Shown here piece by piece: positions 1 through 59,688 of a stretch of 59,688 nucleotides of DNA; within the stretch, counting starts at the first letter, position 1; every line of letters begins with the position of its first letter. The stretch covers positions 1 through 59,688 of the IMG/VR virus record IMGVR_UViG_3300022748_000181. One strand, 5' to 3'. The notes beneath the pieces were generated by a model. That model was not told where the DNA came from. It made no database searches and saw only the letters and a program-made list of their open reading frames with translations. This stretch comes from a virus (lineage: Duplodnaviria > Caudoviricetes). A program made the translations under genes and the position numbers.

Positions 1-112
1 AGCAGGCAGCGACCAATTCAGCAGAGAATGTCTGAGTTTACCTATACACCCCGAACTAACAGACAGCGAAGTCGAGTACGTAGTGCAAACAGTTAAAGAC
101 TTTTACGCTTAA
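1..112 (+). CDS. C-terminal fragment of a DegT/DnrJ/EryC1/StrS-family PLP-dependent sugar aminotransferase (5' truncated by window)
   Basis: Frame 2 reads AGSDQFSRECLSLPIHPELTDSEVEYVVQTVKDFYA*; LSLPIHPELTDxEVEYV is the typical C-terminus of this family. Not in ORF track. Confidence 0.75.
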   Translation, partial: AGSDQFSRECLSLPIHPELTDSEVEYVVQTVKDFYA

Positions 113-120
113 AGTCTATT

Positions 121-2370
121 TTATTTTAAATCAAATCTTGCACGTAACCACGCCCATTCAAAGCTCAACTGTAGCTTTGCCGGATCACCGTCGACTTCTT
201 CGTAGTATTCAATCGCGTCATTGGCGCCCATAATACTGTAACCTGCATACTGCCCTTCGCCTACAGTAGACCAGACTTTTAATCTATGCTCAGTTTCTAT
301 TGTGGGCTGCGTATCCATAAACAATCGCAGTTTTAATACCTCTCTAAAGGCTGTGCGCCACGTAGTCCAGGCATCTTGGTTATAGTGTGCTACCCCGCTA
401 AGAATAGGCACCGATTCGTGCGGTTGTGACAGTGTAAAGTCAATTCCAGGGTCGTTATTTGCTAAAACGAGGCTCTTATTGTAGGCAATCATTCCTTGGT
501 GTCCGTAGACTAGTCCATTGACGGGATTCTGTGCATTAAAGATGTAATGCTTAGGGCCTTGCCAATAGTCTGGGCGGAACTCCCAGATATCCCTTGTACC
601 GAATACTTCTAGCTTGGCAAACACTGCTAGAAACCAATCCGTTGTACTGGCATTGGCCGCTGCTTGATATGCAGCTACACGCCCATTGACGCCGCAAATC
701 CATTTTACATCACGATTGCTCATGTACTCTGTGTGCTCAAACCATTTCAGTTCATCTGGTTCGCCATTGCTGATGAACACAATGTCTAGGTCTTTTACTG
801 CCCGCATATTACGCAAGCGCGGATGTTCTACAAGGTGCGGGTAATCATACACTTGAGTTTCGATATACTTCTTGATGTCGCGTGGAATCAAACTGGTGCT
901 CTTGTCTGCGTTGACGTCAATAGCAATACGATCCTTTTCGGTCCATAGGCATGTAGTGTTTCCATTCATGCCTTTGCATTGCGTTTCCTTGGTAAACAAT
1001 GCATAGGGACTAGTAAAGGTATGATTCTTAATTGCTTCAATTAAGTTGTCGCCATCATAATGCACCGCTGGCACTGGATACCGTCTAACAAAGTGTCCGT
1101 CAACATAGTTAATCACATTGAACCAATCCAACAACTCCAGTTCAACCATTTGCTTTTTAAATGATTCAACGTGTATGTAAAATGTGTCTCCGCGCTTATC
1201 ACGTGTTAATACAGAATCAGTTTCGTTGGTAAAGCAATGAATCATTTCACGCTGCCAAGGCTCGGGCTCCCACGAAAAGTCAAATAGCCAGTAGTCACAC
1301 ACGCTGTTGAGAATCCACACGTACTCGGTGTCTGCATTTTGCATGATACGCTTGAAGGTATCTAGGTATGTGTTTGCAAAGCGTGTCTTGACCATATCCG
1401 GATACCTTGCTAGCAGTGCAGCATAGTCCAGGTCGCTATCAGCGTTACCGTGATCCACAAAGTACATGTCGCAATTGGATTCGGGCTTGACTACACTTTG
1501 ATCGGACACAAAGTTTAAGTTAGGAAACTCTTCAAGGCCCTTGGCCCACTCGGCATGACGACTAAATTCCCATTTGTTAATTAGGAACGTGTCACTCCAC
1601 TTGTTGTGTTGACTCGGGAATATGTGAGTCATGTACTGTTGCCATGGCTCGGCGTGCCATCGAAAGTCAAACCCGGTGTAGTCGTACTCGCTGCTGATTA
1701 TCCAGAATTTGTTGGTCTTGGCTCTGTTAACACAACGCTTGATTGTGTCTATCATGCTGTTTGCATAACGAACCTTAGTAACATTGTGCATTTCATTGAG
1801 TCTATCATAGCGTACCTGTGCTGTAGGATTACCTTTGTCAATAAAGAAAATATCCAGCACTTGCATCGCAGTTATTTTATGATACCCTTGCGAAGGCATG
1901 GGTCCAGCAAACTTAATTTCTGTTGCACCAGGCACAGTATAGATTAAGCCTATGCTTTGTTGGTACTCACTACCAAAGTGATAGGAAAATGGCGGTTCAA
2001 TTGAATTAGGATGCCAGCTAAAGTCTATTGTAGCGGCATTGACTTCTTCGGGGATAGTCCAATTAGTTTGATCGGGCGTTCGTGTAACTGATTGCTCTTG
2101 TCTAAAGTGCCACTGTCTGTTTGCTACGCTGTCAACGTGTGCTAGGAAAACATCGCCGCATTGTTGGTGTTGGCTTGGCCACACATGCACATGGTCTTTT
2201 TCCCAAGGAACAGGGCGCCATGAAAAATCGAAATTGGTATAATCATTACCACCATAAATATACCAATAGTACCCAGTGGTACACATAGCCGCAGCAGCGT
2301 CTAAGTCCTTTGCATATTTTTCAAATACAAAAAGATTTGGCTTTGGGCCAAAGTAAAAAACATCAAACAT
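121..2370 (-). CDS. Multi-repeat glycosyltransferase-A-like protein (degenerate tandem GT-like domains)
   Basis: ORF 121..2385; likely start MFDVFYFG at 2370. Repeated W-I/Y...DY..FDFxW.P.PW units. Last domain (DIVFISNGEPD...GVNGRVAAYQAAA...WRTAFREVLKL) is paralogous to 16530..17432. Confidence 0.6.
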   Translation of the reverse strand: MFDVFYFGPKPNLFVFEKYAKDLDAAAAMCTTGYYWYIYGGNDYTNFDFSWRPVPWEKDHVHVWPSQHQQCGDVFLAHVDSVANRQWHFRQEQSVTRTPDQTNWTIPEEVNAATIDFSWHPNSIEPPFSYHFGSEYQQSIGLIYTVPGATEIKFAGPMPSQGYHKITAMQVLDIFFIDKGNPTAQVRYDRLNEMHNVTKVRYANSMIDTIKRCVNRAKTNKFWIISSEYDYTGFDFRWHAEPWQQYMTHIFPSQHNKWSDTFLINKWEFSRHAEWAKGLEEFPNLNFVSDQSVVKPESNCDMYFVDHGNADSDLDYAALLARYPDMVKTRFANTYLDTFKRIMQNADTEYVWILNSVCDYWLFDFSWEPEPWQREMIHCFTNETDSVLTRDKRGDTFYIHVESFKKQMVELELLDWFNVINYVDGHFVRRYPVPAVHYDGDNLIEAIKNHTFTSPYALFTKETQCKGMNGNTTCLWTEKDRIAIDVNADKSTSLIPRDIKKYIETQVYDYPHLVEHPRLRNMRAVKDLDIVFISNGEPDELKWFEHTEYMSNRDVKWICGVNGRVAAYQAAANASTTDWFLAVFAKLEVFGTRDIWEFRPDYWQGPKHYIFNAQNPVNGLVYGHQGMIAYNKSLVLANNDPGIDFTLSQPHESVPILSGVAHYNQDAWTTWRTAFREVLKLRLFMDTQPTIETEHRLKVWSTVGEGQYAGYSIMGANDAIEYYEEVDGDPAKLQLSFEWAWLRARFDLK

Positions 2371-3607
2371 GTATAATATTGCCAATCACTACGAAAATAT
2401 CTACCAACACCTACAAACTATTATAACAGATCCCACCGTAATATATCTACACCCATTTGGATCAACACAACCAGAAAATATAGAGACCTTAAGAGACGAT
2501 TCTGATCCGCCGGATATGCGTAACCCACCTGAGTCTCGTGGCCCTGTGTTTATTTTCTACGATCAAGAACCATTAAACTTTAATTACAATAAAAATTTGT
2601 TTGATTACATTGTGTCCACTACACAAGGCCCTTATGTGTTAGTTAATACCGAAAAGGACAGTGTCGAAAAGGATCGTATATGCGACCATTACAAATTTGC
2701 CAGCATCGATTATTTCTTTCATATATTTGCAGCAGCAGATTGGTATAGGGGCCATCAATACTTACCACACCTAGTAGAACCTGCACAAAGAACTCTAAAC
2801 AAAAGCTACATTACATTTAATAGACTGACCAGTAATGAGCGTGTATACCGCAGTATATTTGTTAGTAAACTGTTTAAACAAGGAATACTAGAACACGGGC
2901 ATGTTAGTTATAGCGATGTGTGCCCGGACAATCATTTACCATCTGCCGAAAACTTAACCAAAGCAAGAGACGACAGGTTAATATCAAGTGAGTTGTGCGC
3001 CGACACTATTCATAACATTACATTGGCACAGCAACCCAATCCCTTGCGTATAGACTTTGCAGATCAAAAACATATACCAAATCAAAGTATGGCGCTGAGT
3101 CCATTGCCTCAGCTTATGGAAAGTTTTGTGTTTGTTGTAACTGAAACTTGTTACTGGCAAACAAAGACGCACCTGACAGAAAAGATATTTAAACCTATCG
3201 TACTCAAGATGCCATTTGTATTAGTTGGTTGTGCAGACAATCTCAAGTACTTGCGTAATTACGGATTTAAAACATTCGGCGATTATTGGGACGAGAGTTA
3301 CGACTCTATTCAGGATCCAATTGAACGAATGGACGCTGTTGTTAAAATACTCAACAACATCAGCAGTATGAGTAATCAGCAGCAACAAGAGATGTTATTA
3401 GATATGCAGACAATACTAGAACACAATTATCAATTGTTTAATAGCCCTGCGTTTATTGCCAAGGAATGGAACACGTTAAAACAATCTTTAACTGATATAT
3501 CCAAGTACTACCGTAGAGATATCGACATTCCATTTACTATTAACCAATATCGGCAGTTTATTCCTCTTGCCCCCAACGAACACGATTCCAAATACGTTCG
3601 TGGATAA
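2369..3607 (+). CDS. Hypothetical protein with GT10/fucosyltransferase-like C-terminal motif
   Basis: 412-aa ORF; VVTET...LTEKIFKPI...PFVLVG...LRNYGFKTF resembles the GT-B (GT10-like) donor-binding segment. Confidence 0.5.
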   Translation: MYNIANHYENIYQHLQTIITDPTVIYLHPFGSTQPENIETLRDDSDPPDMRNPPESRGPVFIFYDQEPLNFNYNKNLFDYIVSTTQGPYVLVNTEKDSVEKDRICDHYKFASIDYFFHIFAAADWYRGHQYLPHLVEPAQRTLNKSYITFNRLTSNERVYRSIFVSKLFKQGILEHGHVSYSDVCPDNHLPSAENLTKARDDRLISSELCADTIHNITLAQQPNPLRIDFADQKHIPNQSMALSPLPQLMESFVFVVTETCYWQTKTHLTEKIFKPIVLKMPFVLVGCADNLKYLRNYGFKTFGDYWDESYDSIQDPIERMDAVVKILNNISSMSNQQQQEMLLDMQTILEHNYQLFNSPAFIAKEWNTLKQSLTDISKYYRRDIDIPFTINQYRQFIPLAPNEHDSKYVRG

Positions 3608-3761
3608 AATAAAGCAGAGTATTAAAAGTTAACTGTATAGCAGCAATGGTGCCCGATACATTTAAGTCTCCGATGATCAAATAAGAAATAGCAAACGTAG
3701 CACCACTTCCGGTGATTCTCCAGCTAACGGTTTTTGCTAGACTACGTTTATTAGTCTCCAT
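3558..3761 (-). CDS. DUF2061-family small membrane protein
   Basis: RSLAKTVSWRI...LYFIHERIWNRVRWG signature. Confidence 0.8.
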   Translation of the reverse strand: METNKRSLAKTVSWRITGSGATFAISYLIIGDLNVSGTIAAIQLTFNTLLYFIHERIWNRVRWGQEE

Positions 3762-4185
3762 TGCCTGTGTATAAAATAGTTTTAATGATCATGTTGCTCC
3801 AATAATCGGCATCTTGCGTGGTTACACGAATATCCGCCCACTCGGGTGCAACAAACATCTTGTTAGTATCATCGTATCTACTAGAATCAATTGTGTCAAC
3901 AAATATTATCCAGTGTGGCTCAAAGTTTGTACGCATTTCAGGCAATGGTGCAACAAAGTCAGCAATACAGTAATCGCATTCCAATATTGTTGACAAAGAA
4001 TGCATACGCTTGCTTTGTCTAATTCTTCCTTCTAGACTAAAATCCCAATCGTCGTACTCCCTGCGTACTTCATCTGCATTTAAGTGCACAACTTTTTTGT
4101 CCGCGACTATTAACTTGTCTCGCAATGTGTTTGCCAGTGTAGTCTTTCCGGCGCCCGGTAGTCCCATTATGAGAATGCGTTGCAT
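3751..4185 (-). CDS. cysC: Adenylylsulfate (APS) kinase-like P-loop kinase
   Basis: GLPGAGKTT Walker A, LNADEVR, DFSLEGRIRQ, IADFVAP; short (144 aa). Confidence 0.7.
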   Translation of the reverse strand: MQRILIMGLPGAGKTTLANTLRDKLIVADKKVVHLNADEVRREYDDWDFSLEGRIRQSKRMHSLSTILECDYCIADFVAPLPEMRTNFEPHWIIFVDTIDSSRYDDTNKMFVAPEWADIRVTTQDADYWSNMIIKTILYTGNGD

Positions 4186-5669
4186 TAGGAACAGACCTTT
4201 ACTCCGTATAACTGCTCAAATCTATCTGCATCTGCTCGATCGTTTACCATTGGTTCTCCGCGGATGTTTAGGCTAGTGTTGAGTAGCATAGGGCAATCGG
4301 TTAATACAAACCAGCGTTCCAATAAATCTCTGATACCTGATCCATCTTTCGGCACAGTCTGAACACGACTAGTTCCGTCGTGATGAACGATAGCAGGAAA
4401 TAGGTCAGGCACCCTACAACGAGCGACTGACTGCATATACCTGCTATTACTCCAACCACGAGGCATATCAAAGTAAGTATCAGCCAGTTCTTCCAAAATA
4501 ACTGGCGCAAAGGGTCTGAATTGTTGTCTACGTTTAATTTCATTTACTTTTTCCTTAATATGTATCCCTCTTGGATCGCCCAAGAGACTACGGTTCCCCA
4601 ACGCTCTTGGGCCAAACTCGGCATGTCCGGATGCCACTCCCACAATTTGCTTAGTAAGCAACTCATCAAGTATGTCATTAACAGGATAAGGCCCAGGAAT
4701 ACAATACCCGAGATAAGCGTTAGTCCAGTTAATTCTACCCCCATGAGCCAAAGCGGCAGCGCCAAGGCTGCTACCAGCATCACCGGGATTAGGCATAATC
4801 CATATGTTTTCAAAATAATTTCCTATTCTTGCATTAACTGCACAATTAAGAGCACATCCGCCCGAGTAGACTAAGTTATTACTCCATTTAAATTGTTTAG
4901 CACGAGTCATAACATTGAGAATCAATCTCTCTGCTATTTCTTGTGTGCTAGCAGCAACATCGTAGTCCGATAGTATATCCAAGAAGTCTGCATCAACCCC
5001 AGTATGAAAGTTTTGTTTAAACTTTATATCGTACTCATGGTCAACTAAACTCATACTCATGACGTTTGCATAGTTCTTATCACCGTATGCAGCCATGCCC
5101 ATTAAAATGTATTCTTCATCAAGCGGCTTCAGTCCTACTCGCTGTGTCATTGCAGTATAGAACATGCCAATACTGTGAGGATAATGTTGTTGCCACAACT
5201 TCTTATATACAGCCCGGCCATTAACATATTCGGCTCCATAAATGCTGGTTGTTTCGAACTCCCCAACTGCATCAATGACAACTACTGTGGCTCTATCAAA
5301 TTCACTCGTTTGGAACCCCGCGGCTGCGTGGGATAAATGATGGTTGTACGATTTATAATTCTGTAGGTCCCACCACTTTGCATGACCAATTTGATCATGA
5401 ACCAACTTCTTTGTAGACAATTTGCTCCAATCAAACCCTTGTCCTGCATAGAGCTGCCGTAGTTGTTTGATAAGTGGTCGCTCATAATATGCCACAGTCC
5501 CGATTGGGTTATAAGTTTCGAGTTCACGAATGAGAGGACTGCAAAAATTAGCGTCACTCTTTTTCTTGGAGTAACGTTCACTATGCGATGCAAACAATAT
5601 GTTACCATCACTGTCCAGTACTGTTGCTGCTGCGTCATGAAAGCCCGCTGATATTCCTAATATGTTCAT
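4185..5669 (-). CDS. NodU/CmcH-family O-carbamoyltransferase
   Basis: ILGIS..HDAAA, HHLSHAA, DAVGE, GGCALNC, GDAGSSLGAA, EFGPRALGNRS, RPFAP, DGTSRVQTV, LNTSLN..GEP. Confidence 0.93.
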   Translation of the reverse strand: MNILGISAGFHDAAATVLDSDGNILFASHSERYSKKKSDANFCSPLIRELETYNPIGTVAYYERPLIKQLRQLYAGQGFDWSKLSTKKLVHDQIGHAKWWDLQNYKSYNHHLSHAAAGFQTSEFDRATVVVIDAVGEFETTSIYGAEYVNGRAVYKKLWQQHYPHSIGMFYTAMTQRVGLKPLDEEYILMGMAAYGDKNYANVMSMSLVDHEYDIKFKQNFHTGVDADFLDILSDYDVAASTQEIAERLILNVMTRAKQFKWSNNLVYSGGCALNCAVNARIGNYFENIWIMPNPGDAGSSLGAAALAHGGRINWTNAYLGYCIPGPYPVNDILDELLTKQIVGVASGHAEFGPRALGNRSLLGDPRGIHIKEKVNEIKRRQQFRPFAPVILEELADTYFDMPRGWSNSRYMQSVARCRVPDLFPAIVHHDGTSRVQTVPKDGSGIRDLLERWFVLTDCPMLLNTSLNIRGEPMVNDRADADRFEQLYGVKVCS

Positions 5670-6279
5670 TAATATGTTCTGCTATTCTTTGATGACCTAT
5701 TTCTAACGGGTGGCCTCCCGGTCCCAACGGACAATTTCCTTGCCAATCTAACATTCCAAGATTTGGCCAGTCTATATAAAATTTATCATTAACTTGATCG
5801 GTTAGATATTTTAATTTAGGCATGTACTCGTTGTAGTAATCTTGATTTAAATCGGCTTGTATGCCAAATGTACTAACAAATAGATATGGTTGCTTAATTG
5901 CTTCTAAGTGACTTTGTAACATTACTACCGTTCTTATCCACTTTTCGTAATTGTAAAACCTCTCACTGTGATTTGCATAGTATTCTAGTACCCACGGTAA
6001 CTGCGTAACTAAATCGTGATTAACACAGATATCTATTATGCGATCATTATACGGTACTTCAAACCTATCCGGATTAGTCCATGCAAATATTATCAGGTCG
6101 TACTGATTGGGCAACTCGTTAAATAGCAGGCGTATGTTCCTGTCATTACTTGCGCCACTTTTGGCCAAGTTGGTTAGTGTCCAATTGTTCGTTCTAGCCA
6201 ACAAATAGGGCCATGCATTATCAACACGAGACAATTCTTCACCATAGGTAAAACTACACCCTAGTGTCAGTACTTTCAT
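5635..6279 (-). CDS. SGNH/GDSL-like hydrolase or acyltransferase
   Basis: GCSFTYG, NLAKSGASN, C-terminal GHP..GH. Confidence 0.7.
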   Translation of the reverse strand: MKVLTLGCSFTYGEELSRVDNAWPYLLARTNNWTLTNLAKSGASNDRNIRLLFNELPNQYDLIIFAWTNPDRFEVPYNDRIIDICVNHDLVTQLPWVLEYYANHSERFYNYEKWIRTVVMLQSHLEAIKQPYLFVSTFGIQADLNQDYYNEYMPKLKYLTDQVNDKFYIDWPNLGMLDWQGNCPLGPGGHPLEIGHQRIAEHINEHIRNISGLS

Positions 6280-6907
6280 TTTGAATATGATTAAAGATTT
6301 TGTTTGCCACTGCTACATGCCCTTCTTCTAGAAAGTGCCCATTAGGTCCTTTTGGCATGCCGTGGGTCCATATACCGGATCCACTATAGGGCCATCCCAC
6401 AAAGTCGGTTGAATCTATGTGTTTAGCCAACTGTGCGTTTTTGTCTAGGTATAACTTGTGCCAATCTTCTGAGCTACAGGCGTTAAACATGATGCATCTA
6501 ACTTGATTTGCTTTACAAAAACTCTGCACTAGAATTATTTGCCTTAACCATTTTGTGTAATAGTAGCCCGGGACGTCATACGCAGTCATGTACTTGATTA
6601 AGTTTATGCGATGATCATTGCAACTTTGCATTCGTCTATGTTCGCGGCCGGCCCACAGATCAGTGATACCAATATCATCTGCAAACTCTTGTCTGGCAGG
6701 GTCGGTCCATCCAATTACAACCAACTCTGCATCTCCGCTTAGTACAGAATCCATTGTACGTTTTACCATGCGATAGTTACCGGTTGCAGGTTTGCCTAAA
6801 TTAACAACAGGCCTGTCAAGCAGGTTGCCTAACAGTATCGGCCAAGCTGAATTTGTGTCCGGCAATTCTTCGCCAAAAGTAAAACTATCACCAATACAGT
6901 ATATCAT
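6254..6907 (-). CDS. SGNH/GDSL-like hydrolase or acyltransferase
   Basis: GDSFTFG, NLGKPATGN, C-terminal GHFLEEGH. Confidence 0.7.
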   Translation of the reverse strand: MIYCIGDSFTFGEELPDTNSAWPILLGNLLDRPVVNLGKPATGNYRMVKRTMDSVLSGDAELVVIGWTDPARQEFADDIGITDLWAGREHRRMQSCNDHRINLIKYMTAYDVPGYYYTKWLRQIILVQSFCKANQVRCIMFNACSSEDWHKLYLDKNAQLAKHIDSTDFVGWPYSGSGIWTHGMPKGPNGHFLEEGHVAVANKIFNHIQNESTDTRV

Positions 6908-7005
6908 TTGTAGATAAACGGATCTCTCTTACGTAACTCTTTGAGCTTTTTACGATAACGAATTTCTAGACGAATCCTGTTATATAGATTTTTTAACCAT
7001 TTCAT
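6904..7005 (-). CDS. Small basic 33-aa protein MKWLKNLYNRIRLEIRYRKKLKELRKRDPFIYK
   Basis: Translated by hand (below ORF-track cutoff). It fills the only gap in the operon, and its TGA overlaps the next ATG (ATGA at 6904-6907). Confidence 0.7.
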   Translation of the reverse strand: MKWLKNLYNRIRLEIRYRKKLKELRKRDPFIYK

Positions 7006-7753
7006 TGAATTTCTCCTGCATTAGGTTGGCAGCATCGCTGTGTGCTAGTTCCAGAGGATGTGTAGTTCCTATAGGGTATTTATTTTCCTTTGCCCATTGA
7101 TAAAAACCTCTTGGGTCGCAAGTTTCATTTGGCTTTGTGCCTGCAGGAAACCAAAACCATTTATTCATATCAATCTGCATAGTCAAACTGTTTATCACAC
7201 TGTCACCTTGATCGACGGTATGATTGTATAACAGGCTATTATCTGCACACGTAAACATGTAAGGAATGTTGTTTACCTTAAGATAATTTTGGAGGTAAAC
7301 AATTTCCTTAAGACTTGAATACACTTCCCAATATTCCGTAGAACCCACGTGCGTGAAAAACGTTTTTGCGAAATCCACAACACCAGTCTTTTTCGCTGTT
7401 CTAATGGTTTCCAACTGGGTATCCAGTATAGCTTTATTTTTAGTGACAAACTCTCGTTCGATATCTGTAACATCGTCTTTTATAGTCCATGCGTTAATAC
7501 TGTACCACGGACTTTTGCGCTGCCGTGTATCGTATGCAAACCTAAACTCGTAACGACCAGGGAATGTCCAGCTGACAATTGCCCCAGACACCCCACCTTG
7601 CTCACAACGTTCGATTGTGGTACGTGCAATGGCGTCATTGCTATAGCCAGGCCAAGCAACACATTCATCTGCACCCAGCAATGCTGTAAAAGTATTGGCA
7701 GGACTTGCTAGTTCACTACCGTAGACAAAACTGTCACCTGCTGCTATGATCAT
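6980..7753 (-). CDS. SGNH/GDSL-like hydrolase or acyltransferase
   Basis: AGDSFVYG, PGYSN, C-terminal THPLELAH. Confidence 0.7.
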   Translation of the reverse strand: MIIAAGDSFVYGSELASPANTFTALLGADECVAWPGYSNDAIARTTIERCEQGGVSGAIVSWTFPGRYEFRFAYDTRQRKSPWYSINAWTIKDDVTDIEREFVTKNKAILDTQLETIRTAKKTGVVDFAKTFFTHVGSTEYWEVYSSLKEIVYLQNYLKVNNIPYMFTCADNSLLYNHTVDQGDSVINSLTMQIDMNKWFWFPAGTKPNETCDPRGFYQWAKENKYPIGTTHPLELAHSDAANLMQEKFNEMVKKSI

Positions 7754-8819
7754 ACCCTGGCTTTAATCTTTCTATTTGTCGGATGTAGTAGTCTCGGTCG
7801 GTCCAAGTGTAGGGATATACGGAGCGTAGTATACGCCCCTGCCCATCATCTGTAGTGATCCCCTGTATGTCGAGGTACCTCGATAGAACTGGCCAAACGT
7901 CATCGTAGTTGGTTGTTCCAAAAGACGCCAATAAATCAACCTGACCAACAGGGTGGTACCCATAGTTATATTGCGGGTCGTTGACGTTGAATCCGTTCCT
8001 GCCCAGCCATTCTCGGAATCCTGCCATTTCAGTTGTGTGCCATGGATGAGGGCCATTGAAGCATACATCCTGCGCCCATTCGATGTCAAACTCGCCGCTA
8101 TAGTAGCGTAGATGAGTAATAGCATCACACACACTCTGGTCCACGTCGACGCCTTTTTCGTCTCGATATACTTCATAAAGAGTCTTGCCAATCTGCGTCC
8201 AATGTAGGTATACTTCCCCGAATTTCCTATCGTATCTAGATTCTTCAAATGTAGTTCTATAATCTGTTGGGAATTCATATCGGGGTGCGTTTAAAAATGT
8301 TGTAATTTGACTGGGCCGGACCCATTCAGGTTGCGTTGCCTTTTTGCGTTGACTCAACATCAAGCTCTCTGCCTCATGACAAAGATTGTTTAATTGCCTA
8401 ATAGCAAACTTTGTAGTATAGTCTGCTCTTTTGTAATAGTCACTAAGCCCATCGACTGTGCCTTGCAGGATCTCAAAATGATTATGCAACTTATTCATTA
8501 AATCCTGGTTAGGGTCTAATGTTATTGGATCACGCAAGGTTGTGTGCGTGTACAATTCTTCAATGTGATAGTCGTCAAAGAAACTGTTAATCTCATTTAC
8601 TGCCCAAAACAATTCTTGACAAATAAATCTTAAATCGCGTTGACTATCAGGGAATCCCAAAAAGCAAAAGTTCTTTTCAAGATATAGGTTACGCTGTACA
8701 ATTTCCTGTAGAGCACTAAACCAACGTTGCCCCATTGGAGAGTCGTTGACATCAATAAAGTAATTGATTGTGTCTGTTTTGTCTAAGGGGTTTTGTAATG
8801 TTACTGTTACTTTACTCAT
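7734..8819 (-). CDS. Hypothetical protein (361 aa)
   Basis: Long ORF overlapping both neighbours; LHNHFE...NNLCHEAE His/Glu motifs; no family recognised. Confidence 0.8.
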   Translation of the reverse strand: MSKVTVTLQNPLDKTDTINYFIDVNDSPMGQRWFSALQEIVQRNLYLEKNFCFLGFPDSQRDLRFICQELFWAVNEINSFFDDYHIEELYTHTTLRDPITLDPNQDLMNKLHNHFEILQGTVDGLSDYYKRADYTTKFAIRQLNNLCHEAESLMLSQRKKATQPEWVRPSQITTFLNAPRYEFPTDYRTTFEESRYDRKFGEVYLHWTQIGKTLYEVYRDEKGVDVDQSVCDAITHLRYYSGEFDIEWAQDVCFNGPHPWHTTEMAGFREWLGRNGFNVNDPQYNYGYHPVGQVDLLASFGTTNYDDVWPVLSRYLDIQGITTDDGQGRILRSVYPYTWTDRDYYIRQIERLKPGYDHSSR

Positions 8820-9021
8820 ATTTTAACCGAAACATAATTTCTTCTTGTTCGTCCTCAAACTCCAATTGTGGTCCCCAACTCATCTTAGACGGGATAAATG
8901 CCTCATGCACTATGTAGTTCCCCGGATATTCCTGCTGAAGCAATTTGGCTACTCGCTCGAACCCGATAGGATTTTTTGCATGAGTGTGATATAGTCTGTC
9001 TAAGCGTTTACGATATCCCAA
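8812..9021 (-). CDS. Small hypothetical protein (69 aa)
   Basis: Bridges the gap between flanking genes with short overlaps. Confidence 0.65.
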   Translation of the reverse strand: MGYRKRLDRLYHTHAKNPIGFERVAKLLQQEYPGNYIVHEAFIPSKMSWGPQLEFEDEQEEIMFRLKYE

Positions 9022-10312
9022 TTGAGTCCCACCATTCTAACACTTGCGGACGTTTAGCAAGTATCTCACGCATTGTAATTGATTGTGTACGTATTTGTTC
9101 TAATTTTAACACACGCTGTTTGCCTTTAGCAACTGCTGCTTGATATTCATTTGGCCACTGTTCAGCAAACGTGGGTCTAGTTTTTAGCTGGACTAAGATA
9201 TCCCTCAAGGCGCCGCCAGAGCCTTTTAACTGGTCGGTTATCTCGTCTACCCACGGATGTAAAATCTCTCTAGGTAGTGCAAGCGGTGACATAACTATGT
9301 CCGGACTAAAACTAAAAATTACTTTCGCCAAAACTTGTACGGAGAGGGCTGCGGACAATCTGTCAATGCATTCAACCTCAAACATTCCTGGCAAGGTAAG
9401 GGTGAAATCGATTCGCATCTGTCTAGGATGAGTTGAATGCGATACTCCTTCAGAGAAGTTCTTAAGCCAACTATCGTAGTCGAGGCCTGTTCTAATGTAT
9501 TCTCCAATCGCGCCTGTTCCGTCGAGCGATGCACATATCTGCCAGTCGCGTAACTTGCTAAGGATGTCGCGATAAAGATTAACCCCGCGATAGTCCACTC
9601 TTGATAGGTTAGTGTTATACCTTGCATAAACATTTTTTCCGTCCCCTAGTTCTATTATGCGTTGCATATAGCGCCAGTGTTGTTCATACATAAGAGGTTC
9701 GCCGCCAACCCAGTAGACCTCTTCAACACGGTGCTCTTCTACTGCTTGACTAAACTCTGCTTCGACCTCATGGTCTTGAAATCTCTCAATCTGCTTCTTG
9801 ACTTCAGGTTGCATCCAAATATTCTTTGGATTGGACCAATCTATCATGTTATGTTGTTTTTGCTCAGTCTCCCAACTACTACTCAACATGTCACCACAAG
9901 TACGACATTTGAAATTACATAGATTGGTAAACCTATAATCCCAACTAACAGGCTTCATTGTAGTGAATCCTGTATCGTCTGTACTTTCTAATACTTGTAT
10001 GTACTTATGGCCAAACAGGCTGTCAAAATAGCTGCGGTAAACACTGGTATTCAACAGTTTATCATTACATACCTCGCACTCTGGGAGGGTTTCCCCACAT
10101 AGCATACGTAGGCGCACGGAACGCATGTGCTCCCCATTCCAGTGTTCGTCCAGCGTGATAGGTATATACTTGCCACTGCCAGCAGCGGTGTCGATATACT
10201 GTTGAAAGTTTTGTGCAGGCTCTCTGCTGGCACAGCACATCCTGCGTTCTGTTTGTGGGCTTAGATACGTATGCACCCAGGGCGCAAGGCAAAGTGTTTG
10301 TGGTTTACTCAT
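9008..10312 (-). CDS. Radical SAM protein with N-terminal Cys-rich (SPASM/Twitch-like) domain
   Basis: CNFKCRTC motif, GGEPL, YNTN; N-terminal CLAPW...CC...CEVC; probable start MSKPQ at 10312. Confidence 0.88.
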   Translation of the reverse strand: MSKPQTLCLAPWVHTYLSPQTERRMCCASREPAQNFQQYIDTAAGSGKYIPITLDEHWNGEHMRSVRLRMLCGETLPECEVCNDKLLNTSVYRSYFDSLFGHKYIQVLESTDDTGFTTMKPVSWDYRFTNLCNFKCRTCGDMLSSSWETEQKQHNMIDWSNPKNIWMQPEVKKQIERFQDHEVEAEFSQAVEEHRVEEVYWVGGEPLMYEQHWRYMQRIIELGDGKNVYARYNTNLSRVDYRGVNLYRDILSKLRDWQICASLDGTGAIGEYIRTGLDYDSWLKNFSEGVSHSTHPRQMRIDFTLTLPGMFEVECIDRLSAALSVQVLAKVIFSFSPDIVMSPLALPREILHPWVDEITDQLKGSGGALRDILVQLKTRPTFAEQWPNEYQAAVAKGKQRVLKLEQIRTQSITMREILAKRPQVLEWWDSIGIS

Positions 10313-10553
10313 ATAAAAATCTACTATTACCACGCAGTAGCATAAAAGACATCAGGTCTTCTCTCACCTTATAACGTGCATGATACCTCAATCCAATTAC
10401 TTCCCATTGTGCTGGATTTTGTTTTTCAATCCAGTCCCCGACTGAGTATCGACACTCGATGCAATACCAGACTCCTGCATCGTTTGTTTGCACAGTAACA
10501 AACGAATCGTCGACAGTAAGATATCGATATGCTTGACCGCTGCCAGATTCCAT
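10305..10553 (-). CDS. Small hypothetical protein (82 aa)
   Basis: Start overlaps the upstream stop (TAATG); fills the gap between two radical SAM genes. Confidence 0.65.
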   Translation of the reverse strand: MESGSGQAYRYLTVDDSFVTVQTNDAGVWYCIECRYSVGDWIEKQNPAQWEVIGLRYHARYKVREDLMSFMLLRGNSRFLYE

Positions 10554-11770
10554 TAGTACCCCATGGCTTTTGCTATTTCTGGATGAGTATCCATGAAGGT
10601 TTGTTTACGGTATTCGTCAGTGCGTTTCATTTTTTCTAAGAACTCAGTACCGTCGCTACCCGGTCCGTTTTCAATGAAGTTAACTACATTGTTAATTTCT
10701 TGTTGGTACTTATTGGTAGTCCAAAATGTTGTCTTTAGTTTGTTTAATACCAGCTCGCGGGCAGCAGGAGTCATATACTGTATGCTCATATGATCTGGGC
10801 TATGTAGCATGTTGAAGTAGATACTACCAAATTCCTTAGTGTCTGCCCAAGCTAGCAGTTCATCTAAGTAGTAGACGTTCTGTATGTTGATGGTAAAGCA
10901 AAGTTGTGTAGTAATGTTGTGGGTGTCTACACCCTGTGCCCAATGAATGCCATCAATAATTAAGTTTGCTTCGTCCCACTTTGCGCCGTAACGTTCATAT
11001 TCAAAACGTGCACCCACGTTATCAACGCTAAACGCAATATCCACACGCCCAAACTCATTCCAGACCCAAGACTTATCCATGCTCAATACATCAATACTTG
11101 CGTTTGTATTGTAGTGAATATCAATGTGCTTGCTATCCCCTGTCTGCACAGCATGGCGCAACAAGTCCCAGTGTTCTTCAATAAGCCAAGGTTCGCCACC
11201 TGTGAACTCAAAATATTTAATGTTAGGCAGCAGAGCTTTCAAGTTTTCCCAAAAGTCCGGACTTTCTTCAGGCCATTTACCTTGCTTGAGCCATTGATAT
11301 GCAATGTGACTTTTCTTATCCACTGTTGGAGGTAGGTATGCCATTTCTTCTGTGGCCCACTTGCTACTGCTCCAACTACCACAGATTCTGCATTTGAGAT
11401 TGCAGATGTTGCCAAGTTTGAGATCAACGAACCACAATTGGTCAGGGTCATCATTGTCCCAGTCAACCTTTGCGTATAACTCCTTGAGTCGAACTTGACT
11501 GTGTATTCTCTTGCTATCCCGTCCTGATGCCTCTTCCACCCAACATCTAGAACAAGTACTTGGCTGCTCTCCCCTACGAAACTGTTGTCGCAAAGATTGC
11601 ATGTAATTGCTGTGATAAATTTCTTCAAGGGTAGTGGTACGCAACGAATACGGTACGCCGTGGTCATCTTTAATTTCCTCTTGCGCTAAACAACATGGGC
11701 GTGATGTACCCATTGGGCTTGCTTCTATGCTGATCCATGGCAGCATACAAATAGTACTTGGTAGTGTCAT
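10553..11770 (-). CDS. Radical SAM protein with N-terminal Cys-rich domain
   Basis: CNLKCRIC, TGGEP, YNTN; N-terminal CMLPW...PCC...CSRC. Confidence 0.9.
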   Translation of the reverse strand: MTLPSTICMLPWISIEASPMGTSRPCCLAQEEIKDDHGVPYSLRTTTLEEIYHSNYMQSLRQQFRRGEQPSTCSRCWVEEASGRDSKRIHSQVRLKELYAKVDWDNDDPDQLWFVDLKLGNICNLKCRICGSWSSSKWATEEMAYLPPTVDKKSHIAYQWLKQGKWPEESPDFWENLKALLPNIKYFEFTGGEPWLIEEHWDLLRHAVQTGDSKHIDIHYNTNASIDVLSMDKSWVWNEFGRVDIAFSVDNVGARFEYERYGAKWDEANLIIDGIHWAQGVDTHNITTQLCFTINIQNVYYLDELLAWADTKEFGSIYFNMLHSPDHMSIQYMTPAARELVLNKLKTTFWTTNKYQQEINNVVNFIENGPGSDGTEFLEKMKRTDEYRKQTFMDTHPEIAKAMGY

Positions 11771-13089
11771 TTTTCTAATGCTCGCTTGATTTCCGGGAAA
11801 ACGTCCCAGAATTTTTCATTTCTAATTTTATCAAGTTTAGCTGTTTCTTCGATAAAACGTGTCCATTCGTTGCTGTTATCAATTGCATTTACAAAACTCA
11901 GCATGCTCTTAAATCCACTGGTTGCACGATTTAATGCATCCTGCGGTTCCAACCATTCAATGTGTTTGTTATATGCAGGAGTAATGTAATCGTCCTTAAA
12001 CCACTGTGGGAAAATATCCGCACGATACCACTTGCTGTCCTGGCAAATATTAATATTAAAATCTTTCGGATGAATAAGACCTAAGTCGCTCCATTCTCTA
12101 TGAAAATCTAATACATGCAACACATTCATTGAGCTAATAGTTGCACTAACATAAAAGTCCACGTGGGGCACTTCGTCGATCATGCGTTGACGATTTTCTA
12201 ATACCTGTTTCCAATCAGTGCCTTTACGGATTAATTCTGCCCGGTCACCGCTGGCGTCAAGACTTGCACCAACACTGACATTCTTAAAGTGTTTCCAGTA
12301 CTCAAATACATGCTTATCTTTAAAATGCAATTCGCTAAAGTTTGTGTTGTACTGTAAACGTATATCTGTCTTACCATGCTCGATTAGTTTTTCAAGCAGA
12401 TAGTAATGTTCTTTCATAATCAGGGGCTCGCCGCCAGCAAAGTATACCTGTTCCAGATGAGGAATGTGTTCTTCCATTTGCTGGATCATTCCGTCTTCGT
12501 CTCCTGTTGTGTATTCCACTCTATCCATAGGACGACCCAAAACATCAGGGCGTGTATTATATAACTTAATATGATCATTGTACCAGTTACTGCTGAAAAT
12601 AGGGCCACAGGAGCGACAGCGGAAATTACAGAGATTGCTGAAGCGCACATCCCAATACCTAATTTTGAACTCAGGATGCGTTCCATCGTTGTGTGTTGCA
12701 TCAATTTCTCCTATATGGTGTCCGTAGTTACGGTTAGCATCATGCCTCATACTAAATGCTCCGTGTTCTTCTCGTTCGTAACATTTATTGCATTCTTTGC
12801 AGGGCTTGTCCTGTAACATATTGGTACGCATGGTTTTGTACGCATCTTGATTCCACACTTCTGCCATGGTGTTTTTACGCAGGTCGCCTACAGGATGCCA
12901 GTAGTCTGCTAAACAGCAAGGATACGCACGACCATCAGGAAAGGCATGCATATGAACCCAAGGCAACATACAAAAAGATTTACTTTCAGTTAGTCTAGTC
13001 CATTGTTCTTCTGTTAATTTGTCACGATCGGTAAAGTACGGTGCACGAGCATTGTAGTTATACCCTTTGTTGTAAAAGTCTTTGCTCAT
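11767..13089 (-). CDS. Radical SAM protein with N-terminal Cys-rich domain
   Basis: CNFRCRSC, AGGEPL, YNTN; N-terminal CMLPW...PCC...CNKC. Confidence 0.9.
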   Translation of the reverse strand: MSKDFYNKGYNYNARAPYFTDRDKLTEEQWTRLTESKSFCMLPWVHMHAFPDGRAYPCCLADYWHPVGDLRKNTMAEVWNQDAYKTMRTNMLQDKPCKECNKCYEREEHGAFSMRHDANRNYGHHIGEIDATHNDGTHPEFKIRYWDVRFSNLCNFRCRSCGPIFSSNWYNDHIKLYNTRPDVLGRPMDRVEYTTGDEDGMIQQMEEHIPHLEQVYFAGGEPLIMKEHYYLLEKLIEHGKTDIRLQYNTNFSELHFKDKHVFEYWKHFKNVSVGASLDASGDRAELIRKGTDWKQVLENRQRMIDEVPHVDFYVSATISSMNVLHVLDFHREWSDLGLIHPKDFNINICQDSKWYRADIFPQWFKDDYITPAYNKHIEWLEPQDALNRATSGFKSMLSFVNAIDNSNEWTRFIEETAKLDKIRNEKFWDVFPEIKRALEK

Positions 13090-14435
13090 AAGTTGTTGTA
13101 CCAGTCTGCTAGTTCAGGAAATGTTGTGCAGAAGTCTTTGCCCCTGCGTTGATCGTATTGTGTGAAAAACTGTTTGAAATCGTTTTGCAATACTGATAGT
13201 TCTGCTGCACCTTCATGCGGCTGACTTACAATGTCTACATAGGCTATTAATCTTGCCAGTTGATTCTTTTCATACTCGTGCATTAAGCCAGAGTCTGCAT
13301 AGCTCTTATAGAACTTGCCTAAATTGGCTGCATACTGGTCACGGATACTTTCTGGTAGGATAGTAAGTGATTGAAAACTTGGAAAGCGCAAGATATTTAG
13401 CGAGAAATTGATAGCATCCTTGCCATACTCAAGTTTCCAGTTCATTACCATTTCAAGGAAGCTGTCTAAGCTGCTTAGGCACAATGCATTGACTGTACAC
13501 ATCACATGCAGTCCACGGAACTTGCCACTGTCTAGTAGTCGCTCTACGTTGTTAGCCCAGTCGTCAAAGTTAATACCATCTCGAATATACTCTGCCTGCA
13601 AGCCAATTGATTCGTTACTGGTGTACAAGTCAACTTCTACACCGTCTATGCTGTCTAACAAACGATCGATATCTACTTCTGTGCCTAGATTGCTGTTAAT
13701 GGCTAGTCGTGTCTTGCTCTTGCCTTTGTTGATCTTAAACCAATCGATCAGCTTCCAGGTCTCGCCTGACATTAGTGGTTCCCCACCTGTTATTCGAAGT
13801 TCTTTAAGGGTTCGGTGTAAGTCACTTTCCCACCAGGCGTGAAACGCTTCCACATAAGGATTAACCTGACCGAATTTATACAGTTGACTATTATCATGAC
13901 TGTGAGTAAAATGGTTCCGGCCATCACTAACCAGCCCTGTGTATGCCCCATTGCGTTTAATGTCGTTAACCCATGTAGTACTAAAAGCTGGGTTACAGTA
14001 GCTACAAGCAAACTGGCAAGTACGGTCAAAAGCAATTTCCAGGGTTTGTAAGTTGACGTCGTTGGACGCTGGCAAACGAAATGCATCATCTAAATCCTTA
14101 TCTTCATATATAACTGTTTTGTAAACGCGGTCACTGATACTGTCTTTGCCTATATCTTCGATTTTCCAACAGTATTCGCACCCACTTGGGCGTTCGCCCT
14201 TTTGCATCTGTTCACGTTCCATTTTCTTTTTAGAAGTGTTGTGCAGTGCTTTAGGATTTGTTTTAAGTTCTTCTACATCAATGGCATGGGGCAATGGATG
14301 ATGGCAGCTAGTTGTTTGACCACTGCCTAACCATATGGTAGCGTTGTACCACTTGGCGGCACAGAATGATTCTGACTTAATGTCAATCACTCTACGTTTG
14401 TATTCTATGTCTGATTCGTTGGTTAGTTTAGGCAT
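13086..14435 (-). CDS. Radical SAM protein with N-terminal Cys/His domain
   Basis: CQFACSYC, TGGEPL; N-terminal CAAKW...SCHH...CEYC. Confidence 0.9.
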   Translation of the reverse strand: MPKLTNESDIEYKRRVIDIKSESFCAAKWYNATIWLGSGQTTSCHHPLPHAIDVEELKTNPKALHNTSKKKMEREQMQKGERPSGCEYCWKIEDIGKDSISDRVYKTVIYEDKDLDDAFRLPASNDVNLQTLEIAFDRTCQFACSYCNPAFSTTWVNDIKRNGAYTGLVSDGRNHFTHSHDNSQLYKFGQVNPYVEAFHAWWESDLHRTLKELRITGGEPLMSGETWKLIDWFKINKGKSKTRLAINSNLGTEVDIDRLLDSIDGVEVDLYTSNESIGLQAEYIRDGINFDDWANNVERLLDSGKFRGLHVMCTVNALCLSSLDSFLEMVMNWKLEYGKDAINFSLNILRFPSFQSLTILPESIRDQYAANLGKFYKSYADSGLMHEYEKNQLARLIAYVDIVSQPHEGAAELSVLQNDFKQFFTQYDQRRGKDFCTTFPELADWYNNL

Positions 14436-14438
14436 CTG

Positions 14439-15158
14439 TTATTTTAACATGTTTAGTATTCTGTTTGCAAGTTTCTCAAATTCGGTTCTCCTAGGATGCA
14501 TACCGTCTGGAAAATTAACATGATCTTTAGTTAAGTCTTGTAACGCTTCGCCGCGCTCAATTTCTGTTAAAACCTGTTCTATACCATTGGGTTTTAAATA
14601 GTCGTATACTGCATCAACCCCGTCATACTTTAAAAAATTATGAGGTACTGAATCAAGTGCTAACAATTCTTTAAGCCAACTATAGATCTTTATTTGAGCG
14701 AAAGCAAAGTTATCAATTGTGTGATCTAATTTACCTACTCCACCGATTACAATAAATGGAATATCGAATCTTTCAAATATTTCTCTTTGGGCGTATTGAT
14801 AATTACACAGATTTACATACTGCATAGCATCAACAAAGCTCTTGCCTTGTATGTTTGGATACTGTTGCTGCCCTGCCTCTACTTGATTAAGAACAAATTG
14901 CACTATGTCACGCACCGGCTCAGTATGGAACCAAATTATGTAATCATAGTCCGAATTCTCTGTCATTAGTTTGTGGCAAGCGTATCTTAATTGCCCAAAG
15001 TTTCCTTCACCGCCGTAGGACAAGTTATTTACAGTATGCCCAAACTTTTTCAAGTAAAAATCTAAACCGGTGTTTGGTATCGACACACAACCTCTCGTGT
15101 CGTTTGTTAGCCGCCATTCTCCGACTCCCCAACTATCTCCAATGATTAAAAATTTCAT
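14439..15158 (-). CDS. SGNH/GDSL-like protein
   Basis: IGDSWG, NLSYGGEGN, C-terminal DGMHP. Confidence 0.7.
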   Translation of the reverse strand: MKFLIIGDSWGVGEWRLTNDTRGCVSIPNTGLDFYLKKFGHTVNNLSYGGEGNFGQLRYACHKLMTENSDYDYIIWFHTEPVRDIVQFVLNQVEAGQQQYPNIQGKSFVDAMQYVNLCNYQYAQREIFERFDIPFIVIGGVGKLDHTIDNFAFAQIKIYSWLKELLALDSVPHNFLKYDGVDAVYDYLKPNGIEQVLTEIERGEALQDLTKDHVNFPDGMHPRRTEFEKLANRILNMLK

Positions 15159-16537
15159 TGCTGTGCGTAATACTTACACTCATCCCAAAACTCTTTCATT
15201 GTTGGGAAAGTCTTTAAAAAGTCAGTGCCGCGTCTTGTATCATGATGATTAAAGAAACGGTAAAAGTCAGCACGTTGGGCATTGATATAAACTGTATCTA
15301 ATTTGCTGCCTTCTTTCATCCAATCTATGTCTCGGCGCATACGCTGTATCTCATAGTCTTTGAAACCTTGGAATGGCCTGTCTGTGGTTTCTCTATTTGT
15401 CTCCATCCAGTCTGCTACACGTTCTAATACACCAACGTATACCGAAGGTAGTATTTGCAAACTCTGCCAACTCGGAGTACGCAATAAAGGAGTATCAAAC
15501 CAAACTCGTTGGTAAGTCTTGCTATGATGTTTTCGTAAAGCCAGAATCCATTCAAGCTGTTGTTGTAGTCCCAAAATGCCGAGATTGTTCATAGTAATAA
15601 TGAATGTAAGACTGTTGCGGTACGGAATTTCTTCTAAGTACCTATTCACGTTCCACACAACACGTTCAAATGACATGCCATGTCTAATGTATTCGGCTTG
15701 CTTCCGATTCCCTGAGTCCAAACTAACATACTGCATGAAATGCTCAATCTGTGTGTTGCACAAACGTTTTACATAATCAAGATACTGATCCATCAGCTTA
15801 GGCTCTACGCTGAAGTTGCTGGTTACATTCAAATGCAGGTCGGGTTTGGGCATAGCCAACACATAGTCAAATACCTTGTAAGTATTTTTGTCCATTAGTG
15901 GCTCGCCGCCTGTCATGCGGAAGTGTTTAAGTTTAGGATATAATGCGGGCCACCATTCCCAAAAAGCATCAACGTATGGATTATCCTCACGATGGGGGAT
16001 AGGTCGTCGAGCACCCGTAAAATGAGCGGGGTCATTATGGGGAATACTAGTGGGAAATGCTCCGTGTCTAGCAACTTCGTCAGCCCAACTGCTGCTAAAC
16101 TGAGGGCTGCAATAACTACACTTAAGGTTACAAGCGTGATTAAAATTGACTTCCACATAACTTGGAATCGTATCTTCTTGTCCTGTGCTATTTCTAATTT
16201 CGTCATAGTGTTCTGCTGCCCACGGCTCTCCGCTTCTGTAATGTCTATCACTTAGTTGATTGTGTGCTTCGATGTTCCAGCAATAGCTGCACTCGCTAGG
16301 CTTTTCATCCTTCAACATGATCACACGCTGTTGCTTCTTGTGTTCGGTGTTGTGCAATGCACTGGGATTGACCTTTACTGCATCTGCATCAATTTGGTGC
16401 AAGGGAGGATGATAGCAACTGTTGTTTAGCCCAGTCGGAAGATGCAGGCTTACTTGCTTCCATTTAGCCAGGCAAAGTGCAGGACCCAAGTTGTCCTTCA
16501 TAAATTCTGCACTGGCCATGAAATTGCTTTTACTCAC
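15155..16537 (-). CDS. Radical SAM protein with N-terminal Cys/His domain
   Basis: CNLKCSYC, TGGEPL; N-terminal CLAKW...SCYH...CSYC; close paralog of 13086..14435. Confidence 0.9.
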   Translation of the reverse strand: MSKSNFMASAEFMKDNLGPALCLAKWKQVSLHLPTGLNNSCYHPPLHQIDADAVKVNPSALHNTEHKKQQRVIMLKDEKPSECSYCWNIEAHNQLSDRHYRSGEPWAAEHYDEIRNSTGQEDTIPSYVEVNFNHACNLKCSYCSPQFSSSWADEVARHGAFPTSIPHNDPAHFTGARRPIPHREDNPYVDAFWEWWPALYPKLKHFRMTGGEPLMDKNTYKVFDYVLAMPKPDLHLNVTSNFSVEPKLMDQYLDYVKRLCNTQIEHFMQYVSLDSGNRKQAEYIRHGMSFERVVWNVNRYLEEIPYRNSLTFIITMNNLGILGLQQQLEWILALRKHHSKTYQRVWFDTPLLRTPSWQSLQILPSVYVGVLERVADWMETNRETTDRPFQGFKDYEIQRMRRDIDWMKEGSKLDTVYINAQRADFYRFFNHHDTRRGTDFLKTFPTMKEFWDECKYYAQQ

Positions 16538-17432
16538 GAACCATTATTCCTTGATTTTTAAATTGACTCATGTAATGATGTTTAAAGAATCTACTTTGTT
16601 CTGCGTTTAAAGAAGTAATAGGCAATCCCAATCTGGTCTTTAAGGCATGATCAACTTCGAACGTAAAGTCTTCTCCCATGTACTCTGCTGTGTTATACTT
16701 TTCCCAGAGTTCTTCAAGTTTTGCAAAATTTTGGACTTCTGTGTAATCCCAATCGGTTAACATGGTAAGGTACGTTCCTAGTCTGGCTCCACGGATAGCA
16801 TATGTTCCGTGATCCACGTCTTGCCCAACTGACTGCCAGATGCATAAGTTATCGTAGTTCCTAGAGACAATCCTTGAGGTGAAGTTTAAAAGGCTGGGCC
16901 TAGCTCCTCGGTCCAAACACATCTTAACACCTTCACGAAACCCTGCACGCCAGGCCTGGTAGGCACTTCCGTTTGGATATGTTGTTGAACATACATCCGC
17001 CATTGCCCAATACTTCGGGTGAAAGCAAAATTCCACAAGCGTCTCATCGGACCCGTCCGAGGCTTCGTGAGTCCGCATGCTATAAACAAAATCTTTAGTC
17101 CAACTCGAAATGCCGCCGTTTCCATACTGAAGTCCATTTATATTGTTACGTGCTCTCCATCGAAAAACGCAATCATGATTATTCGCATCCAGAGTAAGCT
17201 GCTGATTAAAAAATGCAGCATCGGGGATGTTATCTCCGTCAATGAGTATAAATCTTTCCGTATCTGAGGCATCAGCAGCGGCTTTGTGAGCTGCGTCACT
17301 ACCCAGTACTCCATCAACCCTTTTCGCCCAAGGAACAATATTCTGAATAGTGACCCAGAACTCTTCTTTTTTTGGTTCGTCATATGTTAAGTAGATGCAG
17401 TCTAAATCTGCAACATCAATTATTTCGGTCAT
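16530..17432 (-). CDS. Glycosyltransferase (GT-A fold)-like protein
   Basis: DCIYLTYDEP, RVDGVLGSDAAHKAAA, FILIDGDN (DxD), AWRAGFREGVKM; probable start MTEII at 17432. Confidence 0.65.
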   Translation of the reverse strand: MTEIIDVADLDCIYLTYDEPKKEEFWVTIQNIVPWAKRVDGVLGSDAAHKAAADASDTERFILIDGDNIPDAAFFNQQLTLDANNHDCVFRWRARNNINGLQYGNGGISSWTKDFVYSMRTHEASDGSDETLVEFCFHPKYWAMADVCSTTYPNGSAYQAWRAGFREGVKMCLDRGARPSLLNFTSRIVSRNYDNLCIWQSVGQDVDHGTYAIRGARLGTYLTMLTDWDYTEVQNFAKLEELWEKYNTAEYMGEDFTFEVDHALKTRLGLPITSLNAEQSRFFKHHYMSQFKNQGIMVRE

Positions 17433-17784
17433 AGTGCTCAACGTCTGTATATTCTTCGTCTTGATTAAGAGCAATAGCAGGGTGGTTCTTAACTACTGGT
17501 TGTCCTGTAGTTGATCTTTTAAGTCGTGACTTTAACGGTGCAGAAGGATCTAACTGTGTTAACTTGCCCTTAACCACACGCATGAGCTGTGTGTTTGCTT
17601 TGTTAAATATGTCAGGATGATCTAATACAACAAAATTGTCACCAATTGGGTGATCGTACTCCCACATACCTATTATAGTACCATCTTCATTATAGTACAA
17701 CCGATACTGTTTAAATGGTATAGGCTTTAGTCGCTCTTGCTCGGCAACCATTTCTAATGCTTTAAGAAATTCTGGATCTAGCAT
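17416..17784 (-). CDS. Hypothetical protein
   Basis: ORF overlapping both neighbours; probable start MLDPEF. Confidence 0.7.
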   Translation of the reverse strand: MLDPEFLKALEMVAEQERLKPIPFKQYRLYYNEDGTIIGMWEYDHPIGDNFVVLDHPDIFNKANTQLMRVVKGKLTQLDPSAPLKSRLKRSTTGQPVVKNHPAIALNQDEEYTDVEHYDRNN

Positions 17785-18586
17785 AGTAATCAATCATCTC
17801 GTCTGTTACAAAATCTTTTACGTAATAATGAAATGGGTGGTATTGGTTAATGTTGTTGACTCGTATCATTCCGTGGTCAAACACAGTTGTATAAACATCA
17901 CTAAATGTTTGAGTTTCTGCATACCCATTTACTGCTGGCTTCATGTGCACAAAATTAATGTAGTCAATTGGCAGTGTGCACAATTCGTTGCCAATAACTT
18001 TTGCAGCAATGGCATACACTACATCTGTCGTAGGCGTTTGGTCACATTTAACTAACTCTTGTTGCACAGAATCCCATTGTTCAAAGATTTGTCTGGCAGT
18101 AAAGAAAAAGTTTCTAGCAGTATTACTAAATCTAAAGTACATCAACCCGTTATAGACATCGGGTAAACTGTTGTTGTCAAATATTGATCTATATTCGCGG
18201 CAACTGCTTAACTTCTGCTCATAATTTCTGCACCCAGTACTTAATACAACATCACGTAATCTAAAAGTGTCCCACCAATGGTCAATACTGCGTGTAAACA
18301 ATAGGTCACTTTCTAACTTGATTGTTTCTTTAAACGGTGTTAACCAAAATGCCATGGCCTCTGCATCAAATGGGCCATTACTGTCATGCACAATAATATA
18401 ATCAAATACTGCACGATGTAGATCTGTAATCAATGCGTTGGTATTACTGTCAACTACTACTGCGTACCGATTGATCTTTTGTGTAGCTTTTACGTTTAGA
18501 GCCTGAACATATGCAAGGTGCAAATAATCAATGTCTGTGTTTTTCGCAAAGGTCAAATAACCTTGCTGTTCTTTATGCTGTGACAT
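17762..18586 (-). CDS. Nucleotide-diphospho-sugar transferase (GT8-like)
   Basis: GYLTFAKN..DY, TPFKETIKLESD, YNGLMYF, FVHMK. Confidence 0.65.
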   Translation of the reverse strand: MSQHKEQQGYLTFAKNTDIDYLHLAYVQALNVKATQKINRYAVVVDSNTNALITDLHRAVFDYIIVHDSNGPFDAEAMAFWLTPFKETIKLESDLLFTRSIDHWWDTFRLRDVVLSTGCRNYEQKLSSCREYRSIFDNNSLPDVYNGLMYFRFSNTARNFFFTARQIFEQWDSVQQELVKCDQTPTTDVVYAIAAKVIGNELCTLPIDYINFVHMKPAVNGYAETQTFSDVYTTVFDHGMIRVNNINQYHPFHYYVKDFVTDEMIDYYARSRIS

Positions 18587-19352
18587 TTTCTATAAACTTT
18601 TGAAAGTCTTCGCTTTGTAGATACCTCTTGCTCATAATATGCAAGTTTGTTCTAGGAACCACGTATGATTTAAAGTCGTCTTTGATCACTAGAAAATTGT
18701 CTTTTATTGTAATGCTGTTAATAGGCGTATCAACCGTCAACATAGTGCCAGGAATCCCTATGTCAGATACAGTATATCCATTTAAAATTATGTCTGCCAT
18801 GGAAAATGCGTAATCATTTCTAAATGAGCCACCTTGTACATTAAACAATGCTTTGTAGTATTCGTAATTGTGTTGTATTCGTTTAACTAGGTCAAAATAT
18901 TGTTTTGCTCTGTCTGTTTTTCGGAATGCAAACACTGTGGCCCATACATACGGTAAACTGTTATTGCCCATGTACTCATTGTATTCTTGAGTCAATGAGT
19001 TGCTGTGTCTGAGCAAAAGGTAATCCCACGACTGCTTAAATATCTTTAACAGATTGGTATCTTGCACAATGTAGTCAACATCAATGACCAATGTTTCATC
19101 GTAGGGACTTAGGTCGTATGCTGCACTTCTGCCAATGTTCTTCCACTGCACAAAGCTATCAGTGTCAATGCTATATCTAGTATTGTTAAACTCTGCTGCA
19201 TAGTTGTCGGAGATAACAGTATATGGTAATCCTAATATGCGGCTTGCAACAGAAAGAGTTTTTTCTGCAATCGCAACATAATCAACTTGATTAGTGTTAT
19301 AGGCAAAGGCAACTATGCCTTTAGATTTTTCTAATTTTTTTGAGTTCTGCAT
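18573..19352 (-). CDS. Nucleotide-diphospho-sugar transferase (GT8-like)
   Basis: KGIVAFAYN..VDY, SPYDETLVIDVD (DxD), WATVFAF, RNDYAFS, LHIMSK. Confidence 0.7.
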   Translation of the reverse strand: MQNSKKLEKSKGIVAFAYNTNQVDYVAIAEKTLSVASRILGLPYTVISDNYAAEFNNTRYSIDTDSFVQWKNIGRSAAYDLSPYDETLVIDVDYIVQDTNLLKIFKQSWDYLLLRHSNSLTQEYNEYMGNNSLPYVWATVFAFRKTDRAKQYFDLVKRIQHNYEYYKALFNVQGGSFRNDYAFSMADIILNGYTVSDIGIPGTMLTVDTPINSITIKDNFLVIKDDFKSYVVPRTNLHIMSKRYLQSEDFQKFIENVTA

Positions 19353-19638
19353 ATTGTTGGTGCCACTCATTCATTACTCTATGATAGTGCTGCTGTGCAG
19401 TTACTAAGAACACTTGCCTATCTACTTCAATTGGATTTTGGTATGCATCTTCCAAATAGATAACATCGATTGGCATAGACTTAACAAACGCCAATAGTTC
19501 CGGCGTCACTTTAAATAGCCCACCGTTGTGTGCTATGTGTAAGTCTGTTTGGATTTTTTCCCGAAGGATTTTTTTGTTTGTTTGAAAGTCCGTGGCTAAA
19601 CGAATTTCGTTAATTAGATTAGTAACTTCTGAGCTCAT
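19321..19638 (-). CDS. Hypothetical protein (105 aa)
   Basis: First ORF after the tail-fibre block; NGGLFKVTPEL...LED...NPI. Confidence 0.75.
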   Translation of the reverse strand: MSSEVTNLINEIRLATDFQTNKKILREKIQTDLHIAHNGGLFKVTPELLAFVKSMPIDVIYLEDAYQNPIEVDRQVFLVTAQQHYHRVMNEWHQQYAELKKIRKI

Positions 19639-19654
19639 AGGTAAACATAAGGAA

Positions 19655-19682
19655 ACGTAGCCTATTTTACAACAGACTACGT
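19655..19682 (-). terminator. RNA hairpin between tail-fibre block and enzyme cluster (terminator/attenuator candidate)
   Basis: Minus strand ACGTAG-TCTGTT-GTAA-AATAGG-CTACGT: 12-bp stem with two G-U pairs and a GNRA loop, followed by TTCCTTATGTTT. Confidence 0.5.
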
Positions 19683-19696
19683 GTTATGTCAATCTA

Positions 19697-20692
19697 TTAC
19701 AAAGCCGAGATAGTTACAGTGCCCCAGGTGTTACTCAAGTTGGTAGTTTCTGGGTACGAGATATCAATTGAGTTGATTACGTTTACACCAAACGAGTCAT
19801 CAAAACCAAATGTTCCAGTTGTGCCGTCTGTTCCAGAGTTGGTAGTTAATGTTAACCAGAAGTCTACGTTGGTACCGTTGTCATTATTTGATCCTTTGGT
19901 ACCGTTGACGTTAACAGCAATGGAACCAGTGTCTGCGGTATAGTTTGTAGTAGTACTGGTTACGCTAACAACAGTTACGTTAGAGTTGTATGTTGTTGTG
20001 TAGTAACCTTTTGTGGTATCGTTGGTGCCCAACGTACCGCCAGTGCCAGTGCGGCCGCCATTGGTGTTGGCTGCAAACAAACCAACTCCGCCCATGAAAC
20101 CAATTAAAGAAATGATTTCGTTTGTTCTAGCAGTTGTACTTGCGTTTTGTGTGCCCGAACAGTTTAATTTTAATCTTCCGCCGGCATTAAAGAAATAACG
20201 TGCTTGATCGGCTGATGCAAAAGCTGCACGTACACCAAATGATCGTGTCACAGATGTTCTAGCAGTGCCACCAGTTGGTGGGTTGCTGCCTGCGTTAGCA
20301 ACTGCTAATGTCCACGGAGTCGATAGTGCCGACCCGGCAGTGACAGCAGAGTTACTAGCAAAAGTAAGTCTGTTATTATATGCAGTAGTAACGTTGGCGG
20401 TTAGAAACTGTAAGTAATTAACAGTTGTACCAGCAGTCGGAGCAGAATAAATTGTATTTGACCCCGATTGGTGCTTGATTATACTGTTTAAACTGTTGAT
20501 AAGTGAAGCCCATTGGGTAGCTGTAACTGTACTAGCCACAGATACTTGACTCACTGCTGTTTGTCCATAACCAGCAGAACCGCTTCCAACTGCCCATACA
20601 GTGTTAATTGTGTTAATTGTGCTACTAGGACTTGTACCAACTATTGTGTTGTAGTCAGTAGCTTGAATTAGGCCGCCTTGCGAATATGACAT
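19697..20692 (-). CDS. Virion structural / tail-fibre-associated protein
   Basis: Thr/Ser/Gly/Asn-rich; MSYSQGGLIQATDYN, GYGQ, ARYFFNAGG; end of fibre block. Confidence 0.6.
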   Translation of the reverse strand: MSYSQGGLIQATDYNTIVGTSPSSTINTINTVWAVGSGSAGYGQTAVSQVSVASTVTATQWASLINSLNSIIKHQSGSNTIYSAPTAGTTVNYLQFLTANVTTAYNNRLTFASNSAVTAGSALSTPWTLAVANAGSNPPTGGTARTSVTRSFGVRAAFASADQARYFFNAGGRLKLNCSGTQNASTTARTNEIISLIGFMGGVGLFAANTNGGRTGTGGTLGTNDTTKGYYTTTYNSNVTVVSVTSTTTNYTADTGSIAVNVNGTKGSNNDNGTNVDFWLTLTTNSGTDGTTGTFGFDDSFGVNVINSIDISYPETTNLSNTWGTVTISAL

Positions 20693-20703
20693 TACTTGTA
20701 TCC

Positions 20704-22521
20704 TTACGAATTTAATTTTACCACGGCTTCGATTACGCCGGGGCCATTTGTTGTTTTGTGCTCTAGAGCCCTACCAATTACATTCCATGTTGTAATTTCT
20801 TCTTTTTTACCAGCTCTAGCCATACCGTTTCCTGCGCTAACCAAACGATCACCTTTGCGTACTGCGCCAACTACTTTAACTGGAACTCGTCCTTGTACTG
20901 CAATTGGGGGGTGGGTTTTGTCTGTGCCTGCACCAGAATTCATTAGATATGCTGCTTTTGTACTTATGACGCCAAAGACAGAATCGCTTAAATCTTGTCC
21001 AACTGCTGTAATTTCTTTCTCGCCGCCCATTTCAACAACTGTTCCTGCATCATATTCTGCATCTGCTTCAAAGCGTTCTGCCAAGTCGGCGTATTGTGCA
21101 TGAATAGCGGTACCATAAATGTTGTTAAACCAATTTGTACTTGAACCTAAATTAGATGCCAAATTGCTTGTTGGTACTATATTTCCCGACAATGTTATTG
21201 TGTCAACCACTGCACTGGCTGCGGTCACTACGTTCGAGTAAGTCTGAGCAAAATAACGAGTAGAAGAACCTAGTGTTGCATTTAAGTTTGCTAGCGGAGT
21301 GATGCTACGTACAATAGACATGGCATTTAAATAACCATTGTTAAAATAGTTACCAGACGATCCTAGGTCTGCTGCCACGTTTGCTGCGGGAGTAATACCT
21401 GTTAATATATTAACGGACCCAATGTAGCCATCACTAAACCAATTAGTAGACGACCCGAGAGTGGCGCCCAAGTTACCAGTAGGAGCAATATTTGCAATGG
21501 CTGTTAGATTCTTTGTGTAAACATTGTTGAAATAATAACTAGTAGTACCAACATCAATGTTGGCATTGCCCACTGGCTTGATGCCGCCGACGCCCAACGT
21601 TACACCTTGTGTACCTGTAATGCTCAATGATGTAAATTGTCCTGTGCTCGGCGTGGCGTTACCGATTGGGGTATTATTAATGGCGCTAAATTGACCTGTA
21701 CCGCCAACAGTGGCTAATTCAAGTCCGTTATATGATGAAAACCCAGTTGAGGTAAATGTTGATCCGGTTGGGATTGTGATGTTGCCAGCAATAGCTGTAG
21801 CCGTTAAGCTAGCTGTGCTAATTGATGTAGACGAAATACCGTTAACTGTAATACCACCGCCTGCATCGCGCTGAACTAGTGTACCAGCTGTGGCTGCTAC
21901 GTCTTGTGTGCTTAATACCCAACTTGGGCTAGCGGTGGTGCTAAAATTCAAACCAGCTTTGATTGTAACAAACCCAGGCATAGCTGAAGTAAATGTGTCT
22001 TTAGAGAATATAGCGTACACTACACCACTAAAACGTAATTGTATAACGATGTGGCCACCACCTGAGCTGTCAGCCATAATTACCGGGAACGCACCGGTGT
22101 CTCCTGTTGCTGCACTTGCAGCCGGTCCTACCGTAACCCAGCTGGTGCCAGAATATACTTTTAGCTGATTATTAGTTGTGTCAAACCATAAGTCGCCACC
22201 TAATGCACTTAGATCGCCCGGGGGACTATTAGCTGGCGCACTGGTTGCACCTGTACTAATTTTCCAGCTGGTACCAGAATATACTTTAAGAATGTTATTG
22301 ATCGTGTCCCACCACAACTGTCCTTTTAAGGGGTTAGGGGGTCCAGAACTGTTGGCAAAGTTTTCCAACAGTCTGACAAAATTCTCATTTAAAAACTCGC
22401 CATATCCTGCGTAGTTCTTACCAATTAAAACTAGACTAGAATGGGAGTTATCGTAGGTACCATCAGATAGCCCGCCTGGAATTAGGCTGTTTCCGTTAGT
22501 TAAATTAATTGTATACGCCAC
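20704..22521 (-). CDS. Tail fibre protein with C-terminal intramolecular-chaperone (peptidase G2/S74-like) domain
   Basis: GTG start with AAGGA RBS; N-terminal GKNYAGYGE..NENF..LLENF; (N/D)LGSS...F repeats; C-terminal YADLAERF...GVIS...GRVPVKV..GDRLV. Confidence 0.75.
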   Translation of the reverse strand: MAYTINLTNGNSLIPGGLSDGTYDNSHSSLVLIGKNYAGYGEFLNENFVRLLENFANSSGPPNPLKGQLWWDTINNILKVYSGTSWKISTGATSAPANSPPGDLSALGGDLWFDTTNNQLKVYSGTSWVTVGPAASAATGDTGAFPVIMADSSGGGHIVIQLRFSGVVYAIFSKDTFTSAMPGFVTIKAGLNFSTTASPSWVLSTQDVAATAGTLVQRDAGGGITVNGISSTSISTASLTATAIAGNITIPTGSTFTSTGFSSYNGLELATVGGTGQFSAINNTPIGNATPSTGQFTSLSITGTQGVTLGVGGIKPVGNANIDVGTTSYYFNNVYTKNLTAIANIAPTGNLGATLGSSTNWFSDGYIGSVNILTGITPAANVAADLGSSGNYFNNGYLNAMSIVRSITPLANLNATLGSSTRYFAQTYSNVVTAASAVVDTITLSGNIVPTSNLASNLGSSTNWFNNIYGTAIHAQYADLAERFEADAEYDAGTVVEMGGEKEITAVGQDLSDSVFGVISTKAAYLMNSGAGTDKTHPPIAVQGRVPVKVVGAVRKGDRLVSAGNGMARAGKKEEITTWNVIGRALEHKTTNGPGVIEAVVKLNS

Positions 22522-22559
22522 GTATTATCCTTTGATTACTTGTTATATTTATGGGTTTA

Positions 22560-24470
22560 TTACACCATCTTTTGTATGTAACACAACGAATAGAACGGAG
22601 GTCTATTATCAATGCTGGCTGGCACAGTTGCCCCTGTATTGGCTACAGTTGTTACTACTGTACCAGCTGGTGTACCTGCTGATGCTCCTGCTAAAGAGAT
22701 GCCAGTTGATGCCGATGATGTACTCTGTGTTGATGCGCTCCACCAATTGGAGTCCGGACCCGACGAGGTTCCGCCGACTAATGATAACTTTGTATAATTG
22801 TGAGTATGCCCAGGATCAGTGATAGTATGCGTATGCGAACCGAGTGCGGTTCCAGTAAACGCAGAATTCGCTGTGTGAGTGTGCGAAGGCATATTGCCCA
22901 ATGACAGTGTAGTTGTTGCTGCGCCACCGTTGGCACCAAATGCGTAAAGGTTACCTGCGCCCACAATAAATCTATCACGCAAGTCCGGAGTATTGTTTGT
23001 TCCGTCACATAGTTGGAACCCAGCTGGGATACTTGCTGCGGTACTGTTCCACATCCATATAACACCTCTTGGTACTACTGAATGCACAAACTCTGTGGTT
23101 GCAATTGCAGTGTTACTAGCCGAGCTTGGCATAGTAGTAGCAGACGATGTTATTAAGTTTGCTGATGTAAACACATTGTTTACTCCAGTTACTTGTGATA
23201 TATTGCCACCAGTTATACGTGCATTACCTGTACTTAAATTAGTAACTACCAATGTAGTAGCACTACCTGCTACTTGTGTTATAGCACCACCTGTAATAGC
23301 AACGTTCGACGAACTAAAGTTAGTTATAGAACCAGTTGTGCTGATTAATGATGTTAACCCTGTTACTGTGCCGCTGGTTGCACGAATATTACTCGTTGAT
23401 AAGTTAGTGATATCAGCTGATGTACTAGACATATTAGTTAGGCCGGACATTGACCCGCCACTAGCTGATATGCTAGATAGTACCGACAAGGTATTAACAG
23501 TTGCCGCAGTAGCACTCATTGAATTCAATTGAGTTACGTTGCCGCCTGTAATTTGTACGTTTGACGATGTAATATTACCAACTGTGCCGGTTGCTGCTGT
23601 TAAGTTAGTAACTGTTAGTGCCGATGTAGCTACTGCTGTCAATCCAGATAATGTTCCACCATTGATTGTGGCAGTGCTTGCAACTAACGAGGCAACGCTA
23701 GCTGTTGTGCCACTGATATTGCCCGTTACGTCACCCGTTACTGGGCCAATTAGTGATCCAGTTACTGTTCCGGTTACATCACCTGTTACTGGGCCAATTA
23801 GTGATCCAGTTACTTGCCCGTTTACTGTGCCAATTAAACTACCAAGCACAACGCCATGTATGTTGGCGTTAATACTGGGTCTAATTTCAGAATTAAAAGT
23901 AATACCAGAGTTGATAGTAGGGAACCCGGTTATCGGAGGGCTTGGGGTAAAATCAGAATCATTACTGACTGTAGCGATTAATACGTTACCAACCTGTAGT
24001 TTAATAATGTTATGCGTTGTGCCAATGGTAATGCCATCATTGACTGTGTCCGGGATAGCACCGCTTACACCTAATTGCTTTGTATAAATTGGGCCAACTA
24101 GCTTAAATGTACCAGCGTCCTTGATAAAAGTTTGTTCTGTTACTGTATTAAACCAAACATCACCATTGGTGGTGTTTACTGGCTGGATGCCCGCGTTAGT
24201 GATACCAGCTACCGATTTGTAACCGTTGGGTGTGAATACGTTTAGTTTCTGGTTGTATTTGTCGTACCATAGCTGCCCTTCAAGGTTAACACCCCCGGGA
24301 GCAATATTGGATGAGAAATTTTCTAGTAGATAAACTAAATTTTCGTTTAATTTTTCGCCGTAACCCACGTAGTTCGGCCCCGGTAAAGTCAAACTGGTTG
24401 TGCTATCTGCACTTCCATCAGGGATAGTAACTAGTTCTGTTCCATCACTTTTAATGATTGTATACGCCAT
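22560..24470 (-). CDS. Tail fibre protein with C-terminal tail-collar domain
   Basis: Shared N-terminal domain; VTG repeats; PRGVIWMW...IPAGFQLCDGTNNTPDLRDRFIVGAG, HTH motifs, NRPPFYSLCYIQK. Confidence 0.8.
   Translation of the reverse strand: MAYTIIKSDGTELVTIPDGSADSTTSLTLPGPNYVGYGEKLNENLVYLLENFSSNIAPGGVNLEGQLWYDKYNQKLNVFTPNGYKSVAGITNAGIQPVNTTNGDVWFNTVTEQTFIKDAGTFKLVGPIYTKQLGVSGAIPDTVNDGITIGTTHNIIKLQVGNVLIATVSNDSDFTPSPPITGFPTINSGITFNSEIRPSINANIHGVVLGSLIGTVNGQVTGSLIGPVTGDVTGTVTGSLIGPVTGDVTGNISGTTASVASLVASTATINGGTLSGLTAVATSALTVTNLTAATGTVGNITSSNVQITGGNVTQLNSMSATAATVNTLSVLSSISASGGSMSGLTNMSSTSADITNLSTSNIRATSGTVTGLTSLISTTGSITNFSSSNVAITGGAITQVAGSATTLVVTNLSTGNARITGGNISQVTGVNNVFTSANLITSSATTMPSSASNTAIATTEFVHSVVPRGVIWMWNSTAASIPAGFQLCDGTNNTPDLRDRFIVGAGNLYAFGANGGAATTTLSLGNMPSHTHTANSAFTGTALGSHTHTITDPGHTHNYTKLSLVGGTSSGPDSNWWSASTQSTSSASTGISLAGASAGTPAGTVVTTVANTGATVPASIDNRPPFYSLCYIQKMV
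23737..23814. repeat. Exact 30-nt direct repeat, 48-nt period, inside tail fibre gene
   Basis: GTTACTGGGCCAATTAGTGATCCAGTTACT at 23737-23766 and 23785-23814; encodes VTGSLIGPVT twice. Confidence 0.9.
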
Positions 24471-24514
24471 GGTTCTTGTTCTCTTTTACTTACTTATCTA
24501 AAATACAACTAATC

Positions 24515-25996
24515 TTATCCCCAGGTTATACGTATAAACCCAGATGTTCCGCTTGTACCTGCTGTACCATATTCGCCGTCTTCGCTGTAGCTGCCGCCTG
24601 TACCGCCACTGGCATAGCCCTCAACTGCTGCGCCGCCTGCACCACCACTTTGATTCCAGCCGTCCCGGTCATCGTTTACATAAGTGCCGTTTGTTCCGGG
24701 GTTAGTGCCAGTACCGCCTGTTCCGCTACCAATTCCACCACCGCCGCCGCCCGGAGCAGTCGTAGTACCAAATGATGTAGATTCTCCCGAATTACCCCCG
24801 GATCCGACGCCGCCACCGTTGCCTCCGCGCCCTACATAGTATCTTATAGTCTGACCCGGAGTAACATTTACTGTTGTATTAACCAAGTTGCCGCTGCCGC
24901 CGCCGCTGCCGGTCCATACTGGTTCTTCGTTGTCTTGACATCCTGCGCCACCACCACCACCACTGATCATGTGAAGATTCACTGAGTAGATACCCGGAGG
25001 TACAACAAACGTATAAGATTGACCGGGAGTTGATCTTTCAACCAGGCCACTAGACGGATATACCTTTTTCCACTGACCGTCGACATTTCTATAGATGTTG
25101 CTTATATTTTTCCAGTCGGGTCCAACTTTTACTTTACCCTCAATTAGCTGTTGCCAATCTACTTGTGCTGGCACTGCTGGCCCTAGCCCAACTAACCTAC
25201 CTGATGTGTTAAACGTATGTGTTATGTACCTAACTTCTTGACCATAAAAATCAATAAAGGTTTCGCCATATGTAACTGTCCCGCCCTGAAAGTATGGTTT
25301 TCCAGTAACCGATAGATATTTGAATTCTGTAATCCCGTTGGGCCCAGAAGCGTAATTCATCGACGAGCTGGTAGAATTTGCAAATCCAGATGGGATTAAA
25401 CTTTGACCTGTTCCGCCAGAGTATGCTCCACTATCTCCGCCCCTAAGCGGGCCCGCAGCGCCGCCATATGGGTAGCCGCCTCCGCCTCCGCCTCCGCCTC
25501 CGCCGTCGCCCCCTTTATCGGGTCCTTGGCCGCCAACTGGAGTATCAGTATATCCACCCGAGGTAGCTACGCCCGGTGGACCGTTGCCACCGCCACCGCC
25601 ACCGCCGCCGCCAGCAGCAACAATAAATAATTCGCCGTTATATTTTATCGAAGTAGCTGCGCCACCGGCGCCGCCCGAACCACTTGTGCCAGCAGGGCCA
25701 GAACGGCCGCCGCGACCGCCATTGAATCCATTTGAACTTGTACCTGCATATCCGCCACGGACGCCACTGCCACCGTAACCTTGTTCTCCACCGAGTCCAA
25801 TGTCAATAACAAGAGACTCGTTCAGGTTTACAGTTAATGTACCTGTAACAGTTGCTCCCGGATATCCCGGATAACCAGCAGCAGAGTCGTTACCACCTTT
25901 ACCACCGCCGCCACCTTTGACAGTTATGTCTAGGTCTGCATAAATGTGTTGGCGTGTTGTGGAAGACTTTACATACAGTCCGCGATTATATGTCAT
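24515..25996 (-). CDS. Glycine-rich tail-fibre tip / adhesin-like protein
   Basis: Two Gly-rich domains (ITVKGGGGGKGG... and VNLHMISGGGGGAG...), terminal GFIRITW. Confidence 0.7.
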   Translation of the reverse strand: MTYNRGLYVKSSTTRQHIYADLDITVKGGGGGKGGNDSAAGYPGYPGATVTGTLTVNLNESLVIDIGLGGEQGYGGSGVRGGYAGTSSNGFNGGRGGRSGPAGTSGSGGAGGAATSIKYNGELFIVAAGGGGGGGGGNGPPGVATSGGYTDTPVGGQGPDKGGDGGGGGGGGGGYPYGGAAGPLRGGDSGAYSGGTGQSLIPSGFANSTSSSMNYASGPNGITEFKYLSVTGKPYFQGGTVTYGETFIDFYGQEVRYITHTFNTSGRLVGLGPAVPAQVDWQQLIEGKVKVGPDWKNISNIYRNVDGQWKKVYPSSGLVERSTPGQSYTFVVPPGIYSVNLHMISGGGGGAGCQDNEEPVWTGSGGGSGNLVNTTVNVTPGQTIRYYVGRGGNGGGVGSGGNSGESTSFGTTTAPGGGGGGIGSGTGGTGTNPGTNGTYVNDDRDGWNQSGGAGGAAVEGYASGGTGGSYSEDGEYGTAGTSGTSGFIRITWG

Positions 25997-25999
25997 TGA

Positions 26000-27604
26000 T
26001 TATCCAATCTGGAACCAGAAGTCGCCGTTGTTACCCGCTGCACCGTTGGTACTAGAAATAACACCAGATGTATCACCGGGACCTGTTGTTGCCACAGTGT
26101 AGTTAAACTGCTTTGCTGCAATAGATGTATTCACAAAAGCTGTAGTAGCAATCATTGTACTGCTGTTACCTGCTGTAGGAGTAGGCGCCATTGGTACACC
26201 AGTTAATACTGGACTTGCTAGGTTTGCTTTCAGCGCAAGACCGTTTGCTAAGTTTACTGCGGTTGTATCTGATAACTGACTTATTCTTGACGAGTAATCT
26301 GTTGTTATTACTGCCGCAGCATTTGATACAAAACTTGTTGTTGCAATTTGTGTACTATTTGCTCCAGTCACTGGATCCGGTGCACTTGCAATTCCTGTTA
26401 AGGTTGGATTGTTAATCGGAGCCAATAACACAACAGCGTTGTTTAAATTGGTAATACTTTGTGATTGTGCTACTGCATTGGCTGTTGCTGCTGCAAACTG
26501 GGAATTTACTTGTCCGGTTAACGTAGAAATGTCAGTGTTAATAGATGACACCGCAAGATTTAAGTTTGCATTAGTAGACAGTGTAAGTGCACTAATGCTA
26601 GCACTAAGATCTTGGTTAACCTGTGTTACGTTTCCGTTGATTTGACTAATTTGAGTCTCAACAATATTGGTCAAGGTACTGTTAACTAAATCAACATAGC
26701 CTTTATTAGCAATGCCCATCTCTTTAGTGGGGGAGCCAGTTACATAAGACAACCCAGTTGAGCCATCAACTTGCACTGCACGAACGTTACCGCTAGCTCC
26801 GTTGACATACAATTCAATGTTACCATTGAAGTTCTTGTTTTGTATGTTTAAAGACTTGTTACCAAAGTAAATATTTGCATCAGTAAAAGATGCGGTACCA
26901 GTAATAGCAACGTCTTTGGTAAATGTAGTATTAGCGTCAACTCGAGCAAATACGTTGGCAAATAGGCCGCCTACGCTTACGCTGTTAGTTGCTGTACCAT
27001 TTATCATAGTACCGTTGATTAAATTTATACCTGGATTTATAGTTGTAAATCCAGTAACTGGACTTAATGGAGTAAACGCAGAAGTATACCCACTAGTGAT
27101 AGATACTACATTACCACCACTGTAGGTTACTAATACTACTCTACTATCTGAGTTGGAGTCCAATATAGTTTCAACTACAGGGCCCGATGTGCCTTGACCA
27201 GTAGAATATACTGGACCAATTAATTGCCAGCCAGTGCCAGTCCAAACTTTTAATTGACTGTTAACAGTGTCCCACCATTGGTCTCCTGTTTTTTTAATAG
27301 TAGGTGCAACATTAGCAACTGTTTGTTCGCTAACTGGAATAAAGTTAACACCGTTGTAAACATTTAATCTTTGATTACCTGTGTCCCACCATAATGTGCC
27401 TGCAATAGGAGCAAAGCCCACACTTTGTCCTGGAGGAATATTATCTGCAAAATTCTCTAATAGACGAAGAAAGTTTTCGTTTTGAATTTCGCCGTAACTA
27501 ACATAATTGCGACCAATTAATGTTAATCCAGTTTCAGTATTAGTTGTTCCGTCAAATAATTCTACTAGAACATCACCGTTAGTTTTGTTAATAATATAAC
27601 TCAT
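26000..27604 (-). CDS. Tail fibre protein
   Basis: Shared N-terminal domain (GRNYVSYGE..NENF..LLENF); coiled-coil stretch; two PxLTG..AP...ST.IATT.FV repeats; C-terminal GDFWFQ. Confidence 0.75.
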   Translation of the reverse strand: MSYIINKTNGDVLVELFDGTTNTETGLTLIGRNYVSYGEIQNENFLRLLENFADNIPPGQSVGFAPIAGTLWWDTGNQRLNVYNGVNFIPVSEQTVANVAPTIKKTGDQWWDTVNSQLKVWTGTGWQLIGPVYSTGQGTSGPVVETILDSNSDSRVVLVTYSGGNVVSITSGYTSAFTPLSPVTGFTTINPGINLINGTMINGTATNSVSVGGLFANVFARVDANTTFTKDVAITGTASFTDANIYFGNKSLNIQNKNFNGNIELYVNGASGNVRAVQVDGSTGLSYVTGSPTKEMGIANKGYVDLVNSTLTNIVETQISQINGNVTQVNQDLSASISALTLSTNANLNLAVSSINTDISTLTGQVNSQFAAATANAVAQSQSITNLNNAVVLLAPINNPTLTGIASAPDPVTGANSTQIATTSFVSNAAAVITTDYSSRISQLSDTTAVNLANGLALKANLASPVLTGVPMAPTPTAGNSSTMIATTAFVNTSIAAKQFNYTVATTGPGDTSGVISSTNGAAGNNGDFWFQIG

Positions 27605-27608
27605 TGCA

Positions 27609-28292
27609 TTATCCTATTGAACTTAGATTTGTCAATGTTTGAATACGCACTGTATAGTCAATTTGAATTAAACGGTTTAGAGCTTTTTGTACTGGGTGGA
27701 ATACCACGTGAGTTAATAATAGCCCAGTACTGGTTAGACCGACTGTGCCGTCTGTACTGTGACCACGTAGTCCTAGTTCATCAAATACATATTCTCCATC
27801 AAGGTTTTGACTGTTGTCAAATGCAGCTTGACCACTTGGCTCGCCGTAATCTAATAAGCAACTAACTAAGATGTCTGTGTACAATGCTCCAGGAATATGG
27901 GCAATGGTCATTTTGTTATTACTTGGATCCAAGTTGGCAATACTGGTATCATCAACAATTTTGCTATATGTGGGATTGTACAAATTGGTATTCTGTCCCA
28001 CTGTGTTTGTTGGTAGATAGGTAATAATACCCGTTGGGTCTACGCTAGTTCCGCCATTGCCAAACACCATCTCATATATGAAATTTTGACCTTTATTAGC
28101 GATAGAATTAGCTAGGGCTACACTAAAGTTTTCATAGTGAATGGCATTGGGCTTGTCGATAAAAACTTCGCCGGTTTCGGGGTTGAAGATTTTAATATGA
28201 CCCCTTACATATATTCCAGAGTGTTCGTCTGGTACTTTTTTCACTTGTTCCACTGTTTTTTCCTCTATTCTATCTGAATTTGTGTTTGACAT
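27609..28292 (-). CDS. Putative baseplate/tail-fibre attachment protein
   Basis: Between giant structural gene and fibres; FDELGL, THVVFHPVQK, IDYTVRI; probable start MSNTN at 28292. Confidence 0.55.
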   Translation of the reverse strand: MSNTNSDRIEEKTVEQVKKVPDEHSGIYVRGHIKIFNPETGEVFIDKPNAIHYENFSVALANSIANKGQNFIYEMVFGNGGTSVDPTGIITYLPTNTVGQNTNLYNPTYSKIVDDTSIANLDPSNNKMTIAHIPGALYTDILVSCLLDYGEPSGQAAFDNSQNLDGEYVFDELGLRGHSTDGTVGLTSTGLLLTHVVFHPVQKALNRLIQIDYTVRIQTLTNLSSIG

Positions 28293-28312
28293 ATGAGATT
28301 TATCAGTATTTA

Positions 28313-31300
28313 TCATGGCATATACCCTGGGCTATTAAGCAAGAAGTCTGATGCAAACGTATGACTGTTTATCAAACCATTACCTGTTGTTGCTGTGCCT
28401 ACACCAACATCGTACCAAATTTCCCCTGTAGCAATGTCTGTATTGGCAGCAAGAGTTACTTGACCTGCTGTGTTTACCATACCAATTGGGTTATAAGAAA
28501 CTTTATTGGCTATGGTTGTAACTCCGTTGACAATTAAGTTTCCTGTGTTCCAGGTAGTAGTTGGGCCTACTCCAACTACTGCAACAATATTGGCATTGTG
28601 CACAGTTTCCAACAAACGAACATTGGCACTAGATCCAACTTGGGTAATAAATTCCCCAATATTGGCGCTGATTGCATGTGTTGCAGTTAGTAGGTAACTT
28701 ACGTTTCCAGTAACGGTGTAAGTTGCAGGGCTTGCACCAACATTTGATTTAGTAACAGTTGAGTTTGGCACAACTTGCTGACGACTTCCGTCTGTTGCAA
28801 TGCTGCCCTGTGCTTGTACTAATGTCGGAGTACCATCTACACCACGACGTATTTGTGTAACTGAGTTAACGTCAATGATTTCTGCATTGGTTGCCACAAC
28901 ATTAAATGTTGCACCATATACGTTGCCAGTTGTGACATAAGTATTTCCGCTATAAGAAATCAATGACCCCGTTGTAACAGTTAGGTTAGCAGTCCACGGA
29001 GTTACTGTGTCATGACTGTAATTTCTGTAGTAGGTAATCTTTTCGCCGTTTACAAACAGTACGCCGGGAATAGCCATATCAGGGTTGGCTTGTGGTAATA
29101 CTGATGCATCAGTTAAGTGTACCACTGTATCTGTCAAGTGCAGAGTTTGACTTAATGTGGTTGTGTTGGCTGCTGCAATTCTATAGAAATGCCGACCTTG
29201 GTTTAAATCGTCAAACAATCTAAATGCATAGTCGTTAACAGTCGGGCTAACATTAGAGAATACACTAATGTTTACACTGTCAAACATCTGGCCCGGTACT
29301 AATTCTTCTGGGGCGTGGCTTTCATACGTATCAACATATGCTCCGCCATCAATTAAGATGTCGCTAGGGTCAACTCCCAGTGCATCAGTAAAGCGACTTT
29401 GAATTATGCTGTCTGTGTTGATACCAACCTTAGTCATCGAGTCTGCATATACTTGCTCAACGTTGGCAGATATATTTGCAAACGAACCACCGGCATCAAA
29501 TACGTTGCCAGTTGTCAAGTACAAGTTACCACCGTATGTAATTAACTTGTCCGGGAACACTACAAGGTTAGCAGTCCAAAGCTCTGCGGTATTGCCATCA
29601 ACGATTACACCAGGATAACTAATACCATCAACATATAGACTTAGATCAACGTTGCCGTTAAACGCAGTAATTCTATCATTTGCAGAAGTAAAGTCTCCTG
29701 CACCGATTTGAGTTACGTTAGCAATCGGGAACTCTACATTGGCATCAATTGTATAGTCGTTCTGATCTAATTTGTACAATATCTCGTCTAGACGTATGAT
29801 TGTGTTTGCTGCAATAACTTGTCCTGCAACAACTTCATCCCATGGTTGGAATACATTTGATGTAGTATACGAAGTTCTATCAAACTTGATTTTTGTCTTA
29901 ACGCTACGAACAACGTTGTGTCCGGTATTGTTACCGTCAAAGATGTTACGTAGTACAGCTCTTGCTACTGCGCCTGTGCCAGTGCCATTGATAACAATAG
30001 TCGGAATACTAGTGTATCCAGAACCTGGGTTAGTAATAACAATGCCAGATAGCTGACCATATGCATTTACTTCAGCATACCCTTCGGCTCCTTTACCATT
30101 GCCACCAACAAAAGAAATTTGCGGTGGTAACAAGTAACCTGTACCGGGACGCTCAATAATAGTATCTACTACCTTGTATGCATAATTGTTTGCCCACTGG
30201 CTATATACTCCAGTTTGTAACTTTGCTGCGTCTGACGACAATTCACCGCTTGGGCTTCTGTAAACATTTACGTTACTATCCCAGTATGGTGGCAAGTCAA
30301 AGTCTGTAATATCTCCATCAAATTGATCTTGACGTTCGTAGTCAACTACAAACTCGCGAATAATAGTTCTGTATGGTTTAACTTCGTTGATATAATCAAC
30401 ATAGAAGTTTTGGTTGTCAGAAATATATGCCGGGAACTGCTCCAACTTACGAATATGTTGTATAGCGTTAATAAAGCTGGTCTTAAATAACCAATCAACG
30501 TTACGCTGTTCTGTTAAGATATACTTGATAATTGTAAAGAAAATCTTGTTGTATTCACTTGCAATATCATCAGTAAATATCTCTTGCTTCATGGCCAACA
30601 ACATCTGACGAGTTTCTTTTGCAGGTGGCATAACGTTGGACAATACTTGAATAGTACCCGATTCAATACCAACCAAGTTTAACTTCAAAGAACTATCAAT
30701 GTGATATACTAAGAATTTGCCATGTCCGTCATCTAACACCTTGATATATGTATTAGGTTGTAGTGTTAACTTACCAAACTCTAAGTTGTTTGCAACGGTC
30801 AAGTCCGGGGTTGAGGTTGGGTCATACGAACTATCAAACCAATCTGTGTAATACCAGTACAAACTGGTCTTGAAACTCTGTACTCGAGGTTCAGAGTTAA
30901 ACGCAGTACCATTCCATGTGTAGATAGCCCACTTAGTAGAGTAGTTAACATCATCGAGTACAATTACTTTAGTACCAACTGATAACTTATTTGGATTAAT
31001 GTAAGATAATTCAATAAACGTATCAACTGATAAATCGTATTCGCCAGAATCTGCTGCCGGCACAGGTTCGCTACTGTTCATTAAAGTCAGTGGCTTTCTG
31101 ATAACCGTTGGATACTCGGCCAAGAAGTTATTGATCAAGTAAATGACGTTGTACAATGCATCATCTTTACGCATGATCATTGTTTGCACAGGACGATTGC
31201 CGATGCCGTAACGTTGGCTTACTGGCAAGGATGGGTCTGGCACAGGATTTCCGTTTGCATCAATACCAGACAAACTGTCATTGAGCTTGTTGATCAATTG

Positions 31301-34300
31301 AGCAGGAATTGGATTAGTAGTGTTACCTTCTTGAACTAACGCATATTCACTATGAATTAGTTTCTGTTCGCCAATCTGTGTCCCTAGGTGCAATATTGAA
31401 TTTTGACCAGTTAATAACTGGTTCACATTGTACATAGCAATACTGTCATTACGAAGTACTGTTGCATAAGGAATACCTTGCTCAGCTGGGCTTTCAATTG
31501 CATTAGCAATGGCCACGACGCTGTTGCTCTTGCCAGCACGGGTATTAATAATATCTCTGTTTGATACCCAGAAATAGTACTTCAATTTGATATTGCCGCC
31601 TTGGTCAACATATCCAGAAGTACAATATGCGCTGTCGTCTGCGTGTAACGGAGTACCAGAACCAGTATACTGACTTGGAACAGTGGTGCTTTCTACCCAC
31701 TCGTATACGTCAACACTGCTGCCCGGGAATGTTTGCCCCCAACGTGTGAGTCTATAGATCAATGCATCCTGTTCGTAATCAATGTAACGAATAGAATCCA
31801 AATTCCACCAAATCTTACCAACTTGGTTTGCACCCCAATGCAAGTCAGGAGAAACAACGCCTGTACCTGCGTTGTACATTGCAGGATCAGCGATTACTTT
31901 AAAGTCAATGTCTTTATCAATTGTGCTTAACAACTTGCCTTTGGCTGGATCAATAAAGTCCAATGCTGCAAGAATGTTGTTGTCAGTCTTGTTATAGATA
32001 AATGTACGACTAATAGTGTCAATATCAACTTTGGCCTGTTGCTGTCTTGTCAAAGTCCAACCCAACTTACCCAATAAGTTATTGTAAGTATAAGCTGAGC
32101 CAGCAGTAGCGTTAGATCCAGGTGCACCAGCAACAATCAATGTTCTTGATACATCAACTGATGAACCAAACAAGTCGCCTGCACTTAGTTGTGCTTCTAA
32201 CTCGTGTGCAAATACATATTGACCAGCATTACCAACTTGGCTTTGATCAATTTGATTTTCAAATACGTAGGTTACGCCGCTGTCATAAATCTCATCAACA
32301 AACTTTGTAGTATCGCTGTCAATTATTGTAGCGAACTCATCAAAGTATGTGTGCTCATCAGTAGAGCTGCCTTGGCTACCAACGGCCAATACTGCGGCAT
32401 CGCTGCTGACACTTACACTTACGCCAAAACGGCCTATGTCCATGGTAGGTTGTGTTAGTAACTGTGTGTAATTGTATGTGCTGCCATTCAATGCATAACG
32501 CTCAAGTGCACCATTGGCCTGCCCTGATTCGCTTGACCCAGGAATACCAATTAATAAGTTAGTACCTGTAGCATCAATGTCTAAGCTATAACCAAACAAG
32601 GCACTGTCATTCTTAGATTGACTAGAGATAGTGGCCTGTGCTGTTGCAAAAGTATTTCCGTTATAAACATACACGTTACCCGCCTTGGCAAATACGTTAG
32701 TGGCTTCGGGTGCAGATACAAATACCTTGGTACCATTGCTGTTTACTTTTACCACGCTACCAAACTTAGATGCCACTGGTCCGGTATGCTTTGATACCCA
32801 TCCAAATGTATCTGCTGTTTGTGTATAATATGCTTCTACAATGTTATTAGTTGCATCGCCGATGTACAGGTGCTTTAAGTCAGAGCTCAAGCTAATGCTG
32901 TTAATTGCTGTAACGTTGGCACTCTTGATAGTTTGTAGTTTAGTTACTGTAGCGTTAGCCCAGTGTCTATAAACGTGAACGTTGGCATCTGTGGTACTAC
33001 CAACAATCAATAAGTTACCTTGTGACTCGACCACGCTACCAAAGTTTGCAATAGCATTTGACACGGTTACATTGGCATGCAATGTACCTGCTACGTTGGC
33101 AAATACCTGAACACTCTTGTTGCCAGGGTTACCAACATAAACGTAATTATTGTTGCTGCTGATTTTTACGCTGGTACCAAATTTATCATTGCCTTGTGCA
33201 ACGTTAGCAGTCAAGTGAGTTAAGCCAGTTTCTGGCCACGGAGTTGTGTAAGTGTAAACACCCCAACCGTCAGTTGTTGCACTGTCGACCCATACACGAT
33301 CGTTTTCTATCCAACCGTGTTTAGGTATTGTGTTAACTGCTAGATCTGTGATAGAATTGATCTTTGCAGATACCAATGAATACACAATACCATTGCCAGA
33401 CAAGCTAAGTCCTCTAAGTAATCTCTTAAGAGCAACTTCGTTTTTAATTTCAATTGTAACAGTCAACAAGTTAGGAACCGACAATACTTTGTAAACACCA
33501 TCAAAGTCTGGGTCAAAGTATTTTAGAACCAGTGCATCGTTTTCAACAAACGGATGGTGGTCATTGAACTGCAACTGAGCAAATGTGTCTAGTGTGTAAG
33601 TTACTGCAACTGCATTAATGTCAGTTTCGTTAACTCGTAAAATATCCCACTGACCGGTGCCGTCCTTGGCAACCCATACTTTGTCACCGGAGCCTAGTTT
33701 AGTCAAAGGATCAGTAAACTTGTTGATATCAAATACTGAATAGTCAACATCTTCTGCGTTCATATATCCAACGCTAGGCAAATCAGTCATGTATGCATGA
33801 TTCGCTCTGTTACCATAGATGTTGGTACTGACATTAGATACGTTGCTTGCGTTATATACATTAGACGCAGTTGAAAGGTTAACAATAATGTTACCTGTGC
33901 TGTATTCGTTGTCAGTGAAAGTAAATGCAACTGGATTAGAATTAAAGGTGCTTTGGTCCAATACAAATTCAGTAAATGTATTGCTGTTTACGCCGCCATA
34001 TAAACCAACTCTAAATGCCCACTCTTCATGTATATTGATATTACCAGTAACGTTGTTAAAGTTGGCTTTGGTCAATGCGGTGATTGAATTCAAGCTGCCC
34101 TTTTCTTTAATATATCCTTGATATAACTTGGTCTGAGTTGGAATACTGATACCGAGATCAGTTAGATACGGTCTCGGTCTAAAGCCAATTAAACCTGCAC
34201 TAAAGTTTTGTAATGTTTCGTCAACAGGCGGTTTGTCAATATCGTAGATGTTTTCAAACTTCTGGGCGTTGTGTCCAAGGCTAGGTAACAAGCCAGTCTT

Positions 34301-37300
34301 GATATCAGACTTGTTAATCTTGGTCCATAGTGTTGGATCAAACTTTAATAAAGCAGGCATATCCTTTGTGGCAGTGTAATAATAACTGTTGTAGGTTACT
34401 AAATCACCAATCTTATAATCCTTACCTTGTGTCCATTCTGGAATGTTAGGATCATTGTACATATATCCAGGTGCGCTTAATGCGCCGGTCCAGATACCAG
34501 TCTTAACGCCATTTAGTTTCAAACGATTTTGTCTTGTACCCAAAGTCGGAATATAGAAGATGTCTCCAAATTCACTAATGTTGTCAAATACCAATACGTG
34601 TTCAAACTGGATTAAATCAAATCTAGCGAAACAGATACCTGTTCCGTCTAGTGTTGAGATATAGAAATTATTTCCCACAACTGGCTCATCAGTTCTAATG
34701 ATGTTGAAGTTGCTGGTCTTGATAGGCAAGAAGTTCTGATCTAATATTTTGCTGCCATTTGTTAGATTACTGATTTCACCAACAATGCTGCCCTGTGTAG
34801 ACAAGTTCAATTTACTTGAAATAGGGTTTAATACGATGATACTATTTGCGCTCCAACCTTGTTGGCTCCAGTATAGTAATTCGTTAACACTTAATGTCCA
34901 ATTTCTTTCTGTTTGCAAGTCTGTGTCAAATTGTGTAAACACAAACCCTTGCTTGGTTAAGAAACGCTCGTAGCTTATTAAGAAGTCTGCTACCTGTTGG
35001 ATACTAGTGAACTCAGTACCATAAGGAATTAACACTGGGTCCGCGGATGCAGAACTGTAAATCTTAGCAGATGCAGAATTAATAGTGGCAGTTTGGAAAT
35101 TAGCATCAATAACGCTTGGGTATATTGTAAAGAACGGCTTAGAAGTATCGTAACCGGTTACTGAATATCCCGACAATGTCTTTTCAACAATAACTGCACT
35201 GTATGTAACTGTGTTAACAGGTACAGATGAATCTAAGTATAGAGTATAATTAGCATCAGGAACAACAACACTGGCATTGGTTGATCCTGGTGTAGTTTGT
35301 TCTGCGTATACAGTAATTAAATTCTTATCAGTAAAACCGCCAACTTTACATGTCAATTGTACTGACATGTTTTTTAAGAATGTGTTAACTTTATCAACCG
35401 CAGCAACGCCTTGATTGGTAAGACTATCAACAATCCAGTTTATATATCCACTTGAACGTAAAACTGTTCCAGGCACTGAACTACTATCGCCGTTGACCAC
35501 AATGGTATCGGGGCTGAGTTTCTTATTATCAATTGTTGAGAAATGACCAGTCTGCGGATTCTTAAAGAATTTATGTATGTCTAGCTGTGTACCAAAATAT
35601 TTGGCAGGCTTAGACAATGCAATGGCCAATTGGATAGCATATGGATAGTCGCCGCTGCGGCGCCATGCAATTTCAACTGGACCATGTTCACCGGGGCTCC
35701 ATGGCTTTCCGGCTTGTTGTGGGTTAGCTGACTTAACCAACGAGACATCAGTAGGTGATATCAAGTTACCAGCGTTGTCAACTGGGATAAACGATGTTAG
35801 TCCCGGACGAGCAAATCTAGTATCGTAATAAGGTGCACCATCGTTCCAGATGTATCCACTTTCTAAATCTTCCCATAATACAGCGTTGCCGCTGGTATAC
35901 GGACCTGCGCCGTAACGACCATCCCACCAACTTGGCTTAGAGCTAATGCCCAACATGGCCCATGGTGTAATATTCGGAGTATCGGTGTCATACCAATATT
36001 CATATATTGCACGCCACGAACCTTGCAAATATGACCCATCAACTACATCCGTAAACTTGGCGTAATTCCATGTCCATGAGTTGTTTGGATCATATACTGT
36101 GTTAGAAGTATAATCTAAATTATTTTGCCCAGTCCATTCAGAGAATGACTGACTAAGAATAGTTTCAAACTCAAGATCTGAGTAATCAGTTTTTCTAAAT
36201 CGACCAGGGATTACATCGTACAAGTCAATAAAGTTGTTTGCATAGTCTACTTTGATGTTGTTATAGATACGCTTTTCTAATTCTAGAATGTACTGATCTC
36301 TAAAATCGCCAAAGGCAGGGGTAATACTACCATCGTGTCCACGTATTACGCTAATAGGTGTTTGGTATGTATTATCAACAAAAATCTCTGGCTTGAACTT
36401 TGGATACAATCCAAGTTTAGTAGGAGTTTCTGGCACATAGTTGCCGTCTGTGTTAAAGTAGTCACGAATGTAAATTACATCGCCAAAGTTAAATGTAACG
36501 TTAAAAGTAACAGATGGACTAATGGTGCTGAATACATAATCAGTGCCTTCAATTAATTGAACTCCATTTAGATAAATCAATATTGATCTATTACTCAACT
36601 CATGGTTGTTGAAAATAGAGCTGATTTCGTATGTAGTTTGTCTAACGTTTAGTACATCATATGTTACAGATGTAAAGTTTCCGCCCTGCGGTACCATATC
36701 ACTATAGTACCAAGGGAAACTGCTGTTCTTGACTGCATTAATAGTTTGAAGAATCGTGTCAACACCCGACACCGGATCTTTGTAGTTCAAGTTAGTTAAG
36801 CTGCTGCATAGTCCCAGAAACTTGTTCTTAAACTTGGTGTATTCTTTCTTGGCCAACGATAGACCGTTGATAAAGTTAATGTCAGGATTATTCATAAACC
36901 CAACAGCATATATCAATGGTGAGCTGTGTTGCATTAACGTACCAGTATGATCTCTTACATACAAGTCTTGCACCGGAATAGTACCGCTAGATACTACACT
37001 GGTATTTTCTAATAGCTTGTCGTAGTGACTACGAATTTGGCCAAGCGTAACTGAACTAAAGTTTCCATTCAGTGGATTGTATTCAAGGTTACGTGGAATT
37101 TCGTAGAAGCTTTCTGCACTGGCCTGATCACTAAAGATCAATACATCAATCTTGTCTCCAACTGCGGGTAGAGTTTCTAAAACAATAACATCATAGATAC
37201 CAACTTTAATAAAGTTGTAGTCAGTCTTGGGAGTTAACAATGCATTGTTTAAATAAACTTTTGTATGTGGTACCGTTGTTTGTGCCGCAGGTAATATATC

Positions 37301-39697
37301 AACTTGAACAAACGCTTTTTCAACGCCGTTGTCGGTGATGACATAACCATCAAAGAATTTTGTAAACACTTGATATTGTTTAGTTTCACCACTGATAGCT
37401 GTCCAGTTGTTATATTTGTCAATGACCGCTAGACCGTCGTTTTCCAAAATATAACCGGAGTTTGCATTAACTGTATAAGTTGTTTGATCTAGTGTATATG
37501 TAAATGTGTCCGAATCATAATAGTTAGTAAAACTAATGTCACCTACGTTGTTAAAAGTCTGATACTTTAACGGGAAGCCCAGTACCGGATCATTTGATCC
37601 TGTGCCAACTGTGTATCCAAAGAACTTTGTGCCGGCAAATGTGCTGCCAGGGTAAACGGTTGTATCGCTAAAGCTGTAGTCATTACTGTCAATTAAGTCA
37701 TACAGAGGAGCTTGGTTTACACCAGTCTTGGCTTGGCACTCGATCCATTCAGATCCAGTGAATCTAAACGTCTTGGCCTTGTTGACATCTCCGCCACATA
37801 CTAGAACCTGTTGTCCAGCAAATATAGGGTCGTCACTTGTTTCAACAAGAGTAACATAATTATTGCTATTGATATTTTCAATAACAACTTCATATACTTT
37901 GTTCAACGTGTTGGTGTCGTAATCTTTTGCAAATACTACACGGTCACCTGTTTTTAATACTGCACCATCTACTGTTGCAGATACCTGCCCTTCAACTTCA
38001 TTGAACGCATCAGTTGCATCAAATGTAATGTAGTCAATATTTTTCTTGGCTTGCTTACCTGTGTTAAACAACTGAAGATCTCGATCAAATTCAATGATAG
38101 GTCTACGAGCAGGAAGGTTGGGGCCATAGTTTGCTGCGGTATTGTTATAGGTCGCAGTAGCATCAATAACATCAACATGGAACCATCTGTTGTATCTGCT
38201 CCAAGGGTTTCTATCTTCACTGGCACGATTGATAGTGATATAGTCTGGAGTTGTAGTGATGTATGCTCCAAAGTCTTCAACAACTTCTAGTTCGCTAACA
38301 GGCACTAAACGAATAGCTACACCAACGCCTTCAACGTAGAATTCAGTGTTTGCGTAGGCAGCAGGAACCACAGATGAGTCAAATTTGATCTTAAGACCAT
38401 TTGTAAACTTAACGCCATTAGGGCTGGTGTAACCTACTGAACCTGTAATATCTTTATCAACGTCAATGGTAGAACCAGCAGTATCGACAATTTTAATTTG
38501 CCCAGTAAATGCTGGATTTGTTCCATCTTGGTAAAATAAGTAGTCAGAGTTTGCAGTGATTATAGGAACAAGTGTGTAATTGTAATTGTTATCTAACCAG
38601 AACTGATTACTTGCATAGGTTTTACCTGATCCGATAAAAACCTTTTCACGTGGTAATACTGCAACTTCCTTGATTAGGTTGATTCTACAAGCAGGATCGT
38701 TTTCGTTAAGGGTACTCAATTGAATACGCCATACTGAACGACGGTCTTCAACAGGTACTGTAACGTTGTCCACTGTCCAGAATGCTGGATCAACATCGCT
38801 TGTAACAAAGACAAAAGTCTTGTTGTTAAACTGTGTGTCTAATCCATCTAGCCCATCTGGATGTGCTGCTAAGAAATCACTTAACAACTGACCCTGGATA
38901 TCAGTATAATGGAATGATACTGCTGCCGCAGGGCTTGCCTTGATAGGCATTTGAATATAAAAGTCCTGTGCGTTTGCACTAGGTACATGGAAAATAACTT
39001 CACCAACATCATCGCCGTTGTTAGACACACCAAATATCTGTCTAGTAGAAACAGTAGACACATTTGAATCTGTGCCCGACACGCCGGACTGAGTTTGAAT
39101 CCAGAACTTTGAACCAGGTTGGTCAACTACAAATTTATATGTACCGCCACGAGCCAGAGTTAATTGCAAGTTAGGATGTGTGCCAACTCCGCTGAATACA
39201 TATCCACCGATGTCAGTATTCTTTGTTACAGTAAATGTATTTTGCAATGGCACCGATCCAGCAAATACATTAACTGCATCCGGACCAGACGGTAACCAAT
39301 AATAATCGTAGTATCTAACAAACTTATCAAAATCAAAGTGTCCGTTAAATGAATATGCCTCGGCAGAGAACAATCGTTGATGGTTATTTGTTATGCCATT
39401 ACTGTTGGCAATGCTTTTCAACAAATCAAGATAACCAGACGAAAACGTTACATTATTGTTATCATCTTTAATGGTAATAGATGGCTCAAGTTGATAGTGC
39501 TTTCTAGCAGTATCTAACTCCGGAACATAATTGTCCTGTAACTTATACGTAGGTGCAAAAGTACGACCAATATAACCATTGATAGGCACGTTAACTGCTT
39601 GAGTATAAAGCTGATCTAACGTTGCGCCTAAGAATCGTTGGTTAGTTGATGTTCTAAATGCACCTGGCAAAAAGTTAATTGTGTTGTTTAACGCCAT
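28313..39697 (-). CDS. Giant virion structural protein (3794 aa; baseplate wedge/fibre-like)
   Basis: Start overlaps stop of gp6-like gene (TAATG); FG-GAP-like repeats (FGTSV, FGSVV, FGYSL, FGVSV, FGSSV); W...GDLVTYN-type modules; NPGSGYTS repeats; YINEVKPY. Confidence 0.75.
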   Translation of the reverse strand: MALNNTINFLPGAFRTSTNQRFLGATLDQLYTQAVNVPINGYIGRTFAPTYKLQDNYVPELDTARKHYQLEPSITIKDDNNNVTFSSGYLDLLKSIANSNGITNNHQRLFSAEAYSFNGHFDFDKFVRYYDYYWLPSGPDAVNVFAGSVPLQNTFTVTKNTDIGGYVFSGVGTHPNLQLTLARGGTYKFVVDQPGSKFWIQTQSGVSGTDSNVSTVSTRQIFGVSNNGDDVGEVIFHVPSANAQDFYIQMPIKASPAAAVSFHYTDIQGQLLSDFLAAHPDGLDGLDTQFNNKTFVFVTSDVDPAFWTVDNVTVPVEDRRSVWRIQLSTLNENDPACRINLIKEVAVLPREKVFIGSGKTYASNQFWLDNNYNYTLVPIITANSDYLFYQDGTNPAFTGQIKIVDTAGSTIDVDKDITGSVGYTSPNGVKFTNGLKIKFDSSVVPAAYANTEFYVEGVGVAIRLVPVSELEVVEDFGAYITTTPDYITINRASEDRNPWSRYNRWFHVDVIDATATYNNTAANYGPNLPARRPIIEFDRDLQLFNTGKQAKKNIDYITFDATDAFNEVEGQVSATVDGAVLKTGDRVVFAKDYDTNTLNKVYEVVIENINSNNYVTLVETSDDPIFAGQQVLVCGGDVNKAKTFRFTGSEWIECQAKTGVNQAPLYDLIDSNDYSFSDTTVYPGSTFAGTKFFGYTVGTGSNDPVLGFPLKYQTFNNVGDISFTNYYDSDTFTYTLDQTTYTVNANSGYILENDGLAVIDKYNNWTAISGETKQYQVFTKFFDGYVITDNGVEKAFVQVDILPAAQTTVPHTKVYLNNALLTPKTDYNFIKVGIYDVIVLETLPAVGDKIDVLIFSDQASAESFYEIPRNLEYNPLNGNFSSVTLGQIRSHYDKLLENTSVVSSGTIPVQDLYVRDHTGTLMQHSSPLIYAVGFMNNPDINFINGLSLAKKEYTKFKNKFLGLCSSLTNLNYKDPVSGVDTILQTINAVKNSSFPWYYSDMVPQGGNFTSVTYDVLNVRQTTYEISSIFNNHELSNRSILIYLNGVQLIEGTDYVFSTISPSVTFNVTFNFGDVIYIRDYFNTDGNYVPETPTKLGLYPKFKPEIFVDNTYQTPISVIRGHDGSITPAFGDFRDQYILELEKRIYNNIKVDYANNFIDLYDVIPGRFRKTDYSDLEFETILSQSFSEWTGQNNLDYTSNTVYDPNNSWTWNYAKFTDVVDGSYLQGSWRAIYEYWYDTDTPNITPWAMLGISSKPSWWDGRYGAGPYTSGNAVLWEDLESGYIWNDGAPYYDTRFARPGLTSFIPVDNAGNLISPTDVSLVKSANPQQAGKPWSPGEHGPVEIAWRRSGDYPYAIQLAIALSKPAKYFGTQLDIHKFFKNPQTGHFSTIDNKKLSPDTIVVNGDSSSVPGTVLRSSGYINWIVDSLTNQGVAAVDKVNTFLKNMSVQLTCKVGGFTDKNLITVYAEQTTPGSTNASVVVPDANYTLYLDSSVPVNTVTYSAVIVEKTLSGYSVTGYDTSKPFFTIYPSVIDANFQTATINSASAKIYSSASADPVLIPYGTEFTSIQQVADFLISYERFLTKQGFVFTQFDTDLQTERNWTLSVNELLYWSQQGWSANSIIVLNPISSKLNLSTQGSIVGEISNLTNGSKILDQNFLPIKTSNFNIIRTDEPVVGNNFYISTLDGTGICFARFDLIQFEHVLVFDNISEFGDIFYIPTLGTRQNRLKLNGVKTGIWTGALSAPGYMYNDPNIPEWTQGKDYKIGDLVTYNSYYYTATKDMPALLKFDPTLWTKINKSDIKTGLLPSLGHNAQKFENIYDIDKPPVDETLQNFSAGLIGFRPRPYLTDLGISIPTQTKLYQGYIKEKGSLNSITALTKANFNNVTGNINIHEEWAFRVGLYGGVNSNTFTEFVLDQSTFNSNPVAFTFTDNEYSTGNIIVNLSTASNVYNASNVSNVSTNIYGNRANHAYMTDLPSVGYMNAEDVDYSVFDINKFTDPLTKLGSGDKVWVAKDGTGQWDILRVNETDINAVAVTYTLDTFAQLQFNDHHPFVENDALVLKYFDPDFDGVYKVLSVPNLLTVTIEIKNEVALKRLLRGLSLSGNGIVYSLVSAKINSITDLAVNTIPKHGWIENDRVWVDSATTDGWGVYTYTTPWPETGLTHLTANVAQGNDKFGTSVKISSNNNYVYVGNPGNKSVQVFANVAGTLHANVTVSNAIANFGSVVESQGNLLIVGSTTDANVHVYRHWANATVTKLQTIKSANVTAINSISLSSDLKHLYIGDATNNIVEAYYTQTADTFGWVSKHTGPVASKFGSVVKVNSNGTKVFVSAPEATNVFAKAGNVYVYNGNTFATAQATISSQSKNDSALFGYSLDIDATGTNLLIGIPGSSESGQANGALERYALNGSTYNYTQLLTQPTMDIGRFGVSVSVSSDAAVLAVGSQGSSTDEHTYFDEFATIIDSDTTKFVDEIYDSGVTYVFENQIDQSQVGNAGQYVFAHELEAQLSAGDLFGSSVDVSRTLIVAGAPGSNATAGSAYTYNNLLGKLGWTLTRQQQAKVDIDTISRTFIYNKTDNNILAALDFIDPAKGKLLSTIDKDIDFKVIADPAMYNAGTGVVSPDLHWGANQVGKIWWNLDSIRYIDYEQDALIYRLTRWGQTFPGSSVDVYEWVESTTVPSQYTGSGTPLHADDSAYCTSGYVDQGGNIKLKYYFWVSNRDIINTRAGKSNSVVAIANAIESPAEQGIPYATVLRNDSIAMYNVNQLLTGQNSILHLGTQIGEQKLIHSEYALVQEGNTTNPIPAQLINKLNDSLSGIDANGNPVPDPSLPVSQRYGIGNRPVQTMIMRKDDALYNVIYLINNFLAEYPTVIRKPLTLMNSSEPVPAADSGEYDLSVDTFIELSYINPNKLSVGTKVIVLDDVNYSTKWAIYTWNGTAFNSEPRVQSFKTSLYWYYTDWFDSSYDPTSTPDLTVANNLEFGKLTLQPNTYIKVLDDGHGKFLVYHIDSSLKLNLVGIESGTIQVLSNVMPPAKETRQMLLAMKQEIFTDDIASEYNKIFFTIIKYILTEQRNVDWLFKTSFINAIQHIRKLEQFPAYISDNQNFYVDYINEVKPYRTIIREFVVDYERQDQFDGDITDFDLPPYWDSNVNVYRSPSGELSSDAAKLQTGVYSQWANNYAYKVVDTIIERPGTGYLLPPQISFVGGNGKGAEGYAEVNAYGQLSGIVITNPGSGYTSIPTIVINGTGTGAVARAVLRNIFDGNNTGHNVVRSVKTKIKFDRTSYTTSNVFQPWDEVVAGQVIAANTIIRLDEILYKLDQNDYTIDANVEFPIANVTQIGAGDFTSANDRITAFNGNVDLSLYVDGISYPGVIVDGNTAELWTANLVVFPDKLITYGGNLYLTTGNVFDAGGSFANISANVEQVYADSMTKVGINTDSIIQSRFTDALGVDPSDILIDGGAYVDTYESHAPEELVPGQMFDSVNISVFSNVSPTVNDYAFRLFDDLNQGRHFYRIAAANTTTLSQTLHLTDTVVHLTDASVLPQANPDMAIPGVLFVNGEKITYYRNYSHDTVTPWTANLTVTTGSLISYSGNTYVTTGNVYGATFNVVATNAEIIDVNSVTQIRRGVDGTPTLVQAQGSIATDGSRQQVVPNSTVTKSNVGASPATYTVTGNVSYLLTATHAISANIGEFITQVGSSANVRLLETVHNANIVAVVGVGPTTTWNTGNLIVNGVTTIANKVSYNPIGMVNTAGQVTLAANTDIATGEIWYDVGVGTATTGNGLINSHTFASDFLLNSPGYMP

Positions 39698-42600
39698 TAA
39701 AATGTTCCTACTAGATTGTTACCAAGATTTAAATATGCTGCTGTTACCGCAGAAACAATAACGACATCGTTAACTGTTGCTGCACTGGTAATAATTTCCC
39801 AAGGTTCTGAATTGATTTGGAAGAAGTTACCAAAGACAAGATTGTTATTAGTCGGAACTATAACAACACTAGAGATATTCGGAGCCAATGTGGCATGCAA
39901 ATATGCTGCTAGTTCACTAAAATAAAATGTTTCACCAAAGTCCCAGTTGTTAATATCAAAGTAGGTATTAATTGCTGCAACAACTTGAGTCTTAATTTCA
40001 TTGTCAGTTAACCCAACGGTTGGATTTTTAACAACTTGAAACACTGCTCTCAAATTAGGATCTACTTTTTCGTTATTACCAAACAAAGGTTTAAACTTGG
40101 CAGGATTCCAAACAATAGAATCACTTACTGCTTTGTAGTTGTTTAAATCCGCAAAGTCAATTTCTAAACTGCTGATCGGAGGAGGATCAGGTTGAATTAG
40201 TTTACCAGTTAAATCGCGCAACCAAGTTAGGTAACTTGATGCATACGCATTGGTCAACACATAAGCATCAATGATGTTTACCGGTGTTGGGTCAATTCTG
40301 TTTCGTGATGGGACATTGTGCTTGTATTGGAAATACAATTCACCTCGTGTTAATTCTGTGCCAGCCACCGTAGAATATAAATCGGGATTGTCCGGTACTC
40401 CGGCTACCTGAGTGCTAGGACATCTTACCAATAGTTGTGTGTCATCCACGTATCCATCGGCTGCTGTTAATGTGTTATATACTTGCCATAATACATCCTG
40501 TCCAATTGGGTTAGATGAGTTTGGCATAGTATTGATCTTTAATACCTTGATACTGTCTGTAATGTTTACGCCAGTAGTTGAATCATAAACCCTTGCATTT
40601 GGATCAAAATAGAACTTGGTGCTGTTAACACTGCCAAATACATAATCAACTACCTTGTAATCAATATTGTATTGGCCGCCGCTATAGGTAAACTTCAATA
40701 ACCAGTTTGTCGAACTGCCAATATCTGCAGGCAATATGTTAACCCAGACTTGATTAACTTGATCAAATGTCAATCCGAAGTTAACCTTGGTACGAATTTG
40801 ACTAATCATTGTGCTGATTAGCTCATTGCTTAGGTCATTCTTATAAGGCGGAATAATGCAAGTTGCGCCGCCTAAATTCTCATCGCTCAATACTGCACCT
40901 GTCGGAACAACTGTACCAAAGGTAACTAAACTAGGAGTAGTGATGTCAGCATTGCTTACTGTGCTCTTTACAGCAGCATAGAACGACAATGTATCACTAG
41001 ACGAACCAGGAGTACCTTGTACAAGATTGTGCTGTGCATCAAAATAATAACCAGCTGGTGCAGAGAACTTTAAGCTAGCACCCGGTGCTACATACTTTAA
41101 GTTGCCTGATGTACCTGTGCCAATTTGCTGTGTGCTGTTGTTGTACTGTAGGTACCCGCTGCTGGTAACAGTTGAATTGCCAGTTTGTGCAAAAGCAACA
41201 TTGGCATGTGGGCTGTTATAGCGTTGGAATGTAGCGTAATAATAGTTTTTCATTTCCGAAGAATTAACAATTGGATTTACCTTGTTGTAAATTGCTTCGT
41301 AAATGTCGTTGGTAGTTAAAAAGTTAAAGCTAGTTGTCTTAACTGTGTTGTCTGATGATAATACTCCATCATCGCCAAAGATATTGGTGCTACTGTAGCT
41401 GCCTGTTGGATCAATGGCATCAAGATATAAACTTACACCACTGCTGGTACGGTTTACTGCTTTGATCTTTTGAATACTGCTGTGTGTAGTCTGCGGAAGG
41501 ATATTATAGTCCTCTGCAGAGATCATACGGTTCTGTGTATAATATTGTTGTGGTGCAGAACTCTTGATGCTAGACAAGCTAGGTGCAGCGTTGGCATTGG
41601 TAACAGTATACTTTAAACTTGCAGTGATAGACATAGTCTCAACACTGCCGGCCTTATTAATATAGCTGAACGAAATAGTTACATTAGACAAGTCATCGGG
41701 TGTCAATGAATATGTCAAGCCATTGCAGGTTCTGTAAAAGAACTTAAAGCTGCCTTGCGGTACATTAGCAAAGCTACCATCACCAAATACCAAATCAACT
41801 TGTTCGTTGTTTTTAGTATTAACCTGATACAAATTCTTTTCGCTCAAGTTGTTAAAGATTACGTTGATACCAGGTAATGCAGGAACACGGGACCACAATG
41901 TTTGAGGATTACCGTTTACATCTAATGCATATAACCACTGATCATCTGTTGTAATGTTGTTGGTTGCAATAGATACATAGTTGTTAGGAATTGCATTAGT
42001 AACGTTAAAGCTAGTTGAATTTAATGTACCTTGCTTGAAGTAGACAAAGAAACCAGTATTGTTGCTGCCATTGCCGTTCTTGTCGTTTCTATGCAATAGG
42101 TTAAAGGACCCAACCTTAGTAGGATCATCTTGATAAATGTAATTCTTACCAACTGTGGTTGCACTCACTGCTTCAAATGATACAGGTGTACCTTGTAGCT
42201 TTACGTTAAAACCGGCCACAGGCAGTGTGTTGGGATTCAAGTTGATACTGTACTCGTCAGTCTGTATTCCATTTAGAACTTGACTATTGCCGGGCTTGCC
42301 AATGGTCTCTGTGCTGTCCAATGATGCATTCAATATTGCTGTAAATTGTTCTAACCAACTGTCGTTTGTCAAATCATTCCAATGTACAGTAACATTAGAC
42401 AGATTAAGTCCGTTACTATCGTAAATTGATTCAGTTGTTTTGATACTGTCAATTTTTAACAAGCCCGATGCTGGATTACCGCGACCAGGATTGTAACTTA
42501 GCATACGTGCTAATTTTAAAATACTGTCTCTGCGTTGTGCTGTGTCAATGAAGTTTTCGCGAGCGTTTAAATCTGTGCGGAAAGCAAGACTTTGGCCCAA

Positions 42601-42810
42601 GAACGCAATCATGTCAATCAATGCCATGTATTCCGAACTTTCAATGAAGTCATTAAAAGTTTCCGGATAATACGTTTTGATGTAATTAACCATGGAATTA
42701 CGCAGCGTTTCGAAATCGTAGCTGGTAAAATCCGCGTTTGTGAACGTTTGGTAAATCTTGGTCCAATCCTGTTGTACCAAAAGATTTGTTTGACGAGTGC
42801 TCTGTGCCAT
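39697..42810 (-). CDS. gp6: Baseplate wedge protein (T4 gp6-like)
   Basis: DFETLR..M..Y, FNDFIESS, ENFIDTA..RDS..KLARMLSYNP, FGDG, QNRMISAEDY. Confidence 0.8.
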   Translation of the reverse strand: MAQSTRQTNLLVQQDWTKIYQTFTNADFTSYDFETLRNSMVNYIKTYYPETFNDFIESSEYMALIDMIAFLGQSLAFRTDLNARENFIDTAQRRDSILKLARMLSYNPGRGNPASGLLKIDSIKTTESIYDSNGLNLSNVTVHWNDLTNDSWLEQFTAILNASLDSTETIGKPGNSQVLNGIQTDEYSINLNPNTLPVAGFNVKLQGTPVSFEAVSATTVGKNYIYQDDPTKVGSFNLLHRNDKNGNGSNNTGFFVYFKQGTLNSTSFNVTNAIPNNYVSIATNNITTDDQWLYALDVNGNPQTLWSRVPALPGINVIFNNLSEKNLYQVNTKNNEQVDLVFGDGSFANVPQGSFKFFYRTCNGLTYSLTPDDLSNVTISFSYINKAGSVETMSITASLKYTVTNANAAPSLSSIKSSAPQQYYTQNRMISAEDYNILPQTTHSSIQKIKAVNRTSSGVSLYLDAIDPTGSYSSTNIFGDDGVLSSDNTVKTTSFNFLTTNDIYEAIYNKVNPIVNSSEMKNYYYATFQRYNSPHANVAFAQTGNSTVTSSGYLQYNNSTQQIGTGTSGNLKYVAPGASLKFSAPAGYYFDAQHNLVQGTPGSSSDTLSFYAAVKSTVSNADITTPSLVTFGTVVPTGAVLSDENLGGATCIIPPYKNDLSNELISTMISQIRTKVNFGLTFDQVNQVWVNILPADIGSSTNWLLKFTYSGGQYNIDYKVVDYVFGSVNSTKFYFDPNARVYDSTTGVNITDSIKVLKINTMPNSSNPIGQDVLWQVYNTLTAADGYVDDTQLLVRCPSTQVAGVPDNPDLYSTVAGTELTRGELYFQYKHNVPSRNRIDPTPVNIIDAYVLTNAYASSYLTWLRDLTGKLIQPDPPPISSLEIDFADLNNYKAVSDSIVWNPAKFKPLFGNNEKVDPNLRAVFQVVKNPTVGLTDNEIKTQVVAAINTYFDINNWDFGETFYFSELAAYLHATLAPNISSVVIVPTNNNLVFGNFFQINSEPWEIITSAATVNDVVIVSAVTAAYLNLGNNLVGTF

Positions 42811-42856
42811 ATTCTTTACCTATATCTTGTATTTATTAGGCGTATAATATGGCTAC

Positions 42857-43231
42857 TTAATTGGTAGTGATAGATTGCTTATTTCTGTCGAAATTCAAGG
42901 CTAATACATCAGACTGGTTTGTAGGTACATACGCCAACGTTAATTCGACTAAAATGCCGTTTTCTTGTTGTGTTACTGCCACTTGCCCTACACGTATTCT
43001 AGGGTCATACTGTGCAATTTTAGTGACGTCTTGTGTTATGATTTGTTGAGTGTCTTCGTTCAACGGTTCAAATAACATATCCCATATTATTGTGCCGAAG
43101 TTTGGCTGCATCAGCTTTTCGCCGCGGCGAATATTAAAGTAATTAACCAAGTCTTGTTTGGCAAGCTCAAAGTCAGTTAACTTATATTTTTTAGCATTGT
43201 TTTTAGTGCTGAAGCCGGAATATGTAATCAT
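42857..43231 (-). CDS. gp25: Baseplate wedge subunit (gp25/GPW family)
   Basis: RRGEKLMQPNFGTIIWDMLFEPL, YDPRI. Confidence 0.85.
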   Translation of the reverse strand: MITYSGFSTKNNAKKYKLTDFELAKQDLVNYFNIRRGEKLMQPNFGTIIWDMLFEPLNEDTQQIITQDVTKIAQYDPRIRVGQVAVTQQENGILVELTLAYVPTNQSDVLALNFDRNKQSITTN

Positions 43232-43239
43232 AGTAATAT

Positions 43240-43866
43240 TTATTGACTTAATACCACTATGGCATAACGACCGCTGTTAAATGCTGCGGCGCCGTTGCCT
43301 ATGTTTTCGTAGCGCCATTGGTAAGCAGCATTGCCTAACTCCCATCCCACATACATCATACCAGCCAGTACCTCAGCTGAGTCATTTTCTGTAACTGCAC
43401 CGCTTTGCAGTAGCATAGTATAGGTATCGTACAGTATTTGGTAGGATAAATGATCTTGCCCAACAGTGCTACCAAGGAACTCGCCGAGACTTTTTAAATC
43501 GTATAGGTAATTTCCATAGCTGTTGGTACTTCTAATGGCCATTTGCTTCCAACAGTTTTTGTAATTAACACAATCGTTTCCGTATGATTTGTTAGATCCG
43601 GTTATTAATAGTCCATAGCTTTCTAGCGTGGTACTGGTAAACTGGTATCTGCCTAATTCATTGTTTGTTCCGATTTTGCTGTAGTCCCATGTACTTTTGT
43701 CGTAGCCTATCTGAGCTTGCAGGTTACGTAACTGTACGCCGGTTAATACACCAATTGATGCCCAAGCAGGCACTTCCCCGGGAGCATCTGCACGATTAAT
43801 CCAGCTAATAGGTAGCGGAGTGCGTATCGGAGTGTTGGATGCTTGGATAATGCCGAGTTCAATCAT
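43240..43866 (-). CDS. Lysozyme-like-fold protein next to baseplate spike
   Basis: LGRYQF motif; ATGA-coupled to gp5-like gene. Confidence 0.45.
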   Translation of the reverse strand: MIELGIIQASNTPIRTPLPISWINRADAPGEVPAWASIGVLTGVQLRNLQAQIGYDKSTWDYSKIGTNNELGRYQFTSTTLESYGLLITGSNKSYGNDCVNYKNCWKQMAIRSTNSYGNYLYDLKSLGEFLGSTVGQDHLSYQILYDTYTMLLQSGAVTENDSAEVLAGMMYVGWELGNAAYQWRYENIGNGAAAFNSGRYAIVVLSQ

Positions 43867-45254
43867 TTGCTAGGTCTTTCCCATGGTTCATGTGCTGGAA
43901 CAACTGTACAGATAGATGACAATACCTTTGCGTTTGCTACCCAATTCTTTCCCAGGAATTCTGTATCTTTGTGCGGCTTGCCCAAGGTTGGCAACGGTGG
44001 CAGTGGGATGCCCGGAGCACCGCTGTTTAAACGTAGCATAGCACCCACTACGCTGGTATCTCCCACAGCAGACAATGTCAGACTTGCACCTGCTGTAACG
44101 CTGACTTTGGCCATGGCGCTGAGTGTTGCCATGCCTGCTGATTTTATGCTGGCGCTGATTAACGAACTCAATGACAACGACCCGCCGGAATAAATGCTTG
44201 TACTCATTGCGGATTTCATTGATATAGACATGGCATCCATGTTAATTGCTGAATCACTATGGAAATTAATTGGGCCCTTAGACCTCAAGTTAAATCCCCC
44301 AATGCCAAAAACGTTTATCTGGCCGTTTTCACTAAACTCAAGCCACTGGTTGCCACTGGAGCTAGCAATATACAGTATATTCTTGGTGTCATTCATTAAC
44401 ACTTGGTGACCGCCCGAAGTTCGTAATCGCATCAATTGATCATTGCCATCTGCATCACCATCATCCATAACAAACTGGTGGCCACCTTTTCTAAAGAAGA
44501 CCATTTGCGGTCTGCCTTCAATTTGATCGGTCATTGTGCCTTTGCGGCCCGGGGTACTAATTCCATATACATTGCTAGGGCTTTCACGTAGGCTACTAGA
44601 ACTAATCGCGCCTCTAATGGGATCTCTGTCAAGTCCCTGTTTGATCAATGTCATTGACTGGAATTCGTGCGGATAGCGAGGAGTATTTTCAAGTCCGTCT
44701 GCATTAAACACTTTAGAGTCACTGGTGTTGACTTCAACAACAGGCAATACACTATCTGCACTTAGATAAGGAGTAAGTGCATCACTTGGATCTTTGGTGT
44801 TGTTTGATCCACCAATATGTCTAGCAATGCCCGGAACCATATGATGACTTGGAGTATCGTAGATGCAGGCAAACCAATAACATCTACTCATGTCTCCGGC
44901 AGCAAAGGTAACTAGAACTTTATTACCAATGTCCGGAGGCACAAACCACATGCCGTAACTTTGCCCCGAAGTCATTGGATTGTCCGGAGCTTGTTGTGTG
45001 TCAGTTCCGTAGGTTGAACCAAAAAACGGACTTGCATAGCTAGCCGGGATAGCATCTATATCGCCTGTACCAATGTCTGTTGTTGCCCCGCCCCATTCCG
45101 GAATATTTACTAGTAATTGCCCTAGCCTACTGCCTTCAACAATACCTACTACTGTTGCTTCGTACGGGCCTGGGTCAGACACATAACCTGATATTTTAAA
45201 ATCAGATTTTGAGCTAACATCGCCACCAGACTTTCTTACTTGACTTGTTGCCAT
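43863..45254 (-). CDS. Baseplate central spike/hub (gp5/VgrG-like)
   Basis: N-terminal OB-fold (GQLLVNIP, YGMWFVPPDIGNKVLV.F); RTSGGHQVLMND; Ser/Ala-rich beta-helix repeats; PAHEPW. Confidence 0.75.
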   Translation of the reverse strand: MATSQVRKSGGDVSSKSDFKISGYVSDPGPYEATVVGIVEGSRLGQLLVNIPEWGGATTDIGTGDIDAIPASYASPFFGSTYGTDTQQAPDNPMTSGQSYGMWFVPPDIGNKVLVTFAAGDMSRCYWFACIYDTPSHHMVPGIARHIGGSNNTKDPSDALTPYLSADSVLPVVEVNTSDSKVFNADGLENTPRYPHEFQSMTLIKQGLDRDPIRGAISSSSLRESPSNVYGISTPGRKGTMTDQIEGRPQMVFFRKGGHQFVMDDGDADGNDQLMRLRTSGGHQVLMNDTKNILYIASSSGNQWLEFSENGQINVFGIGGFNLRSKGPINFHSDSAINMDAMSISMKSAMSTSIYSGGSLSLSSLISASIKSAGMATLSAMAKVSVTAGASLTLSAVGDTSVVGAMLRLNSGAPGIPLPPLPTLGKPHKDTEFLGKNWVANAKVLSSICTVVPAHEPWERPSK

Positions 45255-45266
45255 TTATTGAATTCC

Positions 45267-47345
45267 TTATTGCCTTGCTTGATTACCATCAGTTGGTGTG
45301 CTGCCTGGTACGTTTGTTTGAGTGTTGGTAGGCACTAATTGAGTTTGATTTGTTTTGCTAGTTGACACAGGATCCGAACGTTCAAGTTGACCGTTAGTTT
45401 GTACAGCAAAAACTTTTGCCACATCGCTGTTTATATATCTAGCTAGACTTAGTACCTGTTCAAATTTCCCTTGATAAAATCTCGACGAAATTGTTAATAT
45501 TCTATATTGCCCACTGAATAAACTTTTGCTATATCCAGGTAACGGTGTAACCAGTCCTTGGTTAATCGTTTCTGTGTCAATGTCTATTGGACTGTTGACA
45601 TTAACTTCAACAATTACATCGCCTGAATCCATGCGTACATGCCCGTATAACAAGGAAAACTCGGCCTGGCTTTGGCTGTCCCAACTGTTATATTTTTTGC
45701 TGGTATTTGGACTAGGAATATACAGCCAATCATCCTGCTTTAACAAAGTAGGGTCACCTACGATAGTTAACTCCAGCGACAACATATCTCCATTTAACGT
45801 TGTGTAAATTGACTTCATAACGTCAGACGCTATCTGTGCGGCAGGTCTACTAGACATGTTCATACCAATACTAGTATTGGGATCATTGACAATAGGTCTG
45901 TATACCATTGGGCTAATATTGGGCACACCGCCAGTTATAATAGCCGGATTTAATTTTATATTACGATCAATTGACTTGTTAGTAGGATCGTTTATATATT
46001 CATCTTCTAGTGTAGTTTGCGTAGATTCTGTTGCAGCAATTGCAGAAGTATATGCCTGAATGGCAGTGTAATATGTAGTATCAAAATCTAATTTAAAGTC
46101 TAATACGTCTACGTTTTTACCTGTGTAGTAATAGTCGTATACCTTGGATGTATATGCAGAACTATCGCTATACTTAGGCAAGTTCTTATGGTTATTGATC
46201 CAAGTCGGGTATTGATGGATACCATAAGTTATTTGCATAGGGTATCGGTTATTAATACCATCGAGGATGCCTGTAACAGAACCTTCACCGCCAAGATCAA
46301 ATCCTTCGTACTTTACCTTAACAACTGTCTTGAATGCATTAAACACATCAAAGTCTGATTTACTGCTGCTGCCTTCGAGACCAAGTTGTAACTTAATTAA
46401 GAAATCACTATGAGCCATTACCTTGTTGATAACATCAACAATAGGAGTTCCGCGAGGTATTGTAAAAGTTGATTCTTTGAGATTAATGACTTTGCCTTTG
46501 GTGCTGGCCTTATTGATAGGCAGCTCTTTATCATTGACTATACTACTAGCAGCAATGGTTGGGTCAATGTCAAAGTCTAAACCTTCAACCCATTCTGCTT
46601 GCCCTAGTAGTACTTGGTTTGCAAAATAAGAAAAGTACTGTCTAGATAATTCCTTAAAGAATTTTCCAACTGTGTCTGCTGTAACTGTAAAGTTCTTGGG
46701 CGTGGTATTATAGTTGCCAGGATAATGTGCAGAGTTTCCAGCAGCACAGAAATCTATTTTGTATTCTGCACCCTTGCTAGTAACGTTGACTTTTACTGAC
46801 CGTAATCTAATAGGAAAACGTTTTCTAAAGATCGACATTTGAGTACTAGGAATCGGTTCCCCGTCATCGTCGTACCCTTTAAAGTCTATCTGCAACATCA
46901 TTGGCTGTTGTGTATAGTTGTTATACTTCTTGCCATCGTAACTGGCTGCAACCAATTGGTCAATGAATGTAACGCCATAGGGCTCAACAATAGTCATTGA
47001 CCCATCTAACATGTTACTGCTTCTACTAGATTTATTTGGAGAGATAGTGGTGTTAAACTTGATCTCTTGTATGTTGTAGTTTAAGCCAGGACTGTTGGGT
47101 AGTCGTCTATCTGGGTATATTCCGCCGTCCTCGGCAATTACATAACTATCCGAGCCCGGTTCCCAAGACAACGCTGCATCAACGTCAGTTTGGTCCATTA
47201 GTTTGTTGTAGTCAACTACACTGAGCCACCATAGGCTAACCGAATATGTATAGCTGGCATAGTTGTGTAAGGGATTAGGGACCGGAACAGTCTTGATAGG
47301 CTTTTTGGCACTAACCACAACCTCGTTAAGAGTAATATCTGCCAT
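45267..47345 (-). CDS. Baseplate hub protein (gp27-like), putative
   Basis: Upstream of spike; LELTIVGDP and FSGQYRILTISSRF..GKFEQVL C-terminal motifs. Confidence 0.55.
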   Translation of the reverse strand: MADITLNEVVVSAKKPIKTVPVPNPLHNYASYTYSVSLWWLSVVDYNKLMDQTDVDAALSWEPGSDSYVIAEDGGIYPDRRLPNSPGLNYNIQEIKFNTTISPNKSSRSSNMLDGSMTIVEPYGVTFIDQLVAASYDGKKYNNYTQQPMMLQIDFKGYDDDGEPIPSTQMSIFRKRFPIRLRSVKVNVTSKGAEYKIDFCAAGNSAHYPGNYNTTPKNFTVTADTVGKFFKELSRQYFSYFANQVLLGQAEWVEGLDFDIDPTIAASSIVNDKELPINKASTKGKVINLKESTFTIPRGTPIVDVINKVMAHSDFLIKLQLGLEGSSSKSDFDVFNAFKTVVKVKYEGFDLGGEGSVTGILDGINNRYPMQITYGIHQYPTWINNHKNLPKYSDSSAYTSKVYDYYYTGKNVDVLDFKLDFDTTYYTAIQAYTSAIAATESTQTTLEDEYINDPTNKSIDRNIKLNPAIITGGVPNISPMVYRPIVNDPNTSIGMNMSSRPAAQIASDVMKSIYTTLNGDMLSLELTIVGDPTLLKQDDWLYIPSPNTSKKYNSWDSQSQAEFSLLYGHVRMDSGDVIVEVNVNSPIDIDTETINQGLVTPLPGYSKSLFSGQYRILTISSRFYQGKFEQVLSLARYINSDVAKVFAVQTNGQLERSDPVSTSKTNQTQLVPTNTQTNVPGSTPTDGNQARQ

Positions 47346-47348
47346 GGA

Positions 47349-47648
47349 TTACAGCCCCAACGATTGCTTAATTGTAGTTATAGATGGTACGTAAATAATT
47401 ACGCCCGTTTTAAAACTCAATAGAGGATCTACTAATGTGTCGGGATTTCTGATAGCAAACACCCACCATAGTCCTGCGTCTTTATAAAGGTCATAGGCCA
47501 ATAAATCAGGTCTCAAATTATAAGGTGAGTCAATTTGATAGATTGCATCATCAATTGCCGAGTTAATTGTTTTAGTATTCCATACGTCCAAGAAAGGGCC
47601 CCATGTGCCTGTTCCATAGTATGGGCTTGTCTTTGAATAGGTAGCCAT
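47349..47648 (-). CDS. Baseplate wedge LysM-like protein (gp53-like)
   Basis: RPDLLAYDLY...LWWVFA..N...DP. Confidence 0.75.
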   Translation of the reverse strand: MATYSKTSPYYGTGTWGPFLDVWNTKTINSAIDDAIYQIDSPYNLRPDLLAYDLYKDAGLWWVFAIRNPDTLVDPLLSFKTGVIIYVPSITTIKQSLGL

Positions 47649-48670
47649 TAAATAAATCCGCCATTGTTAGGGCGCTTATTGTTAATAGGAGCTTGACTGC
47701 GTCCAAATGCACTGGTTGCGCCTGCGCCGCCTGCTGTGTTTACCAATGCGCCAGCGGCAAAGTCAATTAATCCAAACTGTTGGCTTTGTGCTGTTCTACT
47801 GTAGACTGGTTGTAACGCAATAGTAATCGAACTAGTTGTGGGCATACGTGTGCTGTTCAATCTGTAATTGCTGTACTGAGGATTGTATGCCGAGAATCCA
47901 GATGTCACTGCCGGCTCCGGAATATCAATATAGTCGACATCCTGCGGCATAGTGTGACTAAAGCTGGTAACCACACACGGTACGTTAGGCAAGTAATACT
48001 GACCGTAACCGTTTAAGTAAACCAGTGGTGGTGGATTACCTGCTAGCCCAGATGGATCTTGCCCAAAGAACATTTTAGTGACTGCTCTAAAGAAATAGAT
48101 TGTGGCCAATAGGTATTGACCTTCGTTTACGTTTTGTACTGTGAACTCACCGGTTATGTTGATCGCCTGTACTTCGCTGTTGTCATAGAAATACTGCGTG
48201 TAGTTGCTATGCGTTAGCTTTTGAGGACTGTAGTTAGCAGTGTGGGTAACTTGTAATTGCGGAGTGTAGGGAAATATAACACCAACTCTACGTGCGCCGG
48301 AGCCACCTAGTCCAAAAATGTTACTGATGTTACTGGCAATGGGATTAGTTGAGCCGCCGCCTAATTCAGTGACTAGAGGGCTTAATAAGCTGTTGTTGGG
48401 GTCGTTGTAAAAATACTTGCTGTTAGGAGCAAGCGTGACCCTTACCCGCCAATCATTGCTGGCGTTAGGGTAAATCATTACGGGTTTGGGGTTAGTACCA
48501 GCAGCACGTTGGCTGTATTGAAACATGTCCGCTACGTTTTGGCGGGTGGACGCTTGGCTTAACCCAACTGAACCCAAGATACTTGATCTAAAAGACGCAC
48601 CAATTTGACTTGCAATTGAAGACGAATCTGGGGTAGAGCCCGGCAAAGGCATATTTGGCAGTACTGGCAT
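47648..48670 (-). CDS. Tail tube initiator / baseplate-tube junction protein (gp48/gp54-like), putative
   Basis: IFPYTP, GNPPPLVYLNGYG..LPNVPCVVTSFS; position at start of baseplate block. Confidence 0.55.
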   Translation of the reverse strand: MPVLPNMPLPGSTPDSSSIASQIGASFRSSILGSVGLSQASTRQNVADMFQYSQRAAGTNPKPVMIYPNASNDWRVRVTLAPNSKYFYNDPNNSLLSPLVTELGGGSTNPIASNISNIFGLGGSGARRVGVIFPYTPQLQVTHTANYSPQKLTHSNYTQYFYDNSEVQAINITGEFTVQNVNEGQYLLATIYFFRAVTKMFFGQDPSGLAGNPPPLVYLNGYGQYYLPNVPCVVTSFSHTMPQDVDYIDIPEPAVTSGFSAYNPQYSNYRLNSTRMPTTSSITIALQPVYSRTAQSQQFGLIDFAAGALVNTAGGAGATSAFGRSQAPINNKRPNNGGFI

Positions 48671-48691
48671 GATTATTTCCGATTTATAACA

Positions 48692-48698
48692 TATTTAT
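48692..48698 (-). promoter_or_regulatory. Late-promoter-like ATAAATA heading the baseplate/tail block
   Basis: Same motif also upstream of genes at 43237-43243, 42830-42836, 28307-28313, 22546-22552 (all minus), variant ATAAGTA at 24491-24497. Confidence 0.6.
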
Positions 48699-48753
48699 TA
48701 TGTTTTAAATATGGGGATTTAATGTTACGTTGCGGCTCTTTTTACTACATTGG

Positions 48754-48783
48754 TTGACTATTCAGACGTAAATATGTTACTAT
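48754..48783 (+). promoter_or_regulatory. Sigma70-type promoter for gp55-like gene
   Basis: TTGACT-18 nt-TACTAT with extended TG; AAGGA RBS before GTG at 48809. Confidence 0.55.
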
Positions 48784-48808
48784 AGTTGTACAAAATAAGG
48801 ATTTTATA

Positions 48809-49687
48809 GTGCGTCATAACTATCTCAACAACAAAGATATTCTTAAAGAAATTCATAAAAGTAAAAACACATACTGCACCTACACCGATCCTGCTTACGG
48901 TGATTATGATATGATTTTGCCAGAAGTTGGTAAAATAAACAAAAAGAACATCAAAGAAGCTCGACAAAATCGCGCCGAGCGCCTGGCAAAACTAGCACAC
49001 GAAGCAGACTTTGCTGCAACTGGTATTAAGAAAAAAGCAGATGAGTTCGAAATCAAACTCAAAGACATCAAAGATACAGACGTAGTATTTCGAGTCATGA
49101 CATGGGACCATATTCCAGTCGACGATGTCAAAAGTCGCAAGGCTGCACTTAAAGCAATGGAAGAAGAAGGATTGCCCACTAGCGAATACGATGACGATAG
49201 TGAGATTGATATTTCTAACAACACCAAGTACGTTAAAGTAAATTTCCCACCTTTCCAGCATTACATGGTAAACGAAGAAGGTGAATCCGTTTGTGTGGGT
49301 AAGAGCCACTGGCAAGGTGACTTAGTCGATGGCAAGTACTCTAGAGATCACGGCGCAATGACTAAAAAGTTAGCACACATGTTTATGAAGTTGTGCGAAA
49401 GATATGCTACACGTAGTAACTGGAGAGGATACACATACAATGACGAAATGCGTTCACAGGCTTTATTACAACTTAGTCAAATTGGACTCCAGTTCGACGA
49501 ATCCAAGAGTCAAAACCCTTTCGCTTACTATACGGCAGCAATTACTAACAGTTTTACGAGGGTGCTCAATATTGAAAAGCGTAACCAAAACATCCGAGAC
49601 GATATTCTTGAGATGAACAACCTGAACCCAAGTTACACTCGACAGGGCATGGGATTTGGTGGTGGCCACTACGATTCGGATGAGTAA
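48809..49687 (+). CDS. gp55: Late-transcription sigma factor (T4 gp55-like)
   Basis: HNYLNNKDIL; NWRGYTYNDEM...FDESKSQNPFAYYT...F.R....EK; synteny with gp47/gp46. Confidence 0.8.
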   Translation: MRHNYLNNKDILKEIHKSKNTYCTYTDPAYGDYDMILPEVGKINKKNIKEARQNRAERLAKLAHEADFAATGIKKKADEFEIKLKDIKDTDVVFRVMTWDHIPVDDVKSRKAALKAMEEEGLPTSEYDDDSEIDISNNTKYVKVNFPPFQHYMVNEEGESVCVGKSHWQGDLVDGKYSRDHGAMTKKLAHMFMKLCERYATRSNWRGYTYNDEMRSQALLQLSQIGLQFDESKSQNPFAYYTAAITNSFTRVLNIEKRNQNIRDDILEMNNLNPSYTRQGMGFGGGHYDSDE

Positions 49688-49694
49688 ACTAGAT

Positions 49695-49724
49695 TTGATT
49701 TCACTGTAACTATTTTGCTATACT
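49695..49724 (+). promoter_or_regulatory. Sigma70-type promoter, probably leaderless transcript of gp47
   Basis: TTGATT-18 nt-TATACT with extended TG; ATG 6 nt downstream; no SD. Confidence 0.5.
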
Positions 49725-49730
49725 GAATCA

Positions 49731-50747
49731 ATGAGTAACTTATTTAAAAAGGCCGCGGTCTTTACTGACATACACTTTGGCTTAAAATCAAACAGTACAT
49801 TGCATAACGACGATTGTTTAAACTTCGTCAAATGGGCCACAGTCAAGGCCAAGGAAGAGGGTTGCGAAACTGCGTTCTTCCTTGGTGACTGGCATAACAA
49901 TCGGGCTTCGATAAATATTGTTACACTAAATTACAGTTTACAAGCCCTTGAACATCTTAACGCCAATTTTGACAGAGTATACTTTATACCTGGTAATCAC
50001 GATTTGTATTATCGCGATAAGCGAGACATTCAGAGCGTTGAATGGGCGAAACATTTATCGAATGTTGTCATTTGCAATGATTGGTTTATTGACGGGGACG
50101 TGGTTATTGCACCATGGCTTGTTTCGGATGATCATAAACGCATTCCAAAACTAAACGCCAAGTATATGTTTGGGCACTTTGAGTTGCCCGGATACTTGAT
50201 GAATGCTATGGTTGCCATGCCGGAGCACGGTGAGCTACGTCGAGAACAGTTTAGTCATTTCGACCATGTGTTTAGTGGACACTTTCACAAACGTCAAACA
50301 CAAAAGAACATTACCTACGTAGGCAACTGTTTTCCGCACAACTATGCAGATGCAGGCGACGACGATCGAGGTCTGATGGTGTTAGACTGGGGAAAGGATC
50401 CAGTATTTCATGCATGGCCAGACCAACCCAAATACAGAGTCTATCAATTGAGCGATGTTCTTAGACACACAGAATCTATGTTGTTGCCGGGTATGCATGT
50501 ACGAGTTAATTTAGACATTGATATCAGCTACGAAGAGGCAACTTTTGTTAAAGAAACGTTCATTGACACGTATAAACTGCGTGAAATTACTCTAATTCCC
50601 AACAAGGTTACCAGCGTTGCAGATGTTGAAATACAAGGTAACATTGCATTTGAAAGTGTTGACCAAATTGTTGCTGGACAATTGACTAATATTGACAGCG
50701 ACAAGTTTAACAAAAATCTGTTGTTAGACATTTACCGAAACTTATGA
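49731..50747 (+). CDS. gp47: Recombination endonuclease subunit (gp47/Mre11/SbcD)
   Basis: DIHFG, LGDW, GNHD, GHFE, SGHFH metallophosphoesterase motifs. Confidence 0.92.
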   Translation: MSNLFKKAAVFTDIHFGLKSNSTLHNDDCLNFVKWATVKAKEEGCETAFFLGDWHNNRASINIVTLNYSLQALEHLNANFDRVYFIPGNHDLYYRDKRDIQSVEWAKHLSNVVICNDWFIDGDVVIAPWLVSDDHKRIPKLNAKYMFGHFELPGYLMNAMVAMPEHGELRREQFSHFDHVFSGHFHKRQTQKNITYVGNCFPHNYADAGDDDRGLMVLDWGKDPVFHAWPDQPKYRVYQLSDVLRHTESMLLPGMHVRVNLDIDISYEEATFVKETFIDTYKLREITLIPNKVTSVADVEIQGNIAFESVDQIVAGQLTNIDSDKFNKNLLLDIYRNL

Positions 50748-51595
50748 ATCTAAATACTAGATGGTTACAAGTCGAAGCTACAACTAAATGTAATGCTTGG
50801 TGCCCAGCATGCGGCAGGAACCAAGGTGGCTTTGGCTTGTCTCCGCATTTAGTAATCGAAGACTTAGATTTATCAATATATCATAATCATTTAGAATCAA
50901 TGCCTAACTTAGAGGTAATTGATTTTTGTGGCACCTACGGAGATGCTATTGCTGCACACAATATAGTCGAACTAACTAGATTATCAAAGCAATACGCTAA
51001 AAAAATTGTTGTTCGTACCAATGGTAGCCTAAGAAGCACTACTTGGTGGCAAGAATATGCAGCCCTGTTTAAAGATATAGATCACGAGATATGGTTTTGC
51101 ATTGACGGACTCAAAGATACACACAGCATATATAGGCAAGGCACAGACTTTGATACCATAATGGCTAATGCTGCTACTGTAATTGCACAAGGATGTTCTG
51201 CTGTTTGGCAGTTTATCCCATGGGAACATAACCAACATCAGATCAAAGACTGTATACGGTTAAGTCAACAACTTGGATTTGAGCGTTTTGAGTTTATAAA
51301 AAACGTAAGACGAGACTTTGTACCAAGACATTGGAAAACAGGAAAAGTGTTTGAAATTAAACCGTGGCAACACAACAGCGAATTCAATATGATCGAACGA
51401 CCAAGGACACAACTTGATGTCCAGGACTGTCGACATTTGACACAGCCTAGTCTATACTTAAATGCTAACGGAAAACTCAGCAACTGTTGTTTCTTTAATA
51501 CTGGCATATGTGCCACAACTGCTGACCAACTACCGAATATAGAGCAAGAATTGAATAACCCGCGGGATATTTGTTTACATTACTGCGGACACTAA
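50744..51595 (+). CDS. Radical SAM protein with C-terminal Twitch-like Cys cluster
   Basis: CNAWCPAC, GTYGD, RTNG, IDG; C-terminal C...NCC...C...C. Confidence 0.85.
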   Translation: MNLNTRWLQVEATTKCNAWCPACGRNQGGFGLSPHLVIEDLDLSIYHNHLESMPNLEVIDFCGTYGDAIAAHNIVELTRLSKQYAKKIVVRTNGSLRSTTWWQEYAALFKDIDHEIWFCIDGLKDTHSIYRQGTDFDTIMANAATVIAQGCSAVWQFIPWEHNQHQIKDCIRLSQQLGFERFEFIKNVRRDFVPRHWKTGKVFEIKPWQHNSEFNMIERPRTQLDVQDCRHLTQPSLYLNANGKLSNCCFFNTGICATTADQLPNIEQELNNPRDICLHYCGH

Positions 51596-51596
51596 T

Positions 51597-53366
51597 ATGT
51601 TTAAAATAAAAGATATAACTGTAAAGAACTTTATGAGCGTGGGCAATGCCACACAAGCTGTTAATTTTGATAGGCGAGACCTAACCCTAGTATTAGGTGA
51701 AAACCTAGACCTCGGCGGGGACGACAGCGGCGCACGTAACGGTACAGGTAAGACTACAATTATCAATGCACTGAGCTATGCCTTATACGGTAACGCCTTA
51801 ACCAATATTAAGAAGGATAATCTGATTAATAAGACCAATGGTAAAGGTATGTTGGTTACCATTGACTTTGAAAAAGACGGCATTGACTACAGAATTGAGC
51901 GAGGACGCAAGCCCGGTGTAATGAAATTCTTTGTATCGGGCAATGAAAAAGAAATTACCGACGATGCACAAGGTGACAGCAGAGAAACACAAGCCGACAT
52001 TGAACGAATGTTGGGCATGAGCCACGACATGTTCAAGCACGTAGTAGCATTAAACACCTACACTGAACCGTTCTTAGCCCTTAAATCAAACGATCAAAGA
52101 ACTATCATTGAGCAGTTGTTGGGCATTACCATGCTTAGTGAAAAAGCAGAAGCCCTTAAAGAGCTCGCTAAGAAAACCAAAGACGACATCACTAGAGAAG
52201 AGTTCCGTATTAAAGCAGTCGGCGATGCCAACAAGCGTATCAAAGATCAAATTGACGCATTGGTTCGCAGGGAAAACATGTGGATCAGTAAAAGAAGCGA
52301 AGATGTTGCAGCATTACAAGCAGCATATGATCAACTTGCACAGATTGATATCGAAGCCGAACTAGATGCACACCTAGCACTAAGCACATACAACGAAAAG
52401 TCTAAAAAGATTAGAGATCTAAACACTTGGATTAAACGTTGCGAGTTAGATGAAACGCGAGAAAACAAATTAATAGAACAACTCAAGACAGAAATACAAA
52501 GTCTCGAGAATCACACTTGCCACGCATGCGGTCAAGGGTTTCATGATGACAAACAAGAGCGTTTATTAGCCGATAAAAAGAAAGCATTGCAAGAAGCTGC
52601 ATTACAAGCATTGGCAACCAATACACAATGGTTAGAACACACAGATGCACTTGCTGCATTGGGAGAACTAGGACCACAGCCACAGGTTTTTTATGATCGT
52701 GAAAGCGATGCGTTTGAACATCGTAGCAGTATGGCAAGTGTGTTAGCTCAGTTAACTGCCAAAGAGCAGGAGGCCAATCCATATGCTGAACAAATTAAAG
52801 AAATGAATGAACATGCTGTTGAAGAAATTGACTACAGCATAATCAATGACTTGGCATATCTCAAAGAACATCAAGAGTTTTTGTTAAAGCTGCTTACAAA
52901 CAAAGACAGTTTTATTCGCAAACGCATTATTGATCAGAACTTGAGCTACTTGAATACACGATTAGGGCAATACTTAGATCGCATTGGCCTCCCGCATACT
53001 GTACAATTCAACAATGACTTAACAGTTAGTATTACTGAATTGGGACGGGATCTAGACTTTGACAACTTGTCACGTGGTGAACGTAACCGATTGATCCTGT
53101 CATTATCATGGGCATTCCGTGATGTGTGGGAAAGTTTGTATCAGCCCATTAATTTATTGTTTATCGACGAGCTTGTTGATAGCGGAATGGACAGTAGCGG
53201 GGTTGAAAATAGTCTAGCTATCCTTAAAAAGATGGCAAGAGACAGCAATAAGAGTATTTGGTTAGTTTCACACAAAGATGAACTAGCAGGCCGAGTTAAC
53301 AATACATTACACGTTGTTAAGGAAAACGGATTTACCACTTACAATACTGACGTAGAAATAACATAA
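51597..53366 (+). CDS. gp46: Recombination ATPase subunit (gp46/Rad50/SbcC)
   Basis: KNFMSVG, NGTGKTT, CHAC zinc hook, LSRGE signature, FIDE Walker B, VSH. Confidence 0.93.
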   Translation: MFKIKDITVKNFMSVGNATQAVNFDRRDLTLVLGENLDLGGDDSGARNGTGKTTIINALSYALYGNALTNIKKDNLINKTNGKGMLVTIDFEKDGIDYRIERGRKPGVMKFFVSGNEKEITDDAQGDSRETQADIERMLGMSHDMFKHVVALNTYTEPFLALKSNDQRTIIEQLLGITMLSEKAEALKELAKKTKDDITREEFRIKAVGDANKRIKDQIDALVRRENMWISKRSEDVAALQAAYDQLAQIDIEAELDAHLALSTYNEKSKKIRDLNTWIKRCELDETRENKLIEQLKTEIQSLENHTCHACGQGFHDDKQERLLADKKKALQEAALQALATNTQWLEHTDALAALGELGPQPQVFYDRESDAFEHRSSMASVLAQLTAKEQEANPYAEQIKEMNEHAVEEIDYSIINDLAYLKEHQEFLLKLLTNKDSFIRKRIIDQNLSYLNTRLGQYLDRIGLPHTVQFNNDLTVSITELGRDLDFDNLSRGERNRLILSLSWAFRDVWESLYQPINLLFIDELVDSGMDSSGVENSLAILKKMARDSNKSIWLVSHKDELAGRVNNTLHVVKENGFTTYNTDVEIT

Positions 53367-53403
53367 TTTTTATCATGGCTCGCTGTGTCATAACTAATGT
53401 ACA

Positions 53404-53838
53404 ATGACATGGCATTATCAAGGAACCGAAGTTGACTCTCTACCAGATGACTGCGTAGGTTTCGTTTATCTCATCACAAACTCTGTATCAGGGCGCAAAT
53501 ACATAGGCAAAAAGCTAGCAAAATTTTCTAAGACCACCTTAAAAACAGTAAAACTCAAAAACGGCACCAAAAAGAAGAAGAAAATACGTAGTAAGATCGA
53601 TTCTGATTGGCGCGAATATTATGGCTCAAGCGATGAATTAAACAAAGATATAGCAGCATTAGGTGCTGATAAGTTTACACGGGAAATCCTATACCTATGT
53701 AAAAGTAAAGCAGAATGTAGTTATATCGAAGCAAGAGAACAATTTACTCGTAAAGTCTTAGAATCTAAAGATTATTATAACGGACAAATCTCTGTCCGTG
53801 TCCATGGCTCCCACATTTTAAACAAATTATCAGTATAA
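53404..53838 (+). CDS. GIY-YIG endonuclease (Seg-like, single domain, basic insertion)
   Basis: GFVYLITN...RKYIGKK, YYGSS, FTREIL, E..EQ, YYN; Lys-rich insert. Confidence 0.85.
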   Translation: MTWHYQGTEVDSLPDDCVGFVYLITNSVSGRKYIGKKLAKFSKTTLKTVKLKNGTKKKKKIRSKIDSDWREYYGSSDELNKDIAALGADKFTREILYLCKSKAECSYIEAREQFTRKVLESKDYYNGQISVRVHGSHILNKLSV

Positions 53839-54352
53839 GGCTCGCACAGGCTAACAACGTGTGCCCAACATTAAGACAACTGGACCAACGGGTCGCAGGG
53901 ACGGAAGACGCTATGCTGACTAGCGCACTCAATCACTATCCTTAACAGGACGAAGATCGCAAATTGCCGCGGTTTGATTGTTTGAAAAGAATAAAAGCGA
54001 TTGTTTACCATGGGTGTAAACAATTTGTAAGGCTAAAAAGACGTAGCAGCGATGCTACAGGTTAGTGCAATATGTTAGCGTATATTGTATTAGCTGCCGT
54101 TGTGATAAAGACGCAACTCGAGGTACCGGACAACCGCCTCTGTAATGTTGTAACGCTATGTGGCTGTGCTACTCAGATGAAGCTCATTCATTTCTTTGCC
54201 CTGTGCGGGCAAAGTGTGACCGATTAATCTAGATGAAACTATTAATAGCTTCGCTCTTAGTTAAATGAATTCAGTTAATTAGTTTTATAGTTAATTGAAT
54301 TGATTTAAATTTGTTGTGAGCAAAGCGAAACAACAGATGTACGCAGTACATC
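53839..54352 (+). ncRNA. Candidate large structured non-coding RNA (no family recognised)
   Basis: ~510 nt with no long ORF in a gene-dense genome; more than 10 stems, G-U-rich helices, a GNRA loop and nested multibranch pairing. Confidence 0.6.
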
Positions 54353-54580
54353 TTAAATGAATGGCAATCCTGATTCCTTAGTAGTTTCTAAATTATCTTT
54401 AATCAGCTTATTGATCATCTCACGATCTTCATAGCTCAGGAATACAGCATCATCATAGGATATGCTACCACGCATATACCAGCATATTTTAAATAATTCC
54501 TGTTTTATGGCTTTTGACTCTCGATCGAAACTTTCAATGTATTCGACAATATCCTCATTGGACAGAGTCAAAAGCCTCAT
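54353..54580 (-). CDS. Tail/baseplate assembly chaperone C-terminal ORF (gp51-like)
   Basis: 75 aa; ATGA overlap with upstream gene; lies in the -1 frame after a TTTTTTC slippery site. Confidence 0.65.
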   Translation of the reverse strand: MRLLTLSNEDIVEYIESFDRESKAIKQELFKICWYMRGSISYDDAVFLSYEDREMINKLIKDNLETTKESGLPFI

Positions 54581-55422
54581 ACGAAAAAATTTGTCTGCTC
54601 AAATAGGAATGGAGTAACAAACTCTTTACCACACTCTTCATTTTGACATGTTAGAGTTACTTCGTTGTACTTGTTATCATTCTTGATGTTATCTAAATAA
54701 GCACGAATTGAATCCCATACTGCTTTATCACAGTTGTTTAAGAAATCCAGTATAAACGCTTTGTCTGTTACTGTTTCACCGTCGGGTGTAGTAATGTATT
54801 CGATGTTCTTGCTGACAGCATTAATGCCAGTTGTAATTAACTTCTGGAATACTTCGTCAAATTTACTTTGTTTTTCCGCTTCGTTTAAGTCTTCGCTTTG
54901 TACAATTTGAATAATACGTTGCTCGTCAAAGTTCAACATGTTATTTTGGTTGTATTCTTCGTAACTTAGTGGGCGTAGCTTGATAGACAACCCGGCGGCT
55001 TGTACAGGTCTACTCCAATCGCCTGGATTGATACGATCCATCATTACACTAACATCAATGTTTTGTTCATTTTTAGTAGTGCAGTGTGGGCATACAGCAG
55101 TAAATTCCAGTTCCTTGCCGTAGGTAGCAATACGAATAGCAAGCAACAGCGTATCTAAGTCCACTATAGGCATTTTCCAAGGATCTAAGATGCTAGGGCA
55201 GCAACTACGAATGACCTGTGCAGTGCTGGACCCGTTCATCAATGCATCCGGAGTCTTCATAGTTAGTTCATCTTTTGCAGTCATTGCAAAAATTGGAATT
55301 TCGCCGGTGGCAGGTAAGTCTATGGTATTAGGTGGATACCAACGTCCGTTACTGGGCAATTTGATGTATAGTGCAGGCTGTCTAAAATGCTTGGCCAGTG
55401 GATTGGGTGATAAACTACTCAT
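54577..55422 (-). CDS. Baseplate hub / tail assembly chaperone (gp26-like)
   Basis: KLPSNG, MTAKDE, DLDTLLLAIR..TYG, CPHC and CQNEEC; GGAG RBS 7 nt before ATG at 55422. Confidence 0.7.
   Translation of the reverse strand: MSSLSPNPLAKHFRQPALYIKLPSNGRWYPPNTIDLPATGEIPIFAMTAKDELTMKTPDALMNGSSTAQVIRSCCPSILDPWKMPIVDLDTLLLAIRIATYGKELEFTAVCPHCTTKNEQNIDVSVMMDRINPGDWSRPVQAAGLSIKLRPLSYEEYNQNNMLNFDEQRIIQIVQSEDLNEAEKQSKFDEVFQKLITTGINAVSKNIEYITTPDGETVTDKAFILDFLNNCDKAVWDSIRAYLDNIKNDNKYNEVTLTCQNEECGKEFVTPFLFEQTNFFV
54583..54589 (-). promoter_or_regulatory. Putative -1 programmed ribosomal frameshift heptamer T TTT TTC
   Basis: Minus strand ACA AAT TTT TTC GTA TGA; -1 frame continues CGT ATG AGG CTT into the 75-aa ORF. 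Confidence 0.6.
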
Positions 55423-55433
55423 ATAAGTACTCC

Positions 55434-55459
55434 ATAAATAATTGATATATGTACTTATC
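55434..55459. promoter_or_regulatory. Pair of late-promoter-like motifs between divergent genes
   Basis: ATAAATA (+, 55434-55440) toward the tape-measure-like gene; GATAAGTA (-, 55452-55459) toward the gp26-like gene; similar to T4 late TATAAATA. Confidence 0.5.
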
Positions 55460-55484
55460 ACATGTAATTAACTGGGTAGTTTAA

Positions 55485-57833
55485 ATGGCACTTGAAGATA
55501 GATTAGAACAGCTAGACCATATTTTGGGCACGGTTAACGCTGGCTACGAGAGCCATGCTAGAATGTTGGCCAAAGCAGAGATGCAAGAAACTCTGTTTAT
55601 TAAAAAGCTAGCAGAGCAGCTTAAAACCACAGAAGATCAAGTGCGTATGCAGCTTAGGTCTCTAGAAGCTGCAAAGAAACGTGAGAAATATGAAGAGCAA
55701 CGTGAAGTGGCCATGGCCAATGGCATTAAACAAGCTGTGCATGGCCTACAACAGTTCTTCTCAGGCTCGGTATCTAGTACACAGGCCCTGTACAATTCTG
55801 ACAACGCATTTACAGCGGTAATCCCAACGTTACAGTTGTTGGGCAATACTGTAAAGAGTATCACCGGTGCAATGAGCACCTTCTTCTCGGGCCTGCCATT
55901 TGTTGGCGGAGCATTTACAGCAGCGGATAAAATGGCCGGTGTTGTTGTTGACCTCGGGACACAACTATTACAGGCACAGTTAGAAAACGCTGCCAAATTG
56001 GTGGGCAGCTACAACGAAATTTCCAAAACCGGCATGACCTTTGGGGCGAACTTAGAAAAGTTGCAAAAAACGGCCCTAGACTCTGGTATGAGCATTGGTA
56101 CTTTTAGTAAATTTGTTACTAGTAACATTGATAACTTGGCTGCAATGGGCGGCGCCCTGGAATCTAATGCTGCTAAGATCGGTAACATGAGCTATCGTAT
56201 TGCACAGAACAACGGTGCATTGTTGACCATATATGGTAGTTACGAAGCACTAGCAGGAGCCACTGCTGACTACACTTCAATGTTGTCTGGCTACGGAATT
56301 GACGTTCTTAAGACAACTAGAAATCTTGAAGCTGGCGCAAAAGATTATTTGGTACAACAAAAAGAACTTACATCTTTAACTGGTAAAAACGCCGAAGCAT
56401 TAAAACGAGAAGAAGAAGAACGCAGAAAAAATGCTGCCTATCAAATGAGATTGGGCAGAATGAATGAAGATCAAGCTGCTAATGTTCGTAAAAACATCAC
56501 TATGTTTGGTACGGTCAGTAAAGAAGCAGGAGACTTTGCTACTGAAGTATTCAATACCCAAGGTAACGTAAGCAGCAAGCAGGCCTTGCTATTCCAACAG
56601 CAATTCCCGGAACTGGCAGAAACTATTCGTACAACTCAAGCTGACGCAGAGCGTATGAACATTGCAGAGTTCAATAAAAACCAAGCTGAATACATTCAAA
56701 GCAGAGCACCGTTGATTAAAATGGAAGCAGAACGCCTTGAAGATCTCTTTAAACTAGCAGCAGGTGGCGTTAAGAATGAATACATTGATCAAGCCAACAG
56801 AACTGCGTCGGGTATACTTGCTGCAACTACTAAACTAGGAAACATTGTTACATTTAATCTGGAACTAGAAGCCCGTAGGAAAGAACTTGAAGCACAAGCT
56901 GGTAAGGGAATCGAAAAAGGTTCATTGGCATCAGTTATTGATGGGTTAGAGAAGTTTAAGCGCGGCATGGACGCAATTACAACCACAACATTTCCTGCTA
57001 TTGCTAGTATTACTGACAACTTGATTGCAATCAATGCCAAGTTGGCAAAAGAACTAACAGGTCCTGCTAGTAAGTTTGTAGTTGAAAAATTCTCGGCTTT
57101 GTTGGATAAATTACTTTCCGAAGCCGGTGTTGAGAAAAAAGTAACTCCTATTCCAATTCCGCAAGATATTCATGCCCTTTCTGCTGCACGTATTGATGCT
57201 GAAAATCAAACAGCAGCAGCTAAGGAGCGTTTAGCGGCGGTAGAAAAAGAGCACGGACAACGTAGTCAAGAAGCACGTGAAGCTAGATTGGCAACTAGAC
57301 TAGCCGAAGCCAAGGAACGCAAAGCACGTGAAGCTGAAAAGGCTGTAGTAAAACCCGAAGACATAAAATCCGCAGCACAGCCTGTACCACCTGGTGCAAT
57401 ACCATGGAAGAGTCCAGAATCTCATGCCGGCGGCAAAACTGATCCTAGACTTGAAGCTGTGTTAGCTGATGTTTATGCAAAATTTGGCGAAGGTAGCTTT
57501 GTGGTTACAGGAGCAGATGACAAGTATCATAGAGAACACAAACCTGGTAGCAAGCATACACAAGGTTTGGCTGCTGACATCAAGCCTAAATCTGCGTCAA
57601 TGACAGAAATTGTTGAAGCATTGCATCAACGTATGCGCGAAAAAGGCATACAAGGAACTGTAGAAGCACATCCAGATGCAGACGGCACAGGACAACACCT
57701 ACACATGCAAATTACCAAGCCCGAAGAAAAACGTGCCGAAGTAATTCCGGACAACGAAACCAACTTAGCCATGGTAGACAAGCTAGACCAAGCAGTTGAT
57801 TTGCTAAAAAGAATTAGCATGAATACCGCCTAA
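55485..57833 (+). CDS. Tape-measure-like protein with C-terminal M15-like Zn peptidase motif
   Basis: Ala/Leu/Glu-rich helical 782 aa; SKHTQGLAADI...HLHMQ; adjacent to chaperone pair. Confidence 0.6.
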   Translation: MALEDRLEQLDHILGTVNAGYESHARMLAKAEMQETLFIKKLAEQLKTTEDQVRMQLRSLEAAKKREKYEEQREVAMANGIKQAVHGLQQFFSGSVSSTQALYNSDNAFTAVIPTLQLLGNTVKSITGAMSTFFSGLPFVGGAFTAADKMAGVVVDLGTQLLQAQLENAAKLVGSYNEISKTGMTFGANLEKLQKTALDSGMSIGTFSKFVTSNIDNLAAMGGALESNAAKIGNMSYRIAQNNGALLTIYGSYEALAGATADYTSMLSGYGIDVLKTTRNLEAGAKDYLVQQKELTSLTGKNAEALKREEEERRKNAAYQMRLGRMNEDQAANVRKNITMFGTVSKEAGDFATEVFNTQGNVSSKQALLFQQQFPELAETIRTTQADAERMNIAEFNKNQAEYIQSRAPLIKMEAERLEDLFKLAAGGVKNEYIDQANRTASGILAATTKLGNIVTFNLELEARRKELEAQAGKGIEKGSLASVIDGLEKFKRGMDAITTTTFPAIASITDNLIAINAKLAKELTGPASKFVVEKFSALLDKLLSEAGVEKKVTPIPIPQDIHALSAARIDAENQTAAAKERLAAVEKEHGQRSQEAREARLATRLAEAKERKAREAEKAVVKPEDIKSAAQPVPPGAIPWKSPESHAGGKTDPRLEAVLADVYAKFGEGSFVVTGADDKYHREHKPGSKHTQGLAADIKPKSASMTEIVEALHQRMREKGIQGTVEAHPDADGTGQHLHMQITKPEEKRAEVIPDNETNLAMVDKLDQAVDLLKRISMNTA

Positions 57834-57866
57834 GCTGCGGTAAATATAGCATAACTGAGAACACAT

Positions 57867-59579
57867 ATGGCTGGATGGAAAAAGTATTTTAAGACATCAA
57901 ATTTACCGAGTAATATTAGTCCCCTAGGCGGTGGCCGAGCGCCTGACCCTGGGTTTCGTAATTACCAAAGTCAATTACCCGAAGTCTACATCGGACACCC
58001 TAACCGTATTGAACGTTACAACCAATACGAACAAATGGACATGGACAGTGAAGTTAACGCTGCATTGGACATTTTGGCTGAGTTTTGTACACAAAAAAAT
58101 GAAGAAAATCATACTGCATTTACTATCAAGTACAAAGAACAGCCCAGCGACAACGAAGTAAAGATTATCAAGGAGCAGCTACAACAGTGGGTTGCCCTTA
58201 ACGACTTTAATAAAAGAATATTTAAAGTAGTTCGCAATACCTTAAAGTACGGTGATCAAGTGTTCATTCGCGATCCGGAAAACTTTAAGTTGTACTGGAC
58301 TGAAATGACCAAGGTCACTAAGGTTATTGTTAACGAAGGCGAGGGTAAAAAGCCCGAGCAGTATTTGATTAAAGACATTAATCCAAACTTCCAAAACTTG
58401 TCAATGACAGCGGTAGCATCAACTGATACCTATACAAATCACCCACAAACAGGTGGTCCAAGCGGTGCATATGTACAGCCACAAGCACCGTACGGCGGCG
58501 GTAGCCGCTTTAGTCACGCCAAAAACGAAGCAGCAATCGCAGCAGAACACGTTTTACACGTTAGTTTAACAGAAGGCTTGGACGTATTTTGGCCGTTTGG
58601 TAATAGTGTATTAGAGAACATTTTTAAGGTTTTTAAGCAGAAAGAACTGCTTGAAGATAGTATTATTATCTACCGTGTGCAACGTGCACCGGAGCGTAGA
58701 ATCTTTAAAATTGACGTTGGTAACATGCCAAGCCACATGGCTATGGCCTTTGTTGAGCGTATTAAAAACGAAATTCATCAACGCCGTATACCTACACAAA
58801 CAGGCGCTGGCGCACAAAACATGATGGATGCTACATATAATCCGTTGAGTACAAACGAAGATTACTTCTTCCCTACTACAGCAGACGGTCGTGGATCTAG
58901 TGTTGATGTATTGCCAGGCGGCGCAAACCTAGGCGAAATTACAGATTTGCGCTTCTTTACTAACAAGTTATTCCGTGGTTTGCGTATTCCTAGCAGCTAT
59001 TTGCCTACTACAGCAGATGACGGTAGTCAAGCATATACAGACGGCCGTGTTGGTACAGCACTTATCCAAGAATGGCGTTTTAATCAATATTGCAGACGTC
59101 TACAGGCAATGATTGCAGACAAGTTAGACAGCGAATTTAAGCTGTTTATGCGTTGGAGAGGATTTAATATTGACGGGTCAATGTTTGATTTGCAATTTAA
59201 CGAACCTCAAAACTTTGCACAATACCGCCAAGCTGACATTGACAGTGCCCGGATTGCTACATTTACACAGCTAGAAGCATACCCTTACCTAAGCAAGCGT
59301 TTCTTAATGAAACGTTACCTAGGCATGAGTGAACAAGAGATCAGTGAAAACGAAACAATGTGGTCTGAGGAGCGAGGTGATACTGAATCGGCAGCAGCAG
59401 AACCGGCTGGATTACGTAGTGTTGGTATTAGCCCAGGTGGATTACAAAATGATATTGAAGCATTAGGCCCCGAGGCACCCGCTGGTGCACCTGGTCCAGG
59501 CGGGGAAATGTCGGGTGCACCAGCAGCAGGATCAGCAGCGCCAGCAGCAGGATCGGCTGGGCCCGGACCAGCTTTATAA
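57867..59579 (+). CDS. gp20: Portal protein (T4 gp20-like)
   Basis: YEQMDMDSEVNAALDI, LLEDSIIIYRVQRAPERRIFKIDVGNMP, EDYFFP...GRGSSVDVLPGG, LRIPSSYL. Confidence 0.93.
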   Translation: MAGWKKYFKTSNLPSNISPLGGGRAPDPGFRNYQSQLPEVYIGHPNRIERYNQYEQMDMDSEVNAALDILAEFCTQKNEENHTAFTIKYKEQPSDNEVKIIKEQLQQWVALNDFNKRIFKVVRNTLKYGDQVFIRDPENFKLYWTEMTKVTKVIVNEGEGKKPEQYLIKDINPNFQNLSMTAVASTDTYTNHPQTGGPSGAYVQPQAPYGGGSRFSHAKNEAAIAAEHVLHVSLTEGLDVFWPFGNSVLENIFKVFKQKELLEDSIIIYRVQRAPERRIFKIDVGNMPSHMAMAFVERIKNEIHQRRIPTQTGAGAQNMMDATYNPLSTNEDYFFPTTADGRGSSVDVLPGGANLGEITDLRFFTNKLFRGLRIPSSYLPTTADDGSQAYTDGRVGTALIQEWRFNQYCRRLQAMIADKLDSEFKLFMRWRGFNIDGSMFDLQFNEPQNFAQYRQADIDSARIATFTQLEAYPYLSKRFLMKRYLGMSEQEISENETMWSEERGDTESAAAEPAGLRSVGISPGGLQNDIEALGPEAPAGAPGPGGEMSGAPAAGSAAPAAGSAGPGPAL

Positions 59580-59600
59580 CAAAAAAGGTTAAATAGTAGT

Positions 59601-59688
59601 ATGTACGTTATGGAATTATTTGACCCTGCGGTCCCCGGCTATCAAGATCCAAAAGCTGATCAAAGCGTTATCAAAATGGATCAGAGCC
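59601..59688 (+). CDS. Start of hypothetical protein after portal (3' truncated)
   Basis: MYVMELFDPAVPGYQDPKADQSVIKMDQS open to window end; TTAAATA 5 nt before ATG. Confidence 0.6.
   Translation, partial: MYVMELFDPAVPGYQDPKADQSVIKMDQS

What the first reader, a model, noticed from the sequence alone, without database searches (positions are those of the whole stretch)
53839..54352. ~510-nt highly structured non-coding element starting at the stop codon of a compact GIY-YIG nuclease: candidate new large RNA or nuclease-RNA system
Seen: this is the only long ORF-free stretch in the window, and much of it is base-paired. Stems read by eye: GCACA/TGTGC (53844-53864); GACC-AACG-GGTC (53883-53894); CGCTA/TAGCG (53909-53925); CAATCA/TGATTG (53930-53980) enclosing TCCT-TAAC-AGGA and GATCGC/GCGGTT; ATTGTTTAC/GTAAACAAT (54000-54024); GTAGCA-GCGA-TGCTAC (GNRA loop, 54043-54058); a 15-bp stem GGTTAGTGCAATATG/TATATTGTATTAGCT (54060-54095) with five G-U pairs; nested GCAAC/GTTGT, GAGG/CCTC and CGG-ACAA-CCG (54113-54151); CTTTGCCC/GGGCAAAG (54194-54214) flanked by two AGATGAA copies. 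The G-U pairs and GNRA loop work only on the + strand, the strand of the nuclease. Known: large structured RNAs beside small nucleases occur in HEARO/omega-RNA-IscB systems and group I introns. I do not see group I, RNase P or tmRNA hallmarks. Inference: an undescribed phage ncRNA, possibly bound by the 144-aa GIY-YIG protein, which has no separate C-terminal DNA-binding domain but carries a Lys-rich insert.
Basis: partly seen in the sequence, partly recalled or inferred. Interest (0 to 1): 0.85.

Follow-up and report, generated by a model that had tools for sequence, protein, structure and literature searches.

The report
Large structured phage RNA beside nuclease
The stretch is a real, roughly 500-base folded RNA gene of uncultured freshwater T4-like phages; its first third is a known RNA motif of unknown function, the rest is not in the RNA family library I searched, and the nuclease link looks like neighbourhood rather than partnership.

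Summary
Observation confirmed. Window 53839-54352 is ORF-free and folds far better than shuffles on the + strand (z -4.3).

It is not wholly new. Positions 53839-53983 are a full-length match to Rfam RF01718, the Polynucleobacter-1 RNA (98.3 bits, cut-off 37). This is an orphan motif from 2010.

The RNA is much longer than that model. In 117 related viral contigs the conserved unit runs on through:
- a central domain with two covarying pseudoknots;
- a hairpin flanked by two identical 7-mers (R1, R2);
- two 3' hairpins.

Covariation is strong. On 53 sequences 90% of cells pair against 76% in shuffles, and 58 of 81 pairs show compensatory change.

R1 and R2 change together (same 7-mer in 52 of 53). 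Both can pair with one invariant strand, S.

A GIY-YIG gene lies upstream in 110 of 117 loci. Against a partnership:
- the protein family occurs in 518 phage records;
- none of 7 cultured carriers has the RNA;
- 12 loci have other genes in between;
- 2 loci have a PD-(D/E)XK nuclease instead.

Best reading: an autonomous large phage non-coding RNA, possibly a strand-exchange device. Its function is unknown.

The parts
53404..53838 (+). Neighbouring gene: 144-aa SegE-type GIY-YIG nuclease (context only, not shown to be a partner)
   Evidence: Pfam PF19835, E 5.1e-35, residues 3-129 on model positions 1-123. PHROG 447. A homologue (56-83% identity) lies upstream on the same strand in 110 of 117 related loci.
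53839..53983 (+). 5' domain = Polynucleobacter-1 RNA (Rfam RF01718). Helices: H1 53844-48/53860-64, H2 53880-86/53891-98, H3 53909-13/53921-25, H4 53930-34/53976-80, H5 53939-42/53947-50, H6 53955-60/53969-74
   Evidence: cmscan 98.3 bits (gathering score 37), E 5.2e-20, model positions 1-141 of 141. H1, H2, H3 and H6 have pairs with change on both sides.
53978..53985 (+). Strand S (UUGUUUGA): nearly invariant and complementary, with G-U pairs, to both R1 and R2
   Evidence: S with R1: 92.9% of cells paired, slid controls at most 50.2%. S with R2 (1-nt bulge): 96.2%, slid controls at most 55.2%, with one compensatory pair UA:44 / CG:5. The pairing itself is inferred.
53990..54025 (+). Lineage-specific expansion hairpin (stem 54000-54008/54016-54024)
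   Evidence: These columns are gaps in 51 of 53 aligned representatives. The conservation profile shows 94-98% gaps here.
54027..54166 (+). Central double-pseudoknot domain. H7 54043-48/54053-58 (GNRA loop), H8 54060-73/54082-95, PK1 54076-81/54153-58, PK2 54099-103/54130-34, H10 54113-17/54147-51, H11 54120-24/54136-40
   Evidence: On A3 (36 sequences) 93.9% of cells pair against 76.1% in shuffles (0 of 500 as high). 32 of 40 pairs change on both sides. Covariation 0.487 against 0.176; slid controls at most 0.130. All 6 PK1 pairs covary. Covariance model R1 matches 83 of 100 sources, one hit each. No Rfam family matches.
54173..54181 (+). R1: first copy of the co-varying 7-mer (54175-54181 AGATGAA) with its UC lead
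   Evidence: Same 7-mer as R2 in 52 of 53 representatives, with at least 9 variants. Mutual information 0.96-1.14 bits with the matching R2 columns, and no third partner.
54194..54214 (+). H12 hairpin CTTTGCCC/GGGCAAAG between R1 and R2
   Evidence: 8 pairs, 89.2% of cells paired, 4 pairs with change on both sides.
54228..54237 (+). R2: second copy of the 7-mer (54231-54237 AGATGAA), preceded by UGUGAC-N7 just as R1 is preceded by UGUGGC-N8
54259..54312 (+). A+T-rich linker, variable in length and sequence
   Evidence: 70-97% gaps in relatives. Sequences are listed.
54313..54334 (+). 3' hairpin A: stem 54313-17/54330-34 closing the conserved loop GA-GC-NNN(N)-GC-GAA. The loop holds a 2-bp mini-stem, often with a GNRA loop
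   Evidence: Found by pattern in 66 of 103 loci that have enough downstream sequence. The closing pair and both mini-stem pairs covary. The pattern search itself selected for this motif.
54335..54353 (+). 3' hairpin B (8 bp, 3-nt loop). Probably the 3' end of the RNA. It also reads as a terminator for the convergent - strand genes
   Evidence: 7 of 8 pairs change on both sides. It is kept whether the next gene is on the + or the - strand. The scan calls it terminator-like on the - strand only.

Best explanation
53839-54352 encodes one multi-domain RNA of about 0.5 kb on the + strand. It belongs to a clade of uncultured freshwater T4-like myoviruses.

**Layout, 5' to 3':**
- The Rfam orphan motif Polynucleobacter-1.
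- A U/G-rich strand, S.
- A central domain locked by two pseudoknots.
- Two identical 7-nt elements (R1, R2) around a hairpin.
- A variable A+T-rich linker.
- Two 3' hairpins.

**Shown.** The RNA-level structure, its strand, its extent, its restriction to this phage clade, and the joint change of R1 and R2.

**Inferred.**
- It is made as the 3' continuation of the gp47-gp46-nuclease transcript and ends at hairpin B.
- It works as a folded RNA in its own right, not as a guide or cofactor of the GIY-YIG protein.
- The single strand S pairs either with R1, closing the central domain, or with R2. This gives a strand-exchange switch, within one molecule or between molecules.
- Keeping the two competing strands equally strong would explain why they stay identical.
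- The small nuclease gene sits there because free-standing nuclease genes settle beside conserved RNA genes.

What the RNA acts on is unknown.
For: **Family and extent**
- RF01718 full-length hit.
- The sequence downstream of the Rfam model is 68-88% identical in most loci, although the flanking gp26 proteins are only 26-61% identical.

**Covariation**
- Whole RNA: 90.0% of cells paired against 76.1% in shuffles; 58 of 81 pairs compensatory; 0 of 500 shuffles as high.
- Central domain: 93.9% against 76.1%.
- 3' hairpins: 94.3% against 77.7%.

**Strand**
- GNRA loops and many G-U pairs on the + strand.
- z -4.3 on + against -2.3 on -.

**One unit**
- The central-domain model hits 83 of 100 sources, always next to the 5' motif.

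**R1, R2 and S**
- R1 = R2 in 52 of 53.
- Both are complementary to S.

**Independence from the nuclease**
-.

**Phage rather than bacterial**
- 1 GTDB contig of 1320 bases.
- 1 of 151 genomes of that order.

**Transcription**
- Metatranscriptome contigs bridge the ORF and the RNA: X2 covers 53412-54060, X3 covers 53416-54240.
Against: - No transcript ends are mapped. The RNA-library data are contigs, and DNA carry-over is not excluded. Their depth over the RNA is similar to that of the flanking genes, which does not suggest an abundant stable RNA, though contig depth is a poor measure.
- The S-R pairing rests on complementarity. S hardly varies, so there is only one compensatory pair and none for R1.
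- RNAduplex gives S-R1 about -5.3 and S-R2 about -3.0 kcal/mol on average. The two are therefore not equal in strength as computed, and the best S partner overlaps R1 or R2 in only 19 of 53 sequences.
- The N7 position of R1/R2 lies outside the proposed helix yet co-varies most strongly.
- Joint changes of R1 and R2 fall on well-supported tree branches only 1-2 times, so the formal test has no power.
- In 84 of 110 loci the nuclease ORF ends within 50 nt of the RNA, and two different nuclease folds occupy that slot. A functional tie therefore cannot be excluded.
Confidence: 0.55

Rival explanations
1. Cis-acting regulatory or insulating 3' element. This would be a very large riboswitch-like or attenuator structure at the end of the early/middle operon. 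It would decide whether transcription runs on, either into the convergent late baseplate genes as antisense RNA or into a + strand gene where one follows. S/R1/R2 would be the expression platform and hairpin B the terminator.
For: - Weinberg 2010 scored the motif as likely cis-regulatory, with 'switch' marked '?' (table row only).
- In about 25 of 117 loci a + strand ORF starts about 80 nt after the RNA.
- The unit ends in a conserved strong hairpin.
- The alternative pairings S-R1 and S-R2 look like a switch.
- The element sits between convergent transcription units.
Against: - In the window and in most loci no + strand gene follows.
- About 400 nt of conserved, pseudoknotted structure far exceeds what a terminator or insulator needs.
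- Hairpin B has no U-tract on the + strand, and the scan calls it a terminator only on the - strand.
- No ligand class is suggested by neighbouring genes, which vary.
Confidence: 0.2
2. Nuclease-RNA system. The RNA binds the adjacent small nuclease and directs or regulates it, with R1/R2 as guide-like specificity elements.
For: - Tight adjacency: the ORF ends within 50 nt of the RNA in 84 of 110 loci, on the same strand in 110 of 110.
- Where the GIY-YIG gene is missing from a complete context (2 loci), another nuclease (PD-(D/E)XK, PF24608, 1.9e-25) holds the same slot.
- R1 and R2 vary quickly and jointly with no partner in cis, as guide segments would.
- The nuclease has no separate DNA-binding domain.
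Against: - The protein family is in 518 phage records.
- 0 of 7 cultured carriers have RF01718. 0 of the 5 of these that I searched have the central domain. None shows a long gap after the gene.
- 12 loci have 0.8-1.8 kb of unrelated genes in between.
- No protein column tracks R1/R2: the best mutual information is 0.39-0.77 bits, against 0.96-1.14 bits between R1 and R2.
- A 7-nt element is short for a guide.
- The complement of R is not enriched in the window: 12 matches against 7.4 expected, and 2 of the 12 are R1 and R2 themselves.
- I know of no RNA-guided GIY-YIG enzyme (recalled; a search for such papers, listed none by title or abstract).
Confidence: 0.08
3. A ribozyme, for example one that cuts itself free of the upstream mRNA at the ORF/RNA junction or performs another RNA reaction.
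For: - Dozens of invariant nucleotides lie in formally unpaired segments around two pseudoknots, as in catalytic cores.
- The conserved unit starts at the stop codon.
- One metatranscriptome contig (run X4) ends exactly at 53839.
Against: - No known ribozyme family matches, even at E up to 10.
- The hammerhead-like look of hairpin A (GA-GC..GC-GAA) fails because its flanks pair with each other and the CUGA segment is absent.
- A single contig end is not evidence of cleavage.
Confidence: 0.07
4. A DNA-level element. Either the conserved sequence is chiefly the cleavage or homing target of the neighbouring nuclease, or R1/R2 are iterons of a replication origin next to an A+T-rich unwinding region.
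For: - Direct repeats that change together are typical of protein-binding iterons.
- An A+T-rich stretch follows (54259-54312).
- Two nuclease families occupy the adjacent slot, as expected for homing-type genes beside a conserved target.
Against: - 58 of 81 pairs show compensatory base-pair changes, with strand-specific G-U pairs and GNRA loops. These features act on RNA, not DNA.
- The A+T-rich linker is not conserved in length or sequence.
Confidence: 0.05

Closest known systems
Polynucleobacter-1 RNA motif (Rfam RF01718; Weinberg et al. 2010, PMC2864571)
   Same: Positions 53839-53983 match the whole model at 98.3 bits, with the same helices. Both come from freshwater habitats. The function is unknown in both.
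   Different: - The Rfam model covers 141 positions. Here it is the 5' third of a conserved unit of about 440-515 nt.
- The added parts are a double-pseudoknot domain, the R1-H12-R2 module and two 3' hairpins.
- The paper's table lists it under Burkholderiales and freshwater/estuary. Here it is a T4-like phage RNA and nearly absent from bacterial genomes.
- I could not see the paper's supplement, which may describe gene context.
Large ornate phage-associated RNAs of unknown function (GOLLD, ROOL)
   Same: Size class of several hundred nt, many pseudoknots and conserved unpaired nucleotides, phage association, no known function. These RNAs form homo-oligomers according to Kretsch et al. 2025 (PMC12286853; I saw the search listing and the start of the abstract only). 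That makes an intermolecular S-R2 swap thinkable.
   Different: No Rfam match to either family. No tRNA genes nearby (0 in the window). Oligomerisation was not tested here.
HEARO / omega-RNA with IscB, and TnpB guide RNAs
   Same: A large structured RNA next to a compact nuclease gene, with a short variable segment.
   Different: In those systems the RNA carries a long guide and the protein is a RuvC(/HNH) nuclease that is always coupled to it (recalled). Here the nuclease is GIY-YIG or PD-(D/E)XK, the coupling is clade-specific and breakable, and there is no HEARO match.
Group I intron carrying a GIY-YIG homing endonuclease (T4 td / I-TevI type)
   Same: A GIY-YIG gene next to a pseudoknotted RNA with a GNRA loop in a T4-like phage.
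   Different: No group I match, even at E up to 10. No interrupted host gene: gp46 is complete at 589 aa, and a convergent gene follows. The ORF lies 5' of the whole structure, not in a loop.
Free-standing Seg nucleases beside structured RNA genes (T4 segB in the tRNA cluster; recalled, not checked here)
   Same: A SegE-type GIY-YIG gene directly beside a conserved RNA gene in a T4-like genome. Replacement by another nuclease family at the same slot fits turnover of homing-type genes.
   Different: This GIY-YIG protein is unusually conserved (56-83% identity) and near-universal in the clade, unlike sporadic homing genes. The cleavage site is unknown.

Membership tests
Rfam RF01718 Polynucleobacter-1 RNA | Covariance-model score at or above the curated gathering score (37 bits) | tested here: met
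   98.3 bits, E 5.2e-20. Same hit at 1.2e-23 in the record search.
Rfam RF01718 Polynucleobacter-1 RNA | Full-length match with all consensus helices | tested here: met
   Model positions 1-141 of 141, not truncated. The helices hold in 53 relatives with compensatory changes.
Group I intron | Match to the Rfam group I model / conserved catalytic core | tested here: not met
   No such match among the 14 hits at E up to 10 on 53300-54700.
Group I intron | Interrupts a host gene, with exons on both sides | tested here: not met
   Upstream gp46 is complete. Downstream lies a convergent 75-aa ORF and gp26. No tRNA is present.
HEARO / omega-RNA-IscB | Rfam HEARO match and an adjacent IscB-type (RuvC/HNH) ORF | tested here: not met
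   No HEARO hit. The neighbour is PF19835 GIY-YIG.
GOLLD / ROOL large RNAs | Match to the Rfam models | tested here: not met
   No hit at gathering score in the whole window, nor at E up to 10 locally.
Known self-cleaving ribozymes (hammerhead and others in Rfam) | Model match / complete catalytic core | tested here: not met
   No hit. Hairpin A has GA..GAA around a 2-bp stem, but it has no CUGA segment and its flanks pair with each other.
GIY-YIG nuclease, SegE type (Pfam PF19835), for the neighbouring protein | Score above the curated cut-off over the whole domain | tested here: met
   120.8 bits (cut-off 25), residues 3-129 on model positions 1-123. No solved structure is detectable by sequence. 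Catalytic activity was not tested.
Obligate nuclease-RNA system (any kind) | Protein and RNA co-occur wherever either is found | tested here: not met
   The protein occurs without the RNA in 7 of 7 cultured phage genomes checked. The RNA occurs without the GIY-YIG gene in 2 loci with complete context.
Intrinsic terminator (for hairpin B) | G+C-rich hairpin followed by a U-tract on the transcribed strand | tested here: inconclusive
   The scan reports it on the - strand (54353-54335), not on the + strand. The hairpin is kept where the next gene is on the + strand.

The most novel reading that the evidence does not exclude
The RNA is a programmable device. Its twin 7-nt elements R1 and R2 change together and have no partner in cis. 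They would be specificity determinants that base-pair with an outside nucleic acid. The small nuclease encoded directly upstream (GIY-YIG, or PD-(D/E)XK in two loci) would then be recruited by the RNA. That would make an RNA-directed exclusion or homing system built on nuclease folds not known to be RNA-guided.
Probability: 0.06. Interest if true: 0.9.

Novelty: new variant of a known kind. Interest (0 to 1): 0.6.

Why it matters
Polynucleobacter-1 has stood in Rfam since 2010 as a short orphan motif filed under bacteria. Three points here would change how it is studied.

**It is a domain of a larger phage RNA.** It forms the 5' part of a roughly 0.5-kb, doubly pseudoknotted RNA carried by abundant uncultured freshwater T4-like phages. 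That places it with the few large ornate RNAs (GOLLD, ROOL, OLE, HEARO) whose size and conservation imply sophisticated functions. It also tells experimenters which construct to fold, probe or image.

**R1 and R2 co-vary by identity.** The two elements stay identical while changing, and both are complementary to a single invariant strand. This pattern is unusual and gives a concrete hypothesis to test: strand exchange, or swapping between molecules.

**The nuclease-RNA idea is unlikely here.**

Tried and rejected
**Known RNA classes**
- tRNA or tmRNA: ARAGORN found 0 genes in the window.
- Other Rfam families for 53984-54352: only sub-threshold chance hits.
- Hammerhead reading of hairpin A: rejected.

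**Searches for relatives**
- blastn of 53300-54700 against 50,697 phage records: no match.
- Model R1 on 5 cultured phage genomes: no match. The tool notes that an empty answer alone shows nothing, but the same model hit 83 of 100 related sources. I did not run R1 on phiN3 or P-SSM2.

**A partner for R1/R2**
- Exact 8-mer complement within +/-6 kb of each locus: no recurrent position.
- Mutual-information scans of the RNA and of -520..+640: no third partner.
- Complement in the window: 12 matches against 7.4 expected.
- GIY-YIG residues: no column tracks R1/R2.
- R1 and R2 pairing with each other, local hairpins, small ORFs across R1/R2, CsrA-type GGA sites, promoter -10 elements, CRISPR-like repeats and target-site duplications: each considered by eye, and dropped because some variants break the pattern.

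**Other ideas dropped**
- S pairing with ACAAC (54130-34) instead of PK2: rejected, because S stays unchanged where ACAAC changes and GTTGT compensates.
- A direct repeat of the RNA's 5' end upstream of the ORF (GGCTCGC at 53381 and at 53839): window-specific. Relatives show a different conserved upstream motif.
- The Melnitz phage 148-nt gap after its GIY-YIG gene: no motif.
- Genes inserted on either side of the RNA: no informative Pfam or PHROG family, except one B12/radical-SAM protein and DUF6614.

**Tests without power**
- Metatranscriptome runs: only assembled contigs were available, so no starts, ends, strand or level could be read. Uncovered parts are not evidence.
- Tree test of joint R1/R2 change: too few well-supported branches for significance.

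**Literature**
- 'Polynucleobacter-1' gave one paper.
- GIY-YIG + cyanophage + NAD synthetase, large phage RNAs and GIY-YIG + RNA-guided: by title and abstract, none describes this RNA.
The supplement of Weinberg 2010 may hold the motif's drawing and gene context.
Full report
**What is there**

The window is a fragment of an uncultured virus record, estimated 17% complete. Its genes are T4-like:
- gp47/SbcD-like, 49731-50747
- a radical-SAM protein, 50744-51595
- gp46/SbcC-like, 51597-53366
- a 144-aa SegE-type GIY-YIG protein, 53404-53838
- on the - strand, a 75-aa ORF (54353-54580) and the baseplate hub protein gp26 (54577-55461)

Between the convergent GIY-YIG gene and the 75-aa ORF lie 514 ORF-free bases. 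This is the longest such gap in the window. As RNA the + strand folds to -156.1 kcal/mol, with z -4.30 against 100 dinucleotide shuffles. The - strand reaches only z -2.33.

**The known part**

cmscan against Rfam 15 gives one hit above threshold in the whole window. Positions 53839-53983 (+) match RF01718, the Polynucleobacter-1 RNA, at 98.3 bits (gathering score 37). The match covers all 141 model positions and starts at the base after the stop codon.

Nothing in Rfam explains 53984-54352, even at E up to 10. There are no tRNA or tmRNA genes.

The only paper in the library that names the motif is Weinberg et al. 2010. Its table lists it as a probable RNA, probably cis-regulatory, 'switch ?', from Burkholderiales and freshwater/estuary samples (I saw that row only).

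**The family and its setting**

Synteny is conserved: gp47, often a radical-SAM gene, gp46, GIY-YIG, the RNA, then the 75-aa gene and gp26 on the opposite strand.

A GIY-YIG homologue (56-83% identical) lies upstream on the same strand in 110 of 117 loci. Its end is within 50 nt of the motif in 84, within 51-250 nt in 14, and 775-1823 nt away in 12.

Of the 7 loci without it:
- 4 are cut by the contig end within 210 nt;
- 1 (L050) has 522 nt upstream, which hold another ORF;
- 2 (L073, L099) carry a 171-aa PD-(D/E)XK nuclease (PF24608, 1.9e-25) ending 3-5 nt before the RNA.

**Extent**

The sequence after the Rfam model is itself conserved. Window 54028-54258 is 68-88% identical in most loci, while the neighbouring gp26 proteins are 26-61% identical.

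A position-by-position profile over 88 distinct sequences (of 103 with enough flank) shows three things:
- conservation from 53839 to about 54255;
- two window-specific inserts (53990-54025 and about 54259-54300);
- a further conserved block at 54305-54352.

**Structure**

I aligned 53 representatives that are less than 93% identical to one another, picked from the 88 (A1). RNAalifold and my own scan recovered local stems and two long-range pairings. The structure I then wrote down has 81 pairs in 15 helices. Measured on A1:

| measure | observed | 500 shuffles |
|---|---|---|
| cells paired | 90.0% | 76.1% |
| pairs with change on both sides | 58 | 45.2 |
| covariation score | 0.397 | 0.167 |

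No shuffle reached any observed value. Controls with the partner slid by 1-3 columns gave a covariation score of at most 0.103.

The part not in Rfam was realigned on its own (A3, 36 sequences of at most 150 nt). It gives 93.9% paired against 76.1%, 32 of 40 pairs compensatory, and 0.487 against 0.176.

Key features:
- a GNRA-capped hairpin (54043-54058);
- a 14-bp G-U-rich hairpin whose loop 54076-54081 pairs with 54153-54158 (PK1; all 6 pairs covary);
- GTTGT 54099-54103 pairing with ACAAC 54130-54134 inside the loop of the GAGG/CCTC stem (PK2; UA to CG in 10 sequences, GC to AU in 10).

A covariance model of this domain (R1) hits 83 of 100 sources searched (the window plus 99 loci). There is one hit per source. 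In the window and the loci whose coordinates I compared, the hit lies just 3' of the Rfam motif. The misses are loci cut short or the most divergent subgroup.

**The 3' end**

Every locus with enough sequence shows two further hairpins.
- Hairpin A is a variable stem that closes a conserved loop, GA-GC-N3-5-GC-GAA.
- Hairpin B follows immediately: 8 bp with a 3-nt loop.

My pattern found hairpin A in 66 of 103 loci. On the 50 distinct sequences, 94.3% of cells pair against 77.7% in shuffles, and 10 of 11 counted pairs are compensatory. The pattern selected for hairpin A but not for hairpin B.

Both hairpins persist whether the next gene is convergent or co-directional, so they belong to the RNA unit. 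The scan reads hairpin B as a terminator only for the - strand. It may serve both strands.

**R1, R2 and S**

Each 7-mer (54175-54181 and 54231-54237) is preceded by UGUGRC and a short spacer. They are the same 7-mer in 52 of 53 representatives, although at least 9 different 7-mers occur. In the raw alignment 47 are identical, and 5 of the 6 differences are a one-column shift.

Mutual information between matching positions is 0.96-1.14 bits, close to the entropy of the columns. No other column comes near, either in the RNA or from -520 to +640.

All four combinations of the first and fifth positions exist, so the two copies must have changed together more than once. On a tree built without these columns the counts are 11, 5 and 9-10 changes. 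Only 1-2 fall on well-supported branches, so the formal test is powerless.

Both copies are complementary, with G-U pairs, to one nearly invariant strand, S (53978-53985):
- S with R1: 92.9% of cells paired, slid controls at most 50.2%.
- S with R2: 96.2% of cells paired, slid controls at most 55.2%, with one compensatory pair (UA 44, CG 5).

I read this as one strand with two interchangeable partners. It is an inference. Computed duplex energies favour R1, and the seventh position, outside the helix, remains unexplained.

**Is it a nuclease-RNA system?**

The evidence is mostly against.
- tblastn finds the protein family in 518 phage records, all under 60% identical. Most are cyanophages, and the gene is often annotated 'NAD synthetase'.
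- I inspected seven cultured carriers: Melnitz, ACP17, S-SRM01, C48C1, BUCT-ZZ01, phiN3 and P-SSM2. In all seven the gene sits in other contexts, with at most 148 nt before the next annotated gene.
- None of the seven has RF01718 anywhere in its genome.
- None of the five searched with model R1 has the central domain.
- No GIY-YIG alignment column tracks R1/R2.
- Genes intervene in 12 loci.

In favour: the adjacency is tight, and a second nuclease fold occupies the same slot in two loci. Both facts also fit the habit (recalled) of free-standing homing-type nucleases to settle beside conserved RNA genes.

**Phage or bacterium?**

The pattern occurs once in 32 million GTDB contigs, on a 1320-base contig of a MAG. 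RF01718 is found in 1 of 151 genomes sampled from that MAG's order, namely that MAG itself. The RNA belongs to phages.

**Expression**

Four freshwater metatranscriptome runs hold the stretch. Laid on 51000-57000, contigs bridge the ORF and the RNA (X2: 53412-54060; X3: 53416-54240), and one ends at 53839 (X4). These are assembled contigs from RNA libraries. They show neither strand, nor ends, nor level, and DNA carry-over is not excluded.

**Verdict**

A real and elaborate phage RNA. Its 5' domain is already catalogued and of unknown function. Its full extent, pseudoknots, phage origin and the R1/R2/S arrangement do not appear in Rfam 15 or in the papers I could search. The mechanism remains inferred.

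My probabilities:
- about 0.55 for an autonomous folded RNA with a strand-exchange feature;
- 0.2 for a cis-acting regulator or insulator;
- under 0.1 each for a nuclease partner, a ribozyme, or a DNA-level element.

**Limits**

- MAFFT alignments misplace some variable stems.
- The loci come from one strict pattern, so divergent relatives are under-sampled.
- Paper supplements were not available.

Noticed in passing
L073:1124-1639 (-) and L099:5439-5954 (-): In two related loci the gene directly 5' of the RNA is a 171-aa PD-(D/E)XK nuclease (PF24608, E 1.9e-25) instead of the GIY-YIG gene. It ends 3-5 nt before the RNA.
   Followed up: partly
Related loci, e.g. L007:2948-3964 (+), L009:3112-4098 (+), L048:1044-2189 (-): In about 25 of 117 loci a + strand ORF follows the RNA by about 80 nt. 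These ORFs are 170-660 aa and share an N-terminus of the form MK(I/V)xE(L/I)I. They have no Pfam or PHROG family.
   Followed up: partly
Related loci, e.g. L004:10375-11148, L032:201-1175, L041:5112-6488: Twelve loci carry 0.8-1.8 kb of extra genes between the GIY-YIG gene and the RNA. One is a B12-binding radical-SAM protein and the rest have no family. Both flanks of the RNA are insertion hot spots.
   Followed up: partly
A1 columns 347-396 (L003, L021, L028, L086); L076 after R2; window 54000-54024: Expansion segments lie inside the RNA: TATAG-rich short repeats in the H10 loop of some relatives, four tandem ATCAAATGTG units after R2 in L076, and a hairpin shared only by the window and L109.
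   Followed up: no
window 53370-53403 and the matching place in relatives: A conserved motif (ATCATGGCAC ... CATAA[C/T]TA) lies 10-35 nt before the GIY-YIG start codon in many loci. It may be a promoter for the nuclease-RNA transcript.
   Followed up: no
window 28313-39697 (-): A single ORF of 3794 aa sits among the structural genes.
   Followed up: no
window 47346-47647: The second longest stretch without an ORF of 100 aa or more (about 300 nt). It has no Rfam hit at gathering score.
   Followed up: no
window 50744-51595 (+): A radical-SAM gene is wedged between gp47 and gp46. It is present in many relatives but not all.
   Followed up: no
window 53839: A metatranscriptome contig of run X4 covers 53387-53839 and ends exactly at the first base of the RNA. 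This is a contig end only, not evidence of processing.
   Followed up: no
L119 / L123 (G001 contig C209, 1320 bases): The only GTDB genome contig with the motif is a 1.3-kb contig of a MAG. It is probably phage DNA binned with a bacterial genome.
   Followed up: partly
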